From: an uncultured bacterium
Lineage (GTDB): Bacteria; Verrucomicrobiota; Kiritimatiellia; PWTM01
DNA: 62,098 nt
Direction of reading: 5' to 3'
NCBI GenBank assembly: GCA_900661335.1
Contig: CAACVY010000005.1
Location: 1 to 62,098 of the forward strand
This document shows positions 1-62,098 of this stretch, piece by piece. How positions within the stretch are numbered: the first letter of the stretch is position 1; each line of letters opens with the position of its first letter. The notes beneath the pieces are model-generated. The model searched no databases, was not told where the DNA came from, and saw only the letters and a list, made by a program, of their open reading frames with translations. The position numbers were made by a program, and so were the translations under genes.

Positions 1-1
1 G

Positions 2-1258
2 GAGGCTGCACGCCGGGCCGGCGCGGTGCCGCGCGCATTGGTGTTGCCATTGTGGCCGGGCGATTCGGCACCGAGCAGTGTGTATTCCTATTACGCTTCG
101 CTGTACCGTATCCGCTTGGCCAATGGGTATTCACCGGCTGTGCGCCGCGATTACCTGGAGAAGTTCGTGTGGGTGTACCGCGATTTCAACCATGGGAAAC
201 TCGATGACGACAAGTTGAATGCGCTGCGTCAGGGTGGGTTTACGGCGATTCTCTTTCATGAGGACTCGACCGAGAAAATCAGCCCGTATCCCGCGGGGTT
301 CACTCTGCAGTGGCTTCGTCATCACCCACGCCTGGAATTTCTAGCCCAAGACGGTCGGGTGTGGGCATTTGGGATCCGTGAGGGTGCTCCCGTTGCACGC
401 TGTGCGGACACCGACCAGGTGGTAACGGAGCGCTGGGCACCATCACGCCGCGTGGAAGGAGAATGTGCCGGTGCCAAGGTGTGGGAAGTTTCTAGCGGGG
501 AATGTAGCGGTGGGGCGTATGGGCTGTTGGCTCAGCCGGGAGATCAGATGGAATTTCCTCGCGTTCCCGCGCATTTTTTGGCCCCTGCATCCTGGTGGAT
601 TCGCGTGCGCGGCTATGGACGAGTTCGGACAGTTTGGAGTTGGGACAGTCAGCGTGAATACGCCGAAGAGCGAAGGATCGAGGCATCCGCATGGACTTGG
701 CAGAAGTTGGACACCCCAATGGCCGACCCTTCTGAAGGTTACGTGAGGTTAACCCTGGTGTATGAAAGTGGCCGCGTTGAACTGGATGTGGCCATCTGGA
801 CGGACGACCCGGTGGTCGAACCTGACGCGCACGGGCGGGTTCGATGGGCGGCCCATACGTGGTTTCGTGCCGGCTACGTGTGCGAATCCCCGGAAGGGCA
901 GCTCACTTCGGTTCGGTTGGAAAAAGATCGGGACCCTGCGGACCGAATTTTCTATGGACCCTGGCGCGTACTGCCGCCCGGACGATATCGCGTGCAACTC
1001 TTCGCACGTGTTCTCGCGGATACCAGGGTTGCGGACGGAACCAAGCTCGCTGCGCTCGTGATCGAGCAGCCCTCGGGAGCGGAAGTTGCCGTGCGGGTCG
1101 GTGCGGATGGCACCCTTCAGCCCGTCGAAGCGGAAATGGAGCAGCGCCATAACGTGCCGGTCATCGTGTCGTTGCGTTTCACTCGCGCCTCGGATCTGAT
1201 CGTAGATGCACTCGAATTCGAGTGCCTGTCCGAGGTGGGGAAAGTCCGCGACCGTTAG
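2..1258 (+). CDS. C-terminal part of a hypothetical protein, probably membrane/envelope-associated; 5' end lies outside the window
   Basis: Frame is open from position 2 to TAG at 1258, with protein-like composition (LPLWPGDS...RIRLANGYSP); no family confidently recognised. Confidence 0.65.
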   Translation, partial: EAARRAGAVPRALVLPLWPGDSAPSSVYSYYASLYRIRLANGYSPAVRRDYLEKFVWVYRDFNHGKLDDDKLNALRQGGFTAILFHEDSTEKISPYPAGFTLQWLRHHPRLEFLAQDGRVWAFGIREGAPVARCADTDQVVTERWAPSRRVEGECAGAKVWEVSSGECSGGAYGLLAQPGDQMEFPRVPAHFLAPASWWIRVRGYGRVRTVWSWDSQREYAEERRIEASAWTWQKLDTPMADPSEGYVRLTLVYESGRVELDVAIWTDDPVVEPDAHGRVRWAAHTWFRAGYVCESPEGQLTSVRLEKDRDPADRIFYGPWRVLPPGRYRVQLFARVLADTRVADGTKLAALVIEQPSGAEVAVRVGADGTLQPVEAEMEQRHNVPVIVSLRFTRASDLIVDALEFECLSEVGKVRDR

Positions 1259-1555
1259 CTGGCTGCCACCCGCCTATAAATCCGCGCGCGTGTTGAGATG
1301 CCGTAGCGTGCGCATCCAGAGGCAAAGGGGAACCTGTTCAGCCCCGCGACGAAGGCCCCATGCATCGTGGCAGTAGATAGATGTAGCGTTACTCGAAGTC
1401 TGATCTGTGCGCCCGCTTCGTTCTTCGCGTGTCGCTGAACGATTGGTTTTTGTCGGGCTCTTTGGGGTCTCAAGGGGCGAGCGCAATCCTGCCAGGGGGA
1501 CCGAGACCGCGAGGGAGGATGCCAATCGCTCAACCGCCGCGGACAAGTCCTTTGG

Positions 1556-2485
1556 TTGCCCGGTGGGAAGCGCCTCCGTACGATGGACTCCATGAACGCG
1601 CGCGACGTGCCTTCGGAAACAATCCGCCGGTGGGTCGTCCGGCCGATCGAAGATGGTTGGCCGTTGGAGCGGTTCCTCATGGGGCGCTTGAATTGTTCTC
1701 GGCGGGCCGCGCGCCGATACTTGGATGCCCGTGCGGTATTCGTAAACCGACGCCGAGTCTGGATGGCCCGGCATGCGCTCACGGCCGGAGATATTGTGGA
1801 ACTGGCCACGGAGCGGGCCGACCCGCTTGGGAGGCAAGAGCTGCTCCGGTGGGCGGCGGAACCTCCTCTGTATGCGGACGAGCGTCTATGGATCGTGGCG
1901 AAGCCAGCCGGCGTCGTCTCCACCGGCGAGGGTGGCTGGGACCGGTGGGTGGCGTCCGCGCACGGGCTGAGCTGGCTTCGAGCCGCCCATCGGCTCGATC
2001 GCGAGACCAGCGGGTGCCTGATGTTGGCGCGTTCGGAGTCAGCGTTGAAGGAAATTGTGGACTGGTTCCGCCACGGTTGGGTCCGCAAGTGGTACGACGC
2101 GATTGTCATCGGGCGGGTCCAGTTTGACCGACAGGTTATTCGTCGTCCGCTCGACGGGCAACCGGCTCTCACCCGTTGCCAGCGGCAAAGCGCCGGTGAT
2201 CTTGCCTCACATCTCCGGCTCGAGATTCCGACCGGCCGCACTCATCAGATCCGAAGGCATTTAGCCGCCATTGGTCATCCAGTTCTCGGGGACTCCATCT
2301 ACGCGGTGGGGGAGCATTGGCCGGTCGAGTTACGCCGCGTGCCAAGGTTGATGCTACATGCCAGCCGCATCGAGTTCCCCGCCGTCCGTGGTGGAGGACG
2401 GCAGCGCGTGAGTTCGATGTTGCCTGAGGATTTCCAAAGGGAACTTCGACGGCTCGGCTTGCCCTTGCCCCGGGAACGGGGCTAA
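1556..2485 (+). CDS. RluA-family RNA pseudouridine synthase with S4-like N-terminus
   Basis: Motifs VAKPAG, AHRLDRETSG (catalytic Asp), TGRTHQIRRHLAAIGHPVLGD and LMLHA; exact start uncertain. Confidence 0.93.
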   Translation: MPGGKRLRTMDSMNARDVPSETIRRWVVRPIEDGWPLERFLMGRLNCSRRAARRYLDARAVFVNRRRVWMARHALTAGDIVELATERADPLGRQELLRWAAEPPLYADERLWIVAKPAGVVSTGEGGWDRWVASAHGLSWLRAAHRLDRETSGCLMLARSESALKEIVDWFRHGWVRKWYDAIVIGRVQFDRQVIRRPLDGQPALTRCQRQSAGDLASHLRLEIPTGRTHQIRRHLAAIGHPVLGDSIYAVGEHWPVELRRVPRLMLHASRIEFPAVRGGGRQRVSSMLPEDFQRELRRLGLPLPRERG

Positions 2486-2583
2486 GCGATCCAAGCGGGT
2501 TCCGAAAAAGACAAGGCAAACGACGGCGTAGGGCGAACGCCAGTCGTCTGGAATCCCGGGGCAGAGTTCGCCCATCGAATCGC

Positions 2584-2853
2584 TTATGTGCGGTGGCGGT
2601 ATGTGATACGACCTTTGGTCAAGTCGTACGGCGACATTTCGACCGTCACGCGGTCGCCCACCCCGATCCGGATAAAATTCTTCCTCATTTTGCCCGAAAT
2701 GTGGCAGAGGATTTCGTGACCGTTGGGCAGCTTGACACGATACATCGTAGCTGGGAGCACGCGTGTGACGACGCCGTCCACGACGATGCAGTCGTCTTTC
2801 TTCGTTGCGCCTGCTTCCTGCGCATCATCAGGTCTGGATTCTCGTTCCGCCAT
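2584..2853 (-). CDS. infA: Translation initiation factor IF-1
   Basis: [38 protein letters not shown]; AAGGAG RBS upstream of ATG 2853. Confidence 0.97.
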
Positions 2854-3020
2854 CAAACTCTCCTTATACACAATTCGCGCCCGCTACTCAAATTGATTTT
2901 GGCGTGGCCGGGGCAACAGAGATGGGATGAATTTGCCACTGCATGCGCGCGCGTCCCTTGCATGGGGCCCCAGCGTGCGGCGGGGTGGCCGCTGAGGCAC
3001 CGGAAGATACCGTCGACGGT

Positions 3021-3314
3021 TCAAAGGGGGCGCCTAGGGATGATCTCCTCTGGAGCAATGATCTTCACCTGTGGCCGCACGGTGCGTTCCGTTCTCCATG
3101 CCAGGTACAACGTCGTGCCTAATGCAACGGCCAGTGCAACGCAGAGAGCCACGCTCAGGGCTTTCCGCTGACGTCGGGCCGGCGGTTCTGCCGCGGGTCG
3201 CACGAGAGGGGGGTACTTGGATCGAGTGCGAAGTCGGCGGATGCGGCGGCGCCGTCGCCACGGCAGCGGCCACTTCCATTCCCGTCCGGTCATGGATGGA
3301 GTTACGTCGTTCAC
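3021..3314 (-). CDS. Small hypothetical Arg-rich single-pass membrane protein
   Basis: Arg-rich N-terminus followed by one hydrophobic segment (ALSVALCVALAVALGTTLYLAW); extended -10 TGcTATGCT 6 nt before GTG 3314. Confidence 0.45.
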   Translation of the reverse strand: MNDVTPSMTGREWKWPLPWRRRRRIRRLRTRSKYPPLVRPAAEPPARRQRKALSVALCVALAVALGTTLYLAWRTERTVRPQVKIIAPEEIIPRRPL

Positions 3315-3421
3315 ATGGGTAGCATAGCATGAATAGATGTAGATGTGCGCCATGCAACTGCTCGGCGGCGCAGTTGGGCGGCGCTTGTGCGGGGCGTGGT
3401 GATGGAGCATCTTGTTTCCTC

Positions 3422-4039
3422 ATGAAATTGATCCTGGCAACTCACAATGCGAGCAAACTGGCGGAATTCCGGGCCTTGTTGGCCCATTGGCCAGTCGAAT
3501 TGGTGCCGCTTACTGAGTTCCCTGAAGTGCGCCAGTGGAACGAGGACGCGCCGACGCTGGAGGAAAATGCGGTGGCCAAGGCCCTCACGGTATACCGAGC
3601 CACCGGGCAGTGGTCTATGGCCGACGATTCCGGCGTGGAGGTGGATGCGCTCGGCGGGGCCCCTGGCGTGCAATCGGCACGGTATGCCGGCGAGCCATGC
3701 AATCCTGCTGCGAACAACGAAAAGCTTTTGACGGCCTTGACCGGTGTGGCGAACCGTCGCGCCAGGTTCCGCTGCGTGCTGGCGCTGGTCGGCCCGGGCT
3801 TCCCGCCCGAGACGATCGAAGGGATTTGCGAAGGCGTGATCGCCCACGAGCCACGCGGCACGGGCGGATTCGGCTATGACCCGCTCTTCATTCCGGATGG
3901 CTATTCGCAGACGTTTGCCGAGTTGCCGCCGGAAGTGAAAAACCAGATCTCGCATCGTGCACGGGCAGTCCAGGCCGCGTGGGAGCGGTGGGGCCGGAAA
4001 TTGTTTGGAGACGCAAGTGGAGGCAGCCCAGATGGTTGA
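3422..4039 (+). CDS. rdgB: Non-canonical purine NTP pyrophosphatase (RdgB/HAM1)
   Basis: LATHNASKLAE, ADDSG, GFGYDPLF, KNQISHRARA. Confidence 0.96.
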   Translation: MKLILATHNASKLAEFRALLAHWPVELVPLTEFPEVRQWNEDAPTLEENAVAKALTVYRATGQWSMADDSGVEVDALGGAPGVQSARYAGEPCNPAANNEKLLTALTGVANRRARFRCVLALVGPGFPPETIEGICEGVIAHEPRGTGGFGYDPLFIPDGYSQTFAELPPEVKNQISHRARAVQAAWERWGRKLFGDASGGSPDG

Positions 4040-5087
4040 CATACACCGCGCGAGCGCCATGGAAGACGAGATTCTGGAGTGGATGCGCCAGTATCAAGCA
4101 TCCGCAATCTTGGGCGCGGCAGCTCAATTGGGATTTTTCGAGCACTTGAGCAAAACCGCGCTCGACGCGGCGACGCTTGCCCGGCGGTGTCGATGTAATG
4201 CGCGGGCGACCCGCATCCTGCTGGACGCGCTCACGGCTCTAGGGCTTTTGACCCAAACTGCAAAGGGCTATCAAGTGACCCCGCAGTATCGCATGGCACT
4301 ATCCCCCAGTTCGAAACAGTGCGTGCTGCCCATGCTTCACCATCAGGCGAACTGCCTTCGACGTTGGGCGGAACTCCCCATGGTCGTTCGAACTGGCCAC
4401 CCCGCTCCTTGCCATCCGGGCGTGGCAGGTGCGCAGGCAGACCTAAGGGCGTTCATCGAGGCGATGGAGGTGGTGAGCCGCGGCACGGCCGATACGGTGG
4501 TGCGAAGCCTGAACATCGGGCCGGTCCGGTGTGTGCTGGATGTTGGCGGAGCGCTGGGAACTTGGACGCGTGCGTGGCTAACCGCCCACCCCAGCTCACG
4601 CGCGATTGTGTTCGATTTACCTGAAGTGGTTCGACTCGGGCGGCGTCGTTGGGCGCGCGACCCGCTCCGCGCGCGCGTGCAATGGGTGGCTGGCGATTAT
4701 CTTCGTGACCCGCTGCCTAAGGGCGCGGACCTGGTGTGGATCAGCGCTGTGGCTCATCAGAACGGTCGGGAGGAAAACCGCCGGCTGTTCCGCGCGGCGT
4801 GGGTGGCCACCGATGCGGGCGCTCGGCTGCTGGTCCGCGACGTGATCATGGAGCCGGACCGGAGCCGCCCTGCGATGGGCGCGCTCTTCGCCGTGAATAT
4901 GCTGGTGTCCACTCGCCATGGAGGAACGTGGACCTTTAACGAGCTCCAAGAAGACTTGGAAGCCGCTGGGTGGAGGGACGTGCGCTGGTGGCGACGGGAC
5001 GAAGGCATGAATTCTGTGATCGGTGCGGTCCGAGTCCCCCGGACCGCGATCCGAGGCGGCGCCAACAAGTCCCCCTCGCGCGACTGA
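4032..5087 (+). CDS. SAM-dependent O-methyltransferase (family 2 with dimerisation domain)
   Basis: N-terminal winged-helix dimerisation pattern, VLDVGGALG, IVFDLPEV, WVAGDY, FAVNMLV..GGTW; start may be 4059. Confidence 0.85.
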   Translation: MVDIHRASAMEDEILEWMRQYQASAILGAAAQLGFFEHLSKTALDAATLARRCRCNARATRILLDALTALGLLTQTAKGYQVTPQYRMALSPSSKQCVLPMLHHQANCLRRWAELPMVVRTGHPAPCHPGVAGAQADLRAFIEAMEVVSRGTADTVVRSLNIGPVRCVLDVGGALGTWTRAWLTAHPSSRAIVFDLPEVVRLGRRRWARDPLRARVQWVAGDYLRDPLPKGADLVWISAVAHQNGREENRRLFRAAWVATDAGARLLVRDVIMEPDRSRPAMGALFAVNMLVSTRHGGTWTFNELQEDLEAAGWRDVRWWRRDEGMNSVIGAVRVPRTAIRGGANKSPSRD

Positions 5088-5098
5088 GTCGGAATGGG

Positions 5099-6073
5099 CT
5101 AACTCAGTCGGGTCAGTTCTCTGCGCCAGTACTCAACGGTCCGCCGCAGACCTTCGTCGAGCGAAACACGTGGTCGCCAACCCAGACGCTCACGGATCTT
5201 GGTCGCATCCAAATCGATGAACGGCTGGTCCGACGCCAAAGGCCGAAACGGGTAATCGGGCGGGTATTCTCCATATACGATCTTGCGACGAGGGAATCTT
5301 AGAATTCGCGCGAGGCGTTCGGCCAATTCGTGGTTGGTAATCACGTTGCCGGTCGCCGCGTTGAAGGCTTCGCCGGTCACTTCCGGATGCGCGAGAGCGG
5401 CCTCGTAGGCGGCCACATGATCCGTGACGTACATGTAGTCCCGTCGCGACTCCGGCGCCCCGATGTAGACACGTTCGCCCCGGAGCATGGTCGTAACGAG
5501 ATACTCGACAATGAAGTTTCGGTCGAGCTTTCGCCCGTAGCTGTTGACGCAGCGCAGGACCGTCGTGGGCAACCCATACACGCGCGTCATCATTCGGATG
5601 TACATGTCCGTCACGGCCTTGGTGTTCGCGTAAGGGCTCGACGGGTGGAGGGGGGCGTCTTCGGGAATGGGAGCCTTTTGCTGGGGGCCATAGACCTCCG
5701 CGGTGGCTGCGTAGATCAAGTGGCGCCGCTCCGGTTGGGGCAGCTCCAGCAATCCGTGCGCAAGGTTCAGCGTTCCCACGATGTTCACCTGCACGTAGGC
5801 CTGCGGCATTTCGAACGAGTGGCGGACCGGACTCAGCGCCGCGAGGTGGATGACAACATCCGGATCCGCTTGGCGAAGCACATGCCGCACCCCAAACGGG
5901 TCGGTGAGGTCCGCCGTGACGAGCTTCACGTTGCGCAAGAACGGACCCAAACGGTCCCAATCGCGGCTGGCCGAAGGGCGCACCATGCCCCACACTTGAT
6001 GATCCCGCACTAACCGCTGCACCAAATGACTTCCAATGAATCCGCTCACACCGGTCACGAGGATTCGACTCAT
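5099..6073 (-). CDS. NAD-dependent epimerase/dehydratase (NDP-sugar 4,6-dehydratase-like)
   Basis: LVTGVSGFIG, HLAA, YxxxK (YANTK), GEAFN, LGWRP; GGAGG RBS before ATG 6073. Confidence 0.9.
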   Translation of the reverse strand: MSRILVTGVSGFIGSHLVQRLVRDHQVWGMVRPSASRDWDRLGPFLRNVKLVTADLTDPFGVRHVLRQADPDVVIHLAALSPVRHSFEMPQAYVQVNIVGTLNLAHGLLELPQPERRHLIYAATAEVYGPQQKAPIPEDAPLHPSSPYANTKAVTDMYIRMMTRVYGLPTTVLRCVNSYGRKLDRNFIVEYLVTTMLRGERVYIGAPESRRDYMYVTDHVAAYEAALAHPEVTGEAFNAATGNVITNHELAERLARILRFPRRKIVYGEYPPDYPFRPLASDQPFIDLDATKIRERLGWRPRVSLDEGLRRTVEYWRRELTRLS

Positions 6074-7368
6074 GACGCCTCCCATGCCTTCAGTTCTGCC
6101 GCTCCGACCACCTCCACCTTGGGAATGGCAAACAGCATTCGGCCACCGCGGCGAAGGTACTCGGCCTCTTGTCGCATGATCTCAGCGCGGAATTGGTAGG
6201 GCAACACCCATAACAGGTCGGGCGGATTCGCGCGATATTCATCCAACGAAATGACCCGGATGCCCGTGCCCGCGATATAGCGTCCGGTCTTGTCCGGGTT
6301 CTTGTCCACCGCCAACGGCACCAGTTCGGAGGTCACGCCCATGTACTGCAGTACGACCAACCCACGCGTGGACGCGCCATAGATGTACACTCGGTGTCCC
6401 GCAGATCGTTCGGCTTGCAGAATCTCTCGCACCTGGCGGCGAATCTCCTGAATGCGCCACTCGAATGCGCGGAAGGTCTCGAGACGGTGTAAACCGGCGG
6501 CGCGCTCATGTGCACGCAACTGGGCCACGCGCTCCGCGGCACCGGGAACCGAGCCCACCCCGCGGCCAGATCGCGAGATGTACAGCCGAAAACTACCGCC
6601 GTTGACGTCGTTGAGTTCCACGTCTGTGACTTCCAACCCATGCCGGCGCAAGAGGTGCTCCATGGCCAACAAGGAATAGTACTCCAGGTGCTCGTGCGAG
6701 ATGTTGTCAAACGTGGCGTTGTCCAGCATCAAGCCAAGGTAGTTCATCTGAACGACCCACAGGCCATCGGGCGCCAGGCATGTGCAAATGTCCCGCACGA
6801 ACGCGTTCGGGTCTTCCAAGTCGTAGAACATCGCGATGCTGGTGATCGCGCGCGCCCGTCGCTTGCCCATGAGGGCCACAAACGGGCCAGCGCGGAAGTA
6901 ATCATGAATGATCTGGGCACCGGGTTGCTTGGCCAGTGTCCAAAGGTTGGACGGCTCGAAACCAATTTTGTCCAATCCTTGGATCGTGTACTGGCGCAGC
7001 AGTGTGCCATCGTTGCAGCCAATATCGACCACCACGTCCCCCGGGCGCAGCCCTGCGCGCTCTTCCACCGCACGGGCCACGTCCCTCAAGGCTTCGACCA
7101 TGGTGGTGCTGATCGCGGAACGGTACCAATAGCGCCGGTACAGTAGGTCATGGTCCAGCGTATGGCGCAGCTGGAGCAAGGCACAGCCACCAGCAGCCGG
7201 ATCGCAGAACACCAGGTCCAACGGGGCTTGAATACCCGTTTCGTCCGCGCGCTCCCAAAACCCGACGGCATATTGTTCGCCAAGCGAAAGCACCGGAACC
7301 AATGGCCCATGCCCGCAAACCCTGCACGTGGTGTGTTCGACAATGTGAGGTCGCTCTGACAAGGTCAT
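6070..7368 (-). CDS. NDP-hexose C-methyltransferase (zinc-binding N-terminus, class I SAM)
   Basis: CRVCG zinc motif, DIGCNDG, HEHLEYYS, GGSFR, YGASTRG; overlaps the dehydratase start by 4 nt. Confidence 0.88.
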   Translation of the reverse strand: MTLSERPHIVEHTTCRVCGHGPLVPVLSLGEQYAVGFWERADETGIQAPLDLVFCDPAAGGCALLQLRHTLDHDLLYRRYWYRSAISTTMVEALRDVARAVEERAGLRPGDVVVDIGCNDGTLLRQYTIQGLDKIGFEPSNLWTLAKQPGAQIIHDYFRAGPFVALMGKRRARAITSIAMFYDLEDPNAFVRDICTCLAPDGLWVVQMNYLGLMLDNATFDNISHEHLEYYSLLAMEHLLRRHGLEVTDVELNDVNGGSFRLYISRSGRGVGSVPGAAERVAQLRAHERAAGLHRLETFRAFEWRIQEIRRQVREILQAERSAGHRVYIYGASTRGLVVLQYMGVTSELVPLAVDKNPDKTGRYIAGTGIRVISLDEYRANPPDLLWVLPYQFRAEIMRQEAEYLRRGGRMLFAIPKVEVVGAAELKAWEAS

Positions 7369-7638
7369 GGGCCGTTAGATACTCGCTTCCAGCCCGTTCT
7401 TCAACCCGATTGGGCGCGCACTCGCTACGGGCGGACAGGGGCGTGGGATCCGTTTGTGGTCCTCGGCGGCTCCCGCGTGGCAGTCGAAAGGACCAACCGT
7501 TCGCCGGAGATCCCTCACTCCTCCGTACATGGGGTGTCTGAGCGGATCCGTGCGGGAGGCCTCGATGGCTCGGTGTGGTAGACAGGGCTTCAGCTAGACA
7601 CCATCCCGGACGTTGGCTTCAACCCACGCACGTAGAGT

Positions 7639-9387
7639 TCAGCGGATCAATCGCGGGGCGATCCACACCGCCCAATCACTTTGACTGCCATCGCCACCGT
7701 TCTCGGTGATCAGTTCCAGCTCCCGAACACCACGAACGTCGACCTCGAGACTGCGCAGAAATCCGTCTCGGATGACCGGCGACCGGAAGCGTTCTTGACG
7801 ATCGCAACGCACGACGAAGACCGTTGAGCCGAAGTGTCCGTCCTGAAGGCCATACGATGCGCGGAGCCGGGACCACCGGCCATCCAGACGCCACAGGTTC
7901 ACCGACGGTGCGTGTGCGTAGAGTCCTTCGTCAAACCATTCGCCGCCCACTTGAAGTAGGCAAGAGGCATCCCCTTCCAACCTCACATGGTCGCGAAGCG
8001 GTGGTCCCCATCCGGTCGAGGCGCGTTCCCAGACGGTTCGTGACAGCGGGATGTGCGGGACATCATCGGGCCAGTCATCAAGAACGCGCGGCAGAGGTGC
8101 ATTCAGCAATGCGAGCATGTGGTCGAGGGCGCGGTGGAACTTCGTCAGGTCTGGCCAACGCTCGCGCGCTTCTCTCGCCAGGCGTTGGACCGTCGCTCCA
8201 TCGCGTCGCGACCAGGCGGCGGTACACTCGCGTAAAAGCCGCCACACGCGAAAGGGCGTGAGGTCCGGGCTGCCATCGTCGTACACTTTGTACTCTACAG
8301 CCCAGCGACTTTTGGCGCCGTTCGCATGACAGGCAAGCAACCGAAGCTGATAAGGGCCTGGGCGTAGCTCTGCGATCTCGATGCGGAACGCCCCTTGGGT
8401 GGACACCGCACCGATCCAACCCACTGCGTCGTAGTCGTTGGGGTTGGCCGTCGAGTCGTTCAGCGCCACGATGCCGTACACGGGTGGGTGCGCGACGACT
8501 TGGCCGGTCAGGATCAATCGGTTCGATTCCCACATGACGTCCAGGGCGGCCCACTCGCATGTAGGAGAAAGCTCAGAATCCGGCAGGTCTCCGGCGAAGG
8601 GCCGGGTGTGCAGCAACTGCAGCGCGCTGGCGTCCGAGAGAAACGTCCCCGGCCCTTCGCCACGCAACTCTTGGCCGTAGGTGTGATTTCCTCCGCCCAT
8701 CAACGACCGTCCGCGACGGGCGCGTTCGGACTCCCGTTCGCAATCGTGGGGCAGTCCAAAAGCGTGTCCGAGCTCGTGTGCCACTCCACCAATGTAATGG
8801 GTGTTGAACTCTCCCAGCGAACAAGGGCGGCCTGCGTAGAATCCCCCGGGCTCCTTCGATGCAAGGTACCGTGGATCCAGACGTTCGTCGTCGTAAACCC
8901 ATGCGGTTCCACTCCGGTGGTTTCCACTGCCGCAGTATGGGCCGATCTCAACCGCCCGCCCGTTTTCCCATGCGAGGAGGACCTGGAAAATCACGATCGT
9001 TTCTCGATCGGGATTCCATCCGCGTGCCCGCAGCGCATCCCCGACTTCCTGCTTAACCTTGGCGCTGTCGCTGCGCCCATAGGCCCGCATAGGCTCGCGC
9101 CCACGCACCAGGTGGATCATCAACTTACCGCCAGCATCACGTTCGAGTTCGAAGGTTCGTGGACCGTGTCCCGCCGCTTCCATCTCGCGCCGGTAAAACT
9201 GCTGCACCTCGGTCATCACGCGATCGAGACGATTCGAAAAATCGGACAATGGTTCGCGGTCGGCTGGGACGAAGTAGACGGCTCGGAGGGGTGGGGGACC
9301 CGCCCAAGTGCGGGGGGCTTCTATGCCGACGAAGCCAGCCACGGCTAGCATGACGAAGAATTGCCGGCAGGGTGGTCGCCAGTTCAC
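7639..9387 (-). CDS. Secreted metzincin-type metallopeptidase with C-terminal NPCBM/NEW2 domain
   Basis: Signal-like N-terminus, HELGHAFGLPH zinc motif, SLMG Met-turn, C-terminal GLYAHAPS...DVRGVRELEL...SDWAVWIAPRL. Confidence 0.78.
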   Translation of the reverse strand: MNWRPPCRQFFVMLAVAGFVGIEAPRTWAGPPPLRAVYFVPADREPLSDFSNRLDRVMTEVQQFYRREMEAAGHGPRTFELERDAGGKLMIHLVRGREPMRAYGRSDSAKVKQEVGDALRARGWNPDRETIVIFQVLLAWENGRAVEIGPYCGSGNHRSGTAWVYDDERLDPRYLASKEPGGFYAGRPCSLGEFNTHYIGGVAHELGHAFGLPHDCERESERARRGRSLMGGGNHTYGQELRGEGPGTFLSDASALQLLHTRPFAGDLPDSELSPTCEWAALDVMWESNRLILTGQVVAHPPVYGIVALNDSTANPNDYDAVGWIGAVSTQGAFRIEIAELRPGPYQLRLLACHANGAKSRWAVEYKVYDDGSPDLTPFRVWRLLRECTAAWSRRDGATVQRLAREARERWPDLTKFHRALDHMLALLNAPLPRVLDDWPDDVPHIPLSRTVWERASTGWGPPLRDHVRLEGDASCLLQVGGEWFDEGLYAHAPSVNLWRLDGRWSRLRASYGLQDGHFGSTVFVVRCDRQERFRSPVIRDGFLRSLEVDVRGVRELELITENGGDGSQSDWAVWIAPRLIR

Positions 9388-9396
9388 GACCTGGGC

Positions 9397-9424
9397 ACTA
9401 TAGCAACCGATCGGCGGGGGTCAA
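9397..9424 (-). promoter_or_regulatory. Putative sigma70 promoter of the NPCBM peptidase gene
   Basis: TTGACC-N16-TATAGT with extended -10 TG, 9 nt upstream of GTG 9387. Confidence 0.5.
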
Positions 9425-9769
9425 CTACCTCGGTGGTTCGGTTGGCCGATGGCATGGTAGGAAGGCGACGCACCTACGGGCGAGTCCTACGGTCGGTGGC
9501 GAAGCTTTTCGATGTGCCAATTTGCCTAGGTCGAGTGTGGGCCGCGCGAGTGGTCACAAGCCGGAGGGAGATGCATTGTACAGGGTAACCTGGTGCAATC
9601 GCGGACCCCGGCCTGTCGGGCTTGCGAATTAGCATCTGGCAGTTCATGCGCCGTATTTTCCGCAGTAGAGGAAGGTTCGTCGCCCAGCTTTCATGGAGGG
9701 ACCGGTGGACCGCTCTCGCTCGACCCGTTGGAAAAGGTCATCTATCGTAACTCGTAGGACATTGCTCAG

Positions 9770-10621
9770 ATGGTGCAACCGTTGGCGACTTCGGAGTTCG
9801 CAGTGCTGGCTTGGCGCCACTGGTACCGCTGGTGTACGGCGTCGCGCTGTACCCCGTCCGAACAGGCGTTCTTGCGCGGATTCATCGCCCGTCGCTGGTA
9901 TCGCTGGGTTCAAAAACTTGGTTGGGATGCGGCAGGAATCCGCCTCCCCTCGGACGAAGAACTTTGGCACCGATTCGAGGCACACTTGCTGGTCGGGTCC
10001 TCCCGCACTCGGCGGGTCTACAAACGGTGGCTGTTTGCGCGGGCCGTGGGGCAAAGCGGGGCGACCTGGCAGGCCACGATCGAGGCAGGTGCGACGCTCA
10101 TTCTCCGTGACGTCGTGCGCCAATGGTACCGGGACGAGCAACCGCGTCGCGATCATGTTTCCCTCGACGCCCCATTGCCTGACTGTCCAAACTTGACCTT
10201 GGCGGACCTGCTGGGCGGCTCGGCGAGCCTCGAGGACGAACTAGACGCGGATCAAGTCGAACGATGGGCTAGGGGCTTTGCCCGGCGCCATTTTGAGCGA
10301 GCCAGCCGGCCGGCACGGGTGGGATTACTATTGCGCGCTCTGAATCGGCCCCTGTACGGTCCGCAAGCAGAACGTATGGCGGGGTGTGGCAAGACCAAGC
10401 TCCACGGCGACTTGCAGAAATTTGTGCGCAGTCTTGCGGCGGACGTCCAGAAAGAATTGGCTTCGGAGAACCACCCAATGGCGTTGCAAGTGGCGATGAG
10501 AGCCCTGGCCTTGGCGAGAGAGATGGCCGTGGACTGGGCCCGCGCGGAAAAATTGGCGCCGATGTTCTTTCTAGTACTGGAAGGGGCCGGCGGAAGGGCC
10601 CGCGGGAGAACGGAACGGTGA
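9770..10621 (+). CDS. Hypothetical protein, divergent sigma70/ECF-like
   Basis: LRDVVRQWYRDE and VSLDAPL...LTLADLL resemble sigma regions 2.4-3; C-terminal helix-turn-helix-like segment; stop overlaps next start (GTGA). Confidence 0.6.
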   Translation: MVQPLATSEFAVLAWRHWYRWCTASRCTPSEQAFLRGFIARRWYRWVQKLGWDAAGIRLPSDEELWHRFEAHLLVGSSRTRRVYKRWLFARAVGQSGATWQATIEAGATLILRDVVRQWYRDEQPRRDHVSLDAPLPDCPNLTLADLLGGSASLEDELDADQVERWARGFARRHFERASRPARVGLLLRALNRPLYGPQAERMAGCGKTKLHGDLQKFVRSLAADVQKELASENHPMALQVAMRALALAREMAVDWARAEKLAPMFFLVLEGAGGRARGRTER

Positions 10622-11349
10622 AGGAACAGTTGGACATGTGGAGCCGGCGGTTGGCCGAATGGCTGGACGAATGGAGGCTGTATCGGGCTCTAGGCGCTGA
10701 GGATGATGAAACCGGACGCCGGGAAGTACCGGTACCGCGCACGGTGCGCATCCGGACTTTGCGCGTACGAGACATCGTTCTCTTGGATCCTAGGATCGCC
10801 CCCTCAGGGGCGCGAGCGCTGTTTCTAGTAATTCTGGACTCTCGCGAGTGTGAAGTTCATGCGGCTCCGTTTGGTCCGCTGAGTTTGCCCGGGCTCAGCG
10901 GCGAACTTGCATTGCCAGAACGACCCGTGCCATTGCGCGTACTGTGCCTCTGGAATGCGCGATGGCTGGATGCAGCGCGGGTGGGCCAGGGTTGGAAATG
11001 CGGGCGTCTTTCCGCTGTAGAATACCGAGGGGCGCGGACGGTGTGGGAGGCATGGCATGAAGGACGCTTGCCGCCAAAGCCGTGGATTGAGCTTGTCGGC
11101 CCCCCCTTGATCCATCCGGACGATCCCCGACGTGAGTACGAACAGGCCGAAGCCGACCTGATGGATACGGTAGCGACAAGTGAAAGACTGCACAGCACCT
11201 GTGCGGAAACTTCTCTTCCCTACCAAATTGCCCCAAGCATGAGTCTTCTCGCCGCGGAAGGGAAGCGAAGTTCTCAGCCACGCGACTTGGAGCCCGCGCC
11301 GCCCATGACCCAACGCAGGGTGCGTTATCGGATACGGAAACGCAAGTAA
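10618..11349 (+). CDS. Hypothetical protein coupled to the sigma-like gene
   Basis: GTG 10618 overlaps the upstream TGA; 243-codon ORF with RVLCLWNA and GPPLIHPDDPRREY motifs. Confidence 0.7.
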   Translation: MKEQLDMWSRRLAEWLDEWRLYRALGAEDDETGRREVPVPRTVRIRTLRVRDIVLLDPRIAPSGARALFLVILDSRECEVHAAPFGPLSLPGLSGELALPERPVPLRVLCLWNARWLDAARVGQGWKCGRLSAVEYRGARTVWEAWHEGRLPPKPWIELVGPPLIHPDDPRREYEQAEADLMDTVATSERLHSTCAETSLPYQIAPSMSLLAAEGKRSSQPRDLEPAPPMTQRRVRYRIRKRK

Positions 11350-11872
11350 ACCGGCGGAGTAGGCTCCGGATTCCCCGTGGTGAAATTTTGCTGAATCCTG
11401 GTTTGAGGCTGAAGACAGGCCAATAAGAGGATTCGGGGGAAGGATAGGCCACAGGGAGTTTGATGGGTCCAGGAAGTTCAGTTACAGCTGGCGAGCACGT
11501 TTCCTCGATATCAAGCGGTCTTAGCAACGGATTTTTATGGTCGGGTGGAGATCAACATCGTAGCTGGGCGGGCGCTGCTTGTCATTCGGGTGGACCGTGG
11601 GTTTGGTTTCTTCTCGAAACCCGGGATCGCGGAACTGTTCGATGCGCGTTGAGCCGTGAAGCGTAATCGAAAGTCGGTGGCGGTTTTCGGTGAGGAGATG
11701 GATTTTTTCGTGCGGGTGGAAGGCAGTGTGTTATTGTTTCCGGCGATCGCGGATTATAGGCGCCGTGAATAGATCGAGCATTCGAGCATTGGATCAGCAC
11801 TGCGGACGGTTTGCGAAGCGGTGTGGCTGGGTCTAGAGGTCCTCAGCGCGGACGCCCATGGGACAAGTGTAG

Positions 11873-12136
11873 GCAAGAGGGCTCGCATCAAACGACTACA
11901 ATCCCTACGAGCGCCTCATCCGCGAGACCAGGCCGACAATCCCGTCGTGCCCTTTCCGCTACTGAATGAAGTACCGCGATGTGGGTCTTGAGATCTTCTG
12001 CTACGGCTACCGCTGGTACGACGCGGCGTCGCTGAAGTGGCTCACGCCCGACCCCATCGGCGGGCGTGGCGGCGCTCCAAACCATCCCTGGCTTGTCAAA
12101 CGGCTAGAGTTTAGTTCGTCCCCTCAAGCCCGGTAG
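11873..12136 (+). pseudogene. RHS repeat-associated core fragment
   Basis: Frame +2 reads NDYNPYERLIRET..CPFRY*MKYRDVGLEIFCYGYRWYDAASLKWLTPDPIG; in-frame TGA at 11963-11965; no start or upstream RHS repeats. Confidence 0.8.
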
Positions 12137-12936
12137 CCCTTTTAGAGTCTGCGCGTAAATACCACTGCCCCTTTGTCTAAGAACCCGGAAGTGCGACACA
12201 GGTCAACGGAACTTGAGTATTCAGTGGTGGATGCCTTGGAGTGGGAAAGGTGTATCGTCGTGCTGGTTTGGCCCCGACGCATACGGTGAAAACTCTGCCA
12301 GTTTCTGCGCACGTCGCCCTGCGACCGACAGGAAAATGCTCATGGACTCCTGAATTGCGTACGACCACAAGCATCGACCGGTCCTCTGATGTTCTTTCAC
12401 CAACGCCGCGCGTCGTCGTTTTCGTCGGTTCAGTCGAATGCCAACTTGAGCTGGCGACGGCTTAAATCAAAGCTTGCCGGTTTGACATGTGAACTGCGGG
12501 TGTCTCACGAACCGGCGTTAGAAATTAGGAGGGCGAGGGGTCCGGATTAGGCGGGGCGCTGAAAAGGGACGGTTCCCACATAGTTCAGAGTGTCGAACTC
12601 GGGAATCGTCAGCACAGTGCTTTTGCTAGCGGCCAGGACGGTTCGTACTGCGCTACCCTTGTCCGAATCCTCCGAATTTCTTCTTGTCTAGAGAGACGGA
12701 CAGGGCCCGACCCAGGTTGGGTTTCGGTGTGCTGTGATGCGTGAAGTCCCTCCGTATCGCTCACTGGCTCGGCAGTTGAGCGGTACGTTTGGTCGCCCGC
12801 CATTTTACCTGGGCTCGCGATACTAAACGGATCCTGTTCAGATCCCCAAGTTGCACGTGTGGGCCGGATCTCTTTTTTTCGCGAAACCGCTCGCAGGCAC
12901 GCGCAGAAAGGCCGGCGGTTCCCTTTTTTCACTTGC

Positions 12937-12965
12937 TTGACAGGGTTGGGGCTTGTGAGTATTCT
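12937..12965 (+). promoter_or_regulatory. sigma70 promoter of the dksA-lspA-miaA-hflX-radC-lpxA operon
   Basis: TTGACA-N17-TATTCT. Confidence 0.65.
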
Positions 12966-13012
12966 TTGACGCCTTGCTAGACGAGGAACGATGCATGGGC
13001 GGAGAACGTGCT

Positions 13013-13744
13013 ATGGCGAAGAAACGCGCGAAAAAAACGAGCAAGAAGTCCACCCGACCCCCGGCGAGCTCTTCGAAGGCGAGACGGGCTGTAGCCAAGA
13101 AGAGCAGGGGCGCCAAGAAGCGCACTGCGGTCCCGACGGTTCGCAAGGCCGCGAAAGTGTCGCGCAAAGTACGACCAGTCCAACGGGTTCATAAAGGGGC
13201 ATCCCAGGCCGAGACGGGGAAGGTCGTTTCCACACCGGCTCCAGCGCCGGCGGCCACGCTCCAGCCCAGTGCGGGCGGCGCGACCAAGCCACGGACCCAC
13301 TTGAGTGCCAAGGACCTGGAACACTTCAAAAAGAAACTCTTAGCCTTGCGTGACCGTGCGTTGGAGCACATATCTTTCTTGGCTGGGGACAACCTGAACC
13401 AATCGCAAAAGGAAGCGTCCGGCGACTTGTCAAGCTACGGGTTCCATATGGCGGACCAAGGGACGGACAATTTTGACCGGGAGTTTTCCCTCGCGCTGGC
13501 GAGTAATGGGCAGGATGTCCTGTATGAAATCAACGAGGCGCTTCAGCGGATCGAAAACGGGACCTACGGGATTTGCGAGTTGACGGGGCGGCCCATCGAA
13601 CGTGCCCGTCTGGAGGCGATCCCATACACGCGCTACTGTCGGGAAGCCCAGGAGCAGTTGGAGAAGCGGCAAAAGCGGTTTCGTTCCTTTGCGCCCACGC
13701 CGATTCCGTCCGATATTGCTCCGATTGGTACGCCGGAGGATTAG
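13013..13744 (+). CDS. dksA: TraR/DksA family transcription factor with Lys-rich N-terminal extension
   Basis: HMADQGTDNFDRE coiled-coil tip; ALQRIENGTYGICELTGRPIERARLEAIPYTRYC. Confidence 0.88.
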   Translation: MAKKRAKKTSKKSTRPPASSSKARRAVAKKSRGAKKRTAVPTVRKAAKVSRKVRPVQRVHKGASQAETGKVVSTPAPAPAATLQPSAGGATKPRTHLSAKDLEHFKKKLLALRDRALEHISFLAGDNLNQSQKEASGDLSSYGFHMADQGTDNFDREFSLALASNGQDVLYEINEALQRIENGTYGICELTGRPIERARLEAIPYTRYCREAQEQLEKRQKRFRSFAPTPIPSDIAPIGTPED

Positions 13745-13759
13745 CGAGGCCACGGCTAC

Positions 13760-14254
13760 ATGGGGGCCGCACTCACTGCACTGGTGGTTTTGGTGCTCGA
13801 CCAGGTCACGAAGGACTGGGTGCGGCAGGCGTTTGCGTTGCACGAGTACCGACCAGTGTTGGGCCGGTATCTCGGCCTCACCTATGTACGCAACACCGGT
13901 GCAGCCTGCGGTATTCTACACGGTGCCAATGCCTGGCTGGCGGTGTTCTCGCTGATCACGCTGATCGTCTTATCGGTTTTTCATCGTCGGTGGTGGCCAG
14001 ATTTGCCCTTACATCGCATCGGCTTGGGCATGTTGTGCGGGGGGATCGCTGGCAACTTGGTGGACCGCGTGCGGTTGGGCTACGTGACAGACTTCATCAG
14101 TCTCCACTTCGGTTCGTATGAGTTTCCGGCCTTCAACGTAGCCGACATGGCGATCACATTGAGCGTGGCGCTCTACTTGTGGGTCTCCTTGGGGACGGAG
14201 GCCCGGGCCAGCGCCGAGCGCGGGGTGGAGGGTCCTGCAGCGGATGGGCATTGA
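13760..14254 (+). CDS. lspA: Lipoprotein signal peptidase II
   Basis: LDQVTK, RNTGAA, GGIAGNLVDR, VTDFI, FNVADMAI. Confidence 0.95.
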   Translation: MGAALTALVVLVLDQVTKDWVRQAFALHEYRPVLGRYLGLTYVRNTGAACGILHGANAWLAVFSLITLIVLSVFHRRWWPDLPLHRIGLGMLCGGIAGNLVDRVRLGYVTDFISLHFGSYEFPAFNVADMAITLSVALYLWVSLGTEARASAERGVEGPAADGH

Positions 14255-15188
14255 TTCCGCGCGCGCTCGCGTCCGGATCGTTCCACTGGTAGGGCCCACG
14301 GCGGTGGGCAAGACTGACATCGCGCATCTCCTCGCCGAGCGCACCGGGTGGCCAATTCTTTCCGTGGATGCCATGCTCGTGTACCGCGGCATGGACATCG
14401 GAACGACCAAGCCAGACCGTACGATGCGTGAGCGATACCGCTACGCGGGGGTGGACTTAGTGGATCCCGATCAGACTTGCCATGTCGCCCGATACCTGGA
14501 GCTCGTACGGCCCGCATTGGCGGCGTCGGAGACACCGTGGATCGCGGTCGGGGGAACGGGTCTGTATTTTCGCTGTCTACTCGAGGGGTTGGCGCCGCGC
14601 CCGCCGCCGTTGCCGGACCTTCGAGAAGAAGCCGAGCACATCTGGCGCACTCAGGGAGTGGAAGCGGTACAAGAGTGGGTTCGGCGGACCGCGCCACTGG
14701 CGTGGGAACTTTGTCGCGAGCGTGATAACCCGCGGCGCTTGATTCGGTGGGTGGAGGCAGTGCTCCAGGGAATGAACGTGCCGGAACGAACGTGGTCGGA
14801 TTCCCCGCCACCGCTCGTGGGGCTACGACGAAGCCGAGAAGAGCTTCGGGCGCGGATCGCGGCGCGCGCTCGGCACATGTTCGCTCAGGGCCTATTGGAC
14901 GAAGTGCGGGACTTGCGTCGTCGTTGGCCGGTGTGGTCTCCTACGGCGTCGCAGGCCATCGGCTACCGCGAGGCCTGGGCTGCGCTCGACGGGCGCATGT
15001 CAGTGGACGAGGCGCTGCACGAAACCATCCGCCGCACTGTCAATCTGGCGCGTCGGCAGTTGACGTGGTTCCGCCACCAAGCTTGCGTGGAATGGGTCGA
15101 AGTCTCCGCTTCTTCTGATCCGAACGCCGTGGCCGATGCTGTGCAACGATGGTGGGACCGCTATGGACCGTACACTGTGGACGTCTGA
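14244..15188 (+). CDS. miaA: tRNA dimethylallyltransferase
   Basis: GPTAVGKT, SVDAMLVYRGMDIGT, VGGTGLY, QAIGYRE, LARRQLTWFR. Confidence 0.95.
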   Translation: MGIDSARARVRIVPLVGPTAVGKTDIAHLLAERTGWPILSVDAMLVYRGMDIGTTKPDRTMRERYRYAGVDLVDPDQTCHVARYLELVRPALAASETPWIAVGGTGLYFRCLLEGLAPRPPPLPDLREEAEHIWRTQGVEAVQEWVRRTAPLAWELCRERDNPRRLIRWVEAVLQGMNVPERTWSDSPPPLVGLRRSREELRARIAARARHMFAQGLLDEVRDLRRRWPVWSPTASQAIGYREAWAALDGRMSVDEALHETIRRTVNLARRQLTWFRHQACVEWVEVSASSDPNAVADAVQRWWDRYGPYTVDV

Positions 15189-16461
15189 GCCGCGGCGCGA
15201 AGTAGCCATGCTGATTGGAGTCCGACGTCCGGGACAGCCGGAGTGGGAGGTTCAGGATACGCTGGACGAGCTGGCCGAGCTGGCCGATACCGCGGGCGTC
15301 GCGCAGACCTATCGAACGATTGTGCGCTTGCGAGAGCCGGACGCAGCGACTTGGGTGGGAAAGGGCAAGATCGTCCAGATTGCAGAGGAGACCTGCGCGC
15401 TGGGGGCGACGCTGTTGATTTTCGACGACGATCTCACTCCGGCTCAGGCGCGGAACATCGAAGCCATCACGCACCTGCGTGTGGTGGACCGCACCCAGTT
15501 GATCCTCGACATCTTCGCGCAGCGCGCTCGGAGCAGCGAAGGGCGGCTGCAAATCGAGTTGGCTCAGCTGGAATATCTTCGGCCTCGCTTGCGGCACCGT
15601 GGAGGGGAGTTGGAACAACAGCGCGGCGGCATCGGGTTGCGCGGGCCGGGCGAAACGCAATTGGAATTGGATCGGCGCCGGATCGATCGCCGCATCGCTC
15701 GCATCCGAGAAGAACTCGAACGGGTGCGACAGCGCCGCAGCGAGTTGCGGCGGGGTCGTCGACGGCACGGCTGGGCGCTGGTGTGTTTGGTGGGGTACAC
15801 CAACGCGGGGAAGTCCTCTTTGCTGAATGCGCTCTGCGGAGCGTCGGTGTACGCGGACGACCGCCTGTTCGCCACGCTCGATCCCACTACCCGTCGGTTG
15901 GAACTTCCCAACCATCAGCCGGCGCTGTTGACTGACACGGTCGGATTCATCCGCAAGCTGCCCCATCGGTTGGTGGAGGCGTTCCACGCCACGCTGGAAG
16001 AAGTGGTGCGGGCGGATCTTTTGCTTCATGTAGTCGACGCCGGCCACCCGCGCGCGGAGGACCGGATGGCGGCGGTGGCCGCCGTGCTTAAGGAGATCGG
16101 TGCGGACACATGTCCCCAGATCGTAGTTTTCAACAAGCTCGACATGCCGGGGGCACCGGAGCGCGCTCGGGGCTTGGGTAGGTTGGTCGCGCGCTGGGTG
16201 GGTGTATCCGCGCGGACGGGGCAAGGACTGGACGAGTTGAGGGCCGAGGTGGCGGACATGTTGCGCGAACGGGGGCGATGGTTTCGGGCGCGTGTGCCAG
16301 TTTCGGACGGTCGGACGCTGGCGTTGATTCACGAGGTGGCTGCGATACAATCCGAGCGTGTGGATGGTTCCGACATGATTGTGGAAGGCCGGATTCCACC
16401 CGGGTGGTGGGGCGCGGTGGTCCCGTACCTGATCGGGGAGGGAGAGGCCAGCCATGAGTGA
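15163..16461 (+). CDS. hflX: GTPase HflX
   Basis: DRTQLILDIFAQRA, GPGETQLELDRR, GYTNAGKS, FATLDPT, DTVGF, NKLD. Confidence 0.96.
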   Translation: MDRTLWTSEPRREVAMLIGVRRPGQPEWEVQDTLDELAELADTAGVAQTYRTIVRLREPDAATWVGKGKIVQIAEETCALGATLLIFDDDLTPAQARNIEAITHLRVVDRTQLILDIFAQRARSSEGRLQIELAQLEYLRPRLRHRGGELEQQRGGIGLRGPGETQLELDRRRIDRRIARIREELERVRQRRSELRRGRRRHGWALVCLVGYTNAGKSSLLNALCGASVYADDRLFATLDPTTRRLELPNHQPALLTDTVGFIRKLPHRLVEAFHATLEEVVRADLLLHVVDAGHPRAEDRMAAVAAVLKEIGADTCPQIVVFNKLDMPGAPERARGLGRLVARWVGVSARTGQGLDELRAEVADMLRERGRWFRARVPVSDGRTLALIHEVAAIQSERVDGSDMIVEGRIPPGWWGAVVPYLIGEGEASHE

Positions 16462-17206
16462 CTCGCCGACGTACTACCCGGCGCGCCGGATCAAGGACTT
16501 GCCCACCGACCTGCAGCCGCGCGAGATGTTGGAGCGCTTTGGCGCCGCGAACGTTCCCGACGCCGTGCTGCTTGCGGTGTTGCTGCGCACGGGGATGAAA
16601 GGCAAGAACGTGCTGGACGTGGCCACCGACCTACTCCGCCGATACCGTTCGCTGAGTGAGCTGAGCCGCGCCACGCTTGAAGAGCTTTCAGCGATCAAGA
16701 GCGTGAAACGGGTCAAGGCATTGACGTTGTTGGCCGCCTTCGAGCTCGGACGGCGTGTAAGGGATGAACAGCTTCAGGAACGCCCCGTCATCCGCCATCC
16801 GGGCGATGTGGATCGCGTTGTGCGCCCGTTGGCGGAACGCATGTCTGTCGAAGTGTTTTGGATGCTCCCGTTGAACAAAAAGAACCGTATGATTACTCGC
16901 CAGCCGGTCGAAATCAGCCGCGGGATCTTGGACGCGAGCTTGGTCCATCCTCGCGAGGTGTTTTCGGCGGCCTTGCGCGCGGGGAGTGCGGCGGTGGTGC
17001 TGTGCCACAACCATCCGTCGGGAGACCCGACACCCTCGCCCGAGGATGTGACCATCACGCGCAGGTTGATCGAGGCAGGTCGGACGATGGATATCGAGGT
17101 GCTCGATCATGTGATCGTCGGCCGCGCCGTAGGATCTGGCGACCCATGCTATTACAGCTTGCGGGAGTCGGGGCTGGTGGACTTTTCGGGGAAGGTATCA
17201 CGATGA
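16454..17206 (+). CDS. radC: RadC family JAB-domain protein
   Basis: QPREMLERFG, VHPREVF, HNHPSGDPTPSPED, VLDHVIVG. Confidence 0.95.
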   Translation: MSDSPTYYPARRIKDLPTDLQPREMLERFGAANVPDAVLLAVLLRTGMKGKNVLDVATDLLRRYRSLSELSRATLEELSAIKSVKRVKALTLLAAFELGRRVRDEQLQERPVIRHPGDVDRVVRPLAERMSVEVFWMLPLNKKNRMITRQPVEISRGILDASLVHPREVFSAALRAGSAAVVLCHNHPSGDPTPSPEDVTITRRLIEAGRTMDIEVLDHVIVGRAVGSGDPCYYSLRESGLVDFSGKVSR

Positions 17207-18072
17207 ACATTCATCCGACTGCCATCGTGGATTCCTCCGCACGGTTGGGGCCCGACGTCGTGATCGGGCCGTATGCGGTGGTGGGGGCCGATGTGGAGAT
17301 CGGAGCGCGCACGCGGATCGGGCCGCATGCGGTCGTATTGGATCACGTGCGGGTGGGCGAGGACTGCGACATTCATGCCCACGCGGTCCTCGGCGATGTG
17401 CCACAGGATTTGAAGTTTCGCGGCGTGATCAGCTACGTGGTCATTGGCCCTGGATGCGTGATCCGCGAGGGGGTGACGATTCACCGAGGCACTCACGAGG
17501 GATCGGCGACAGTGATCGGCGCGCGCTGCTATTTGATGGCCAACTCGCATGTGGCCCACAACTGCCGGCTCGGCGACCGAGTGATCATGGCCAACGGCGC
17601 GTTGTTGGCCGGGGATGTCCAAGTTGGAGATGGTGCAATCATTAGCGGGAACGCAGTCGTTCACCAGTTCACGCGAATCGGGTCGTTGGCCATGTTGTCC
17701 GGTGGCGCAGCGGTGGGCCAAGATGTGTTGCCTTTTTGCACTGTGGCGGCTGCCGAGCGGAATCGCGTGGGGGGGGTGAACATCATTGGCATGCGTCGCG
17801 CAGGGTTCACCGCGGAACAGCGGCGCCAAGTTCGCCGGGCGTTCGAGATCGTGTTCCGCAGCGGCCTGTCGTTGCGCGAGGCCGTGGAGCGGTTGCGAGC
17901 CGAATTTCCTGATGGTCCTGCGGCGACTTGGGCTCCCTTCATCGAGGGGTCCCGCCGCGGAATTTGTCGGTGGCGTCCACGCCGCGGACGACGGGCCACA
18001 CAAGACTCCGAAGAGCTCGAGGACGAGCCGGCAAGGAACATGCAAAGTGGATACCAAGGATCACCACGATGA
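17203..18072 (+). CDS. lpxA: Acyl-ACP--UDP-N-acetylglucosamine O-acyltransferase
   Basis: IHPTAIVD, hexapeptide repeats, PQDLKF, IREGVTIHRGT, NSHVAHNC, VHQF; start overlaps the radC stop. Confidence 0.95.
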   Translation: MNIHPTAIVDSSARLGPDVVIGPYAVVGADVEIGARTRIGPHAVVLDHVRVGEDCDIHAHAVLGDVPQDLKFRGVISYVVIGPGCVIREGVTIHRGTHEGSATVIGARCYLMANSHVAHNCRLGDRVIMANGALLAGDVQVGDGAIISGNAVVHQFTRIGSLAMLSGGAAVGQDVLPFCTVAAAERNRVGGVNIIGMRRAGFTAEQRRQVRRAFEIVFRSGLSLREAVERLRAEFPDGPAATWAPFIEGSRRGICRWRPRRGRRATQDSEELEDEPARNMQSGYQGSPR

Positions 18073-18434
18073 ACCACACGGGGAACATTGGGACGGAACC
18101 GAAGTCGGCTATGCGCCGGTCATGGTCTGATGGGCTGACGGCCGCAGCCGGCGTTCTCTTTCTTCTTCTTCTGATGCTGCTACCGCTTGTCGGCCCGGCG
18201 GCCAGCCGAGGGTCCGGTTCGCCCGGTGCGACGCGCGCACCGCACTACGCCAAGAACGTGGTCGCGTTTCTGAGTGTGTGGCTCTTGACGCTCCTGGCGA
18301 CCGCGGCGGCCCTTGGAGCTCGGCGTCGCGTCCTGCAGCAGAGCTCCGACCGCTGGTCAAGGTTCCTTTGGGCGGAAGTGGTTGTGTTGCTAGGAATTTT
18401 GGTAGCGTTTCTCACCGGGGCGCTCGCGATTTGA
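18069..18434 (+). CDS. Small hypothetical membrane protein (about 3 TM segments)
   Basis: ATG overlaps the lpxA stop; three hydrophobic stretches. Confidence 0.6.
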   Translation: MNHTGNIGTEPKSAMRRSWSDGLTAAAGVLFLLLLMLLPLVGPAASRGSGSPGATRAPHYAKNVVAFLSVWLLTLLATAAALGARRRVLQQSSDRWSRFLWAEVVVLLGILVAFLTGALAI

Positions 18435-18504
18435 GCGTCTCCCGACACCGCCGGCGAGTCGGGAGGGGCCGCTCGCCGTGGTCACCCCAACCCCGCTCGG
18501 AAGG

Positions 18505-19791
18505 TTAGGCCGACAGGTCTTGCTCGAGTGTGCGGCGCAGACCTTCGCGCAAGTCGGGCATCGCCACCCGTGACGTGATCTCTTCGAAAAAGCCTTCGAG
18601 GATGAGCCGGCGCGCCTGAGCTTCTGGAATACCTCGGGCCCGCAAGTAGAAGAGCTCGTCCGGGTCGATTTGGCCCACGGTGGCCCCGTGGGTGCAGGTG
18701 AGGTCGTCGGCATCGATCCGCAAACCAGGGAGAGAATCCGCGCGGGCGCCCGGGCTTAGCAGGAGGTTGTTGTTCCGTTGATATCCGGAGATGCGAACCG
18801 CGCCGCGCAGCGCTGCCACGGTGCCTCGATACACCGATCGGCCTTGATCTTGTACAGCCACCTTGAAGCGCAAATCGCTTGTGGTGTCGGCCGCGGAGTG
18901 GACTTGAAGCGTCCGTTGGTCTAGGTGTCGTTCGCCCGTGACCAATGCGGCGCCTCCTAGCCGCGCTTGGGCACCGGGCCCCGCCAAGTCTACCGCCAGG
19001 TTGCTTCGGACGGCCCGTTCGCCTAGCTGGGCGCTGACCAAATCCAACGAGGCATCGCGTTCCACACGGCCGCGCAGGTACTGCATGGAGGCGGCGCCTT
19101 CGCCGAACTGAAGCCGGGCCAATCGTAGCTGCCCCGCCGCACCCACCGACCACCAAAGATTTTCGACGTACCGAGCGTCGCCGCGACCCTCCACGGAGAG
19201 CACGAGGTGAAGAACACTCAGGTGTTCGACACGGACCAGCACCCACGGGCAATACAGTGAACCTTCGGGCCGTCGAATTCGGATGAACACGCCGCGCTCG
19301 AACCTCTGCGCCGGAGCGACCCATACCACGAGCGCCGCCGTCGTGTGGGCCAGTGCGGTCCATTCGTGGCGCTCCCAGGGTACCTCGGGCCAGGACAGAC
19401 CGGTGAAGTTGGATCCCAGCGCGGGATCCTTGCGCAGGACCTCCTCCAGAGGCGCAATCCAGAGCCGTGCGGGATCGACCACGCCCGAGCGGTCGCGCAC
19501 GGCCCATCCGTGGCCGTCGAGCTCGACGACCGCATCAAAAAACGAGTCCCATGGGTGTTCATGGAGCTCGGTCCGCCGGGATAGCCGGGCATGCACCGGC
19601 ATCGAGTCCAGTTCGAACAATCGGGGATCGGTACGACGCCACGCCTCATCCGTCGGCAGCGGCCAAGGTAGAGCGTTCGCCCGCGCAGCCGCCAGGCGCC
19701 GCCACTGTTCGAGGTCAGGTTGGAGCGGGAGATCGTCGAGTCCGGGTGCATGAATTGTGGGTGCAGCCGATGTGGTGGACCCTGTGTTCAC
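18505..19791 (-). CDS. sufD: Fe-S cluster assembly protein SufD
   Basis: LPTDEAWRRTD, beta-helix body, GYQRNNNLLLS, PGLRIDADDLTCTHGATVGQIDPDELFYLRARGI; GGGAG RBS before GTG 19791. Confidence 0.92.
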   Translation of the reverse strand: MNTGSTTSAAPTIHAPGLDDLPLQPDLEQWRRLAAARANALPWPLPTDEAWRRTDPRLFELDSMPVHARLSRRTELHEHPWDSFFDAVVELDGHGWAVRDRSGVVDPARLWIAPLEEVLRKDPALGSNFTGLSWPEVPWERHEWTALAHTTAALVVWVAPAQRFERGVFIRIRRPEGSLYCPWVLVRVEHLSVLHLVLSVEGRGDARYVENLWWSVGAAGQLRLARLQFGEGAASMQYLRGRVERDASLDLVSAQLGERAVRSNLAVDLAGPGAQARLGGAALVTGERHLDQRTLQVHSAADTTSDLRFKVAVQDQGRSVYRGTVAALRGAVRISGYQRNNNLLLSPGARADSLPGLRIDADDLTCTHGATVGQIDPDELFYLRARGIPEAQARRLILEGFFEEITSRVAMPDLREGLRRTLEQDLSA

Positions 19792-19810
19792 CGTAGGCAC
19801 GCTCCCGAGT

Positions 19811-19887
19811 TCCAATCCTTGGACGGATTCACCTGCCATTGGTCCAATCCTTGGAAGCCCGCGTTGCGAAACTGTCCAATCCTTGGA
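19811..19887. repeat. Three copies of the palindromic 13-mer TCCAATCCTTGGA at a 32-bp period
   Basis: Exact copies start at 19811, 19843 and 19875; the 19-nt spacers are unrelated. Confidence 0.9.
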
Positions 19888-19932
19888 ACAGTCGCGTCGA
19901 GCGACCCTTTCTTGGCGCATGCGCGGCGCACT

Positions 19933-21369
19933 TCATCCGATGCTCCCCTCCATTTTGATCTCCAGGAGCTTGACCGCTTCGACGGCAAACTCCATTGGAA
20001 GCTGCTGGAACACTTCGCGGCAGAACCCGTTCACGATCAGCGAGCGGGCAGCTTCGGGATCCAGTCCGCGGCTTTGGAGGTAAAACAGCTGCTCTTCACT
20101 GATGCGGGAGGTGGTCGCTTCATGCTCGAGGATGGCCGTAGGGTTTTCGGACTCGATGACGGGAAAGGTGTTGGCAGTGCACCGGTTTCCGACCAACAAG
20201 CTGTCGCATTGCGAGTGGTTCCGGGCATAGTCGGCGCCGGGTAAGAACTTCACAAGGCTGCGATACGTGTTGCGAGACTCGCCCGCAGAAATTCCTTTCG
20301 AGACGATCGTGCTTCGGGTGCGGCGGCCGATGTGGATCATTTTGGTTCCGGTATCCGCTTGCATGCGCTTGTTGGTGAACGCGACCGAGTAAAACTCGCC
20401 CACGCTGTCGTCACCACGAAGCACGCAGGACGGATACTTCCACGTGATGGCCGAGCCGACTTCGACTTGAGTCCAAGAGATTCGTGACCGAGCGCCTCGA
20501 CACTCACCGCGTTTGGTGACGAAGTTGTAGATGCCGCCGCGCCCTTGTTCGTCGCCAGGATACCAATTCTGCACCGTGGAGTATTTGATGGTCGCGCCTT
20601 CGAGCGCCACGAGTTCAACGACTGCTGCATGCAATTGGTTTTCATCCCGGATCGGGGCTGTGCAGCCCTCGAGATAGGAGACATAGCTGTCGCGGTCGGC
20701 GATGACCAGCGTGCGCTCGAATTGTCCGATGCCGGCCGCGTTGATGCGAAAGTAGGTGGACAGCTCCAGGGGACAGCGAACCCCAGGGGGCACGTAGCAG
20801 AACGATCCGTCGCTGAAGACGGCGGAGTTGAGTGCCGCAAAGAAATTGTCTCCCGGCGGGACCACCGACCCGAGATATTGGCGGACCAGCTCGGGCACAC
20901 GGCGGACCGCCTCAGAGAACGAGCAAAAGATGATGCCGTGCTCTTCGAGGATTTTTTGGTGGGTGGTGGCCACCGAAACACTGTCGAACACCGCGTCGAT
21001 GGCCACTCCTTGAAGCCGCTGTTGTTCATGGAGGGGGATGCCGAGTCGCTCGAACGTCCGGAGGATTTCCGGGTCCATTCCTTCGCCGGCCGAGAGCCGA
21101 CGCGGTGCCGCGTAGTAGCGGATGGACTGGTAGTCGATGGGGGGATAGTCCACGGCGGCCCAATGGGGTTCGGTCTTCCGCTGCCATGCGCGCAGGGCCT
21201 TGAGGCGGAACTCCAGCAACCAGTCGGGCTCGCCTTTTTTGCGCGAGATCGTTCGGACAATATCCTCGTTCAGGCCCGGCGGAACCAGCTCTTCCTCCAC
21301 AGGAGTCACGAACCCGTGGGCGTATTCTTGCAGCAGCTTGTTGTCCAACGGCAGGTCAGCCATGGCCAC
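19933..21369 (-). CDS. sufB: Fe-S cluster assembly protein SufB
   Basis: [51 protein letters not shown]. Confidence 0.97.
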
Positions 21370-21371
21370 TC

Positions 21372-22136
21372 CTACGACGTTGCGGCGGCGCTCTCACGGA
21401 GCCAGTCATAGCCGCGCCGTTCGATCTCTGCGACCAGTTCAGGCCCGCCGGATTTCACGATGCGTCCCTCGAGCAAGATGTGGACTTTGTGGGGCGGAAT
21501 ATGGTTCAGGATGCGCTCGTAGTGGGTGATCAACAACACGCCCGTGTCGGGGCCCAACGCGCGGTGCACGCCCCGCGCCACAATCTTGAGGGCATCAACG
21601 TCCAACCCGGAATCGGTTTCGTCTAGAACGATGAGTCGGGGACGGAGCAGAAGCATCTGGAAGATTTCCATCCGTTTTTTCTCGCCGCCGGAAAACCCTT
21701 CGTTGATGGCCCGGTTGAGGAAGGATTCCTCCATTTCCAGCCAGCGGGCGGTTTCGCGCATCTCGTGCAGGAGCGCCGCCGCGCGGACTTGCTCACGGCC
21801 GCGCACGGCCTCCACCGCGGCTTTCATGAAGCGCGCCACGGTGACGCCTGGGATCGCGACAGGGTATTGAAAGGCGAGGAACAAACCCGCCCGCGCACGT
21901 TCTTCTGGGGGCAGTTCCAGCAGGTTCCGGCCCAGGAAACGGATCGTGCCGTGCGTGACCTCGTACGCAGGGTGGCCCATGAGCACGTTGGAGAGAGTGC
22001 TCTTGCCAGATCCGTTCGGACCCATCAATGCGTGGATTTCGCCCGGGTAGATCTGAAGGTCAAGGCCGCGAAGGATCTCCTTGCCGGCCACTCCCGCATG
22101 CAACTGTTCGATTTCAAGCAAAGGTGCGATGTTCAC
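21372..22136 (-). CDS. sufC: Fe-S cluster assembly ATPase SufC
   Basis: [41 protein letters not shown]. Confidence 0.97.
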
Positions 22137-22143
22137 GATACCC

Positions 22144-22503
22144 TCACAGATCGAAGCCGAGGTCGAGTCGGAGCTCCTCGTTCATCATCAGCGGAGTCCA
22201 GGGCGGGTCGAAGACGACTTCGAGCTCCACGGAACGTATCCCCGGAATTCCGCGAACGGCTTCGCGGACTTGATGGGCCAGGTATGGCCCGTAGGGGCAT
22301 CCGGGCGATGTGAACGTCATCTTCACCTTCGCGGCGCCCTGTTCGACGGTCACGCCGTAGATCAACCCCAAATTCACCACGTCCGCATGGAGTTCCGGGT
22401 CGTGGACCGTTTGAAGAGTTGCCCAGATTCGGCCGGCCAGGTCAGCGTCTTCCGCCGAGACCTGCGGCGCCGAAGGGGTCACGTTAGGTTCGTTTGGGCT
22501 CAT
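22144..22503 (-). CDS. sufT: Metal-sulfur cluster assembly factor (DUF59/SufT, MIP18 family)
   Basis: VHDPEL..DVVNLGLIY, MTFTSPGCP, FDPPWTP. Confidence 0.88.
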   Translation of the reverse strand: MSPNEPNVTPSAPQVSAEDADLAGRIWATLQTVHDPELHADVVNLGLIYGVTVEQGAAKVKMTFTSPGCPYGPYLAHQVREAVRGIPGIRSVELEVVFDPPWTPLMMNEELRLDLGFDL

Positions 22504-22511
22504 CTGGCAAT

Positions 22512-22539
22512 ACGATACGACGGAACCGGGGACTGTCAA
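22512..22539 (-). promoter_or_regulatory. Putative sigma70 promoter of the suf operon
   Basis: TTGACA-N16-TATCGT ending 8 nt before ATG 22503. Confidence 0.45.
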
Positions 22540-22548
22540 AGAGCCGGC

Positions 22549-23304
22549 TTAGTCGGGGACCCAAGCGGCCAAGCGGCGCCGCCTGCGGCAACAGCGCACG
22601 CGTTCGGGAGAAAGGAAGAAGCGAACTAGTCCGATGCCCGCGAGGAATCCACCGATGTGAGCCCAGAAGGCGACTCCGCCCGTGGCCGGCCCGAACGACC
22701 ATAATGTTCCGAGCACCTGAAGGAGGAACCAATATCCAAGCATGGTAATCGCGGGTAGGTAAATGACGCGGGCAAAGAACCCGAAAAACACCAGCGTCTC
22801 GACTCGATGCCACGGGTAGAGAATCGCGTAGGCGCCCATGACCCCGCCAATGGCGCCGGAGGCCCCCACCATGGGCACAGGGCTGTATGGGTTGGAAAGA
22901 ATTTGGGCTGCCGCCGCGGCGAGGCCGCAGAGGAGGTAGAACACAGTGAACCGGATCGGTCCCATGACGTCCTCGACGTTGTCGCCGAAGACCCAGAGGA
23001 ACCACATGTTGCCGATGATGTGGCCCCAGCTTCCGTGCAAGAACATCGAGGTGAGCAACGTCCACCAGTTGGGGTCGGCTTCGATTACGCAGTAGTAGCG
23101 CTCGGCAATCGGGATGGCCGTTCCAGGAGGAAGTGTCCGTAACAGCTCGGCGGGGATGAGGCCTAGGGAGCAGACGGATTGGATAAGGCGAGGCTCCGAC
23201 CCTAGTCCCTGCACAAAGATCCATACGAGCGCGTTGGCCGCGATGATCGCCATGGTTGCGATGGAGGTGTGGAACGTCGGGTTCTCGTCTCGAAGTGGAA
23301 ACAT
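22549..23304 (-). CDS. Rhomboid family intramembrane serine protease
   Basis: MFPLRDENP, SMFLHG.WGHIIGNM, GASGAIGG, AFWAHIGG. Confidence 0.93.
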   Translation of the reverse strand: MFPLRDENPTFHTSIATMAIIAANALVWIFVQGLGSEPRLIQSVCSLGLIPAELLRTLPPGTAIPIAERYYCVIEADPNWWTLLTSMFLHGSWGHIIGNMWFLWVFGDNVEDVMGPIRFTVFYLLCGLAAAAAQILSNPYSPVPMVGASGAIGGVMGAYAILYPWHRVETLVFFGFFARVIYLPAITMLGYWFLLQVLGTLWSFGPATGGVAFWAHIGGFLAGIGLVRFFLSPERVRCCRRRRRLAAWVPD

Positions 23305-23432
23305 GGCACCGCGAACATACACGAGACGCTTTACACGGGCAAGCGACCGTCGGGGCCAGCCTGGTGGTCGGCCGTCGCGACAGTGGCGTCAGGGCGAAAC
23401 CGCGATAAACTTGACTCGAAGGAGACCGTTCG

Positions 23433-23855
23433 ATGGAACGATTCGTCACATCGGTGGAATGGCTGGGCGGTGAGCGATTGACAACGCGCACGCAGGGCGG
23501 ACTGGAATTGCCCGTTTCTTCGCCCGTTCAGTTCGGCGGAGAACCGGGTAGGTGGACTCCGGAAGAAATGCTGGTCGGCGGCGTGGAGAGCTGCATCCTT
23601 TTGACCGCGCTGTACTTCATCCAACGGCGGAAGATTGGCTTGAAGAGCTGGACCAGCCGGGCGGAAGGTACAGTGGAAAAAACACCGAATGGGCTTCGGT
23701 TCACTCGGATCCAGGTTCGGATCACCGCACGCGTGGCGACGGAGGACGACGTGCCCCGTTTGCGGGAAGCGGTCGAGCTCGCCGAAAAGTACTGCCCGCT
23801 GAGCGCGGCGGTCAATTTTCCGGTCGAGTTTTCCCTGGATGTCGCGAAGCAGTGA
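23433..23855 (+). CDS. OsmC/Ohr family protein
   Basis: WTPEEML...ESC and EKYCPLS two-Cys pattern; AAGGAG RBS. Confidence 0.88.
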   Translation: MERFVTSVEWLGGERLTTRTQGGLELPVSSPVQFGGEPGRWTPEEMLVGGVESCILLTALYFIQRRKIGLKSWTSRAEGTVEKTPNGLRFTRIQVRITARVATEDDVPRLREAVELAEKYCPLSAAVNFPVEFSLDVAKQ

Positions 23856-25180
23856 AGTCACGACGGCTTGGTTTCATTGCGGCGTGCGGAATTGCCCACG
23901 CGGCCTTGGCGTGGGGACCGCACCCACACATCACGCAGGCGGCCATCATGGCCTTATCCCCCGACTCTCCGATCCGAACTTGGCTCGGCCCCGAGTTGCA
24001 TCTCCTTGAGCAGTGGTGCTGGATGCCGGACTGGATGCGCAGCGTTCGGTCCACGACCTCGGGGGCGTTTTGGGTGGACGACTACTTGCTGGTTCCTGGT
24101 TTTCCAACCCATGTCTCGCACGTGGTGCCCCACGTGGAGGCCGCATGGGAACCGGCGTTTCGTCGCGCGCTCTTGGCACTTCAATCGGAAGATCCCGTGC
24201 AAGCGGCTCGATGGGTCGGGACGTTGGTGCACTATGTGCAAGACAGCGGTGCGCCTCCGCACGCGTGGCCGCACGGGCCGCACGGGCCCATGGAAAATTG
24301 GGTAACTGCGGAGCGCATCGGAATCCCTGGCTACTTCCCTCGGTGTTTCGGCGAGTCGGTCGAGGCGGCGGTCCGTGGGTTTCTGGCGGCGATGCGGGAC
24401 TACGTCAATGCGGCGGCCCAACGTGGACAGGCCATTGAACCGTTGGCCGTGGCGTCCAATCGGCCCGCGGTCGAGGAGCGCGCTTTGGTTTCCGCGAATG
24501 AATCGGCCAAGATGACGGCGGACGTTCTGCACACCTTGGGCATGCTGGTTCGACAAACGGCCGACGGCGCGGTGGTACTTGGACGGGTCCGCTGGGATGG
24601 CCCATGGCCGACCAATGTGCCGTTGCCTAAGGTGGCGGTCTTGACTGGGCAACTATCCAGCGTATGCGACTCGTCTGGGCGGTGGCAGTGGCGGGGGATC
24701 CCGCCCGGTCCGTGCGAGCTACTGGTGATGGCCCCGGGGCGTTCGTTGGTACGCGAAACCGTGGTGATCCGCGCGCCCACGACGATGGTGGAGATCACGT
24801 TGCCCGCACCAATTTCGACGGACAACTGGTTGATGAACCCGGACTTTTCGATTCGGTGGACTGGTGGGCCGGGGCCCGACTATTGGAAGCGTCAAAAGAA
24901 TTCCTGGGAAAGCGAACCGGTGCCGGTTCGGGCCGGCGGCGTGGTTCGGGTGAAGGTGGATTGGGCGCCCAAGGCGCAGGCAAGTCTCGTCGTACGATGG
25001 CGGAATACCAGCGCTCCCACGGGCGGTCGAACTCAATCGGAGGCGCCGATCGAACCACCTACGAATGAAGCCGTGTTCGCGGTGCCCGGGTGGGCGCAGT
25101 GGGCGCGGGTGGATCTCCACATGGGCGGAGCAGATCCGACCAACGCGATACGGGTCCTCCGATGGAGTGGTGCGCCTTGA
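23852..25180 (+). CDS. Secreted protein: zinc phospholipase C/S1-P1 nuclease-like domain plus beta-sandwich domains
   Basis: Signal peptide then WGPHPHIT, HYVQD..APPH, HGPME; GTG overlaps the OsmC stop. Confidence 0.62.
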   Translation: MKSRRLGFIAACGIAHAALAWGPHPHITQAAIMALSPDSPIRTWLGPELHLLEQWCWMPDWMRSVRSTTSGAFWVDDYLLVPGFPTHVSHVVPHVEAAWEPAFRRALLALQSEDPVQAARWVGTLVHYVQDSGAPPHAWPHGPHGPMENWVTAERIGIPGYFPRCFGESVEAAVRGFLAAMRDYVNAAAQRGQAIEPLAVASNRPAVEERALVSANESAKMTADVLHTLGMLVRQTADGAVVLGRVRWDGPWPTNVPLPKVAVLTGQLSSVCDSSGRWQWRGIPPGPCELLVMAPGRSLVRETVVIRAPTTMVEITLPAPISTDNWLMNPDFSIRWTGGPGPDYWKRQKNSWESEPVPVRAGGVVRVKVDWAPKAQASLVVRWRNTSAPTGGRTQSEAPIEPPTNEAVFAVPGWAQWARVDLHMGGADPTNAIRVLRWSGAP

Positions 25181-25205
25181 GGCGCGGAGCGGCACCCCGA
25201 CGACT

Positions 25206-26933
25206 ATGAAAGCGAAAGGACCTTCTGGATCTCCGCGGCGCACGGCCGAAGAGTTGGCGGCGCAGCAGCGAGAAATTTCCGTCTCGGAATTTTTCCTAAA
25301 AAACCGCCATCTGCTGGGCTTCGACAGCCCACGGCGGGCTCTGTTGACCGCGGTGAAAGAAGCCGTGGACAACGCGTTGGATGCCTGTGAAGAGGCCGGC
25401 GTGCTTCCCGAAGTTGCCGTGGAGATTCGGCAAATTGCCGCCACTCGTTTCCGGGTAGAGGTCACCGACAACGGGCCGGGCATCGTCAAGGCGCAAATCC
25501 CTCGGATCTTCGCCAAGCTGTTGTACGGCTCGAAATTCCACCGTCTCCGAATGTCGCGCGGCCAGCAAGGGATTGGCATCAGCGCGGCAGGGATGTACGG
25601 CCAACTCACAACCGGACGGCCGATTGAGATTGTCTCGCGCACTTCGCCGACGAAGCCGGCCCATTCGATGCAAGTGATGATCGATACGCGAGCCAACCGC
25701 CCGATCGTGTTGAAGGACGAAAGTTGCGATTGGCGGCCGACGTTCCCCGACCCTGATCGGCCTGGTGAGTGGCTCCAGGCGGACCATGGAACGCGTGTAA
25801 CGATCGAGCTCGAGGCATCCTATGTGCGCGGGCGGTTGTCGGTGGACGAGTTTCTTCACCAGTGCGCGGTGGCCAACCCGCACTTGCAGCTGCATTACCG
25901 TCGGGTCTTGTTGTCTCGAGCCGTTGGGAGCGAGGAACCTTCTGTGCGCGAGACGGCCGCCGAGTCCTTGCCCACGGACGCGGAGCCACCCGAGGGGGGC
26001 GAGTGGACGACGTTCCGTCGAACGATTAAGGAGCTTCCCCGAATGCCGGAGGAGATTCTGCCGCACCCTCATGGTGTCGAACTGGGAATGCTCATGCAGA
26101 TTTTGAAGGACACGCCCGCCCGCACATTGCGGTCGGCCTTAGCGACTGAGTTCTCGCGGGTGAGCGACCGGACGGCTCTGGAAATTTGCGAGCGTGCCGG
26201 CTTGGACCCGACCACCCGGCCGTCGCATATTGCCCACCGCGAGGCGGACAAGCTGTTTCAGGCTCTGCAAAACACCAAGTTGATGCGGCCTCCGATGGAC
26301 TGTTTGTCGCCGATCGGCGAGGAAGCGATTGTTGCGGGTCTTCGCCGGCAGGTGTCGGCCGAGTTTTACACCGCCGTCAGCCGCCCTCCCGAGGTGTACC
26401 GTGGCAATCCGTTTTTGATCGAGGCGGGGTTGGCGTGGTGGCCGCCGGGGTCTGGAACGGAAGGGGGTGCGGACGAACCAGTGCGCGTGCTGCGGTTCGC
26501 GAACCGCGTTCCGCTGCTGCACCAGGCGGGGGCGTGCGCGCTCACTCGCGCAGTGGTGCAGGTGAATTGGCGCGCATACGGTTTGACCCAGCCGCGCGAA
26601 TCGTTGCCAGTGGGACCGGTGATGATCTTGATTCACATTGCGAGTGTCTGGGTGCCGTTCGTGAGTGAGAGCAAGGACGCCGTGGCTTCATACCCAGAAA
26701 TCATCCGCGAGGCCGTATTTGCCCTCCAGGAATGCGGGCGCCGGTTGGCGGCATTCTTGGGCCGCCGACATCGCGAACACGAAGCGCGCCGCAAACGCGA
26801 GTACATCGAACGCTACTTACCCCATTTGGCGCTAGGTCTCGGGGAAATCCTCGGGCTCAGTGACCGGCAGCGGGAGGAGGTGCGCGAACGCCTCGCCCGG
26901 TTGCTGCAGCGCTCCCCCGCCTCTGGATCCTGA
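25206..26933 (+). CDS. top6B: DNA topoisomerase VI subunit B
   Basis: EISVSEFF.KNRHLLGF, KEAVDNALDA, DNGPGI, SRGQQGIGIS, H2TH region, RFANRVPLL. Confidence 0.95.
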   Translation: MKAKGPSGSPRRTAEELAAQQREISVSEFFLKNRHLLGFDSPRRALLTAVKEAVDNALDACEEAGVLPEVAVEIRQIAATRFRVEVTDNGPGIVKAQIPRIFAKLLYGSKFHRLRMSRGQQGIGISAAGMYGQLTTGRPIEIVSRTSPTKPAHSMQVMIDTRANRPIVLKDESCDWRPTFPDPDRPGEWLQADHGTRVTIELEASYVRGRLSVDEFLHQCAVANPHLQLHYRRVLLSRAVGSEEPSVRETAAESLPTDAEPPEGGEWTTFRRTIKELPRMPEEILPHPHGVELGMLMQILKDTPARTLRSALATEFSRVSDRTALEICERAGLDPTTRPSHIAHREADKLFQALQNTKLMRPPMDCLSPIGEEAIVAGLRRQVSAEFYTAVSRPPEVYRGNPFLIEAGLAWWPPGSGTEGGADEPVRVLRFANRVPLLHQAGACALTRAVVQVNWRAYGLTQPRESLPVGPVMILIHIASVWVPFVSESKDAVASYPEIIREAVFALQECGRRLAAFLGRRHREHEARRKREYIERYLPHLALGLGEILGLSDRQREEVRERLARLLQRSPASGS

Positions 26934-27050
26934 ACCGGCAGGTGGGCGACTGGGTACGGAAGCCGCAAGGCCAATGCGCACAGCGGGAGCTCGTCTGTCC
27001 GGTGAACTTGGTGAACTGCTTTGGACTCCGGCGCGCCACGAGCTAAAAGT

Positions 27051-27848
27051 TTATGTGGGACGTCGCGCACACACCCATCCGACCGCATACGTGGCGATGA
27101 CCCCGCCATCGGGATGGGCAAAAATCCGATCGTATTCCCTCATCAACGCGGATAACTCCGAGCGGACCAGCGGTGCCGAGGGCCGGAATCGCGTTCCGCC
27201 AGTCAGGCCCTGGATGTGCAGAGTGTGGAGGACTTCCATCGCTGAGCCGTACCGCTGGATGACTTCGTAAGTGCCACAAGCCTCGCGCACTAGTCCTGAT
27301 TGATCAGTTGCGAGCCAAACCTCTTCGATGTCCGGTAAATCGCCCGGCGGGGGTTTCCCGGCCACCACCATCTGGAGGCACGCTTTGAGTTCTCGCAGTG
27401 TCCCACGCACCATCAGCGAGATGGCAAGGAGGCCACCGGGGGCCAGGCACTCGGCCAGGTTGCGAATGGCCTCTTCTAAGTTTGGCGCCCAGTGGAGCGA
27501 CGCGTTGGACACGATCAGCGGGTAGGTTAGCGAGGGAGTGTAGTAGGCAAAATCGGACTGAATCCAACGAACTCGGTCACTTGGGGTGCGGCTCCGTGCC
27601 TCCTCGAGCATTCGCTCGGACACGTCCAATGCGTCGACTCGGGAACGGGGGAACCGATCGAGCAGCATGCGCGTGAGGATTCCGCTGCCGCAACCGGCAT
27701 CCAGAATGCGCAGGGGTTCCTCTGCGAGGGTGAGTCGCTCCAACAGATCGCGCGCGGTTCGGGTCTGAACGGTCGCCACCTCTTCGTATCGCGGCGCGCT
27801 ACGATCGAAGAACCTTCGAACGCTGCGGAAATGCCGCCAATCACTCAT
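27051..27848 (-). CDS. bioC: Malonyl-ACP O-methyltransferase BioC
   Basis: FDRSAPRY..VA.VQ, ILDAGCGSG, SNASLHW, GTLRELK; follows bioF and bioH-like genes. Confidence 0.85.
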   Translation of the reverse strand: MSDWRHFRSVRRFFDRSAPRYEEVATVQTRTARDLLERLTLAEEPLRILDAGCGSGILTRMLLDRFPRSRVDALDVSERMLEEARSRTPSDRVRWIQSDFAYYTPSLTYPLIVSNASLHWAPNLEEAIRNLAECLAPGGLLAISLMVRGTLRELKACLQMVVAGKPPPGDLPDIEEVWLATDQSGLVREACGTYEVIQRYGSAMEVLHTLHIQGLTGGTRFRPSAPLVRSELSALMREYDRIFAHPDGGVIATYAVGWVCARRPT

Positions 27849-28578
27849 AGCTGCGAGTGCCGAAGCAATGCCGGATGGTTCGGGCCAATCGCTCTGGACA
27901 CCGAACGACCATATCATGCCCCATCTCGTCCACGACTGCCAGTGCCGCACCCAGTTGTTGGGCCACTTGGCGGCCAGCATCGATTGGGATGATGGCATCC
28001 TGGTGGCCATGAATCACTAGCACTCGGCGGTCGGGCACGGACCTCACTGGCCGTAAATCCCACCGCTCCAAGTGGCGCAGCGCCCCCGTCAACTCCGGAA
28101 CGCTCAACGCGGCCATTTGGCGCGCATCGGAGAGGGCGACCTCCGCGGGTAGGGTGTGCGGTTGCGCGCAGCTTTGGCGGAAGCGGGCCAGAGCTTCGAT
28201 TGGATTGGCTTGAACGGCTCGGCGGAGGGCACGTACGGCAGCGGTGGGTTGACCCCATGGCCAATCCGAGCCTTCGCAGAATCGCAACGTGGGCGCGAGC
28301 AAGACCCAGGACTCTGTTTCCAGGTCTGGCTCGGTTTGAAGCACGTCCACGACGGCCATGGCGCCCATGGACCACGCGACCACCTGACGGGGTTGCAGAT
28401 CGCGCAACCACTGCGCGAGTCCCGTCCGCCAACTGGCGGGGTCGTGGCCAAACTGGTGGATGCTGGCGAGTTGGTAATCCTCGCGGCCGGGGCCGACGAT
28501 GGCCTGGCCCAGCGATTCCATCCAGTGAGCGGGGCACGCCCAGCCGGCAATGAGCACAACCATGGGGCGGTCACTCAT
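27841..28578 (-). CDS. bioH: Alpha/beta hydrolase, BioH-like pimeloyl-ACP methyl ester esterase
   Basis: LIAGW, AWSMGA nucleophile elbow, IHGHQDAIIP, GHD; lies between bioF and bioC. Confidence 0.72.
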   Translation of the reverse strand: MSDRPMVVLIAGWACPAHWMESLGQAIVGPGREDYQLASIHQFGHDPASWRTGLAQWLRDLQPRQVVAWSMGAMAVVDVLQTEPDLETESWVLLAPTLRFCEGSDWPWGQPTAAVRALRRAVQANPIEALARFRQSCAQPHTLPAEVALSDARQMAALSVPELTGALRHLERWDLRPVRSVPDRRVLVIHGHQDAIIPIDAGRQVAQQLGAALAVVDEMGHDMVVRCPERLARTIRHCFGTRSYE

Positions 28579-29737
28579 TCCGCATCCAAACCCGGATGAT
28601 CGTGTCGGCTGCGTGAGTGATTTCTTCATCCGAAAGATTGAGCGAGAGACTCACGCGAAGTCGCGCTGTTTGAGGTGGCACGGATGGCGGACGGATGGCG
28701 ACCACCAACAGCCCCTCGTGTTCTAACGCCGCCGCCAGTCTGCAGGCGCGGGTACTGTCTCCGACCACGAGCGGAACGATGGGGCTGTCGGAATCCTCGA
28801 CCGGTAATCCGGCGGATTGGAGCCGACGACGGAATTGTCGGGCGCGCTCTCGAAGACGGGCGCCACGCCCAGGCTCCTCGCGGAGGATTTCGATAGCGCC
28901 TAGAGCCGCTCCGGCCGCGGCGGGGTGGAGGCCCGTGGAGTAGATCAGCGAGCGGGACGTTTGGACCAGCCAATCGCGAAGCCAACCAGGCCCTGCGACA
29001 AACCCACCCTGCGACGCCAGCGCTTTGCTCAACGTGCCCATCGGTATAAGCAGGACACCGTCGGCGCTGAGTTCACAGCTTCGCCCCGCGCCCCCGGGAC
29101 CGTAGACACCGGTCGCGTGGGCTTCGTCCACGACCAGAGCCGCGCCGTACTCCCGGGCAAGTCGAAGCAGCTCCTCGAGCGGCGCGAGATCTCCATCCAT
29201 GCTGAAGACCGACTCCGTCACGATGCAACGGCGCCGGGCAGACCGGCGCAGAAGACGAGCAACATGGTCCGGCTCGTTGTGGTGAAAACGGTGCCATGTG
29301 GCGCCAGAAAGACGTACGCCATCCAGAAGACTTGCGTGGGCGAGGCGATCCACGACCACTAAATCCCCTGGACCGCACAAAGAGGTGAGCAAGCCCACGT
29401 TCGTGGCATACCCGGAGGAATAAACTACGGCGGCTTCCGTCCGCTTCAATTCCGACAAGCGCTGCTCCAAGTCCGCATGAATCGGAAGGTGACCGCATAC
29501 ATGGCGGGACGCGGTCGCGCCGGCACCATAGCGGCGAAGGGCCTCTTGGGCTGCGGTGATCACGCGGGGATGGTTGGCGAGTCCCAGGTAGTCGTTGGAC
29601 GCCAAGTTGAGTAGTCTTCGAGCCCCACGCGTGACCCACGCGCCAGTGTTTTCACACCGCCGCAAGAGTCGGCGCAATCCAGTGCGTTCGAAACGATCGA
29701 GTTCGCTAAGGATCCAGTCCCGCCACGGTTCGTTCAT
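28571..29737 (-). CDS. bioF: 8-amino-7-oxononanoate synthase
   Basis: ASNDYLGLA, SGYATN, HASLLDG, ESVFSMDGD, DEAHA, GTLSKA, AIRPPSVP. Confidence 0.95.
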   Translation of the reverse strand: MNEPWRDWILSELDRFERTGLRRLLRRCENTGAWVTRGARRLLNLASNDYLGLANHPRVITAAQEALRRYGAGATASRHVCGHLPIHADLEQRLSELKRTEAAVVYSSGYATNVGLLTSLCGPGDLVVVDRLAHASLLDGVRLSGATWHRFHHNEPDHVARLLRRSARRRCIVTESVFSMDGDLAPLEELLRLAREYGAALVVDEAHATGVYGPGGAGRSCELSADGVLLIPMGTLSKALASQGGFVAGPGWLRDWLVQTSRSLIYSTGLHPAAAGAALGAIEILREEPGRGARLRERARQFRRRLQSAGLPVEDSDSPIVPLVVGDSTRACRLAAALEHEGLLVVAIRPPSVPPQTARLRVSLSLNLSDEEITHAADTIIRVWMRNE

Positions 29738-30471
29738 GGTTCACAAGGTTCGGCGGCGGCGGAGTGGGACGCGCGCAACAGTTCGAAACGTTCGCCAGCC
29801 GCGCTCAGCAGCACGCAGTTCGAGATTGTGCGCACCGGCGCGTTGGTGCCTTCATAAAAGTCAGCTCCGATCTGAGCGAACACAAGGCGGACCGGCGTCG
29901 GCAACGGCATCCAGATGAAGTGGAGGTTGCGAGCTTCGGCTGCGGGCGTCGTGCCGCTTTCCTTCCAAACCAAGCTGCATTCTTCGAGCCGAAGTTCAAC
30001 GGGCGGCAGCTCCGCGGGCAGGTCCAGGCCTTTCAAGTCCAATGCCTTGGCCACGGCCACGGCGACGGTGTCCAGCCAGTTGTCGAGAGCGTTTCCTCGT
30101 TGCGCACGGATCCACTCCAATGAACCCCCGCGTACACAAATCTTCGGACGATCGAACCAACGGACAGTGACCTCTCGTGCTCGGCCTACGACGCTTTGGG
30201 CATGGACCGGGGATGCAATTTCGAGATCGCGCAACCGAAGATTCAGGAGAGGAGACAACGCCACACCGCCTACAGTGACCGAGCAGCGCCAACGACGGCT
30301 CAGCTCGTTGGCCAACCAGGACCGAAAGCCTGGGGTTCGGCTGATCACGAGCGCCGTGATGTACAGCACGACCAAAATGAAGCCGAACGTCCCCAGCGCG
30401 CGCCGCACCCTATCACGAACGCGGCGGTGTAAGGGTTGCGGTTCGTCCTCGTAACGAATTTGTTCGGGCAT
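29734..30471 (-). CDS. Hypothetical membrane-anchored protein
   Basis: Single N-terminal TM segment, beta-rich remainder; stop overlaps the bioF start. Confidence 0.6.
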   Translation of the reverse strand: MPEQIRYEDEPQPLHRRVRDRVRRALGTFGFILVVLYITALVISRTPGFRSWLANELSRRWRCSVTVGGVALSPLLNLRLRDLEIASPVHAQSVVGRAREVTVRWFDRPKICVRGGSLEWIRAQRGNALDNWLDTVAVAVAKALDLKGLDLPAELPPVELRLEECSLVWKESGTTPAAEARNLHFIWMPLPTPVRLVFAQIGADFYEGTNAPVRTISNCVLLSAAGERFELLRASHSAAAEPCEP

Positions 30472-30480
30472 GGAGCGGCG

Positions 30481-31332
30481 TTACCAACTGTGGGCAAGTT
30501 CGGCAGCGCGCCGACGAGCGGCTTCGAATGCGGCCAGCCAAGCCTCGCGAACTCCGCGCGCCTCCAGCACCTTCATCGCGGCCTCGGTCGTGCCCTTTTC
30601 GGACGTCACGCGCCGTCGCGCCTCGGCGGCGTCCAGCCCAGTCTCGCGCAACAAACGTGCCGCCCCCTCCACAGTGGCCAGGATGAGCCGACGGGCGACG
30701 CCGGGATCCAGCCCGAATTGCGCCGCTGCCTCAGATAAGCATTCGATCAAGAAAAACACATAGGCCGGGCCGCTGCCGCTGATCGCGGTCACGGCGTCCA
30801 TCATGGCTTCGGGGACGCGTTCCACCAGTCCCATCGGGCGCAGCACAGCTTCGGCGCGTTGGAGATCGAGTTCGCGTGCGTAGGAGCCCGGACAGAGCGC
30901 GGTGGCTCCGGAGCGCACCATCGCGGGCGTGTTCGGCATCGCGCGCACTACGCGGGGGCGCCCTTGAAGCCACTCTTCGATGCACCTCGTTGTCACACCC
31001 GCGGCAATGCTCAGAACGGTGGCCGTGCGAGGAATGGCTCCTCGCAGTTCCGACGCCACCGATTCGAGCACTTGCGGTTTGACCGCCAGGACCGCCAAGG
31101 TCACTTCGCGAACCACCTCTCGATTCGATGCAGCGACCGCCACGCCCAGCGTCGTGTGAAAGTACTCCCTACGCTCCGGGCGAACGTCCGACACCGTGAT
31201 GCGCTCGGCTGGGAACCCTGAAGCGACCAGCGCACGGACCATCGCTTCGGCCATGTTGCCAGCGCCGATCCATGCAACCCGTTCGAGAAGGTTCGAACTG
31301 GCTCGCGACCTTTGAGAGGACTTTCGGGTCAT
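30481..31332 (-). CDS. proC: Pyrroline-5-carboxylate reductase
   Basis: IGAGNMA, LAVKPQ, RAMPNTPA, SGSGPAY, TSEKGTT. Confidence 0.95.
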   Translation of the reverse strand: MTRKSSQRSRASSNLLERVAWIGAGNMAEAMVRALVASGFPAERITVSDVRPERREYFHTTLGVAVAASNREVVREVTLAVLAVKPQVLESVASELRGAIPRTATVLSIAAGVTTRCIEEWLQGRPRVVRAMPNTPAMVRSGATALCPGSYARELDLQRAEAVLRPMGLVERVPEAMMDAVTAISGSGPAYVFFLIECLSEAAAQFGLDPGVARRLILATVEGAARLLRETGLDAAEARRRVTSEKGTTEAAMKVLEARGVREAWLAAFEAARRRAAELAHSW

Positions 31333-32063
31333 GGGGATTCCTCCATCGCAGGTTTTTTGGGCGGGGGGCGAGGCCCAAAAATATCGGTGCCAACTCGGAT
31401 CATCGTGGCGCCTTCGAGGATGGCATATTCGAAATCGTGCGACATGCCCATGGATAACTCCGGCAGAGCAACCTTGAGGTCTCGGACACACCGATCCCGC
31501 AGTTCGCGCAACGCAGCGAAGAAAGGTCGGACCTTCTCCGGTTGTTCGAAAAACGGCGGCATAGTCATCAGGCCAACTAGCTCGATCGCGGGCAAGTCCT
31601 GTGCGGCAGTGATCACTTCGGGAACTTGCTCGGGAGCCAGCCCGAACTTGGACCGTTCGCCCGACACATTCACTTCCAACAGTACGCGCGGGCGTACGCC
31701 TTCGTCGGCTGCCAGTCGCGCGATTCGTCGCAGCAGGTCGGCCGAATCCACCGAGTGGATCGTCGAAAATAGCCGAAGAGCCGGCCGAACCTTGTTGGAT
31801 TGCAAATGCCCAACCATGTGCCAGTCGAGGTGCCCTGGACACAATGGGATTTTAGCCGCCGCCTCTTGAACCCGATTTTCGCCGATGACCCGGATTCCGC
31901 ACTCGGCCGCTGCGCGGACGGCCTCGGGTGGGTGGTTTTTGGCAATGGCCACGAGCAGCACAGAGTCTGGATCTCGCCCGGCCTGTTCACATGCCCGTTG
32001 GATCCGTTCACGGACGCGTGCCACGCGCTCGGCAATGGTCATGGGCACTTCCCGTTCGCTCAT
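31329..32063 (-). CDS. yggS: PLP homeostasis protein YggS/PROSC
   Basis: GENRVQEA, HMVGHLQSNK, GLMTMPP, LSMGMSHDFE.AI.EGATMIRVGT. Confidence 0.96.
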   Translation of the reverse strand: MSEREVPMTIAERVARVRERIQRACEQAGRDPDSVLLVAIAKNHPPEAVRAAAECGIRVIGENRVQEAAAKIPLCPGHLDWHMVGHLQSNKVRPALRLFSTIHSVDSADLLRRIARLAADEGVRPRVLLEVNVSGERSKFGLAPEQVPEVITAAQDLPAIELVGLMTMPPFFEQPEKVRPFFAALRELRDRCVRDLKVALPELSMGMSHDFEYAILEGATMIRVGTDIFGPRPPPKKPAMEESP

Positions 32064-32119
32064 ACAGGCCATTGTAGTAGATCTGGCGCGCGTCGGCAGG
32101 CCAGCGTTGTGCCACGGGT

Positions 32120-33598
32120 TCAGGATCCGGGTTGGTGCCCTTGACGACGCGCTTCTAGCCTAGCTAGGAAGACCTCCATGACCCGGTCGTACAGCGTTTG
32201 ACGAAGCACGCGGTCCTCGACGTCGCTTTCTACGCTCGGATTGTCGTTCACTTCGATCACGTACACACGACCGTTGACGACTTTCAGGTCCACCCCGTAG
32301 AAACCGTCACCGATCAAGTTGGCCGCTCGCAGGGCGGTGTGGACCACGCGCCGTGGCGCCAGTTCCACGGGGAGGGTTTTGTAGGGCCCGTAGGCAGGCT
32401 CGCCGTTGCCCAGATGGTGGTACACCTGCCAATGATTGCGCGCCATGTAGTACTGGCAGGCAAACAGGGGACGCCGATCTATGATTCCAATACGCCAGTC
32501 GAACGAAGTTTGGATGAACTCTTGAGCGATCAGAAGGTCAGAGGTTTCCAGCAACCGCTCGACCTCACGGCGGTACTCTTCCTCGGTCTGTACCCGCACG
32601 ACCCCGAGTGAGAACGCGGAGTCGGGCTGTTTGAGGACCAAGGGCAAGCCGAGTTGCCGGCGGACCTCTTCGATGTTGTGGCGATGAAGAACGCAGGTGC
32701 GGGGCACGGGAACATGGTGGCGCTGGAGTAGCTCCGCAAGAAAGACCTTGTTGGTGCATCGCACGATCGAGTCCGGGTCGTCGATGACCACCAGCCCTTC
32801 GGCTTCGGCTCGGCGTGCGAATCGGTAGGTGGGGTTGTTGACGGCCGTGGTTTCGCGAATGAACAGCGCGTCGTACTCGGCCAGCTCTCCGTAATCTTCC
32901 TCCGAGATCAGCTCCGCCTCGATCCGTAGACGCTCGGCGGCTTCGCAGAACTGTTCCAGCGCGCGATCGTCCGACGGCGGGGTTGGGTCCCGACGGTCGC
33001 GCAGGATCGCCATGCGATACCGCGCCGGTGCACGGCGGGACTTTCTCGCGGCGGGGTGGGCAAAGTGGGCCGAGGCAAGCTTGAGGATCACCTCGCGATG
33101 TCCCGCAGGAACCTCGTCCATCGAGATGGCCACGGCGCTGCGCAGTTCCCACGCGTCGTCTTCGCGGACGAAGTGCGCCCGCAACAGCGGCACAGGAAAC
33201 AAGTTGAACAAGCTACGCGCTAGCCGGTCGTAGCGAGGGTTGATGCTGTGACCGAAGTACACCGGCAAATGGAACTGGGCACCGCGCAAATGACCCAGCG
33301 TTCGGTCGAGCACGTCGTCCAGCTCGCCGGACATGGCACGCGCGACCGAAGGAAATCGAAGATCTTGCATGGTGCTCACGTTCGGCATTGGTTTGTGGCC
33401 GCGAGCCTCGGCCAACAGCGAGACGTAGTAGCCCGCCGTTTGGTACCGATACGACCGACACAGGTTGTAGACACGGCAGTAGGGCAGGGCCGAGTAGCGA
33501 GGATCCATGAGGTAATCCTGGGCCGACACCACGGAGACATTCGGCAGGGTCAAGGGCCATTCGGCCGGGTTATCCACAACGCAGAGAATTCGGGACAT
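32120..33598 (-). CDS. RimK-family ATP-grasp ligase with RLAN-type N-terminal domain
   Basis: NLCRSYRYQTAGYYVSLLAEARGH, FIRETT, KQPDSAFSLGV, QEFIQTSFDWRIG, IEVNDNP. Confidence 0.88.
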   Translation of the reverse strand: MSRILCVVDNPAEWPLTLPNVSVVSAQDYLMDPRYSALPYCRVYNLCRSYRYQTAGYYVSLLAEARGHKPMPNVSTMQDLRFPSVARAMSGELDDVLDRTLGHLRGAQFHLPVYFGHSINPRYDRLARSLFNLFPVPLLRAHFVREDDAWELRSAVAISMDEVPAGHREVILKLASAHFAHPAARKSRRAPARYRMAILRDRRDPTPPSDDRALEQFCEAAERLRIEAELISEEDYGELAEYDALFIRETTAVNNPTYRFARRAEAEGLVVIDDPDSIVRCTNKVFLAELLQRHHVPVPRTCVLHRHNIEEVRRQLGLPLVLKQPDSAFSLGVVRVQTEEEYRREVERLLETSDLLIAQEFIQTSFDWRIGIIDRRPLFACQYYMARNHWQVYHHLGNGEPAYGPYKTLPVELAPRRVVHTALRAANLIGDGFYGVDLKVVNGRVYVIEVNDNPSVESDVEDRVLRQTLYDRVMEVFLARLEARRQGHQPGS

Positions 33599-34222
33599 AG
33601 TTGGAGGGTCCGCGGGACGATCGGAATGGTTCTGAATCGTCGCGGTTCATCGGAAGAACGTGGGCGCTGTCACAGTCCCACTCACACATTTCGTATGATT
33701 CAGCATCCCCACGGCTTTGTCAAGCCGCCGGCATGCGAGCTCGCGGCCGGTCGGCCCGCCTCGCGCTGCATGCGAAGGCATCGAGCAGTTCGGCGCGCGG
33801 CACCATTCCAAAGCGCCCACGTCTCCCGCTTTAGGGGGAGCTCCTAGTGTCGGGCCGCCGATCGTAGCCCGTGCGCAAGAAGAAAGGGAGAGCTCCAAGA
33901 AGAATAAGTGGTTGACGGCCGCGCTTTCAGAGAGGATTGGCCGGATTCGTCCTCCGCCAGCTCGACCGCGAGAACTATTGTGCAGGACCTTGAAAGGCCA
34001 TAGAAAACCACCAAAAGGTTGGGCGGACCTTGCCGAGGCCGTTGAGCATGTACAGAACGAGTTGGAATCGTGAACCGGGCGCGTACATATAGGGCGCGAT
34101 GAATTTCTAAGACCACAGGTGGGCCGGCGGAGGTCGCCTTGATTCGGTCCGGCTCCTGCGCTGGGGTTTCTGAAGATGTGGCCATGCCTTGCTCGGTCGG
34201 CTGGGGACCTGTCTTCGTGGAC

Positions 34223-34251
34223 TTGACCCGCATGGTCGCGGTGCCTATCGT
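34223..34251 (+). promoter_or_regulatory. Putative sigma70 promoter of proS
   Basis: TTGACC-N17-TATCGT. Confidence 0.5.
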
Positions 34252-34279
34252 AACGCGGTTGCGATTTTGGGAGATGTAC

Positions 34280-35809
34280 ATGGCGGTCACGCAGTCCACG
34301 ACAGCAATCGTACCGACTCGAAACGAGGATTATCCTGAGTGGTATCAGGCGGTGATTCGGGCCGCGGAGCTGGCGGACAATAGTCCCGTGCGCGGATGCA
34401 TGGTGATTCGGCCGTGGGGCTATGCGATCTGGGAGAATATCCGCGCGCGGCTGGATCAGATGTTCAAGGAGACAGGGCACGTCAACGCCTATTTCCCGCT
34501 GTTTATTCCGCTGAGCTTTTTCCAGAAAGAGGCTGAGCATGTGGAGGGGTTCGCCAAGGAATGTGCGGTAGTCACCCACCATCGGCTAGAACTCGGGCCG
34601 GACGGGAAGTTGCGTCCGAGCGGCGAGTTGGAGGAGCCGTTGGTGGTGCGGCCGACCTCCGAAACTATCATCGGCGCGATGTTCGCGCGTTGGATCGAGA
34701 GCTGGCGCGACCTGCCCATCAAAATCAACCAGTGGGCCAACGTGGTTCGCTGGGAAATGCGGACGCGCATGTTCCTGCGCACGACGGAGTTTCTCTGGCA
34801 AGAGGGCCACACTGCGCACGAAACGCGGGAAGAGGCATGGGAAGAGACGTTAACAATGCTGGAGGTCTACCGCAGGTTCGCGGAAGAGGATTTGGCGATC
34901 CCAGTAATCCCGGGTGAGAAGACTCCGGGCGAGCGTTTTCCGGGGGCGGAAAATACCTTTAGCATCGAGGCGATGATGCAGGACCGCAAGGCCCTCCAAG
35001 CCGGCACCAGCCATTTCCTCGGGCAAAACTTTGCTCGCGCATCGGGCATTCAGTACACCGCGCGCGATCGGAGCCGCCAATATGCCTGGACCACCTCGTG
35101 GGGAGTATCCACACGATTGATCGGTGCGCTGATCATGACGCATGGCGATGATGACGGGTTGGCGTTACCTCCCCGGATTGCGCCAGCCCACGTGGCCATC
35201 CTTCCCATCATCCGCAGCGAGGCCGATCGTGCCCGGATTTTGGAGTGGTGTGAACGGCTGGCGGCGGACCTTCGGTCGCAGACGTATGAAGGCCGTCGGG
35301 TCGAGGTGGTGGTGGACGTATCTGATGAAAACGCAGGTGAACGGAATTGGCGCTGGATCAAGCGTGGAATTCCCGTGCGGGCGGAAGTGGGCCCGCGCGA
35401 CATCGCCGCCCAAAGTGTGTTCGTAGGACGGCGGGACCGCGCCCCACGGGACCGGTATAGCCAATCCCGGGGCGAATTCGTCGCCGGCATTGCCGAGTTG
35501 CTGGCGGAGATTCAGCGGGGGCTGTACGAACGCGCGCGAAAGTTCCGCGAAGAGCATACGCACACGATCCAGAGCTGGGACGAGTTCCGGAGTTTCTTCA
35601 CGCCCGCGAACCCGGAGAAGCCGGAAATTCATGGCGGCTTTGCTTGGTCACACTGGTGTGGGTCTCGCGCGTGCGAGCAAAAGGTCAACGAAGAATTGTC
35701 CGTGACGATCCGATGTCGGCCGATCGACTTCGGCGAATCGGAACCTGGTCGGTGCGTGGTGTGTGGTGCGCCGGCGCAGGAGCGCGTCATTTTCGCCAAG
35801 GCCTACTGA
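34280..35809 (+). CDS. proS: Proline--tRNA ligase (archaeal/eukaryote-like type)
   Basis: YPEWYQAVI, VRPTSET, VRWEMRTRMFLRTTEFLWQEGHT, QAGTSHFLGQNF, SWGVSTRLIGA, C-terminal FAKAY. Confidence 0.97.
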   Translation: MAVTQSTTAIVPTRNEDYPEWYQAVIRAAELADNSPVRGCMVIRPWGYAIWENIRARLDQMFKETGHVNAYFPLFIPLSFFQKEAEHVEGFAKECAVVTHHRLELGPDGKLRPSGELEEPLVVRPTSETIIGAMFARWIESWRDLPIKINQWANVVRWEMRTRMFLRTTEFLWQEGHTAHETREEAWEETLTMLEVYRRFAEEDLAIPVIPGEKTPGERFPGAENTFSIEAMMQDRKALQAGTSHFLGQNFARASGIQYTARDRSRQYAWTTSWGVSTRLIGALIMTHGDDDGLALPPRIAPAHVAILPIIRSEADRARILEWCERLAADLRSQTYEGRRVEVVVDVSDENAGERNWRWIKRGIPVRAEVGPRDIAAQSVFVGRRDRAPRDRYSQSRGEFVAGIAELLAEIQRGLYERARKFREEHTHTIQSWDEFRSFFTPANPEKPEIHGGFAWSHWCGSRACEQKVNEELSVTIRCRPIDFGESEPGRCVVCGAPAQERVIFAKAY

Positions 35810-37199
35810 TCGTTCGGCAGCGCCGCTTCCCGCCCCAATCGGGTCGGGCGGGCGAACCCGTACTTGACGTTGTGGCCTGTGCGTTGTCCATTGGGTCGCA
35901 GTAGGCGTCCGTTTCTGGCGGCGGATTGGGTCTTGGCCGGGTGCCATGCTCAACTTGAACGGTCCGGCGCATCGATCTCCCTGGGGACGCGTGGCGCAAA
36001 ACTCGTCTTCGGCCCCGGCAGCTTTTGAACGACGTTGGGAATCTCGGGTGCTGGATTGTTTTACACCTCCACTTGGTCGGGGCGTCGGTCGGTGCCGGGG
36101 CGGACTTCCACGCACGGCTCCGGTGGGTCCTATGCGGCCCGAGGAGCGCCTGAACCTCAGCGTCTTTTAACGTTGGTGACGCCGAAAGGCGAAGAGGCCT
36201 TCGTGGACAGTTGCCCGGAGCTCGTGCAGGGGAATTATGGCCTTGCGCTGGAGCAGTTCGAAAAGGGATTGGACCTGGCCGACGTGGCCTTGGGCACCGT
36301 GGTGTTGTCGCTACAATTAGGGCAGTAGTGAAAGGCGGGCGATATTTCAGGAAGGCAGTCGAAGAGCAACGAGAGCTTGCGCGCCACTTCACGAAGTACG
36401 GTGTCGAGGGGACGTGCGTCAGCGCAATCACCAAGGAGGTCCACCCGCACATTCGACCTCACCTCCTGGACGCCTTGTTGGCGCTGGTGGAGGGTGTATC
36501 AGTGCTCGAAAATTGAGACGAGGCGACCGCTCGTCTGAGATGACTCTTGGGTCTCGAGCCATATGAGGACGTGGTGCGGCTTTCGTTGCCGGAGCTATTG
36601 CTGCTCGCTGCCCCGACCGATCCGAATGTTGGCCGGGAAGTTTTCGAATTGTCCTAAGGGTTTTCTCCTGAGACACCTTTGGCCGTGGCGTTTATGCCGT
36701 ATTGGGTGAAGGCGCTCCGGCAGTTGGGTCGGAGAAGGCCGCGCGGAAGTGCTTACGGCGGCCCGGAGGCGGGAACAAAGTTGTCCAAGAGAACTCGCGT
36801 GCGCGCTTCGTTATGAACGCGCGCTCGCGCATGAAAGTCTCGGTGGCATGGGCGAAGCGCGACAGGACCTGGAAATATCACGCAATGGGTCCCAACCACG
36901 AAGAGGTGTGACACGTGGTTAAACGTCCGACGGCTCGACGTTTGGATTGGCGAGGGTCGGTCTAGAGGCGTTGGAACGGGGGCAGATATTTGCGACGATC
37001 GCGTGCGCGGTGCAGCCCAGAGACATCTCGCAGCCATGAGACAAGATGAATGTTCAGTGGGGCGGCCTGTCGAATGACGCAGCAAGCTGCCCTCCAAGGT
37101 TCGGGGGAGCCGTGTGGGGTGGAGAAAATTCTCTCGGGCTGTCCGGCCTTTGCCAGTATGACCCGAAAGCGGTAAGCTGAGCGGGTCGAGGACACTGTG

Positions 37200-38492
37200 A
37201 TGGCGCACTTTGCACGACGATGGTTGAGGGAGGAACTGCCGCGGCTAGAGGCGGAAGGCATAGTGGCGTCGGACCAAGCTCAACGGATTCGCGAATATTA
37301 CGCAGCCGGGGGTGACGCAGAGGGGAGGCGTCGAGCCGTTTCGGTGTTCGCCGTTTTGGGCGTACTGCTGGTGGGCAGCGGAATCATTTTAATCATCGCG
37401 CACAATTGGGCCGACCTGTCGCGAGGCCTCCGGGTGGCTCTCGCCATCATTCCGCTACTAGCGGTGCAGACGCTGGCTTTTTGGGTTTCACGCACCAGGT
37501 TCCATCGGCCCGTTTGGAGGGAATCCATCGGCGTGGCGTGGGTGCTGTCGCTGGGCGCAGCATTGGCGTTGATCTCTCAGACGTATCACACGCTGACGTT
37601 GGGGCGGTTTTGTCTCATATGGGCGTTGTTAACTCTGCCGGTCAGTTACCTATGGCCGTCGGTGTTTCCCTTGGGGATCTATCCGATTCTGGTCTTAGGT
37701 TGGGCGACGGACGCCCCCAAAGATTGGGAACTCGCTTTCTGGCCCCTTCTCGGCCTGGGGTGGCCACAAGTGCGCCGGAAGGCGTGTCTTGGGTTCCGCC
37801 TGGGTGGGGCGTTCGTGTCTCTAGCCTATGCAGCTGCGGTGCTCATCGGTGGTCCCAGCACCTTGGACGTAGTGGCGCAGCTATCTCCTTTGTCGCAGGT
37901 GTATTACGCGGCGGTATTGACCACATGGTTCCTTGGTAACGAAGCGAACCCAGGTGCTCGAAGTTCGAGTAGAAATCTCGTGTTTTATGGTTTGGGCTTG
38001 GGCGGTATCGGAGTGATGTCGTTAATGCTCACGTATACGGCTTCGTGGGACCTGGGCGAGTCAGGTGGAATGGAACTGAACTCGCGCCTAGGAGCCGAGG
38101 TGGCACTCATCGCGGCGTGGGTCGTGACGGCGGGGGTGCGGTGGGCTCGCGCGTGGACGTCGCTCGGTTCGCGTGCGCGAGTCGTGGGCAGTTGGATCTT
38201 GGCCTTGCTGCTGGCCGAGTGGCTGGCGCGAGAATGGGGCAGAACGGCAGCAGTGGTGGTGGCCAACGTGTACGTTCTGGTCTCGTCCGCGTGCGTGATA
38301 GCAGATGGAATTCGGCGACAACACCTGGCGTTTGCCAACGTGGGCTTGCTTTGGTTCAGTGCGTGGATGGTGTTGCGGTTCTTCGATATGGAATGGGGGT
38401 ACCTGGTGCGCGGAACTGCGTTTGTGCTCATCGGGTTGGCGTTGCTGGGTCTGAACGTGTTCCTTCGGCGAGCTTGGAGGCGTCCAACATGA
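37200..38492 (+). CDS. DUF2157-type multi-pass membrane protein
   Basis: WLREELPRLEAEGIV, GIILIIAHNW.DL, LISQTYH, many TM segments. Confidence 0.8.
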   Translation: MAHFARRWLREELPRLEAEGIVASDQAQRIREYYAAGGDAEGRRRAVSVFAVLGVLLVGSGIILIIAHNWADLSRGLRVALAIIPLLAVQTLAFWVSRTRFHRPVWRESIGVAWVLSLGAALALISQTYHTLTLGRFCLIWALLTLPVSYLWPSVFPLGIYPILVLGWATDAPKDWELAFWPLLGLGWPQVRRKACLGFRLGGAFVSLAYAAAVLIGGPSTLDVVAQLSPLSQVYYAAVLTTWFLGNEANPGARSSSRNLVFYGLGLGGIGVMSLMLTYTASWDLGESGGMELNSRLGAEVALIAAWVVTAGVRWARAWTSLGSRARVVGSWILALLLAEWLAREWGRTAAVVVANVYVLVSSACVIADGIRRQHLAFANVGLLWFSAWMVLRFFDMEWGYLVRGTAFVLIGLALLGLNVFLRRAWRRPT

Positions 38493-39082
38493 GCGCGGGA
38501 AAACTTTGGCCCGCTGGGTGGTTCGCGACGGTTGTCCTTCAAGTGTTCGCGGTGCTCCACCCAGCAATTCAGTCGGAGTTAGTGCTCCGACTGGGACGCC
38601 CGTATCGCTTCCGATTACTCCCCGTGGATCCAAGCGATCCCTTCCGTGGGGAATATGTGCAGCTGCAGTTGGGCCCCAATCGGGCTCGTTGGCAGGGACC
38701 CGCATCCCTGCGCGGTTCGGAGCAGGGCTACGCGGTGTTGGCCATCGACACCAATGGCTTTGTGAGTGTCGAGAGGGTTCAGTCGGAGCGACCGAAGAGT
38801 GATTATTTGAGCGTGCGGCTGGTATGGGAGGGCCATCCAGAGGGCCCGAGAATTCGTTGGCCGTGGGATCGCTGGTATGCGCCGGAAGGACTTGCGCGGG
38901 AGTTGGAGCGCGCCGCATTGCCTCGCCGCGAGTCCACCAACTATGCCATTGTGCGCGTGTGGCGGGGACTGGGGGCGATCGAGGACCTTATAGTAGACGG
39001 ACGGTCGGCCCGGCAGGAAGCCCGGGAACGATCGCGCCGGCGCGAACCCGTACAAAGTTCTCTTCCGGTGTCCCGACCTTGA
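38489..39082 (+). CDS. GDYXXLXY domain-containing protein
   Basis: PVDPSDPFRGEYVQL motif; ATG overlaps the DUF2157 stop, the usual pairing. Confidence 0.8.
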   Translation: MSAGKLWPAGWFATVVLQVFAVLHPAIQSELVLRLGRPYRFRLLPVDPSDPFRGEYVQLQLGPNRARWQGPASLRGSEQGYAVLAIDTNGFVSVERVQSERPKSDYLSVRLVWEGHPEGPRIRWPWDRWYAPEGLARELERAALPRRESTNYAIVRVWRGLGAIEDLIVDGRSARQEARERSRRREPVQSSLPVSRP

Positions 39083-39254
39083 TGACCCGGCTGAGCAATC
39101 GTATGGAAGCGCGCTGACGTGGCGTAGCGGTTGAAACCGTTGAGAAAGCCGGACGGACACTGGATGAATGCACCAACATCACTTACACCTCAGAGGTGAG
39201 GTGGCTTGTTGTGTTGGAATCTAGAATTATGGTGGGTTCGGATTGGATCGCGAC

Positions 39255-40532
39255 ATGAAACCTGAGGACGCAATCACGCGATTCGTCAGCGCCGTCATTC
39301 TGACTTCGACTTTTTTCTCTTTCCCTGCAGCCGCAGTGGTACGTGTGCCCGCTTCGACGGCCTACTTTGACCCGGATCCCGATGGAGGGCACATAGGTTC
39401 CTCCGGCGTCATCGAGCGTTGGAAGACCCCGGAGAATCGAATTCTATGGTTTGGTCTGTTCCGACAGACCGGCGAAGTTCATGCGGCCCTCGCCTTGCGT
39501 GTCTTCCATGGGACTGCAGTGCCTTTGCGGCTGACTATCGCTGGGCAGAGTCGCGATGCAATGGCGCTCGGGGAAGGGACGAACACTCTACGTGTGCCTT
39601 TCGGCTCCTACGTGATCTCTTCAAACGGTTACTATTGCATCCGGCTCGAATCGCCCAGTGAGCGTGCGGGTCCGGGAATCGTCGTCGAATCACTGGAGTT
39701 GGACGGTCCGGCATTGCAGAGATCACATTTCAATCTGAAGCCTCGTCGCAACGCCGCCTCGGTTCATCTCTGGTACCCGGTTCCGAAAGAGACCGAAGTG
39801 GAAGCGTTCTACTGCGAGGTGACTCCATTGGAGGATCCTGTCGCTACGTTCTACATGGCGTGTGGGTGGCACCGCGGCTATTTTGGAATGCAGGTCAATA
39901 GCTGCACCGAGCGACGGATCATTTTCAGTGTGTGGGACAGCGGCGGGGAGCCTGTAGACCGCAGCAAGGTGGCCGATGCAGACCGGGTCAAGCTGGTGGC
40001 CAAAGGCGAGGGCGTCTACGCGGGCGACTTTGGTCATGAGGGGACTGGAGGGCACAGTCATCTGAAATACATGTGGAGGTCCGGCGTACCGCACCGGTTT
40101 GTTGTCACTGCGCTCCCCACTGGAAGCAACGAGACGATTTACAGCGGTTTCTATTTTCATCCGGACCAAGCCCAGTGGATTCTGATTTCGAGCTGGCGAG
40201 CACCGAAGGATGGCGGATACCTGCGCGGTCTCCATAGTTTCAGTGAGAACTTTTCCGGCACTACAGGCCACTTGGTGCGAAAAGCCCGGTATGGAAACCA
40301 ATGGATCCGGACTTCTCGAGGTGAGTGGATCGAGCTAGCTACAGCGCGTTTCACCCACGACGAAACGGGTAGATCCGACCGTTTGGACCGATTCGCAGGT
40401 GTCGAGCAAGGGCAGTTCTTCCTTTGCCACGGTGGGTTCCTGCCAGGGTTTACGGAGTACGGTCAAGTCTTTACCCGATCGCCCGCACGTCATCCCCCTG
40501 CCGATCTCACATTGCCGCCAGTGAAACCCTGA
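39255..40532 (+). CDS. Secreted DUF5077/DUF3472-type protein
   Basis: Signal peptide, RRNAASVHLWY, FYCEVT, GYFGMQVNS.TERRIIFSVWD, SFSENF. Confidence 0.75.
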   Translation: MKPEDAITRFVSAVILTSTFFSFPAAAVVRVPASTAYFDPDPDGGHIGSSGVIERWKTPENRILWFGLFRQTGEVHAALALRVFHGTAVPLRLTIAGQSRDAMALGEGTNTLRVPFGSYVISSNGYYCIRLESPSERAGPGIVVESLELDGPALQRSHFNLKPRRNAASVHLWYPVPKETEVEAFYCEVTPLEDPVATFYMACGWHRGYFGMQVNSCTERRIIFSVWDSGGEPVDRSKVADADRVKLVAKGEGVYAGDFGHEGTGGHSHLKYMWRSGVPHRFVVTALPTGSNETIYSGFYFHPDQAQWILISSWRAPKDGGYLRGLHSFSENFSGTTGHLVRKARYGNQWIRTSRGEWIELATARFTHDETGRSDRLDRFAGVEQGQFFLCHGGFLPGFTEYGQVFTRSPARHPPADLTLPPVKP

Positions 40533-40908
40533 AGCGAGGTTGGACCGCACACGGCACAGGAAAGTGTTTCTTTCAGACAACAAACCTGCTCCGGTTTGTT
40601 CAACTCCCCAGGCCCGAGGATTCGTCAATGGGCCCCAAGATGCAGCTTGTGCTCGAGGCTCTATTTAAGGCCAGCGAGGCGCGGCACGTCTGGGCCGCTC
40701 AGTCGCAGACGGCTCGAGTTTTGCCACGATCATGTCTGGCGTCCGCCGGTGCTCCGCTTGCAAGGTTGTCGCTTCCTGACGCAGGTGGCTGACGAATTCT
40801 GGCGCGAAATTGGCTGTGAAGTTGCGGTCGTTTTGGGAACCTGTGGGTAATGCGGCCGCTAGTCCAGGGGAGCGCTTGGGGTCGGATTCGGTTCCGAAAT
40901 GGGTGAGC

Positions 40909-43044
40909 TTAGCTCGAAGGTTGTGCGGGTGGTTGTGGCTTGGCGGATGGCAGGCTTGGCTTTTGGACGGCCTGTGTGGCCGCGGGCTGGGATGTGGGCG
41001 CCCCGCCTGGTTGGGCTGGCCTGGCCTCGGCTTTCGGCGGAGGCGAGGCCGATGGCGCCGATGGCTTGGGCGGAGGCGGCGGAATCATCGTCAACGCCAA
41101 CAGCTCTTGCGCCGGCACGAGATGCCTCCAGAAGAACGCTTGCATCCGGTCCTCGGCGGGCACCGCTTCGCGTTCCAACACTTGGCCCTCATTGGTCGCC
41201 ACGCCGACGATGTGAAGTCGGATTGGCGCGTTCGTTCCGACTTGCGTCGTTCGAAGCGTTACGCGTGTCATTGTTTGTGTGCCGGACAGCACTGCAGGCG
41301 CCATCGAAAAGCCCTCGGGCGGGTCTTTGAGCGTCAGGTACACCGGAGCCGTACATCCGTCTTTTCGTAGAATGTGTACATTGAGCGACGCTGTACCCGA
41401 GCCGCGGAAGATGACGCGCGAGGGCTCGGCGCGCAACGCAAAGTCTGGCCTAGGTGGGCTGATCCGGAGGCGGTAAACGAAATCAGGTCCGCCTCGGTGC
41501 TGCGTATCGCGAATTTGCACGAAATATACGCCATTCGAGGGTAGGGGAAGTACCAAGTAGGAGTCTGCATGGTGAGTGTTCAACCCCGAGGCAAGGTCTT
41601 CCCAGTCGTCGTTGAACCCCACTAAGTTTCCTTCGCGGTCGGTGACTTTGACCAGGGCGTCCAAGGGTGAATCCAATCGTCGGGCCCAAACTTCCACCAC
41701 CAGCGGCGCGTTCGTGGAACATTCGACGGCAAAGATATCCGTATCCGCCGGCGAGTCGATTCGCCCATTGACCGCGGTGGGAATCTGGACCGTTTGGGCG
41801 TTTGCGATCGTCGAGTTCGGTTCTCGATCCACTTGGGATGGCAGGTCGTCAACCAGGAACGGACACCAATTCGACATCCATCCATGGCGCCCCGGACAGC
41901 TGAGGAAGTGGATACCGAGGGTGGGCTGTGGGAAGGGGTATTCCCATGTGGTCCGGTCCAAGTTCCATCCCGACAGTTGCAGCACAGGCCGTTCCTGGAG
42001 CGCGGCGCCGATTGGAAATATGGACATGATAAACGGGACCTCGCCGAGCGTGATCCGATAGACGAAATCTTCACGGCCGCGAAAAAGCGCGTCGTGGATA
42101 GCGATTCGGTATGGCCCATCGGTAGGAACTTCGAAAAAGAGAACGGGATCCGGCCGGTGTCGGAAATCATCCATGTAGGCCAGCTCGCGCCCGGCCGAGT
42201 CGTATACACCTACCACTGGCTGGAACCACCCGGGCACGGCGTCTGCAATATATGGCACCAGGTCACGGGCTTGGACGACCGCAACGAGTTTCTGACCTTT
42301 TTTGGCCGAGAAGAGAAACCTGTCCACTTGCCCAGGACCAATCTGGCCGTTGATCACACAAGGTAAGGAGACCTGCAGCTCATCGTCGTCCAAGTCCGAG
42401 GCGACGGGCCCATCGCTGGGCGCCATTGCCGACATCATCATCGTCATCGTGTTACCGGATGTCGTCGAAGCCTGCCGCCGCCGCAAACTGTCCGCCTCTT
42501 TACCAAGGATGGCTTTTCGAGTGGTCGGCAGGGGCGGCGCGCCGACTTCAGGGAACTGGCTGACCATGAACCGCAGTGGGTTGGATAATCCCATTGCGCT
42601 GGCGACTCGAATTTCTCGCGGACCGGGGGCAGCATTGGATGCGATCACCATATCCACGATCAGCAGGTTCGCAATTGAATCGCACTGAGGAAGGTCCGTC
42701 CAAGTCTCGATCAGCCGCGTGAGCCGGATCATCAGGTTCGTGATCGTGGGCTCCCGTTGTCGTTCTGGTGGCATGCGCCGTAGTTCGCTCAGCTGTTCGC
42801 GCAGAAGCTGAACTTCCTGCGGGTTCATGCGCTTGTTGTACTCGACGATCTGGCCTTCGACTCCGTTTCCGCTCACGTGGACCCGAAACGGATCATGGAT
42901 GTTCTGTCCGCCGATGATGACGCGTACCGTGGTGCCCTGTTGCCCACCAGCCGGGTACACGAATCCGATGTAAGGCAATTGTCCTACGCTGACGCTCGCG
43001 GCGAACGCAGCACCCGCGATGAAAGTCCGACAAGTTCGACGCAT
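40909..43044 (-). CDS. PVC-type PPC-domain 'peptidase-like' secreted protein
   Basis: PYIGFVYPAGGQQG, REPNST, GRIDSPADTD, RGGPDFVYRL.I, Pro/Ala/Gln-rich tail. Confidence 0.75.
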   Translation of the reverse strand: MRRTCRTFIAGAAFAASVSVGQLPYIGFVYPAGGQQGTTVRVIIGGQNIHDPFRVHVSGNGVEGQIVEYNKRMNPQEVQLLREQLSELRRMPPERQREPTITNLMIRLTRLIETWTDLPQCDSIANLLIVDMVIASNAAPGPREIRVASAMGLSNPLRFMVSQFPEVGAPPLPTTRKAILGKEADSLRRRQASTTSGNTMTMMMSAMAPSDGPVASDLDDDELQVSLPCVINGQIGPGQVDRFLFSAKKGQKLVAVVQARDLVPYIADAVPGWFQPVVGVYDSAGRELAYMDDFRHRPDPVLFFEVPTDGPYRIAIHDALFRGREDFVYRITLGEVPFIMSIFPIGAALQERPVLQLSGWNLDRTTWEYPFPQPTLGIHFLSCPGRHGWMSNWCPFLVDDLPSQVDREPNSTIANAQTVQIPTAVNGRIDSPADTDIFAVECSTNAPLVVEVWARRLDSPLDALVKVTDREGNLVGFNDDWEDLASGLNTHHADSYLVLPLPSNGVYFVQIRDTQHRGGPDFVYRLRISPPRPDFALRAEPSRVIFRGSGTASLNVHILRKDGCTAPVYLTLKDPPEGFSMAPAVLSGTQTMTRVTLRTTQVGTNAPIRLHIVGVATNEGQVLEREAVPAEDRMQAFFWRHLVPAQELLALTMIPPPPPKPSAPSASPPPKAEARPAQPGGAPTSQPAATQAVQKPSLPSAKPQPPAQPSS

Positions 43045-43069
43045 ACAGAGAGAACCTTGTGTGACCGCC

Positions 43070-44452
43070 TCAGGACATGATCTCCTTCAATCGTCCTCCA
43101 GATTTGATCCCAGGTTCGTTCATGGCAAGGACGGGTGCGTCCAGACCCAACGGGTGGGGCAGCGGAGCCTCCGGGTCAATCCCCGCCAGTTCGTAAATGC
43201 TCCCCAACAGGTCCACGGGATAGACGGGGCGCTCGACAACTTCTTCGCCCTTGGCATCGGTCTTGCCCACAACGTGCCCGCCCTTAAAACCGCCGCCTGC
43301 AACTAGGACGGTGAAGGCCTTCCCGTGATGGTTGCGTCCCCCGTTCCACGGCGGTTGCCAATCGACTTTGGGGGTTCGACCGAACTCGCCACAGCACCAG
43401 ACGATCGTAGTTTCGAGGAGGCCGCGATCGTGCAGGTCTTGCAACAAGGTGGCCAAGCCTTGATCGAGCTGTGGGCATTGTCGCCGCATGGTCGGGAAAT
43501 GGTTCGAGTGCGTGTCCCAACCGCCTGGATAATTGATGGTGACGTAGGGCACCCCAGCCTCGACCAGGCGGCGGGCCACGAGACACGACTGGCCAAAGGT
43601 GTGTCGGCCGTATCGCTCGCGCAGTTTGGGGTCTTCCTTCGAAAGGTCAAAGACATCCTTGCCTTCGCCGAGGATCAGGTTGTACGCCTGATTTCGGCAC
43701 TCGCGCGAAGCGGCAATCTCTGGATGATCCGGCGCGACGACCCCCAAGGCGTTCACTTCGACCAGAAGTTGCTGCCGGGCCTTTTGGCGTTCGTCGCTGA
43801 TTCCGCGGGCCACGACGCCTTCCACTTCGAACCTCGGAGCGTTCGGATCCCCGCCGGTGGAAAACGGCTTGAACTTCGAGCCCAAAAACCCAGCCTCGGA
43901 AAAGCGGCCTTGAGGTCTGGTCAAGACCACGTAGGGCGGGATCAGACCTTTATATCCTGCTTGGTAACCCTTGAACAGCGCAAACACCGCTCCCGCGCTG
44001 GGGAACGCCAAACGAGCCCCCGGGCTGTGGCCGGTTTGCATCAGATAAGCCGCTGTTTCGTGCCCGTTGTTGCCGTGGGTCATGCCCCGGATCAATGAGA
44101 ACTTGTCCGCTTGCTTGGCTAGCATGGGAAACAGTTCGCTGAGCACGATGCCGTCGACGTTGCTCTTCACCACTCCCTTGAACTCGCCCGTGTAGTCATA
44201 GCCAGCGTCCGGTTTGGGATCCCAGGTGTCGGTGTGGGACATGCCACCCCACAAAAACACTTGGATCACGGATTTCGCCTTGGCGCGTGGCTTGGGCGAG
44301 GTAGTGTCGGCCAACGCTTCGGGCCCCCAACGGTTTCCCAGCGCAGCTCCGGCGGCAGCCACAAGGCCGCCCCGAAGCACCTCCCGTCGCGTCCAGTAGG
44401 AACTCCATCTGGTCGCCGAGGCGTTCATTGAGTCGGTCCGTTGCCTGCTCAT
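43070..44452 (-). CDS. DUF1501 domain protein with Tat signal
   Basis: TRREVL Tat motif, LWGGMSHTDTWDPK, ARRLVEAGV, WDTH, GEFGRTPK. Confidence 0.9.
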   Translation of the reverse strand: MSRQRTDSMNASATRWSSYWTRREVLRGGLVAAAGAALGNRWGPEALADTTSPKPRAKAKSVIQVFLWGGMSHTDTWDPKPDAGYDYTGEFKGVVKSNVDGIVLSELFPMLAKQADKFSLIRGMTHGNNGHETAAYLMQTGHSPGARLAFPSAGAVFALFKGYQAGYKGLIPPYVVLTRPQGRFSEAGFLGSKFKPFSTGGDPNAPRFEVEGVVARGISDERQKARQQLLVEVNALGVVAPDHPEIAASRECRNQAYNLILGEGKDVFDLSKEDPKLRERYGRHTFGQSCLVARRLVEAGVPYVTINYPGGWDTHSNHFPTMRRQCPQLDQGLATLLQDLHDRGLLETTIVWCCGEFGRTPKVDWQPPWNGGRNHHGKAFTVLVAGGGFKGGHVVGKTDAKGEEVVERPVYPVDLLGSIYELAGIDPEAPLPHPLGLDAPVLAMNEPGIKSGGRLKEIMS

Positions 44453-44512
44453 GGTACCTCCTTTGCGTGTCGCCCTGAATGCGGCGACCGCACCGTCATC
44501 GCCATCAGGTTT

Positions 44513-46189
44513 TCAGTGCCGAAAAAGAAACTCATCAGAGTTGATCAAAGCCCATGCAACATCATTCCACAGGTCCCGGCCACGGACGAGGCCGCGCCGC
44601 GCGTACTCCTGAAACTTCTTCCGTTCTGCTTCCGCAGGTGGTCGGTTCAAGATGGTCAAGTAAAGATCCGTCAAAATCCCGTCAAAGTCCTTTCCGGGGG
44701 CCGTGGTAAGCACAGCCAGCAGCGGGCTCGATTGGATCTTGTTCTGAATATGGCTGGAGTTTAGCAGATGCATCCATTGAGCAGGCAGCGGCCGGTTGGA
44801 TCGTTCGTTTTCCATTCCGGTGGCACGCGCCGGCCGACCAAACAGCTCAAGGAACGGGCTTGTGATACTCCCGTCGGGGAGACTGACGGCACTCCGGGTC
44901 TCCGGCACGAATGTGAACGGCTCCGGGATCGGACTGGTGTACAGCTCGCGGGTGCCGGTCACCTTGTTGATTGCGTCAATTAGAACTTCCGCCTCCAGCC
45001 GACGCATCGGATAAAAGGCAAATTTCCCCTCGGTGCGGGCAAGGTCATTGGGACCTGCTAACGATGTATGCTGCCAGGTGCGGGAGTTCAAAATGATCCG
45101 GTAGAGGTGACGCGTGTCGTAGTTCGCTCGAATCAGCTCCGACTTCAAGTATTCGAGCAACGCTGGAATCGACGGCGGATTGTCGGGACGAAAGTCGTCG
45201 GGCTCATGAACGATTCCCCGGCCCAAGAGCCATGCCCAAATTCGGTTGGCGATGTTAGCCGTGAACCACGCATTGCTCGGCGTGATTAGCCAGTCCGCGA
45301 AGACTTCCCTCGGGTCGCGGTCGTCGCGCAGCTCGACCTTGGTTCCGTCGGGGAACTCTGCCACCCGTGGGACTGTGACTGCGGCGGCGTTGGTCGTGCG
45401 CACCACGATCCGCTCCGGATCCCAGAACACGATTTCTTCTTTCCATTCCTTAGTCGGTTTGATGCTCAGTTGGCTGAAGAACGCGGCCATGCCGGCCACT
45501 TTGTTGGACGGCCAAGTGTCGAGCCGTGTCCCCATGAACGTCAATGCCACGGCGGTGGCCCATCCTTCCGGCGTGCGATTTTGAACCGCACGGTAGAAGT
45601 TAACCGGGCCGACTCGGAAGTTGCTACCATTGGTGGTCAGCATCTCCCGAACGAACTGCGTATAGGGCTTGTTGAACCGAATGGACTCCCAAACCCACCT
45701 GTGAAAGGCCTGGGCGGCATTGGGCCACAAGTTGACCGGGAACTCCGCTTTGATTCGAAGAATATCGCCCCATTTCATCGCCCAGTAGTCGGCGAACTCC
45801 GGACGATTGAGAACTTGATCGATGAGCTGCGCGCGCTTGGCGGGGTTCGTGTCGGACAGAAACGCGGTCACCTCTGCAGGGCTGGGAAGGACCCCCATGG
45901 TGTCGAGGTACAGCCGTCGGATGAACACGGCATCGGAACAAATGGCCGGCCGTACGCCGAGCTTTTCAAGTTCCGCATACACGATCCGATCGATTTGCGA
46001 CGTCGGAACATTGTCCGAGGTGGCTTCCCAAATCGCCCGATCGATCGGTGGGGGGTTGAAGGTGGGCGGAGCGTTAGGATCGGGACCCCCGAGAACCTCA
46101 ATGGCTGCGCCCGCGAGGACCAGCGCAATCACCATTCGCTCGGTTTGGCGAGCCAAGTCCATTCCGGCAACAGAGAGAACAAGCACCAT
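44513..46189 (-). CDS. DUF1549/DUF1553 (PSD1) domain protein
   Basis: FIRRLYLD..G.LP, ANRIWAWLLGRGIV.EPDDF, RRLEAEVLIDA, FLELFGRP, WALINSDEFLFRH; AAGGAG RBS. Confidence 0.9.
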   Translation of the reverse strand: MVLVLSVAGMDLARQTERMVIALVLAGAAIEVLGGPDPNAPPTFNPPPIDRAIWEATSDNVPTSQIDRIVYAELEKLGVRPAICSDAVFIRRLYLDTMGVLPSPAEVTAFLSDTNPAKRAQLIDQVLNRPEFADYWAMKWGDILRIKAEFPVNLWPNAAQAFHRWVWESIRFNKPYTQFVREMLTTNGSNFRVGPVNFYRAVQNRTPEGWATAVALTFMGTRLDTWPSNKVAGMAAFFSQLSIKPTKEWKEEIVFWDPERIVVRTTNAAAVTVPRVAEFPDGTKVELRDDRDPREVFADWLITPSNAWFTANIANRIWAWLLGRGIVHEPDDFRPDNPPSIPALLEYLKSELIRANYDTRHLYRIILNSRTWQHTSLAGPNDLARTEGKFAFYPMRRLEAEVLIDAINKVTGTRELYTSPIPEPFTFVPETRSAVSLPDGSITSPFLELFGRPARATGMENERSNRPLPAQWMHLLNSSHIQNKIQSSPLLAVLTTAPGKDFDGILTDLYLTILNRPPAEAERKKFQEYARRGLVRGRDLWNDVAWALINSDEFLFRH

Positions 46190-46206
46190 GGTCTCCTTTG
46201 TAAGGT

Positions 46207-46235
46207 ACTATCCTTGCACACCCGCCAGTTGTCAA
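46207..46235 (-). promoter_or_regulatory. Putative sigma70 promoter of the DUF1549-DUF1501-PPC operon
   Basis: TTGACA-N17-GATAGT, followed by AAGGAG and ATG 46189. Confidence 0.5.
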
Positions 46236-46524
46236 CCCTGTCCGACCACATTCGAAACAAAAAGCAGTGCGCGCCAAGGAGGTTGGGTGGGGAACCCAGG
46301 GAAAACGCGCACTGCCGAGCATAGACTACTACACCGCTACGAACTTGTCAACCGGTCAAGCCCGTTTGGTTTTTCTCTCTGGGTGACCCCGTAAGGCTCG
46401 CCAAGTTTTACGAGTACGGGTGCCGAGCGTGTCCTGCCATATTCGCCGGCGGGCGTGCAGGTGAAAAGGGATGCGCGCGGCTACGAGTTCCCCGGCGACG
46501 TGGCCGGCGTAGCACTCGGGAAGC

Positions 46525-48927
46525 TCAGGGGGTTCGGACCGAGGCCAGTGGGCTGGAAGGGGGCGCGACGAACACCTCGCGCTCTTTTCCATGTTCTTGA
46601 AGCCACACTGTCACAGGCCTGGGCTCGTCCGCCAAACGGATCCGAACCACTCCCACGGCGCCCGTGGCCATGAGGTCGATCCATGTCGACTCCTGCGAGA
46701 GCATTCGGACTGGGCCCGGCTCTGGCGTTCCGGTGGGCCACGGACGGATCGCAGTGACGAACCGAATATCTTCGCGCTTTTGGGTTGTCGATGCGCGAAC
46801 GTGCCATTGTTGGAGTTGGGAGCGCCGGGGTGGCGGATCGAATCGGTCAGTTTGCGAGATCTCGATGTCTTGGGGGACAAGAAACTCCAAGCGACACGAG
46901 CCAGACGGACGGGCCAGACGCAACACGGGCCCCGGCCCGATCTCCATGCGAGCCAAACTATGAAACCATGCATCCGCCGTCACCGGGTTGGTGGCGACGA
47001 TGCGGTCGTACAGAAGAATCAGATCAGGCTTCACAAACAGCAGGTACCGTGTAAAGCGTCGTAAGCGGCCTTGGTAGGCTTCCGCCGCCTCTCCGGCGAC
47101 GTAATCCATTGCACGCGAGGTGAAGAAGCCGACGATTTGGCCTTTCGATTCCAGCGACCGCCGCCCTTGGCCTTGGCCGCCATCCAGCGTCACGCTGTTG
47201 ACCGACTTTGTCTCCCACATCCAGTTACGGTGATGGGCGCTGCCATATTGGTCGCGATGACCCGAGGGAATCAGCAGGGCATCCCCATAGGCGTACAACA
47301 CGAAACTGTTTTGAGCGTCGTATCCGTGACTATGGGTACCCATGGGCGAACTCTTGAAAATGATCTGCACGTCGTTCGACGCGTGGAGCAGGGTCGTGTG
47401 CAACGCCGCCTGACCAATGCCTCGAAATACGATGGACGTCGGCAGATTCGTGGGCACCTTGGCCACCACGGGAGGACGGGCGCCGCGTACGAGGCGCACG
47501 TAGGCGCTGGGGCCGCTGGCCAGCGCTTGGGGCTTCGGGGGCCAGTCGCAGGTTTGCTCAGCATACCATTGCCAATAGGGGTTTCTTGCAAGCGAGGCGA
47601 ACTCTCCGACCAGCTCGCCAATGGCCATGCTGGGCCGGCGATCGCAAAGGTCCCCCATGCCCATCCAGGGGGCTCCAGGAGGCGCGATGTAAATGGGAAA
47701 CCACCCCACGTTCGCAAAGAACGGCAGGCGGAAGAGGTCCACACCGATCGCGACGCGAAACGCATCGGCCCACCAGGTGAACCGTTGCATGTAGCTGTGC
47801 CAGTACGAAAGTCCTTCGTGCCATCCTCCGTCTTCATCGTTCCACACCGGGTAGGTACAGAATTGCTTCAACAACACGAACTCCATCCAATCGCGCGTGT
47901 CGGGGATTTCGCGCCAGAACGCGATCGTGGCCTCCCCGAGCTTGTGCCAAGCGCGGTTCTGATGGCTTTCATACGGCGTCCACAGTTGGCGTGGACACAA
48001 GTGACGGTACATTTCGGTGCTACGGATGCGAATCACCTCGCGACACCGTGCGCGTTCCGCCTCGGACAACCAAGGGTGGACGTACGTGTACGCTCGAGCG
48101 AAGTAGTACACAAAGGGCATACCAGCTTCGTCGTTGTAGCGATACCCCGTGCTGCCAGTCGGGTCCCACCCGGCCGCTGCGAGCAGCCAGGCTCGTGCCG
48201 TTTGCGCATAGTGCTCAGGTGCCCCAAGTCGCCATGCGAACGCAAGCGTCGCCGCGCCATCCAACAACGCAATCGTCGCTTCTCGGTTGCCCCACCAGAT
48301 CTTCATCCACTCGTCGCTTTCCCTGGGCAAGTCCGGCGGGTAGAGCGGCGGTTCGTTCGTGGAAGGTGGGCGCTGAAGCAAGCGCTCGCACCGTTGCGTG
48401 AATATTGCCCATTCTGCAGCGCGTTCGGTGCGGATAAATTCGCGCAATTGAGGCAGAAACTCCGGCCGAAGAAACAGGCGTGGATGCTCCGAGGGGATCT
48501 TGCGGTCCACTTCCTCCAACGTCGGCATGGGAACCACGGGGGCGGTGGCGGGTAGGGTAAAGGACCGCGCTTGGCTCCATTCGGACGTCTCCCCGAGGGA
48601 CGTCACGAAACGGAATTGCCAGGTCCATACCCCGGGGGCGAGCGGTTGACTTGGACACGTGGCGTTCCAGCGCAAGTTTTGAAGATAAGTGACCGTTCCC
48701 GTGCTGCCCGACTGCCCCGGCCCGATCAACTTGAGCTCGTAGCTGACCGCCGTGCGTTGAGGTCGCCAAACAAAGGGCGGGGGATTGCGGCGCACAACGG
48801 CGTTGTTTTCTGGGCGAACCCCCCATTCACCGGGTTGGGCAGGTCTCTCGTCTGGAACCAGTGCAGCCCACGCACTCCACCCGACGCACAGTACGGTGCA
48901 TCCCATAAGCTTTCGCCGCTGTCTCAC
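46525..48927 (-). CDS. Heparinase II/III family polysaccharide lyase with DUF4962-type N-terminus
   Basis: NPPPFVW, HPRL, YESHQ, DGGWHEG..YW, SHGYDAQNSF, YGSAHH; AAGGAGG RBS before GTG 48927. Confidence 0.82.
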   Translation of the reverse strand: MRQRRKLMGCTVLCVGWSAWAALVPDERPAQPGEWGVRPENNAVVRRNPPPFVWRPQRTAVSYELKLIGPGQSGSTGTVTYLQNLRWNATCPSQPLAPGVWTWQFRFVTSLGETSEWSQARSFTLPATAPVVPMPTLEEVDRKIPSEHPRLFLRPEFLPQLREFIRTERAAEWAIFTQRCERLLQRPPSTNEPPLYPPDLPRESDEWMKIWWGNREATIALLDGAATLAFAWRLGAPEHYAQTARAWLLAAAGWDPTGSTGYRYNDEAGMPFVYYFARAYTYVHPWLSEAERARCREVIRIRSTEMYRHLCPRQLWTPYESHQNRAWHKLGEATIAFWREIPDTRDWMEFVLLKQFCTYPVWNDEDGGWHEGLSYWHSYMQRFTWWADAFRVAIGVDLFRLPFFANVGWFPIYIAPPGAPWMGMGDLCDRRPSMAIGELVGEFASLARNPYWQWYAEQTCDWPPKPQALASGPSAYVRLVRGARPPVVAKVPTNLPTSIVFRGIGQAALHTTLLHASNDVQIIFKSSPMGTHSHGYDAQNSFVLYAYGDALLIPSGHRDQYGSAHHRNWMWETKSVNSVTLDGGQGQGRRSLESKGQIVGFFTSRAMDYVAGEAAEAYQGRLRRFTRYLLFVKPDLILLYDRIVATNPVTADAWFHSLARMEIGPGPVLRLARPSGSCRLEFLVPQDIEISQTDRFDPPPRRSQLQQWHVRASTTQKREDIRFVTAIRPWPTGTPEPGPVRMLSQESTWIDLMATGAVGVVRIRLADEPRPVTVWLQEHGKEREVFVAPPSSPLASVRTP

Positions 48928-49322
48928 CTCGTACCTCCTTGGTCCGGCGATTTCACTGGGCCATGCGGCCGCAGTCGCCGAACTCGTCTTGGCATGGCGG
49001 AAACCTACCATGTCACAGGTGCTACGTCCATCCTATGCGGCGGACCTGATCCGCCGGGCCTGGTACCCGGGGGTTCGTGTTGAGGAAACTTTGCGTACAA
49101 TACATAGGCTTGGACGTCGAAACCAGGCTCTCGAGCCGCTCGGTAACTGAAGCTACTGGACCGCATCCGCTGAAGAATTACGAGTTCGTTCCAAGCAAGT
49201 AAGCCCGTCGAGCGTGCCCGAGATCATGATGTTCTTGCCGAAACTCTTTCCCAGCGGCCGGTCGGTTGTCCGAACCTATCCTTGTCGAGGCCACGCGAGA
49301 CGTTTACGATACGGAGATACTG

Positions 49323-50738
49323 ATGAGAGGCCGACATCGAGATTCGTTCGATGTGCTGTGCAGTACGATCGCCGTTGTCGCGGACGCCCTGGCCGTGTTT
49401 TTGGGTGTACTGGCAGCGGTCTGGATTCGTTTCGATTCCGGTTGGCTGGCCGTGCCCCTCGGCCACCCACCGCGAGACATGTACGTCTACGCCGCTGGGG
49501 TTCTGGCCGTACTGTACGTGTTCATCTTTCACTCCGTCGGCCTCTACCGCCGACCTCAGGACGGCCACTTCACCGACAAGATCCCACGCTTAGTGCGAGC
49601 TTGCGCCCTGGGTGCGTTGCTCTCCACAGCGTTGGCTTTCGTGATTCGGACGGAGCCGCCGTTTTCACGCGTAGCGGCGGCCATTGCGTTTGTCACGGTG
49701 ACCGCGTTCGTCTTGGTGGAGCGGAACATCCTGTTCCAGTTAGAGCGTCACTGGGCGCGCCACCAAGCCCGGCATCGCGCGGTGGTGATCATCGGCTGTA
49801 CGCCGTTGGCCGTGCAGTTGCGGGACACACTTCACCGGGAACCCCGCCACCGTGCCCGAGTCGTCGGCTTCGTTCGTATCGGCGAGGAAGCCCCAGATTC
49901 TTCGATCCCCTCCGATCAAATTCTCGGCTCGCTCTCCGAGTTGCCCGCGATTCTCGACCGATGGAATGTAGACGAGATCATCGTGGCCAACCCATCCACG
50001 ATTGCGGCCGAGCAGCTGGAAGACATTTTATTGGAAACCCAACGCCGTTTGATCCAGTTCCTCATGGTTCCGGATACGTTCCGATTGCTGACCAGCCGGG
50101 TTGAACTTCAGCAGTTTGGGGAGTTCGCCCTTCTGGGCATGGCGCCCTGGCCTCTGGACTATTTTTGGAATCGCGTGTTGAAGAGGTTGGAGGACATCGT
50201 GGGCGCAACGATTGGCTTGCTGTTGTCCGCGCCTATTTTGCTGATCGCCGCGATTGTGATTCGGCGAACTTCCCCCGGGCCGGTGTTCTATCGCCAGGTT
50301 CGGTGCGGAGAATATGGGCGGCCGTTCGTACTATACAAGCTCAGAACCATGGTCGTGGACGCCGAGGCAGAGACCGGGCCGGTGTGGGCGAGCCCTGACG
50401 ATCCTCGGCGCACACCATTTGGCGCATTTCTCCGGCGCTGGAACTTGGACGAGCTGCCGCAGTTTTGGAATGTGTTTCGAGGCGACATGAGCCTGGTAGG
50501 TCCGCGACCAGAGCGCCCGGAGTTCGTGGAAAAATTCAAAGACGAGATCGGCCGCTACATGTGGCGCCACGCCGCCAAACCTGGCATGACCGGCTGGGCT
50601 CAGATTCACGGGCTGCGTGGTCAAACGGACTTGCGCGAACGCATTCGCTACGACTTGTGGTATCTCGAGAATTGGTCCCTCGCGTTGGACTTCAAGATCT
50701 TGGCTCGGACCTTGACCGCGCGAGCCAACGCGTATTGA
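49323..50738 (+). CDS. Undecaprenyl-phosphate glucose phosphotransferase (WcaJ/GumD type)
   Basis: N-terminal TMs, KRLEDI, PVFYRQ.R.G, LDELPQFWNVF.GDMSLVGPRPE, KPGMTGWAQI, YDLWYLENWS. Confidence 0.93.
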   Translation: MRGRHRDSFDVLCSTIAVVADALAVFLGVLAAVWIRFDSGWLAVPLGHPPRDMYVYAAGVLAVLYVFIFHSVGLYRRPQDGHFTDKIPRLVRACALGALLSTALAFVIRTEPPFSRVAAAIAFVTVTAFVLVERNILFQLERHWARHQARHRAVVIIGCTPLAVQLRDTLHREPRHRARVVGFVRIGEEAPDSSIPSDQILGSLSELPAILDRWNVDEIIVANPSTIAAEQLEDILLETQRRLIQFLMVPDTFRLLTSRVELQQFGEFALLGMAPWPLDYFWNRVLKRLEDIVGATIGLLLSAPILLIAAIVIRRTSPGPVFYRQVRCGEYGRPFVLYKLRTMVVDAEAETGPVWASPDDPRRTPFGAFLRRWNLDELPQFWNVFRGDMSLVGPRPERPEFVEKFKDEIGRYMWRHAAKPGMTGWAQIHGLRGQTDLRERIRYDLWYLENWSLALDFKILARTLTARANAY

Positions 50739-51232
50739 CTGGCACGGTCTCCACGCTTTGCGATACGGTGGGACCTAGCCGACGTTGTATGGTTCAGCTT
50801 CGCACTGACTTGGCAGGAAGCCGATTCTGTCCCCGCTTGGCGGCGCCCCGCCCACCGCTCGGCGCCCTGTGAAAACAGTCACCTCGGCGCTGGGACGAAC
50901 GTGAACCTTGTGGCTGTTCGCGATCCCGAGCTTCTCCGGGCCGTCGCAAGGTCCCGATTCTAGCGAGGTGCGGGTCGGCCTTTGGCTGATCGCAACGCCT
51001 TGAGCTGTTCGAGTTGAGGATTCAGCGGGCTGTCGCACCTCCGGCAAACCGCTCCCGAGAAACGCGGGACTTGACATCGTCGTGGCGGCTGGTGACACCG
51101 TGGACCTTACAACGTAGAGCGTGCGTTTGACAAAGACACGGACAACTGAGTGCCTCGATCGGTTGGAACTGTTGGGCCGTCCCAGTGGGAGCCGCGTAGT
51201 GGGTGCCCCCGAGAGTCGCTTTCGGCCTAAGC

Positions 51233-51934
51233 TCAGAAATTGGTACGGAACGAGAGCGTAAACAACGACCGGCGGTGATAGACATAGTCGGGAAGTACTC
51301 GGTCGTTGATCTGGATCACCCGCAAGCCGGACAGCGCCAGGAAACGGTAGGGTATGGTCAGGCCCACGGCGGCGTGTGAAAACCCCGTCGCTCGTTCGCG
51401 CGAATAGCGCCAAGCGATCGTTCCGGTCAGTCGAAGGCGAAGTTGCTCATCGAACCACGCCCATTCGTGCGCCAAGGAACCCTAGTTCGTGACGGACGAG
51501 CCCGTCCACCCCTCAAAAAACGCCGTTACGGTGGGAGATAACGGAAGGTTTGGTGCGGCGGAAAGACTCACTTCTCGGTCTGGCCCGGAGTCCGCGTGAT
51601 GATACAGGTACTCGACCACCCCACGTTGACCCGCAGCGCGTCGAAAGGCACGGAGTGGGAGACTGACAAAGCCACCTACGTGAACTCGCCTTGTGGATAT
51701 TGACCGCGATCTGAAACGCGGGCGATGTTCCCCTACATTCCGAGGATCAGCGCGGGCCACGGCTGCAATTGAACCGATGGTTGGGCCATAGGACTGTCCA
51801 CGGCGGTAGCGCCTCGAAAGATGTATGCGTTCGCAAGGTCCACGGCCGCGCTCCCCTGGAGGTGACCATGTACTCTGGTTGGCAAGAGTAAGTAAGGGAA
51901 GAATTCCGGGCACGCAGACGTGTCTCACCCTCAT
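51233..51934 (-). pseudogene. TorF-family putative porin pseudogene
   Basis: AAGGAG+ATG 51934 and signal peptide; shifted frame reads AVDLANAYIFRGA..DSPMAQPSV..LGM*GN..GEFT*V; then VEYLY; TAG at 51482; ends in a beta-strand with terminal Phe (LSFRTNF). Confidence 0.7.
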
Positions 51935-51994
51935 TCCGGTGTTCTCCTTGTGCCACGAATTGCTAGCTATTGGGTTGTACCTAGGTGTTTGTCG

Positions 51995-52336
51995 TCAGCC
52001 GATCGCGGTCCCGCTTCGTTCCCCGGTTCGGATACGAATACATTCCAACAGATCGGCGACGAAGATTTTTTCATCGCCGATTCGTCCGGTGCGCGCACCG
52101 CGGATAATCGCGTCGATCGTTGGTTGGACAAAGTCCTCGTTGACGGCGACGTCAAGCCGCACCTTCTTGATGAGTTTCACCTCAGTGATCGCGCCTCGGT
52201 ACGCTTCGGTGTAGCCCATCTGCTGGCCACAACCGATGACATTACTGACCGTCATTTTGAAGACCTTGGCCTCGAACAATGCGGCTTTGACGTCGGGTAG
52301 CTATTCCGGCCAAATGATCGCAGTGATCAATTTCAT
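51995..52336 (-). pseudogene. glnK: P-II nitrogen regulator, nonsense mutation at codon 12
   Basis: [19 protein letters not shown]...[14 protein letters not shown]...[11 protein letters not shown]; TAG at 52301-52303. Confidence 0.9.
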
Positions 52337-52364
52337 TTTGGACTCCTTTCGTTAGAAAGCTGGT

Positions 52365-53721
52365 TTACTTGGTCACGAAGCTTTGGAACTCCGGATAGGC
52401 TTCCATGCCGTGCTTTTGGAGGTCGAGCCCAAGGATCTCCTCCTCGCGGCTCACCCGCTGCCTGAGCGTCATGCGAAGGGCAGCGAAGACCGGGCCAGAG
52501 GTCAAGAGGCATGCGACGCCAACCGCAACGATTCCAATCAGTCGGAGGAGGACGGCCGGATCTGGTCCGAATATGCCCGTGGCCAAGTTGCCCCAAATCC
52601 CGCAGACCAGATGGACCGACACCGCGCCCACGAAATCATCCGCCCGCAGACAATCCCAAAAGAGAACCGAGAGCACAACTAGAATTCCGACGATCATGCC
52701 GATCAAGATGGCGGCCGGCACCGAGACGACATCCGCGCCCGCCGTAATGCCCACCAAACCTGCCAAGATCCCGTTCAGTACCACGGTGGGGTCTGGCTTC
52801 GTTTGGAGGATCCACGAAGTGACCATAGGACCTATGGCGCCCGTTGCCGCGGCTAAGTTGGGCGTGACCAAGACGTACGACACGGCGCCCGGATCAGCGG
52901 AAAGAACGGAACCTCCGTTGAATGCGACCCAACCAACCAAAGAAAAACACACCGATCGTTACTTAAGGCGGGTTGTGGCCCATGACCGGATTAGTATGCC
53001 GTTGACGTACTTGCCTGACCGTGGGCCCACCACGGTGGCCCCCCACCAGTGCGGCCCAGCAGCCAACGGGGTCGACAGGAGTAGACCCGGGGAAGTCGTG
53101 GAACCCTAGCGACTTTAGCCGACCCCCTCCCCAGGCCCATGAGCCTCTCCATGGGTAGACTAGAGCCACATAGACGCTCGAGAAAATCAGGAAACTCATG
53201 AGCCGGATCCGTTCGCAGACGGCGCCGGAAACGATCGTCGTCGCTGTGGCCGCGAACATCGCTTAGAACAGGAAGTCCGTCCAGTACGTGTAGCCCGGGT
53301 TGTACGCGCTAGTCACTTCTTCTGGCCCGGTGCCGATTCCGAACCCTGCGAACCCGAGAAGCTTGCCCACCCACCAGTGATCGCTCGGATACATCAGGCC
53401 GAAGCCAATGACGGCATAGGTGATCAGACCGATCGCAGGGATCATGGTGTTTTTGAACAAGATGTCTACGGCGTTTTTGGCACGGTTCAGCCCGGCCTCT
53501 ACCGTTACGACTCCCAGGTGCATCAGGAACACCAAAAGAGTGGCCACCATCATGCACAGTGCAGTCCTGGCGGTCTTTGTCGCGTCAGGATCGACCGGAC
53601 TCTTTGCCTTTGCCTTAGCACCTTGGGTCCAGGTCGCTCCGTTGGGCGGCTCGTGGGCGGTGAAAACGAGCAAAGATGGCCCCAGGTGGCCGGGCGGGGA
53701 GCAGCCCTTCTGTAGCGACAT
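52365..53721 (-). pseudogene. amtB: Ammonium transporter pseudogene
   Basis: LVFLMHLG, KNAVDILFKN, DFLF*AMFAATATTIVSGAVCER, HDF, FNGGS, LAGLVGITAG, VHLVCGIWG; TAA at 53263 and 52963 plus frameshifts; start uncertain. Confidence 0.92.
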
Positions 53722-53860
53722 TTTTGTCGGACGTCTGGGGGGCTGTCCGACATTTTTGTTGCACCGTGTGTTGCAGCGGGCCGCGAAACGGATTGATCAT
53801 ACGGCGAATTAGGCCTAGGGGTGACATTAGCGCGCTTCTAGCGTAGACTGTAAAGTCAAT

Positions 53861-55333
53861 ATGAGCCAGCGACCGTCCAGCTGGGTTCCGACTTACTGCG
53901 GTCTTCGAGCGGACCGCCCGGTCCACCATTGTGGGATCGTGGGTGTGGTGGGCGTAGAGCGAGTGGCCGACGTGATTGCGCGGGCCCTCATGGCGCTCCA
54001 GCACCGGGGGGAAGAAGGCGCGGGGATCGTCGTCAGCGATGGCGAGGTCCTCCATGCGGTTCGAACTGCCGGCCTGGTGTCCGACCTGCTCGATCATCAC
54101 CGAGATGAGCTGGCCCGCCTCCACGGAAGGGTGGGGGTGGGTCACGTGCGATATTCGACAACGGGAGCATGGGATCTCCGCAATGTTCAGCCGCTGGTGG
54201 TGGAGTGCCAAAGTGGCATGTGGGCCTTGGCGCACAACGGAAATCTGACCAACGCAGGGGCTCTGCGGTCCCAGTGGCAGAGCCGGGGGGCCATTTTCCA
54301 AACGGGCACCGATACAGAGGTGTTGCTTCACATGATCGCGCACCCTCGGTTTGCGCGCCAGCCGCAGCCAGTGGTCGCTGCGTTACAGGCCTTGCGCGGG
54401 GCGTTTTCGATGGTGTTGGTTCACAAGGACCGTTTGATTGCGGCGCGGGACCGGCACGGATTCCGGCCGTTAGCACTCGGGCGCTTGGGCTCCGGATACA
54501 TCGTGGCGAGCGAGACATGTGCGTTTCCCCAAGTGGGCGCGACGTTTCTTCGCGAGATCGAACCTGGCGAGGTGTTGGTGTGGGAGGGATGCGAGCTGCG
54601 TCAATATGCGTTGACCGCCCGACCCGCGCGCGGGGGGCAATGTGTGTTCGAGCATATTTATTTCGCCCGCCCGGATAGCGTGCTCTTTGGGCGGAATGTG
54701 CACGAGGTTCGGGTGGCACTGGGACGGCAATTGGCCGAGGAACGACCGGTAAAGGCGGACGTCGTGGTTCCGATTCCGGACAGCGGGTTGCCCGCGGCTA
54801 TGGGCTTCGCTCAGGCCTCTGGGATTCCCATGGACCTGGGGTTCATTCGGAACCACTACATCGGCCGCTCCTTTATTCGCCCCACTGCGGAAGACCGCGC
54901 ACGCGTGGCGGATCTGAAGCTTGCGGTCGTAGAGCACGTGGTTCGGGGGCGTCGGGTCGTGGTGGTGGACGATTCGTTGGTGCGGGGCACCACCGTACAA
55001 CGGCGCGTTCAGACCTTGCGCAAGGCGGGCGCCATCGAGGTCCATTTACGAATTGCGTCTCCTCCGATCCGTTGGCCATGTTGGTTCGGGATCGATTTCC
55101 CTACTCGCGGAGAACTGATTGCAGCTGACCGCACAGAGGAGGAGATCGCTCGGATTGTCGGAGTGGACTCGTTGGGGTACTTGAGTCTGGAAGGGTTGGC
55201 CCGGGTGCTGAACGGCGGCCGGGACTACTGCTTCGGTTGCTTTACGGGACGGTATCCGGAGCGCGTCGCTGGAACGCCCAGCAAACTAGCGTTTGAGGTC
55301 ACCGTTGCGAAAGGAACATGCGGATCCATATAA
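53861..55333 (+). CDS. purF: Amidophosphoribosyltransferase
   Basis: CGIVG N-terminal nucleophile, LQHRGEEGAG, GHVRYST, HNGNLTN, VVVDDSLVRGTT, CFGCFTGRYP; uninterrupted. Confidence 0.96.
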   Translation: MSQRPSSWVPTYCGLRADRPVHHCGIVGVVGVERVADVIARALMALQHRGEEGAGIVVSDGEVLHAVRTAGLVSDLLDHHRDELARLHGRVGVGHVRYSTTGAWDLRNVQPLVVECQSGMWALAHNGNLTNAGALRSQWQSRGAIFQTGTDTEVLLHMIAHPRFARQPQPVVAALQALRGAFSMVLVHKDRLIAARDRHGFRPLALGRLGSGYIVASETCAFPQVGATFLREIEPGEVLVWEGCELRQYALTARPARGGQCVFEHIYFARPDSVLFGRNVHEVRVALGRQLAEERPVKADVVVPIPDSGLPAAMGFAQASGIPMDLGFIRNHYIGRSFIRPTAEDRARVADLKLAVVEHVVRGRRVVVVDDSLVRGTTVQRRVQTLRKAGAIEVHLRIASPPIRWPCWFGIDFPTRGELIAADRTEEEIARIVGVDSLGYLSLEGLARVLNGGRDYCFGCFTGRYPERVAGTPSKLAFEVTVAKGTCGSI

Positions 55334-55337
55334 GAAG

Positions 55338-58300
55338 ATGGCCCCAGCGCCCCAACCTTTGATCCCTCGATGTGGAGCGCGAGGCTTGCGGTGTGGGATT
55401 GGTGGCACGCCTTAGCAGCGAGCCATCCCACGAGGTGATCCGAAAAGTGATCGAGATTTTGAGCCGACTCGCCCACCGTGGCGCGCGTGGATGTGGCGAG
55501 AACACGGGCGACGGTGCAGAGTTGATGGTCCAGGTATCGGGCCGATTCTTCCGCAACGTATTCGACGGGCAGGGGCGCTGCCGCCCGCGAGGTCGTACGC
55601 CGCGGGACAACTGTTTCTTCCGACGCACCCTGACCACCGAGCCACCGCATGCGAGACGTTGGCTTTGTGCTTGGAAAGTCAGGGACTTCCGGTCCTAGGC
55701 TGGAGGGGCCTACCCACGCAGCCAGGCGTACTCGGCCCGGTCGTACTTGCAGGCCGCCCTGCGGTGGTCCAGGTGTTGCTGGGCTCAGGAGCAGCTCGAG
55801 ACGAACGCGAGTTCGAACGACGGTTATTTGTAGCACGGAAGAAGTATGAGCGTCTTGCGCGTAATCGGCCATGACCCGAGAGCGATCGAACGCACGTGTG
55901 CAGTTGATCCCCACGGACTATTTGGACGCCATCCGGGAGGAGCTGGTCACTTCTAAGTGCTTAGGGGCCCAAGGGGCGCCGCATAAAGAATCGGAGACAG
56001 CCGTCCGACAATTACGGATCGACCATCCCATTAGATTTCCACAAAATGGCCCGGTTGCGTGGCTTGGATTTGCCGAGGCTGCGCGCGCATACGCTTGTGA
56101 TCCGATGTGAACCTGGTGGGGGCGAGGCGTTGGAACGGGTATTGGACGTGCCGGCGCATCGAGCGCCAGTTCCGCTGGGCGTACCCGACGACGACTCGCT
56201 CACGCAGCTGAACGTCGGCGGAATTTACAAGTGGCGTCAAACTGGCGAGCGTCACCTCCTGCAGCCGTTGGTCATCGCGCGTCTTCAACAGGCAGTCCGC
56301 AACGGGATGAGGCGGCATTTCAGGAATACTGCGAGTTGGTCAACTCCGATGCCAGCCGGTGCGTGACCTTGCGGAGCTCTCTGACGTTTCGAGAAGACCT
56401 GTCGAGGGCGGTTCCGTTGTGAACGAAGTGGAGCCGTGGACGTCCATCGTCCGACGGTTCAAATACGGCGCTATGTCGCTTGAATCGTTGGAGCCAGGAG
56501 GCGCACTGAACGTTGGCGATCGCCATGAACCTGATCGGGGGACGAAGCAACTCCGGTGAGGGGGGGGGGAAGATCCCGACCGGTATCGTCCGTTGCCCGA
56601 TGGCACCTTCCGCCGCAGTGCGATCTAGCAGGTCGCGTCGGGTAGGTTCGGCGTGACGATTGAGTACCTGGTGAACGCACGCGAGCTCCCAATCAAAATT
56701 GCTTAGGCGGCGAAGCCAGGCGAGGGCGGTCAGTTACCGGCGGAGAAGGTGTACCCGTGGATCGCCAAGGTGCGACATTCAACGCCGTGGGTGCAGATGA
56801 TTTCTCCACCGCCGCACCACGAAATTTGCTCGATCGAGGACCTGGCACAGTTGATCCACGATTTGCGTAACGCCATACCCGATGCTCGGATCAGCGTGAA
56901 ATTGGTGGCGGCGGTTGGGTGGGAACTGTCGCGGTCGGTGTGGTCAAAGGGCATGCGGACATGGTGCTGATCAGTGGGTACGATGGACCGGCGCGTCGCC
57001 GGAGTCGCCCCTCAAGCACGCAGGAATTCCCTGGGAGCTTGGACTATCCGAGACTCCCCACGCGTTGGTGGCCAACGAGCTGAGGGATCGGATTTCGGTC
57101 GAATGCGATGGCAAGCTTCTTACGGGCCGCGATATTGGATCGCATGTCTTCTCCGCGCAAAAGAATTTGGATTCGCGACGGCCCCGTTGATTACCCTGGG
57201 GTGCGTCATGATGCGCGCCTGCTACTGGAATACGTGTCCGGTAGGCGTGGCAATAGCGAACCCAGATCTGCGGCGCAAGTTCGTCGGTCGCCCCGAGCAC
57301 GTGGCGAACTTTTTCCGGTTCATCGCGGAGGATTTTCGCCGGTGGATGGCCCGATTGGGGTATCGGACGGTGGACGAAATGGTGGGCCAGAGTCACCGCC
57401 TGGAGTACCAGCCACCGGAATCTCATTGGAAGGGGCGACAATTGGACTGGAAACTGATCATCGAGTTTCCGCCGGCCCCTTCGGAGGGGAACGGCGATGT
57501 GTGTGGCAGGTTCCGTACGCACCCAACGCCCGCGTGGATGAAGAGCTCATGCGCATAGCCGCGGCTGCGCTCCAGTTTGGGAAACGGTCGCCGGTTGAGC
57601 TGTCGGTGGCCATGCGCAACTCCGACTGGGCGGTGGGGACGCCATTAAGCGGCGAAATCGCGCGGCGATGGGGTGGAAAGGGATTGCCCGAAGACACCAT
57701 CGCGGTGCATGCCCATGGCGTGGGAGGTCAGTCGTTCGCCGCGTTTCGAGCTCCCGGATTGACGTTTCATCGCGAAGGTGTGGCCAATGAATACTTTGGC
57801 AAAGGTCTATCTGGGGCGAAGCTAACCGTTCGGCCACCCCGCGGGATCCGGTACCGAGCCGAGGACAACATCGTGGTCGGTAACGTGGCGTTCTATGGCG
57901 CGGCGGCGGGCGAATGTTACGTTCGCGGGGGAGCCGGCGAATGGTTTGCGGTGCGGAATTCGGAGGCGCGGGCCGTGGTGGATGGCGTGGACGATCATGG
58001 TTGCGAGTGCATGACGGGCGGGATCGTTGTGGTGCTCGGCTCGACGGGGCGAAACTTCGCGGCCGGGATATCGGGCGGGTTCGCGTTTGTGTACGACGCC
58101 GACGGAAAATTCCCCATGCGGTGCAACATGGACATGGTGACGCTCGAGCCGATCGAAGACAAAGAAGACATTCGCAACGTTTTGTACCTATTGCGTCAGC
58201 ACCTTCTGTACACGCAGAGTGAGATCGCCGCCCACACCCTAGCCCGTTGGGATGCGTTGCGTCCGCGATGGGTAAAGGTATTTCCGAACGATTACCGTCG

Positions 58301-58370
58301 TGCGTTGGAACTGATGCGCGCCGTGGCGATGAGCCCCGAAGGGGCGCCGGTCTTGGTGGAATTGGCATGA
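55338..58370 (+). pseudogene. gltB: Glutamate synthase large subunit, heavily decayed
   Basis: Fragments in several frames: EREACGVG..HRGA..TGDGA; SAI*QVASGRFG; [13 protein letters not shown]; ISPPPHH; GCVMMRACYWNTCPVG; GXGXG domain; total about 3.0 kb. Confidence 0.92.
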
Positions 58371-59849
58371 GGGAAACCGGCCAAGGGAAAACCGATTGGA
58401 TTTTTGAGTACGCTCGCGAGTTGCCGCCGAAGCGGCCGGTCTCGGAATGTATCCAAGACTTTCGAGACATTCCGCTCCCTTTTTCCAAGGAGAAGGCAGG
58501 GCAGCAAGCAGCTCGGTGCATGGACTGCGGGCTCCCTTTTGTCACTCCGGATGTCCCCTTGGGAACTTGATTCCGGAATGGAGCGACTTGGTTTGGAGAG
58601 GCAAGTGAGAGGAAGCGGCGCGACGCCTGCATGCGACGAATAAGTTCCCCGAATTCACCGGACGGCTGCGCCCAGCTCCGTGTGAGGAGGCATGCGTGCT
58701 CGGAATCAACGAGCCTCCGGTGACGATCGAGCAGATCGAGTACGAGATTGCCGAACGGGCGTTCGGTGAAGGCTGGCTGCGGCCGATGCCTCCTCAGGGA
58801 CGAACAGGGAAACGCATCGCCGTGATCGGTTCGGGGCCAGCTGGGCTCGCCTCCGCGCAGCAGTTCAACCGCGCAGGGCACGAAGTGGTCGTCTTTGAGC
58901 GGGCTGACCGGATCGGTGGTCTACTGCGGTATGGAATACCGGACTTCAAGCTCGAGAAATGGGTCGTGGACCGTCGCTTGGCGTAAATGGAAGACGAAGG
59001 TGTGCAGTTTCGAACGAGGGTGGATGTTGGACGCGATGTCACGGCGGACGATCTGCAAGCCATATTCGATGCGGTGGTGTTGGCGACGGGGGCCACGCGG
59101 CCGCGCGATTTGAATGTCCTGGGGCGGTCGCTGGCCGGAATCCACTTTGCCGTGGACTGTCTCACCCGGCAGAACCGGGTCGTAGCAGGCGACCTTCCGG
59201 AGCCACCAAGTACGGCTCAGGGCAAGCGGGTCATCGTGATCGGCGGCGGAGATACCGGGAGGGATTGCATCGGCACGGCGATCCGACAGGGGGCGGTGTC
59301 GGTGCTGACTTTCGAGTTGTTACGCGGTCTTCCTCGCACCGATCCCGCACCAACCGTGGCCGTTCTATCCTATGCGGCTGCGAACGAGTACGTCTCCCGA
59401 GGAAGGGGGCGAACGGTTGTTTGCTGTGACCACGAACGAGTTCATCGGCTCAGCCGGGCGAGTCGAAGCGGTTCGCACCATGGACGTACGGGCGAAGCTA
59501 CCGAAACCCGGGGAGCGGTTTCCCTCGTTGGAAGAGGTGCCCGGGTCCGAGCGGCTGTGGCCAGCCGAATCTTGTGATCGTGGCGTTGGGGTACTTGGGC
59601 CCGGAGGCCGACGGCATCGTAGCCCAACTGGGTGTCGAACTGGACCCTCAGGGTAACCTCCGGACTTCGAACGGGTTTGCGACCAACGTCCCCCGTGTAT
59701 TTGCGGCAGGCGATACGAGACGAGGGCAGTCACTCATCATTTGGGCGATAGAGGAGGGGCGGGATTGCGCGCGAGCGATGGATGCACATCTTCGAGGCGG
59801 TGATTCCATCTTGCCCTCCCGTGGCCACGGTGGTCTGCCCCGGGCGTGA
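58367..59849 (+). pseudogene. gltD: Glutamate synthase small subunit, decayed
   Basis: [37 protein letters not shown] at 58984, IGGGDTG, FAAGDTRRGQSL; several frameshifts. Confidence 0.92.
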
Positions 59850-59865
59850 CTGCGGCCGCGGTGGT

Positions 59866-60861
59866 TTAAGAATTTAAGGAGCCACCGCGCTCGGATACGC
59901 GACAGACCTGAAGCGAGTTCGTCTCGGGGTTCCACTCCACGATAACTCGACCTCGGGGGGACATTCCCATGGCCTGGGCTGGATGATCCGACGCCATCGC
60001 CCAGACCGTTTCTAGCGGGAGTCCAGTGAACCGACACGTGTTGGCGATCGCTTGTTCCATCGTCAAGGAGGATCCTGCCAAGGTGGTACGATCGGGCAAG
60101 GTGACGCGTCCGTCAGTCATTCGCCAGATGGTCAAGTCCCCCACAGTGTACGACCCCGGTGGTGCGTTGGCGGCCGCGACCGCGTCGGTCACGAGGATGC
60201 AGCGCGATGGTGTTTTCGCGCGGACCATGACTTTGACCGTTTCGGGGGGCAGGTGAATGCCGTCCACGATCAGGCCGGCCCAGAGGCGGTCCTCGGCGAG
60301 TTGGGCCCAGAGCAAGTTGGGATGGCGGGGTAGGAGACGAGCGCATCCATTGCCGAGGTGGGTCGATATGGTTGCGCCTGCGCCGACTGCATCCGCGATC
60401 TGTGCCGGCGTGGCATCCGAATGGCCAATGGCCACTCGAACGCCCGAAGCCACTGCGCGTTCGATGAACTTGAGTGAATTGGGAAGCTCCGGGGCGATCG
60501 TGACTAAACGGATGTGGCCTCCGGCGCATTCTTGCCGTCGTTGAAAATCCTCCCATGATGGCGGCTGGACGCAATCACGGCGGTGAGCACCGCGCGGTCC
60601 ATCCGCAGGGTTGATGTAGGGGCCTTCCATATGGATTCCAACCACCGCGGGATTTTGTGCGGCGACGATGGTACGCGCGCACCGAGCAAAATCATCGAGC
60701 GGGCTGGTGATCAAGGTGGCCAACCACGCAGTGACGCCGGCTTCGTGCATCTTCTCGGCCGCTCGGTGCACGTCTTCTGTGGTTAGCCTCGGGCAGTTGA
60801 AGTCCACCCCAGCGTAGCCGTTGACTTGAAGATCGAACAACCCTGGGCCTTCGTATCGCAC
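59866..60861 (-). CDS. nagA: N-acetylglucosamine-6-phosphate deacetylase
   Basis: DLQVNG, IHMEGP, RGAH, TIAPE, GHS, THLGN, DGIH, LAGSSL. Confidence 0.9.
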   Translation of the reverse strand: MRYEGPGLFDLQVNGYAGVDFNCPRLTTEDVHRAAEKMHEAGVTAWLATLITSPLDDFARCARTIVAAQNPAVVGIHMEGPYINPADGPRGAHRRDCVQPPSWEDFQRRQECAGGHIRLVTIAPELPNSLKFIERAVASGVRVAIGHSDATPAQIADAVGAGATISTHLGNGCARLLPRHPNLLWAQLAEDRLWAGLIVDGIHLPPETVKVMVRAKTPSRCILVTDAVAAANAPPGSYTVGDLTIWRMTDGRVTLPDRTTLAGSSLTMEQAIANTCRFTGLPLETVWAMASDHPAQAMGMSPRGRVIVEWNPETNSLQVCRVSERGGSLNS

Positions 60862-60870
60862 GGAGTGCTT

Positions 60871-61635
60871 CTAGGGGACGTCGATCATGGGGGTGGACTG
60901 GAGGAGCGATGAACTCTCCGTGTCCAAGTAAATTTCCACCTCGGGGTGCATGCGCAACGCGGACGCGGGCGCCATGGGCGAAATGGGTCCTTCCAAGCAG
61001 GCGCGGACGGCCTCCGCTTTTCGCGCCTCGGGGACGATGCAAAGAATTCGCTTTGCTTTCAGGATTTGCCGGATGGTCATTGAGATGGCTCGTCGGGGCA
61101 CGGCGTCTAGGTTCGGGAACCAGCCCTCGTTGACTTGTTGCTGGCGGCACCGCTCATCGAGATCTACGATCTTGTACGGTTCCTCAGTATCGAAGTCGGC
61201 GGGAGGGTCGTTGAAAGCCAGATGGCCGTTTTCGCCGATTCCTACGAATGCTACGTCGACGGGCTCCTCCTGGAGACGTTGCCCAATCCGCCGACATACC
61301 GTTACCGGATCGGCCACATCCCCATCCAGTAGATGGCTCCGCACGATTCCCGCCGGCCGGATCAGGCGCTCCAGAAGGTAGCGCCGGAAACTGGCAGGAT
61401 GGTGCATGGGAAGACCCAAATATTCGTCGAGATGGAACATCTCCACTCGGGCCCAATCGATGCCGGGTTGGCGCACGAGGGCGGCCAAAAAATCGAACTG
61501 CGATGCGCCAGTGGCCGCAATGAAACGCGGAATACGGCGTTCTGTTTGGGCTGCTCTCAAGATTTCAGCGGCGCGTTCCGCAGCGGCCGGACCCATCCGG
61601 GTACGGTCACGGAACCTCCAGACTTTCATGGGCAT
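60871..61635 (-). CDS. nagB: Glucosamine-6-phosphate deaminase
   Basis: [40 protein letters not shown]. Confidence 0.9.
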
Positions 61636-61910
61636 GGCTCTCCTGCGGCGACACTTATAGCATGTCGAAGGTTCGGAACAAACACCATCGAAGAAGCGGC
61701 CGGCAAACTGCCTGAGGTTGCGCCCCTACAGGGCTAGGGCGACAATACCAACGCAGCGACGCTGAGCGTACCGAATGATTCTGGCACTTGGGCTGCCCCA
61801 TAGGCCTTGGCCGCGCGTCATGGCCGGGAGTCAACGGAACCGCGGCGGAATAGCTGGCGAAGAATCGCGTTGCGAACGCCTGGAATGGATCTAGCCAGGA
61901 GGTATGGCGG

Positions 61911-62098
61911 ATGATAGAGCCGTGGTTGTGCAGCGTCGGGCTCATGCTCTGCGCGCGAGGAGAACGCGCGGCCCTGAGGTTCCAGACCTTGTGGAAGGAA
62001 GGTCCAACTGGGTACCCTTTGATCGTCGCTCACCGTGGCGCGTCGTACGTGGCGCCTAAGAATACTTTGTTGGCCTTCACGAAGGCGCTGGACATGGG
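61911..62098 (+). CDS. Glycerophosphodiester phosphodiesterase-family protein, 5' part (truncated by the window end)
   Basis: AGGAGG RBS, ATG 61911, [20 protein letters not shown]; absent from the supplied ORF track. Confidence 0.7.

Follow-up and report, generated by a model that had tools for sequence, protein, structure and literature searches.

The window analysed here, a stretch of 62,098 nucleotides from an uncultured bacterium of the Kiritimatiellia, contains two genes on the plus strand that overlap and are predicted to code for a divergent sigma-like protein and a partner with a MazF/PemK-type fold (Table 1). The GTG start of gene 2 overlaps the TGA stop of gene 1 by 4 nt and is preceded by GGGAGA at a distance of about 10 nt, and the same 4-nt NTGA overlap was found in 22 of 37 loci of the pair. 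A sequence-only reading of this DNA had described two ORFs coupled through GTGA and had quoted a number of peptide strings from them; both ORFs are present, the bases at the junction read GTGA, and all of the strings occur in the translations. Both genes are genuine rather than chance ORFs, and their dN/dS values against the closest relative (gene 1, 0.23; gene 2, 0.30) indicate purifying selection.

Table 1. Features of the two-gene locus (positions are those of the window)
Feature	Position	Strand	Details
Gene 1, predicted divergent sigma-70/ECF-like protein	9770..10621	+	ATG start, 283 aa
Gene 1, N-terminal helical domain, residues 1-128, sigma2-like but atypical	9770..10153	+	alignment A2
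Gene 1, sigma region 4-like helix-turn-helix, residues 150-234	10217..10471	+	hhalign
Gene 1, C-terminal two-helix extension, residues 235-283	10472..10618	+	AF2 helices 235-260, 264-275
GTGA start/stop overlap, translational coupling	10618..10621	+	read from bases
Gene 2, predicted MazF/PemK-fold partner	10618..11349	+	in-frame GTG start, 243 aa
Gene 2, N-terminal long helix, residues 2-29	10621..10704	+	AF model, pLDDT 84-95
Gene 2, MazF-like beta-barrel core, residues ~46-149, with invariant LRVLCxWN	10753..11064	+	model and alignments
Gene 2, GPPLIHPDDPR motif, residues 161-171	11098..11130	+	invariant G161, P167, D169, R171
Gene 2, L-A-A-E, residues 211-214, in low-confidence tail	11248..11259	+	conservation
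Promoter-like element CTCGAC-N18-TATCGT	9719..9748	+	~20 nt before gene 1 start; putative function

The promoter-like element in front of gene 1 has counterparts in related genomes, where CTCGAC followed after 18-19 nt by TATCGT, TATGTT or TATTCT heads the operon (relatives L103, L001, L008, L010, L012 and L104-L106). In the window's own genome CTCGAC-N18-TATCGT occurs only once, which rules out a regulon controlled through this element there. A scan for sigma-70 consensus promoters and terminators made no plus-strand calls around the operon, the CTCGAC-N18-TATCGT element included. Downstream, the pair stands directly before a decayed RHS cassette, as had been noticed from the letters: an RHS-core remnant (ORF 11966-12136, with YGYRWYD...WLTPDPIG) is visible there, and the syntenic relative L103 carries a TEN_YD-shell fragment at the matching position.

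The proposal of a two-gene module was borne out by a neighbourhood survey, in which a gene 1 homologue was found immediately upstream and on the same strand in 43/43 informative loci, i.e. those gene 2 loci that have upstream DNA. A word search yielded 45 gene 2 homologues, and the family comprises 999 cluster representatives (about 1000 clusters at 50% identity). The pair is restricted to Kiritimatiellia/Lentisphaerae/Verrucomicrobiota and is present in 39 of the 301 genomes of the phylum sample (about 13%), with one copy in the window's own genome. It lies among housekeeping genes, and its distribution is vertical, single-copy and chromosomal, in contrast to genuine PemK toxins, which related genomes carry patchily and in multiple copies. 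The distance matrices of gene 1 and gene 2 correlate with a coefficient of 0.71; the partial correlation with the adjacent ssb controlled is 0.62, a value reached by 0/2000 permutations.

Neither protein matched any entry of Pfam, NCBIfam or PADLOC at E<=10, and searches against PDB sequences with single proteins and profiles returned chance-level matches only, in agreement with the initial impression that no motif could be assigned to a named family. Comparison of profiles and structures did point to sigma factors and to MazF/PemK proteins, the two folds that the sequence-only reading had suspected. Neither of the outcomes which that reading had named as refuting it, a lack of fold matches and unpaired homologues, was observed.

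The AF2 model of gene 1 (pLDDT 85) consists of helices throughout. By hhalign, the gene 1 profile aligned to 24 ECF sigma factors with a probability of 91-94% and P values of 9e-7 (local) and 2e-8 (global), compared to P>0.2 for the cross, reversed and shuffled controls. It had been suggested that gene 1 follows the order of sigma70 regions 2.4, 3 and 4. For region 4 this holds, since residues 150-234 alone aligned to ECF region 4 with a probability of 89% and a P of 2.4e-6 over 57 columns, while the atypical, Trp/Cys-rich N-terminal (sigma2) half alone did not reach significance (P 0.067, 14 columns). The full-length alignment nevertheless covers regions 2.3/2.4 and scores 49.8, compared to 32.5 for region 4 alone. 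The N-terminal domain is characterised by the invariant residues W15, W18, C22, C27, E70, K85 and W87 and by the motifs AWHxFExH, GKxYKxWLFAR and RDVVRxxxRxE; for the C-terminal extension, hhalign found no match to ECF regions. In Foldseek searches with the gene 1 model, sigma factors were the top named matches in both PDB and BFVD, and these matches are full-length but weak (E 0.02-1, TM about 0.2) and not significant. The curated sigma models (TIGR02937, Pfam Sigma70_r2/r4) gave no match at E<=10 for gene 1 and 41 family members, and a TIGR02937 scan of the window's own genome detected 10 sigma genes and missed gene 1. As judged from the profile alignments, gene 1 is sigma-like, with a solid prediction for the region 4 helix-turn-helix and a region 2 that is only hinted at.

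For gene 2 the AlphaFold model has a pLDDT of 84 and a pTM of 0.73, and the best 50 Foldseek matches in the PDB are all MazF/PemK proteins (probability ~1.0, TM by target 0.65-0.73), with an rmsd of about 3-4 A over ~113 columns. The gene 2 profile is also colinear with that of 25 genuine PemK toxins (hhalign, P 2e-3; reversed and shuffled controls P>0.4), and both results confirm the PemK/MazF-type fold that had been put forward for this protein. PF02452, on the other hand, matched none of 37 gene 2 family members at E<=10, and a genome scan with it was silent at this locus. Using the hhalign alignment, we placed on the gene 2 family the columns of R25 and T48, which we take to be the catalytic residues (Arg and Thr/Ser) of B. 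subtilis MazF. The R25 column is variable, with R in part of the family and G or another residue in the rest, and among 174 members the T48 column has G 94 times, S 65 times and T twice. According to this alignment the canonical MazF RNase positions are lost in the gene 2 family. Within the motif LWNAR of gene 2, N-A-R aligns with Q-I-R of the MazF substrate-groove motif.

Outside the barrel, gene 2 possesses further conserved parts. In its N-terminal helix W15 is invariant and L12 and E18 are near-invariant, and this helix may be the one that binds the sigma factor. Of 177 family members 171 have HPxDPR, and in 165 of these 171 it is followed by AA[ED], with the consensus [LW]-x-L-A-A-E-x-R-x-x-Y-G. 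The residues A212, A213 and E214 are each conserved in at least 90% of the family, and pLDDT at LAAE is about 50. By analogy with the LQLAA|A site of CalpT, LAAE is a candidate cleavage site and a candidate latent LAA degron. About 13% of the family (long forms) carry an extra domain directly after LAAE. A class I to III anti-sigma domain, a zinc-binding HxxxCxxC motif and a transmembrane segment are all missing from gene 2.

A recurrent neighbour of the pair is ssb, which adjoins it in 25/39 non-redundant loci in three different arrangements. Most genomes that carry the pair contain ssb twice, with one copy adjoining the pair. In most other lineages a second ssb flanks the pair, often along with a Whirly-like gene, which is not the case in this window. 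Loci of the pair that lack ssb or Whirly neighbours are known from the window's own family as well as from other classes, and the ssb linkage is lost in the window's lineage. No conserved protease or sensor gene was detected beside the pair, long-form loci included, where the neighbours are unrelated metabolic genes, and neither protease nor CRISPR genes were among the conserved neighbour clusters and the sampled neighbours. A search for the SAVED domain in 18 pair-positive genomes, in which no positive control responded, gave no match.

Several further candidates were considered and rejected. The Whirly-like gene is no obligatory third or fourth component, as it is carried by only 13/39 pair-positive genomes and by 16 genomes that are pair-free. 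A small two-transmembrane protein that is encoded upstream in the same genus occurs neither in the window nor in any other family. For an ECF-type autoregulated promoter common to gene 1 and ssb, no link was shown: the paired k-mer enrichment upstream of gene 1 reflects mainly the start region of the divergent ssb, and the orientation of the conserved TTTTCCGGAAAA / GTTTCCTTATG element follows ssb and not gene 1 (L006). In the window, no copy of the TTTTCCGGAAAA / GTTTCCTTATG element precedes gene 1. A replacement of LexA/SOS by the pair is ruled out by the LexA-like genes present in nearly all pair-positive genomes tested.

As best explanation of the whole we propose, with modest confidence, that the pair is a cytoplasmic sigma/anti-sigma-type switch working like CalpS/CalpT. 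Gene 1 would be a highly divergent ECF-type sigma factor, built from a sigma2-like domain, a linker, the sigma4 helix-turn-helix and the C-terminal extension. Gene 2, which would be made in a 1:1 ratio through the coupling, would bind gene 1 and keep it inactive, acting as a MazF-fold protein minus the RNase residues, plus the N-terminal helix, the GPPLIHPDDPR loop and a disordered tail. Regulated proteolysis by a putative protease at L-A-A|E in this tail may then expose an ssrA-like LAA C-terminus, so that ClpXP-type proteases could degrade the cut gene 2 protein and the freed sigma factor could bind RNA polymerase. For most lineages we take the second ssb beside the pair, with or without the Whirly-like ssDNA-binding gene, to be the probable target or partner in function. 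The signal and the regulon of the switch are both putative, and the adjacency of ssb, with or without the Whirly-like gene, points to a response tied to single-stranded or foreign DNA. Counting against such a switch are the sigma2 half that is not significant alone, the silent curated sigma models and the weak Foldseek scores, as well as the lack of a conserved nearby protease, of a SAVED match in the 18 pair-positive genomes searched, of a promoter motif shared by gene 1 and ssb, and of a detectable regulon in the window's own genome, and a gene order opposite to that of calpT-calpS. In addition, since conservation of anti-sigma factors is usually poor, the invariant LRVLCxWN and HPDDPR of gene 2 hint at an additional or different activity, a point to which the match of N-A-R with Q-I-R of MazF belongs as well.

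As region 4 is the only part that is significant by itself, gene 1 could also be a DNA-binding regulator or DNA-metabolism protein that combines a sigma4-type helix-turn-helix with a novel N-terminal domain and is not a sigma factor at all. It would then act together with gene 2 as a nucleic-acid-binding partner, the second SSB and the Whirly-like protein in ssDNA handling, meaning replication restart, recombination or DNA uptake. We regard this as rather unlikely. An ssb adjacency that survives three arrangements, the frequent Whirly-like ssDNA-binding neighbour, the part of the MazF nucleic-acid groove motif kept in gene 2 and the enzyme-like motif conservation in both proteins speak for it. 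However, the full-length ECF alignment outscores that of region 4 and takes in regions 2.3/2.4 and the linker in their proper sequence, both full-length Foldseek lists are headed by sigma factors and not by other helix-turn-helix proteins, and the pair also occurs where ssb and Whirly neighbours are missing.

An unlikely explanation is a toxin-antitoxin system, in which gene 2, through a non-canonical active site, would work as a MazF-like endoribonuclease or else as a CcdB-like poison, and gene 1 would be its antitoxin and autorepressor. While the MazF fold of gene 2 and its downstream position in a translationally coupled pair, the usual order, would fit, the equivalents of R25 and T48 are not conserved. 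Likewise, the very strong conservation of surface motifs in gene 2, the alignment of NAR with MazF QIR and the helix-turn-helix of the upstream gene have to be weighed against the failure of PF02452 to match gene 2, the multi-copy and patchy occurrence of genuine PemK toxins compared to the single-copy pair, and a housekeeping setting with conserved ssb synteny. A sigma-like antitoxin of 283 aa would be without precedent among MazE, PemI and Kis, and in the one studied sigma/MazF-like pair growth arrest comes from the sigma factor.

We consider it quite unlikely that the pair is a nucleic-acid-sensing switch, with the MazF groove as a sensor of ssDNA or RNA and not as a catalyst, and with the ligand or a cut at LAAE freeing a sigma factor that turns on the second SSB and Whirly-like set. 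If this were true, PVC bacteria would have a specific response to ssDNA or foreign DNA that does not depend on LexA, and gene 1 would represent an unrecognised sigma clade with a Cys/Trp-rich sigma2 domain. Defence signalling like CalpL-T-S or Csx30/CASP-sigma, where an unlinked phage-activated protease would cut gene 2 and free a growth-arresting sigma factor, is very improbable, since the CalpT/CalpS-like architecture, in which LAA sits in a disordered linker that a C-terminal domain may follow, and a second ssb and Whirly-like genes that could be anti-phage or phage-derived, are met by an empty PADLOC result, no CRISPR, SAVED or Lon gene nearby, no SAVED match in the pair-positive genomes searched, and vertical, single-copy inheritance among housekeeping neighbours and not in defence islands.

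The use of a MazF fold as anti-sigma factor is so far represented by one CRISPR-associated system, CalpT/CalpS. The family described here is large, with about 1000 clusters and a presence in about 13% of the sampled phylum genomes, and in the neighbourhoods and genomes searched it comes without CRISPR or SAVED-Lon. If the proposed sigma/anti-sigma mechanism is true, sigma control by a MazF fold would be a general regulatory design that extends beyond a CRISPR accessory role, and a sigma-like clade would be added that is unseen by every curated sigma model. It would also provide an entry into the almost unstudied gene regulation of Kiritimatiellia/Lentisphaerae, in which a second SSB and a bacterial Whirly-like protein may be involved. 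Because LAAE is conserved, the release mechanism is open to direct testing.

The pair resembles several known systems in part. With MazEF, PemIK and Kis-Kid it shares the SH3-like barrel of gene 2, with a strand order colinear with PemK, and the downstream position of this gene in an overlapping pair. It differs from them in the silence of PF02452 on gene 2, in the unconserved catalytic Arg and Thr, in being single-copy and not mobile, and in the nature of the partner, which in 43 loci is the 283-aa sigma-like protein and not a MazE/AbrB or RHH antitoxin. As in RpoE-RseA, sigma factor and inhibitor would be co-transcribed and translationally coupled, but gene 2 lacks a class I-III anti-sigma domain, zinc motif and transmembrane segment, and gene 1 is missed by TIGR02937 and Pfam. 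RseA contains a latent C-terminal VAA degron, which is exposed by the first cut and read by ClpXP. LexA 1-84 follows the same logic, with VAA as a C-terminal latent degron for ClpXP. In the type III-E Craspase system, Csx30 is a protease-cleaved inhibitor that holds the ECF-like CASP-sigma (RpoE); Csx30 is not described as MazF-like, and its system is CRISPR-linked, with none of its components present here. For the ssb linkage alone, an analogy is found in streptococci, where the competence sigma factor ComX, a very divergent alternative sigma factor, is associated with a specialised second SSB, ssbB; ComX is not known to have a MazF-fold partner.

Of the known systems, CalpS/CalpT comes closest. 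[quoted passage not shown] Cloacimonas acidaminovorans, with CalpL as a SAVED-Lon protease. A cut of CalpT at LQLAA|A exposes an LAA degron and leads to its degradation, leaving CalpS, the growth-arresting component of CalpS/CalpT, free to bind RNA polymerase. In both cases an ECF-like sigma factor adjoins a protein with a MazF-like core, a likeness that is here one by description, and in both L-A-A lies in a disordered segment behind the MazF-like domain, in gene 2 as a candidate cleavage and degron site, after which the long forms of gene 2 have a C-terminal domain. Unlike CalpT, neither 37 gene 2 members nor the C-terminal domains of 7 long forms contain DUF2080 (PF09853) according to Pfam. 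PF09853 is also absent from the window's own genome, and a scan of 401 genomes brought up nothing but a 52-aa protein that consists of DUF2080 alone and is encoded beside a transposase. Neither CalpL nor a CRISPR neighbourhood accompanies the pair, the sigma gene comes first whereas the order of calpT-calpS is reversed, and the N-terminal helix and the HPDDPR loop of gene 2 are additions relative to CalpT. The pair further differs from CalpS/CalpT in being chromosomal, single-copy, vertically inherited and ssb-linked. Since CalpS/CalpT already combines a sigma factor with a MazF-fold anti-sigma factor, the pair does not form a wholly new sigma/anti-sigma class, as had been considered from the sequence.

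Both genes are genuine, and they occur as an obligate pair. Both reading frames claimed in the sequence-only reading are present, every peptide string quoted there is found in the translations, and the start of gene 2, the MazF/PemK-fold partner gene, overlaps the stop of gene 1, the sigma-like protein gene, by four bases because these read GTGA. GGGAGA lies ∼10 bases 5′ of the GTG start. The statement that no motif can be assigned to a named family also held, as Pfam, NCBIfam and PADLOC searches with the two proteins returned no match at E≤10, and searches of PDB sequences with single sequences and family profiles gave chance-level matches only. The RHS remnant noted downstream of gene 2 was found as well and is followed by a DksA/TraR-type zinc-finger gene and then lspA and miaA.

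A word search yielded 45 gene 2 homologues, and in an exhaustive profile search the family grew to 999 representatives of clusters at 50% identity, of which 569 scored below E 1e-30. Homologues with named sources, which are Lentisphaerae, Kiritimatiellia and Verrucomicrobiota MAGs, are all labelled 'hypothetical'. For gene 1, the more divergent of the two, the word search matched only 5 sequences, from which an HMM was built and run on the gene 2 loci. A gene 1 homologue was found directly upstream on the same strand in 43/43 loci with upstream DNA, so that the expected co-occurrence was seen at every informative locus; the 2 loci lacking gene 1 both begin inside gene 2. The overlap is a 4-nt NTGA in 22/37 loci, the remainder having mostly short overlaps or gaps. 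One copy of the pair is present in the window's genome (2.6-Mb MAG, 68% complete), and an even sample of the phylum contains it in 39/301 genomes and 31/148 genera, nearly always single. Comparison with L103, which is the closest relative and has the same synteny, gives dN/dS values of 0.23 (gene 1) and 0.30 (gene 2). Pairwise protein distances correlate between gene 1 and gene 2 with r = 0.71, more strongly than for either protein with the adjacent ssb (0.56 and 0.45). With ssb controlled for, the partial correlation is 0.62, a value that 0/2000 permutations reached; because ssb is short and evolves slowly, it corrects for shared history only in part. What is shown, then, is that the two proteins are inherited strictly together and that a single coupled transcript encodes both the sigma-like protein with its sigma4 domain and the catalytically degenerate protein of MazF fold.

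Features of the pair and its surroundings (positions in the window unless a locus L, contig C or residues are given)
Feature	Position	Strand	Remark
NPCBM/metallopeptidase-like gene	upstream of pair	opposite	
CTCGAC-N18-TATCGT, promoter-like	9719-9748		head of operon; conserved in window and 8 relatives
Gene 1	9770-10621	+	ATG ORF, 283 aa
Gene 1 residues 15-70	9812-9979		invariant W15, W18, C22, C27, E70; near-invariant H67
GTGA start/stop overlap	10618-10621	+	4 nt
Gene 2	10618-11349	+	GTG start, 243 aa
Gene 2 long N-terminal helix	residues 2-29		AlphaFold model
Gene 2 beta-barrel	residues ∼52-130		AlphaFold model
Gene 2 helices	residues 133-147, 171-187		AlphaFold model
Gene 2 low-confidence tail	from residue ∼190		AlphaFold model
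RHS-core remnant	ORF 11966-12136		downstream of gene 2; YGYRWYD...WLTPDPIG (RHS/YD-repeat)
TEN_YD-shell fragment	L103:8879-9418		same place as RHS remnant; syntenic relative
Whirly-like genes beside ssb	L004:3996-4577, L018:4334-4921, L044:3974-4555, 16 others	-, +, -	family alignment A3
Conserved 5′ region of pair-adjacent ssb	L004:5025-5185, L006:6865-6892, L020, L023, L027, L031, L032, L041, L042, L044		
Insertion between ssb and gene 1	L037:2840-5083		2.2 kb; 65-400 nt in other loci
Two-transmembrane protein gene	L001:343-591, L008, L010/L108, L012, L104-L107		relatives of the window
Only ssb found in the window's incomplete genome	C13:56181-56597	-	away from pair

Gene 1 is remotely related to the ECF sigma factors. 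Its AlphaFold model (pLDDT 85) is all-helical, and the top PDB matches in Foldseek are SigA of M. smegmatis, T. thermophilus and T. aquaticus, with E. coli sigma-E lower; phage sigma factors head the named BFVD matches. These matches are weak (E-values 0.02-5, low global TM scores), which a flexible protein of two domains would lead one to expect. The decisive test was a comparison of profile with profile, in which the gene 1 family alignment (A2, 41 sequences) was set against 24 ECF sigmas drawn from the window's own genome, three same-genus genomes and one further genome of the same class. In local mode the probability was 91% (P 9e-7) over 123 columns running from region 2.3/2.4 through the linker to region 4, in global mode 94% (P 2e-8), and all controls stayed at P>0.2. 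Residues 150-234 alone matched ECF region 4 with P 2.4e-6, while residues 1-128 alone reached P 0.067 against region 2, only the GKxYKxWLFAR / '..W..rIA' stretch being aligned. Therefore, the sigma4 helix-turn-helix is established, whereas a sigma2-like nature of the atypical N-terminal domain is plausible but not proven. A TIGR02937 scan of the window's genome detected ten sigma genes, gene 1 not among them, and no family member matched the Pfam sigma models. Invariant in the sigma2-like domain are W15, W18, C22, C27, E70, K85 and W87 (A2). Judged from conservation, the W/C/H/E cluster may serve as a site for metal binding or redox chemistry; ordinary ECF sigma2 domains have no such feature.

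Gene 2 has the MazF/PemK fold without its catalytic residues. Its AlphaFold model, built from an input alignment of 37 sequences, reached pLDDT 84 and pTM 0.73, and the top 50 PDB matches in Foldseek were MazF/PemK/EndoA toxins only (probability ∼1.0, target-normalised TM 0.65-0.73, rmsd ∼3-4 Å, ∼113 columns). Set against a profile of 25 genuine PemK toxins, which were collected in related genomes, the family profile aligned colinearly over 102-119 columns (P 1e-3 to 2e-3; reversed, column-shuffled and cross-family controls P 0.2-0.95); the Pfam PemK model PF02452 did not detect the family. The suspected PemK/MazF-type fold was thus confirmed, and the sequence-only interpretation is supported. 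The arginine of the MazF 'RP' (R25 in B. subtilis) aligns with a variable column (R, G, others), and in the catalytic Thr column 94 of 174 members have G, 65 have S and 2 have T. Functionally, gene 2 does not qualify as a PemK toxin. Its family has invariant motifs of its own, LRVLCxWN and GPPLIHPDDPR, and 165/171 members carry [LW]-x-L-A-A-E-x-R-x-x-Y-G near the C-terminus within the disordered tail. About 13% of the representatives are 315-344 aa long and have an extra beta-rich domain of ∼90 residues straight after the LAAE motif, with no Pfam match. Such long homologues include P0012, P0022, P0026, P0074, P0085 and P0125 (320-344 aa; domain after LAAEP..YG), and in P0013 (411 aa) the extension is longer and of a different kind.

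The suggested neighbourhood survey, in which flanking ORFs from 39 non-redundant loci were clustered, revealed only two recurrent neighbours, both elsewhere than in the window: an ssb gene (PF00436) in 25/39 loci, and a ∼200-aa protein that weakly resembles Whirly (PF08536; L004 scores 27.7 bits, above cutoff) in 20/39. Since this adjacency is kept through three arrangements (whirly<-ssb<- ->gene1->gene2, ssb->whirly->gene1->gene2 and gene1->gene2->ssb), it argues for a functional link. Most genomes with the pair contain two copies of ssb, one of which adjoins the pair, and a single ssb was found in 4/6 pair-negative genomes checked. Co-distribution of the Whirly-like gene is partial, 13 of its 29 carriers among the 301 genomes also having the pair. 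All 29 carriers belong to the window's class, and the ∼200-aa family is very conserved (31 invariant columns). The conserved 5′ region of the pair-adjacent ssb paralogue contains a perfect palindrome TTTTCCGGAAAA and, after ∼11 nt, GTTTCCTTATG, GGAACCATG and a GC-rich hairpin ahead of the RBS. Its orientation tracks ssb, not gene 1, and it may be an operator and leader for this ssb copy.

No Whirly-like gene was found in the window's family, and the own-genome ssb lies directly behind a ribosomal-protein-S6-like reading frame (rpsF as read by eye). In relatives of the same genus or family, a gene for a ∼82-aa two-transmembrane protein (MSGRVINFRLRPPKR...AKLWFRHLWHKRRH) directly precedes gene 1, its stop overlapping the next start as TTGA, and forms a three-gene operon with the pair. 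Neither the window nor L103 has this gene, and no other family was found to carry it. The promoter-like element precedes this gene in the relatives and occurs once in the window's own genome.

We propose a sigma/anti-sigma switch released by proteolysis as the most likely mechanism, with confidence somewhat above even. Gene 2 would bind and silence gene 1, probably with its N-terminal helix and its barrel. In response to a signal, a cut at LAA↓E would expose an ssrA-like end, ClpXP-type proteolysis would remove gene 2, and the freed sigma would redirect RNA polymerase. Where present, the second ssb and the Whirly-like genes would be obvious candidate targets. Against a plain anti-sigma role stand the unusually strong conservation of the gene 2 motifs and the partly kept MazF groove motif (NAR aligned with QIR); moreover, no protease gene was found near the pair, long-form loci included, and no promoter motif shared by gene 1 and ssb. 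The ssb and Whirly-like neighbours would also suit a non-sigma DNA-binding gene 1 acting with SSB and Whirly-like proteins in ssDNA metabolism, which we consider unlikely. A non-canonical toxin-antitoxin pair would agree with the kept groove motif and is slightly less probable still, given the altered catalytic columns. A defence-type cascade would accommodate an unlinked protease, but for a single, vertically inherited pair it is improbable. A role as LexA substitute was tested and rejected. The switch we favour concerns a family that is large, unannotated and directly testable.

A literature search for MazF-like anti-sigma proteins led to a single system, the CalpL-CalpT-CalpS cascade of type III CRISPR loci. 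There, CalpL, a cA4-activated SAVED-Lon protease, cleaves CalpT at LQLAA↓A in a poorly structured linker, and the LAA C-terminus newly made on the fragment is a degron. Only once this fragment is degraded does CalpS, an ECF-like sigma, bind RNA polymerase, and E. coli growth arrest results. Unlike CalpT, gene 2 lacks DUF2080. No Lon, SAVED or CRISPR neighbours of the pair were found, and a SAVED search in 18 pair-positive genomes gave no match, as it gave none for any positive control. The gene order is opposite to calpT-calpS, and the pair differs further in being single-copy, vertically inherited and linked to ssb. Because DUF2080, CalpL and a CRISPR context were looked for and not found, the pair probably lies outside the CRISPR-associated CalpS/CalpT family. 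It nevertheless resembles this system in its ECF-like sigma, in a MazF-fold partner without RNase residues, in a conserved L-A-A in a disordered segment straight after the fold, and in an optional further domain beyond it. By analogy in these features, the best place for the module is beside CalpS/CalpT, as a new version of this type in which a sigma would be held by a MazF-fold anti-sigma.

What the first reader, a model, noticed from the sequence alone, without database searches (positions are those of the whole stretch)
51233..59849. Whole ammonium uptake/assimilation island pseudogenised around an intact purF
Seen: amtB, glnK, a TorF-like porin, gltB and gltD each carry nonsense codons and/or frameshifts, and conserved residues have drifted (GlnK IRP>IWP and GDGKIF>GDEKIF; first AmtB His motif VH>VD). 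purF in the middle and the other housekeeping CDSs in the window read through intact. Established: AmtB-GlnK plus GOGAT is the high-affinity route for ammonium assimilation. Inference: a coordinated, lineage-specific loss of selection on low-ammonium assimilation, implying a nitrogen-replete niche or reliance on amino acids or GDH. This catches a metabolic module in the act of being lost.
Basis: partly seen in the sequence, partly recalled or inferred. Interest (0 to 1): 0.7.

Follow-up and report, generated by a model that had tools for sequence, protein, structure and literature searches.

The report
Decaying ammonium-assimilation genes around intact purF
In a single-cell genome of a deep-aquifer Kiritimatiellia bacterium, the ammonium transporter, its PII regulator, a partner porin and both glutamate synthase subunits are real, neutrally decaying pseudogenes flanking an intact purF, an ordinary kind of gene loss that recurs across this bacterial class.

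Summary
Window 51236-59849 holds five pseudogenes around an intact purF: a TorF/Gcw_chp porin, glnK, amtB, gltB and gltD. Together they carry 13 in-frame stops and about 27 frameshifts, and gltB has also lost about 1.5 kb.

The genome is the single amplified genome AH-151-A22, from a 752 m, 57 C anoxic aquifer. A second sorted cell (AH-151-K23) is 100% identical across the 3' part of gltB and all of gltD. A Logan assembly is identical across the whole island, so the lesions are not assembly artefacts.

A sister lineage (PurF 91% identical) has intact gltB and gltD in the same context, but lacks amtB-glnK-porin at this locus. On the window's branch, changes in gltB and gltD are flat across codon positions, with 78 and 34 amino-acid changes against 4 and 4 in the sister. 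That is neutral decay of roughly 5-7% divergence.

No second amtB, PII or gltB copy exists in the 68-69%-complete assembly. NADP-GDH and a type III glutamine synthetase are intact.

Across 120 high-quality Kiritimatiellia genomes, GOGAT is missing in 14, and 13 of those also lack AmtB. Canonical PII disappears with AmtB, and GDH is always kept. This is a known kind of event, caught mid-way. The niche explanation is untested.

The parts
51236..52020 (-). Pseudogene of a small outer-membrane beta-barrel of the Gcw_chp/TorF family, third gene of the amtB-glnK-porin operon. It carries 2 TAG stops and about 6 frameshifts. The C-terminal ...LSFRTNF end is preserved.
   Evidence: Frameshift-aware alignment to the G002 orthologue. 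The orthologue lies directly after glnK in G002 and G006. Homologues L055, L051 and L057 pass PF09694.
51995..52336 (-). glnK (PII) pseudogene with one TAG at codon 12 (window 52303) and GDGKIF>GDEKIF. It is the only PII gene in the assembly.
   Evidence: PF00543 at 82 bits with 1 TAG. It is 85.8% identical to G002 GlnK.
52368..53769 (-). amtB pseudogene with 2 TAA stops (53265, 52965) and 4 frameshifts (53043-52936). The first twin-His histidine is replaced by Asp.
   Evidence: PF00909 matches in two pieces with stops. Alignment to G002 AmtB.
53564..53860 (.). The amtB 5' leader and purF spacer. It is the only part of the amtB side still shared with the sister lineage (69% identity), and homology ends where the AmtB domain begins.
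   Evidence: blastn and local alignments of L126/L209 against the window.
53861..55333 (+). Intact purF (amidophosphoribosyltransferase, 490 aa), first gene of the ancestral purF-gltB-gltD array.
   Evidence: TIGR01134 at 490 bits, covering 1-432/432. dN/dS against the sister is 0.107, with symmetrical, third-position-dominated change.
55318..58367 (+). gltB (GOGAT large subunit) pseudogene with 6 stops, 12 frameshifts, a 987-bp deletion (junction 55920-55922) and a 518-bp deletion (junction 56148-56159). About 1010 of 1525 codons are left.
   Evidence: Alignments to G001 GltB and to the sister's GltB. PF01645 matches in pieces with stops. A 7-bp direct repeat, GGCGCAT, flanks the second deletion in the sister.
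58383..59849 (+). gltD (GOGAT small subunit) pseudogene with 2 stops (58606, 58984) and 5 frameshifts.
   Evidence: Alignments to G001 GltD and to the sister's GltD. The sequence is identical in a second single cell.

Best explanation
These are five genuine pseudogenes left after selection on high-affinity ammonium assimilation was lost in one deep-subsurface Kiritimatiellia lineage.

The ancestor carried a conserved nitrogen neighbourhood, amtB-glnK-porin next to purF-gltB-gltD. After the split from a still-GOGAT-positive sister lineage, the window's lineage stopped needing active ammonium uptake, its PII partner, the associated outer-membrane channel and the ATP-consuming GS-GOGAT cycle. The genes then drifted neutrally. 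They accumulated GC>AT-biased substitutions, stops, 1-2-nt indels and repeat-mediated deletions, amounting to roughly 5-7% neutral divergence. purF, embedded between them, stayed under purifying selection.

Inferred: the cell now makes glutamate with NADP-glutamate dehydrogenase or from imported amino acids. It makes glutamine with its remaining type III glutamine synthetase, and it has no canonical PII signalling.

Shown: the lesions, their neutrality, their lineage specificity, the absence of other copies in the assembly, and the presence of GDH and GSIII.

Inferred: the selective cause (enough ammonium or amino acids, and/or energy limitation that favours the ATP-free GDH route) and the order of loss.
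For: Lesion maps.

The sequence is identical in a second sorted cell and in an independent assembler's contigs.

The sister lineage L126/L209 has intact gltB and gltD in the same context.

Polarised changes, with G001 and G002 as outgroups:
- gltB on the window's branch: 56/46/45 by codon position (p=0.47) and 78 aa changes. On the sister's branch: 11/5/30 and 4 aa changes.
- gltD on the window's branch: 15/17/18 and 34 aa changes, against 4 in the sister.
- purF control: 3/7/23 against 4/3/29, with 5 against 4 aa changes.

With G006 as outgroup, excess amino-acid divergence is 14 points for amtB, 7 for gltB, 6 for the porin, 3 for gltD and glnK, and 1 for purF.

There is no other amtB, PII or gltB in the assembly.

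GDH (NF006929, 791 bits) and a 773-aa open GSIII frame are intact.

The genome is not decaying as a whole. Stretches of at least 1.5 kb without an ORF of at least 200 aa total 41 kb, or 1.6%. Window neighbours are full length.

Class survey:
- GOGAT+/AmtB+ 90, GOGAT+/AmtB- 16, GOGAT-/AmtB+ 1, GOGAT-/AmtB- 13 (Fisher p=9e-9).
- No canonical PII in 23 AmtB-less genomes.
- GDH present in 15/15 GOGAT-less genomes.
Against: - The SAG is only 68-69% complete, so an intact or horizontally acquired amtB or gltBD in the unsampled third cannot be excluded.
- The amtB-glnK-porin half is supported only by this cell's assembly and a Logan assembly that may come from the same reads.
- No ammonium measurement for the BLM1 water was found, so the ecological cause is conjecture.
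- Other pseudogenes exist in this genome, in earlier notes and as the RHS remnant in the window, so some general relaxation of selection cannot be ruled out.
- The class-wide 2x2 table is not phylogenetically corrected.
- Pairwise dN/dS alone does not discriminate: intact nagA gives 0.24, against 0.25 for gltB.
Confidence: 0.82

Rival explanations
1. The broken genes are redundant. An intact or horizontally acquired amtB/glnK/gltBD set sits in the roughly 31% of the genome that the single-cell assembly missed, so the organism has not lost the pathway.
For: Completeness is 68.3-69%. G000's only glutamine synthetase (on C17) is a different GSIII paralogue from the island-linked one in the sister and in G006 (62% against 72% identity). 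Paralogue turnover therefore does happen at this locus.
Against: The remnants occupy the ancestral syntenic position. G001 and G002 have a single amtB, a single PII and a single gltB. No trace of a second copy appears in 2.63 Mb. Complete loss of the same genes is common in high-quality genomes of the class.
Confidence: 0.07
2. The lesions are artefacts of whole-genome amplification, sequencing or assembly of a single cell.
For: The source is an MDA-amplified SAG. Reads could not be inspected. Two other assemblies break contigs inside the gltB remnant, at 56332 and at 57145-57174.
Against: The sequence is 100% identical in a separately sorted, amplified and assembled cell for gltB-3' and gltD, and in Logan contigs for the whole island. 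About 40 lesions plus roughly 200 polarised substitutions are confined to five dispensable genes, while purF, nagA and nagB beside them are clean. One deletion lies between 7-bp direct repeats. For contrast, the error-type pattern is seen in G004, where purF itself is frameshifted and nothing is deleted.
Confidence: 0.02
3. The island is only the most visible part of genome-wide erosion, from small population size or relaxed selection in the deep subsurface. It is not a module-specific loss.
For: Earlier notes report a decaying sulfatase gene, a frameshifted TPR gene and an ORF-poor 2-kb stretch elsewhere in this genome. There is an RHS-core remnant at 11.9-12.1 kb in this window.
Against: ORF-poor stretches make up only 1.6-3.7% of the assembly, and that figure includes rRNA and small-gene clusters. 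All sampled neighbours are full length. The five dead genes are functionally linked, and the same set is co-lost in other lineages.
Confidence: 0.05
4. The trigger was the loss of a shared transcriptional activator or signal for nitrogen-starvation genes, not the habitat. That loss silenced the whole regulon and made all five genes neutral at once.
For: Lesion densities of the five genes do not differ significantly (frameshifts p=0.26, stops p=0.92). gltB and gltD have almost equal neutral loads, at 7.8% and 7.0% of codons.
Against: No regulator was identified or examined here. amtB shows about twice the excess amino-acid divergence of gltB. The sister lineage lacks amtB-glnK-porin at this locus but keeps gltBD. 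Class-wide, there are 16 AmtB-less/GOGAT-positive genomes against 1 of the reverse. Those three points argue for stepwise rather than simultaneous release.
Confidence: 0.1

Closest known systems
Reductive loss of the AmtB-GlnK / GS-GOGAT high-affinity ammonium route, with reliance on GDH. This is established physiology (GDH is used at high ammonium, GS-GOGAT at low). A free-living precedent for life without PII is Candidatus Pelagibacter ubique (PMC3870248).
   Same: Loss of the ammonium transporter partner and of PII signalling in a free-living bacterium. GDH and a glutamine synthetase are kept. The genes are dispensable in some habitats.
   Different: Here the genes are still present as datable pseudogenes, an intact sister lineage is available, and GOGAT itself is lost (SAR11 keeps gltBD and amtB). 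The habitat is a hot, anoxic continental aquifer, not the surface ocean.
Classical bacterial pseudogene decay, with GC>AT mutational bias, small indels and deletions between short direct repeats, as described for host-restricted pathogens and symbionts (from my own knowledge).
   Same: Substitutions are flat across codon positions. The GC>AT excess is about 3:1. There is a mix of 1-2-nt indels and larger deletions, one of them between 7-bp repeats.
   Different: The decay is confined to one functional module in an otherwise well-maintained genome of an apparently free-living organism.
The conserved amtB-glnK operon, and in PVC bacteria the larger amtB-glnK-Gcw_chp porin-purF-gltB-gltD neighbourhood (loci L051 and L055 here).
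   Same: The gene content is the same as the intact clusters. The order within each half is also the same.
   Different: In the window the amtB-glnK-porin half is inverted relative to purF, and every gene except purF is dead.

Membership tests
Ammonium transporter AmtB/Mep/Rh (PF00909) | Sequence match to the family model over its length | tested here: met
   Two pieces score 144 and 134 bits and together cover model positions 2-399. The remnant is 63.6% identical to G002 AmtB over 462 codons.
Ammonium transporter AmtB/Mep/Rh (PF00909) | Uninterrupted reading frame with the twin-His pore pair | tested here: not met
   There are 2 TAA stops and 4 frameshifts. The first His is Asp (VDPVGC) and the second His is retained. 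This is a pseudogene, not a functional member.
PII signal protein GlnK/GlnB (PF00543) | Full-length match, intact frame, T-loop Tyr and the GDGKIF motif | tested here: not met
   The match is 82 bits over positions 1-102 and the T-loop Tyr is present. However, there is a TAG at codon 12 and GDGKIF has become GDEKIF.
Gcw_chp / TorF-family putative porin (PF09694, TIGR02001) | Match to the family model | tested here: inconclusive
   The remnant itself gives no hit. The G002 orthologue scores 23.4 bits against a cutoff of 24, and its TIGR02001 hit is E=0.003, below cutoff. Homologues in the same operon position pass at 36.7, 30.3 and 42.4 bits (L055, L051, L057).
Glutamate synthase large subunit GltB (GATase_2, Glu_syn_central, PF01645, GXGXG) | All four domains in one open frame of about 1500 aa | tested here: not met
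   Residues 202-530 and about 610-786 of the sister protein are deleted, and there are 6 stops and 12 frameshifts. PF01645 matches only in pieces with stops.
Glutamate synthase small subunit GltD | Open frame of about 490 aa collinear with orthologues | tested here: not met
   It is collinear over 485 codons and 87.8% identical to the sister. It carries 2 stops and 5 frameshifts.
Amidophosphoribosyltransferase PurF (TIGR01134) | Score above the equivalog cutoff, full-length coverage and an open frame | tested here: met
   490 bits against a cutoff of 350, covering model positions 1-432/432, in a 490-aa ORF.
Pseudogene (unitary, from relaxed selection) | Disabling lesions relative to intact orthologues in the syntenic position | tested here: met
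Pseudogene (unitary, from relaxed selection) | Neutral substitution pattern on the affected branch only | tested here: met
   This was tested for gltB and gltD: flat codon-position spectrum, and 78 and 34 aa changes against 4 and 4 in the sister. For amtB, glnK and the porin it could only be tested with distant outgroups.
Pseudogene (unitary, from relaxed selection) | No functional product (transcript or protein) | not testable with these tools

The most novel reading that the evidence does not exclude
In Kiritimatiellia, ammonium assimilation may be dismantled along a repeatable, ordered path. The AmtB-GlnK-porin uptake unit goes first, taking all canonical PII signalling with it. GOGAT follows, and GDH is always kept.

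On this reading, the window and its sister lineage are two successive frames of that path. The co-decay would also mark the Gcw_chp/TorF barrel as a dedicated outer-membrane ammonium channel.
Probability: 0.45. Interest if true: 0.5.

Novelty: new member of a known kind. Interest (0 to 1): 0.35.

Why it matters
This is a clean, datable example of a metabolic module being lost in an uncultured deep-biosphere bacterium, with an intact sister lineage available as a control.

It predicts a physiology: no high-affinity ammonium uptake, no PII signalling, and glutamate made by GDH. That bears on how nitrogen and energy budgets shape life in hot, anoxic aquifers.

The class-wide nesting of GOGAT loss within AmtB/PII loss gives three leads:
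- a testable rule for reading nitrogen metabolism from PVC metagenome bins;
- a functional lead for the uncharacterised Gcw_chp/TorF porin;
- a small neutral-evolution ruler (GC>AT about 3:1, implying an equilibrium GC near 33% against a genomic 62%) for a lineage where mutation spectra are otherwise inaccessible.

None of this is mechanistically new.

Tried and rejected
- A codon/dicodon HMM meant to census frameshifts genome-wide had too little signal, at 0.11 nats per codon. It only gave an uninformative 17.7% 'non-coding' fraction. I replaced it with a crude ORF-desert count.
- G004 first looked like a parallel decay of amtB, PII and gltB. I rejected this because its purF is also split over five frames with nothing deleted, which is the pattern of an indel-error assembly.
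- Pairwise dN/dS against the sister was not discriminating (gltB 0.25, intact nagA 0.24). The polarised branch test was used instead.
- I tried to order the deaths of the five genes by lesion density. There was no significant heterogeneity.
- No remnant of the island-linked GSIII was found in the window.
- Rfam found no RNA element in the window.
- Literature searches for BLM1 ammonium chemistry, and for the sources of Ga0272449 and ERR3094551, found nothing usable.


Full report
**What the window is**

The window is contig C18 of a 2,632,675-bp, 137-contig assembly. Its size, contig number and largest contig match Table 1 of Sackett et al. 2019 (PMC6424206) for single amplified genome AH-151-A22. 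[quoted passage not shown] The water was 57 C and anoxic, in a carbonate aquifer. The reported 68-69% completeness is therefore single-cell incompleteness, not necessarily decay.

**Checking the observation**

ORF lists show long open frames across most of the window, but only fragments at 50.7-53.8 kb and 55.3-59.9 kb, on either side of a 490-aa ORF at 53861-55333. I aligned intact orthologues from same-genus genomes G001 and G002, and later from a closer sister lineage, to the DNA with a frameshift-aware dynamic programme. The results were:

| Gene | Window position | Lesions |
|---|---|---|
| amtB | 53769->52368 (-) | 2 TAA stops, 4 frameshifts, first twin-His histidine now Asp |
| glnK | 52336->51998 (-) | one TAG at codon 12, GDGKIF>GDEKIF |
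| porin | 52020->51236 (-) | 2 TAG stops, about 6 frameshifts |
| gltB | 55318->58367 (+) | 6 stops, 12 frameshifts, deletions of 329 and about 175 codons |
| gltD | 58383->59846 (+) | 2 stops, 5 frameshifts |

purF matches TIGR01134 end to end. Ten other window genes have complete domain coverage.

Position 9 of GlnK is Q in relatives, so 'IRP>IWP' is not drift at a residue conserved in this genus.

The porin label holds through orthologues. The G002 orthologue is marginal for Pfam Gcw_chp (23.4 against a cutoff of 24 bits). Homologues in the same operon slot pass at 30-42 bits.

**Are the lesions real?**

Three other lines of evidence apply:
- Logan contigs of run ERR3094551 are 100% identical to window 43861-57174 and 57145-61866.
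- Contig CAACVW010000010.1 belongs to AH-151-K23, a different sorted, amplified and assembled cell. It is 100% identical to window 56332-62098, which covers the 3' half of gltB and all of gltD.
- The pattern is biological. Lesions are confined to five genes while purF, nagA and nagB beside them are clean. One deletion lies between 7-bp direct repeats, GGCGCAT.

The contrast is genome G004, where purF itself is split over five frames with nothing deleted. That is what assembly indel errors look like.

The amtB-glnK-porin half is supported only by this cell's assembly plus the Logan contigs.

**Are these the ancestral copies?**

- G001 and G002 have intact purF-gltB(1557/1555 aa)-gltD(488/497 aa) in the same order.
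- G002 and G006 have amtB-glnK-porin as a unit.
- Loci L051 and L055 carry the whole array amtB-glnK-porin-purF-gltB-gltD collinearly, and 77 of 160 purF-centred PVC loci have gltB adjacent.
- Six-frame HMM and tblastn searches of the whole assembly find no other amtB, PII or gltB.
- G001 and G002 have one of each.

The remnants are therefore unitary pseudogenes in the ancestral position, not dead duplicates. The unsampled third of the genome remains a caveat.

**A sister lineage dates the decay**

A JGI contig (L126, Ga0272449_1009234) and a 29.8-kb ENA contig (L209, ERZ27247226) are 99.97% identical to each other. They encode a PurF 91% identical to the window's.

L209 reads NAD synthase <- GSIII <- | purF -> gltB (1525 aa) -> gltD (489 aa) -> | <- nagA <- nagB. 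All of these genes are intact, and the array is collinear with the window from 53564 to its end at 84-91% nucleotide identity. The exceptions are the two blocks deleted from the window's gltB.

I polarised changes using G001 and G002 as outgroups:

| Gene | Window branch, by codon position | Window aa changes | Sister branch, by codon position | Sister aa changes |
|---|---|---|---|---|
| gltB | 56/46/45 (flat, p=0.47) | 78 | 11/5/30 | 4 |
| gltD | 15/17/18 | 34 | 7/1/10 | 4 |
| purF (control) | 3/7/23 | 5 | 4/3/29 | 4 |

In the initial comparison against the shorter sister contig L126, gltB showed 65 against 4 amino-acid changes. That asymmetry differs from purF's 5 against 4 (Fisher p=0.005).

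gltB and gltD have thus evolved neutrally on the window's branch, with near-equal loads (7.8% and 7.0% of codons). This corresponds to roughly 5-7% neutral divergence, or about a quarter to a half of the time since the split (dS 0.19-0.48 depending on the gene).

The spectrum is GC>AT-biased: 125 against 38 for the two genes combined, mostly C>T and G>A. That implies an equilibrium GC near 33% in a 62% GC genome.

**The uptake half**

The sister has no amtB, glnK or porin at this locus. It keeps only the roughly 300-bp amtB leader/purF spacer, and homology ends at 53564, exactly where the AmtB domain starts. This fits a deletion from a G006-like order, amtB-glnK-porin-GSIII.

Using G006 as outgroup, the window's excess amino-acid divergence is 14 points for amtB, 7 for gltB, 6 for the porin, about 3 for gltD and glnK, and 1 for purF. 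Lesion densities do not differ significantly between genes, so the order of death cannot be settled from this genome alone.

**What remains**

An intact NADP-specific glutamate dehydrogenase lies at C53:4311-5651 (NF006929, 791 bits). An open 773-aa GSIII frame lies at C17:13766-16087. That GSIII is a different paralogue from the island-linked one of the sister and of G006 (62% against 72% identity).

The genome as a whole is not eroding. Stretches of at least 1.5 kb without an ORF of at least 200 aa total 41 kb (1.6%), and that figure includes rRNA and small-gene clusters.

**Class-wide context**

I surveyed 120 other Kiritimatiellia genomes, 118 of them at least 90% complete and at most 5% contaminated:
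- 14 have no Glu_synthase domain and 29 have no AmtB.
- The 2x2 table is GOGAT+/AmtB+ 90, GOGAT+/AmtB- 16, GOGAT-/AmtB+ 1, GOGAT-/AmtB- 13 (odds ratio 73, Fisher p=9e-9, not phylogenetically corrected).
- The GOGAT-less genomes span at least 8 families.
- None of 23 AmtB-less genomes has a canonical PII; five have only weak 28-36-bit PII-like hits. The single GOGAT-less genome that keeps AmtB also keeps GlnK.
- All 15 GOGAT-less genomes tested (the 14 from this survey plus G005) keep GDH.

So the same module is lost repeatedly, and GOGAT loss is nested within AmtB/PII loss. The sister lineage looks like the intermediate state, though only this one locus is known for it. The window is the end state in progress.

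**Verdict**

This is relaxed-selection decay of the high-affinity ammonium-assimilation module, with GDH and GSIII left in place.

Three things are not shown:
- the ecological cause, because no ammonium data were found;
- the absence of a copy in the unsampled part of the genome;
- read-level support for the amtB half.

It is a well-documented instance of a known kind of event. It has some added value as a dated, two-stage snapshot and as a lead on the Gcw_chp porin. It is not a new mechanism.

Noticed in passing
window 11350-12970 (core motif at 11873-12136, + strand): A stretch of about 1.6 kb has no ORF over 110 aa. It contains an RHS-core signature (...YGYRWYDAASLKWLTPDPIGGRGG...), probably a remnant of a polymorphic-toxin cassette.
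   Followed up: partly
window 25065-26933 (+): A 622-aa protein carries HATPase_c plus the Topo-VIb transducer domain, so this bacterium has a topoisomerase VI B-subunit homologue. The upstream overlapping ORF at 23552-25180 may be the A subunit.
   Followed up: no
window 55318-59846, polarised against L209 and G001/G002: The neutral substitutions in the two GOGAT pseudogenes are strongly GC>AT-biased (125 against 38, mostly C>T and G>A). This implies an equilibrium GC near 33% in a 62% GC genome from a 57 C habitat.
   Followed up: partly
G000 C17:13766-16087 (-) against L209:2291-4480 and L041:2236-4413: There are two GSIII paralogue lineages. The island-linked copy of the sister and of G006 (72% identical to each other) has no orthologue in this assembly. 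The only GS found in this assembly is 61-62% identical to them. The island-linked GSIII may also have been lost, or it may be unsampled.
   Followed up: partly
L051:6601-17500 and L055:7333-17698: Some Kiritimatiellia/Verrucomicrobiota MAGs carry a collinear six-gene array, amtB-glnK-Gcw_chp porin-purF-gltB-gltD. The uncharacterised small beta-barrel is consistently the third gene of the amtB operon.
   Followed up: partly
G004 C1:248520-256040 and C2:633230-634850: This 4-contig, '65% complete' genome has purF, gltB, gltD, amtB and glnK all split over several frames with nothing deleted. That is typical of uncorrected long-read indel errors. Its low completeness score is probably an artefact of these errors.
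   Followed up: partly
window 56332 and 57145-57174: Contigs of two other assemblies of this population (SAG AH-151-K23 and Logan ERR3094551) end inside the gltB remnant. The K23 contig also bridges the end of C18 to contig C103 of this assembly.
   Followed up: no
window 15040-16455 (-) against 15136-16461 (+): A full-length 471-aa antisense ORF shadows the hflX-type GTPase gene and has a similar GC1/2/3 pattern. Codon-usage signal in this genome is weak (0.11 nats per codon), so composition-based gene calling is unreliable here.
   Followed up: no
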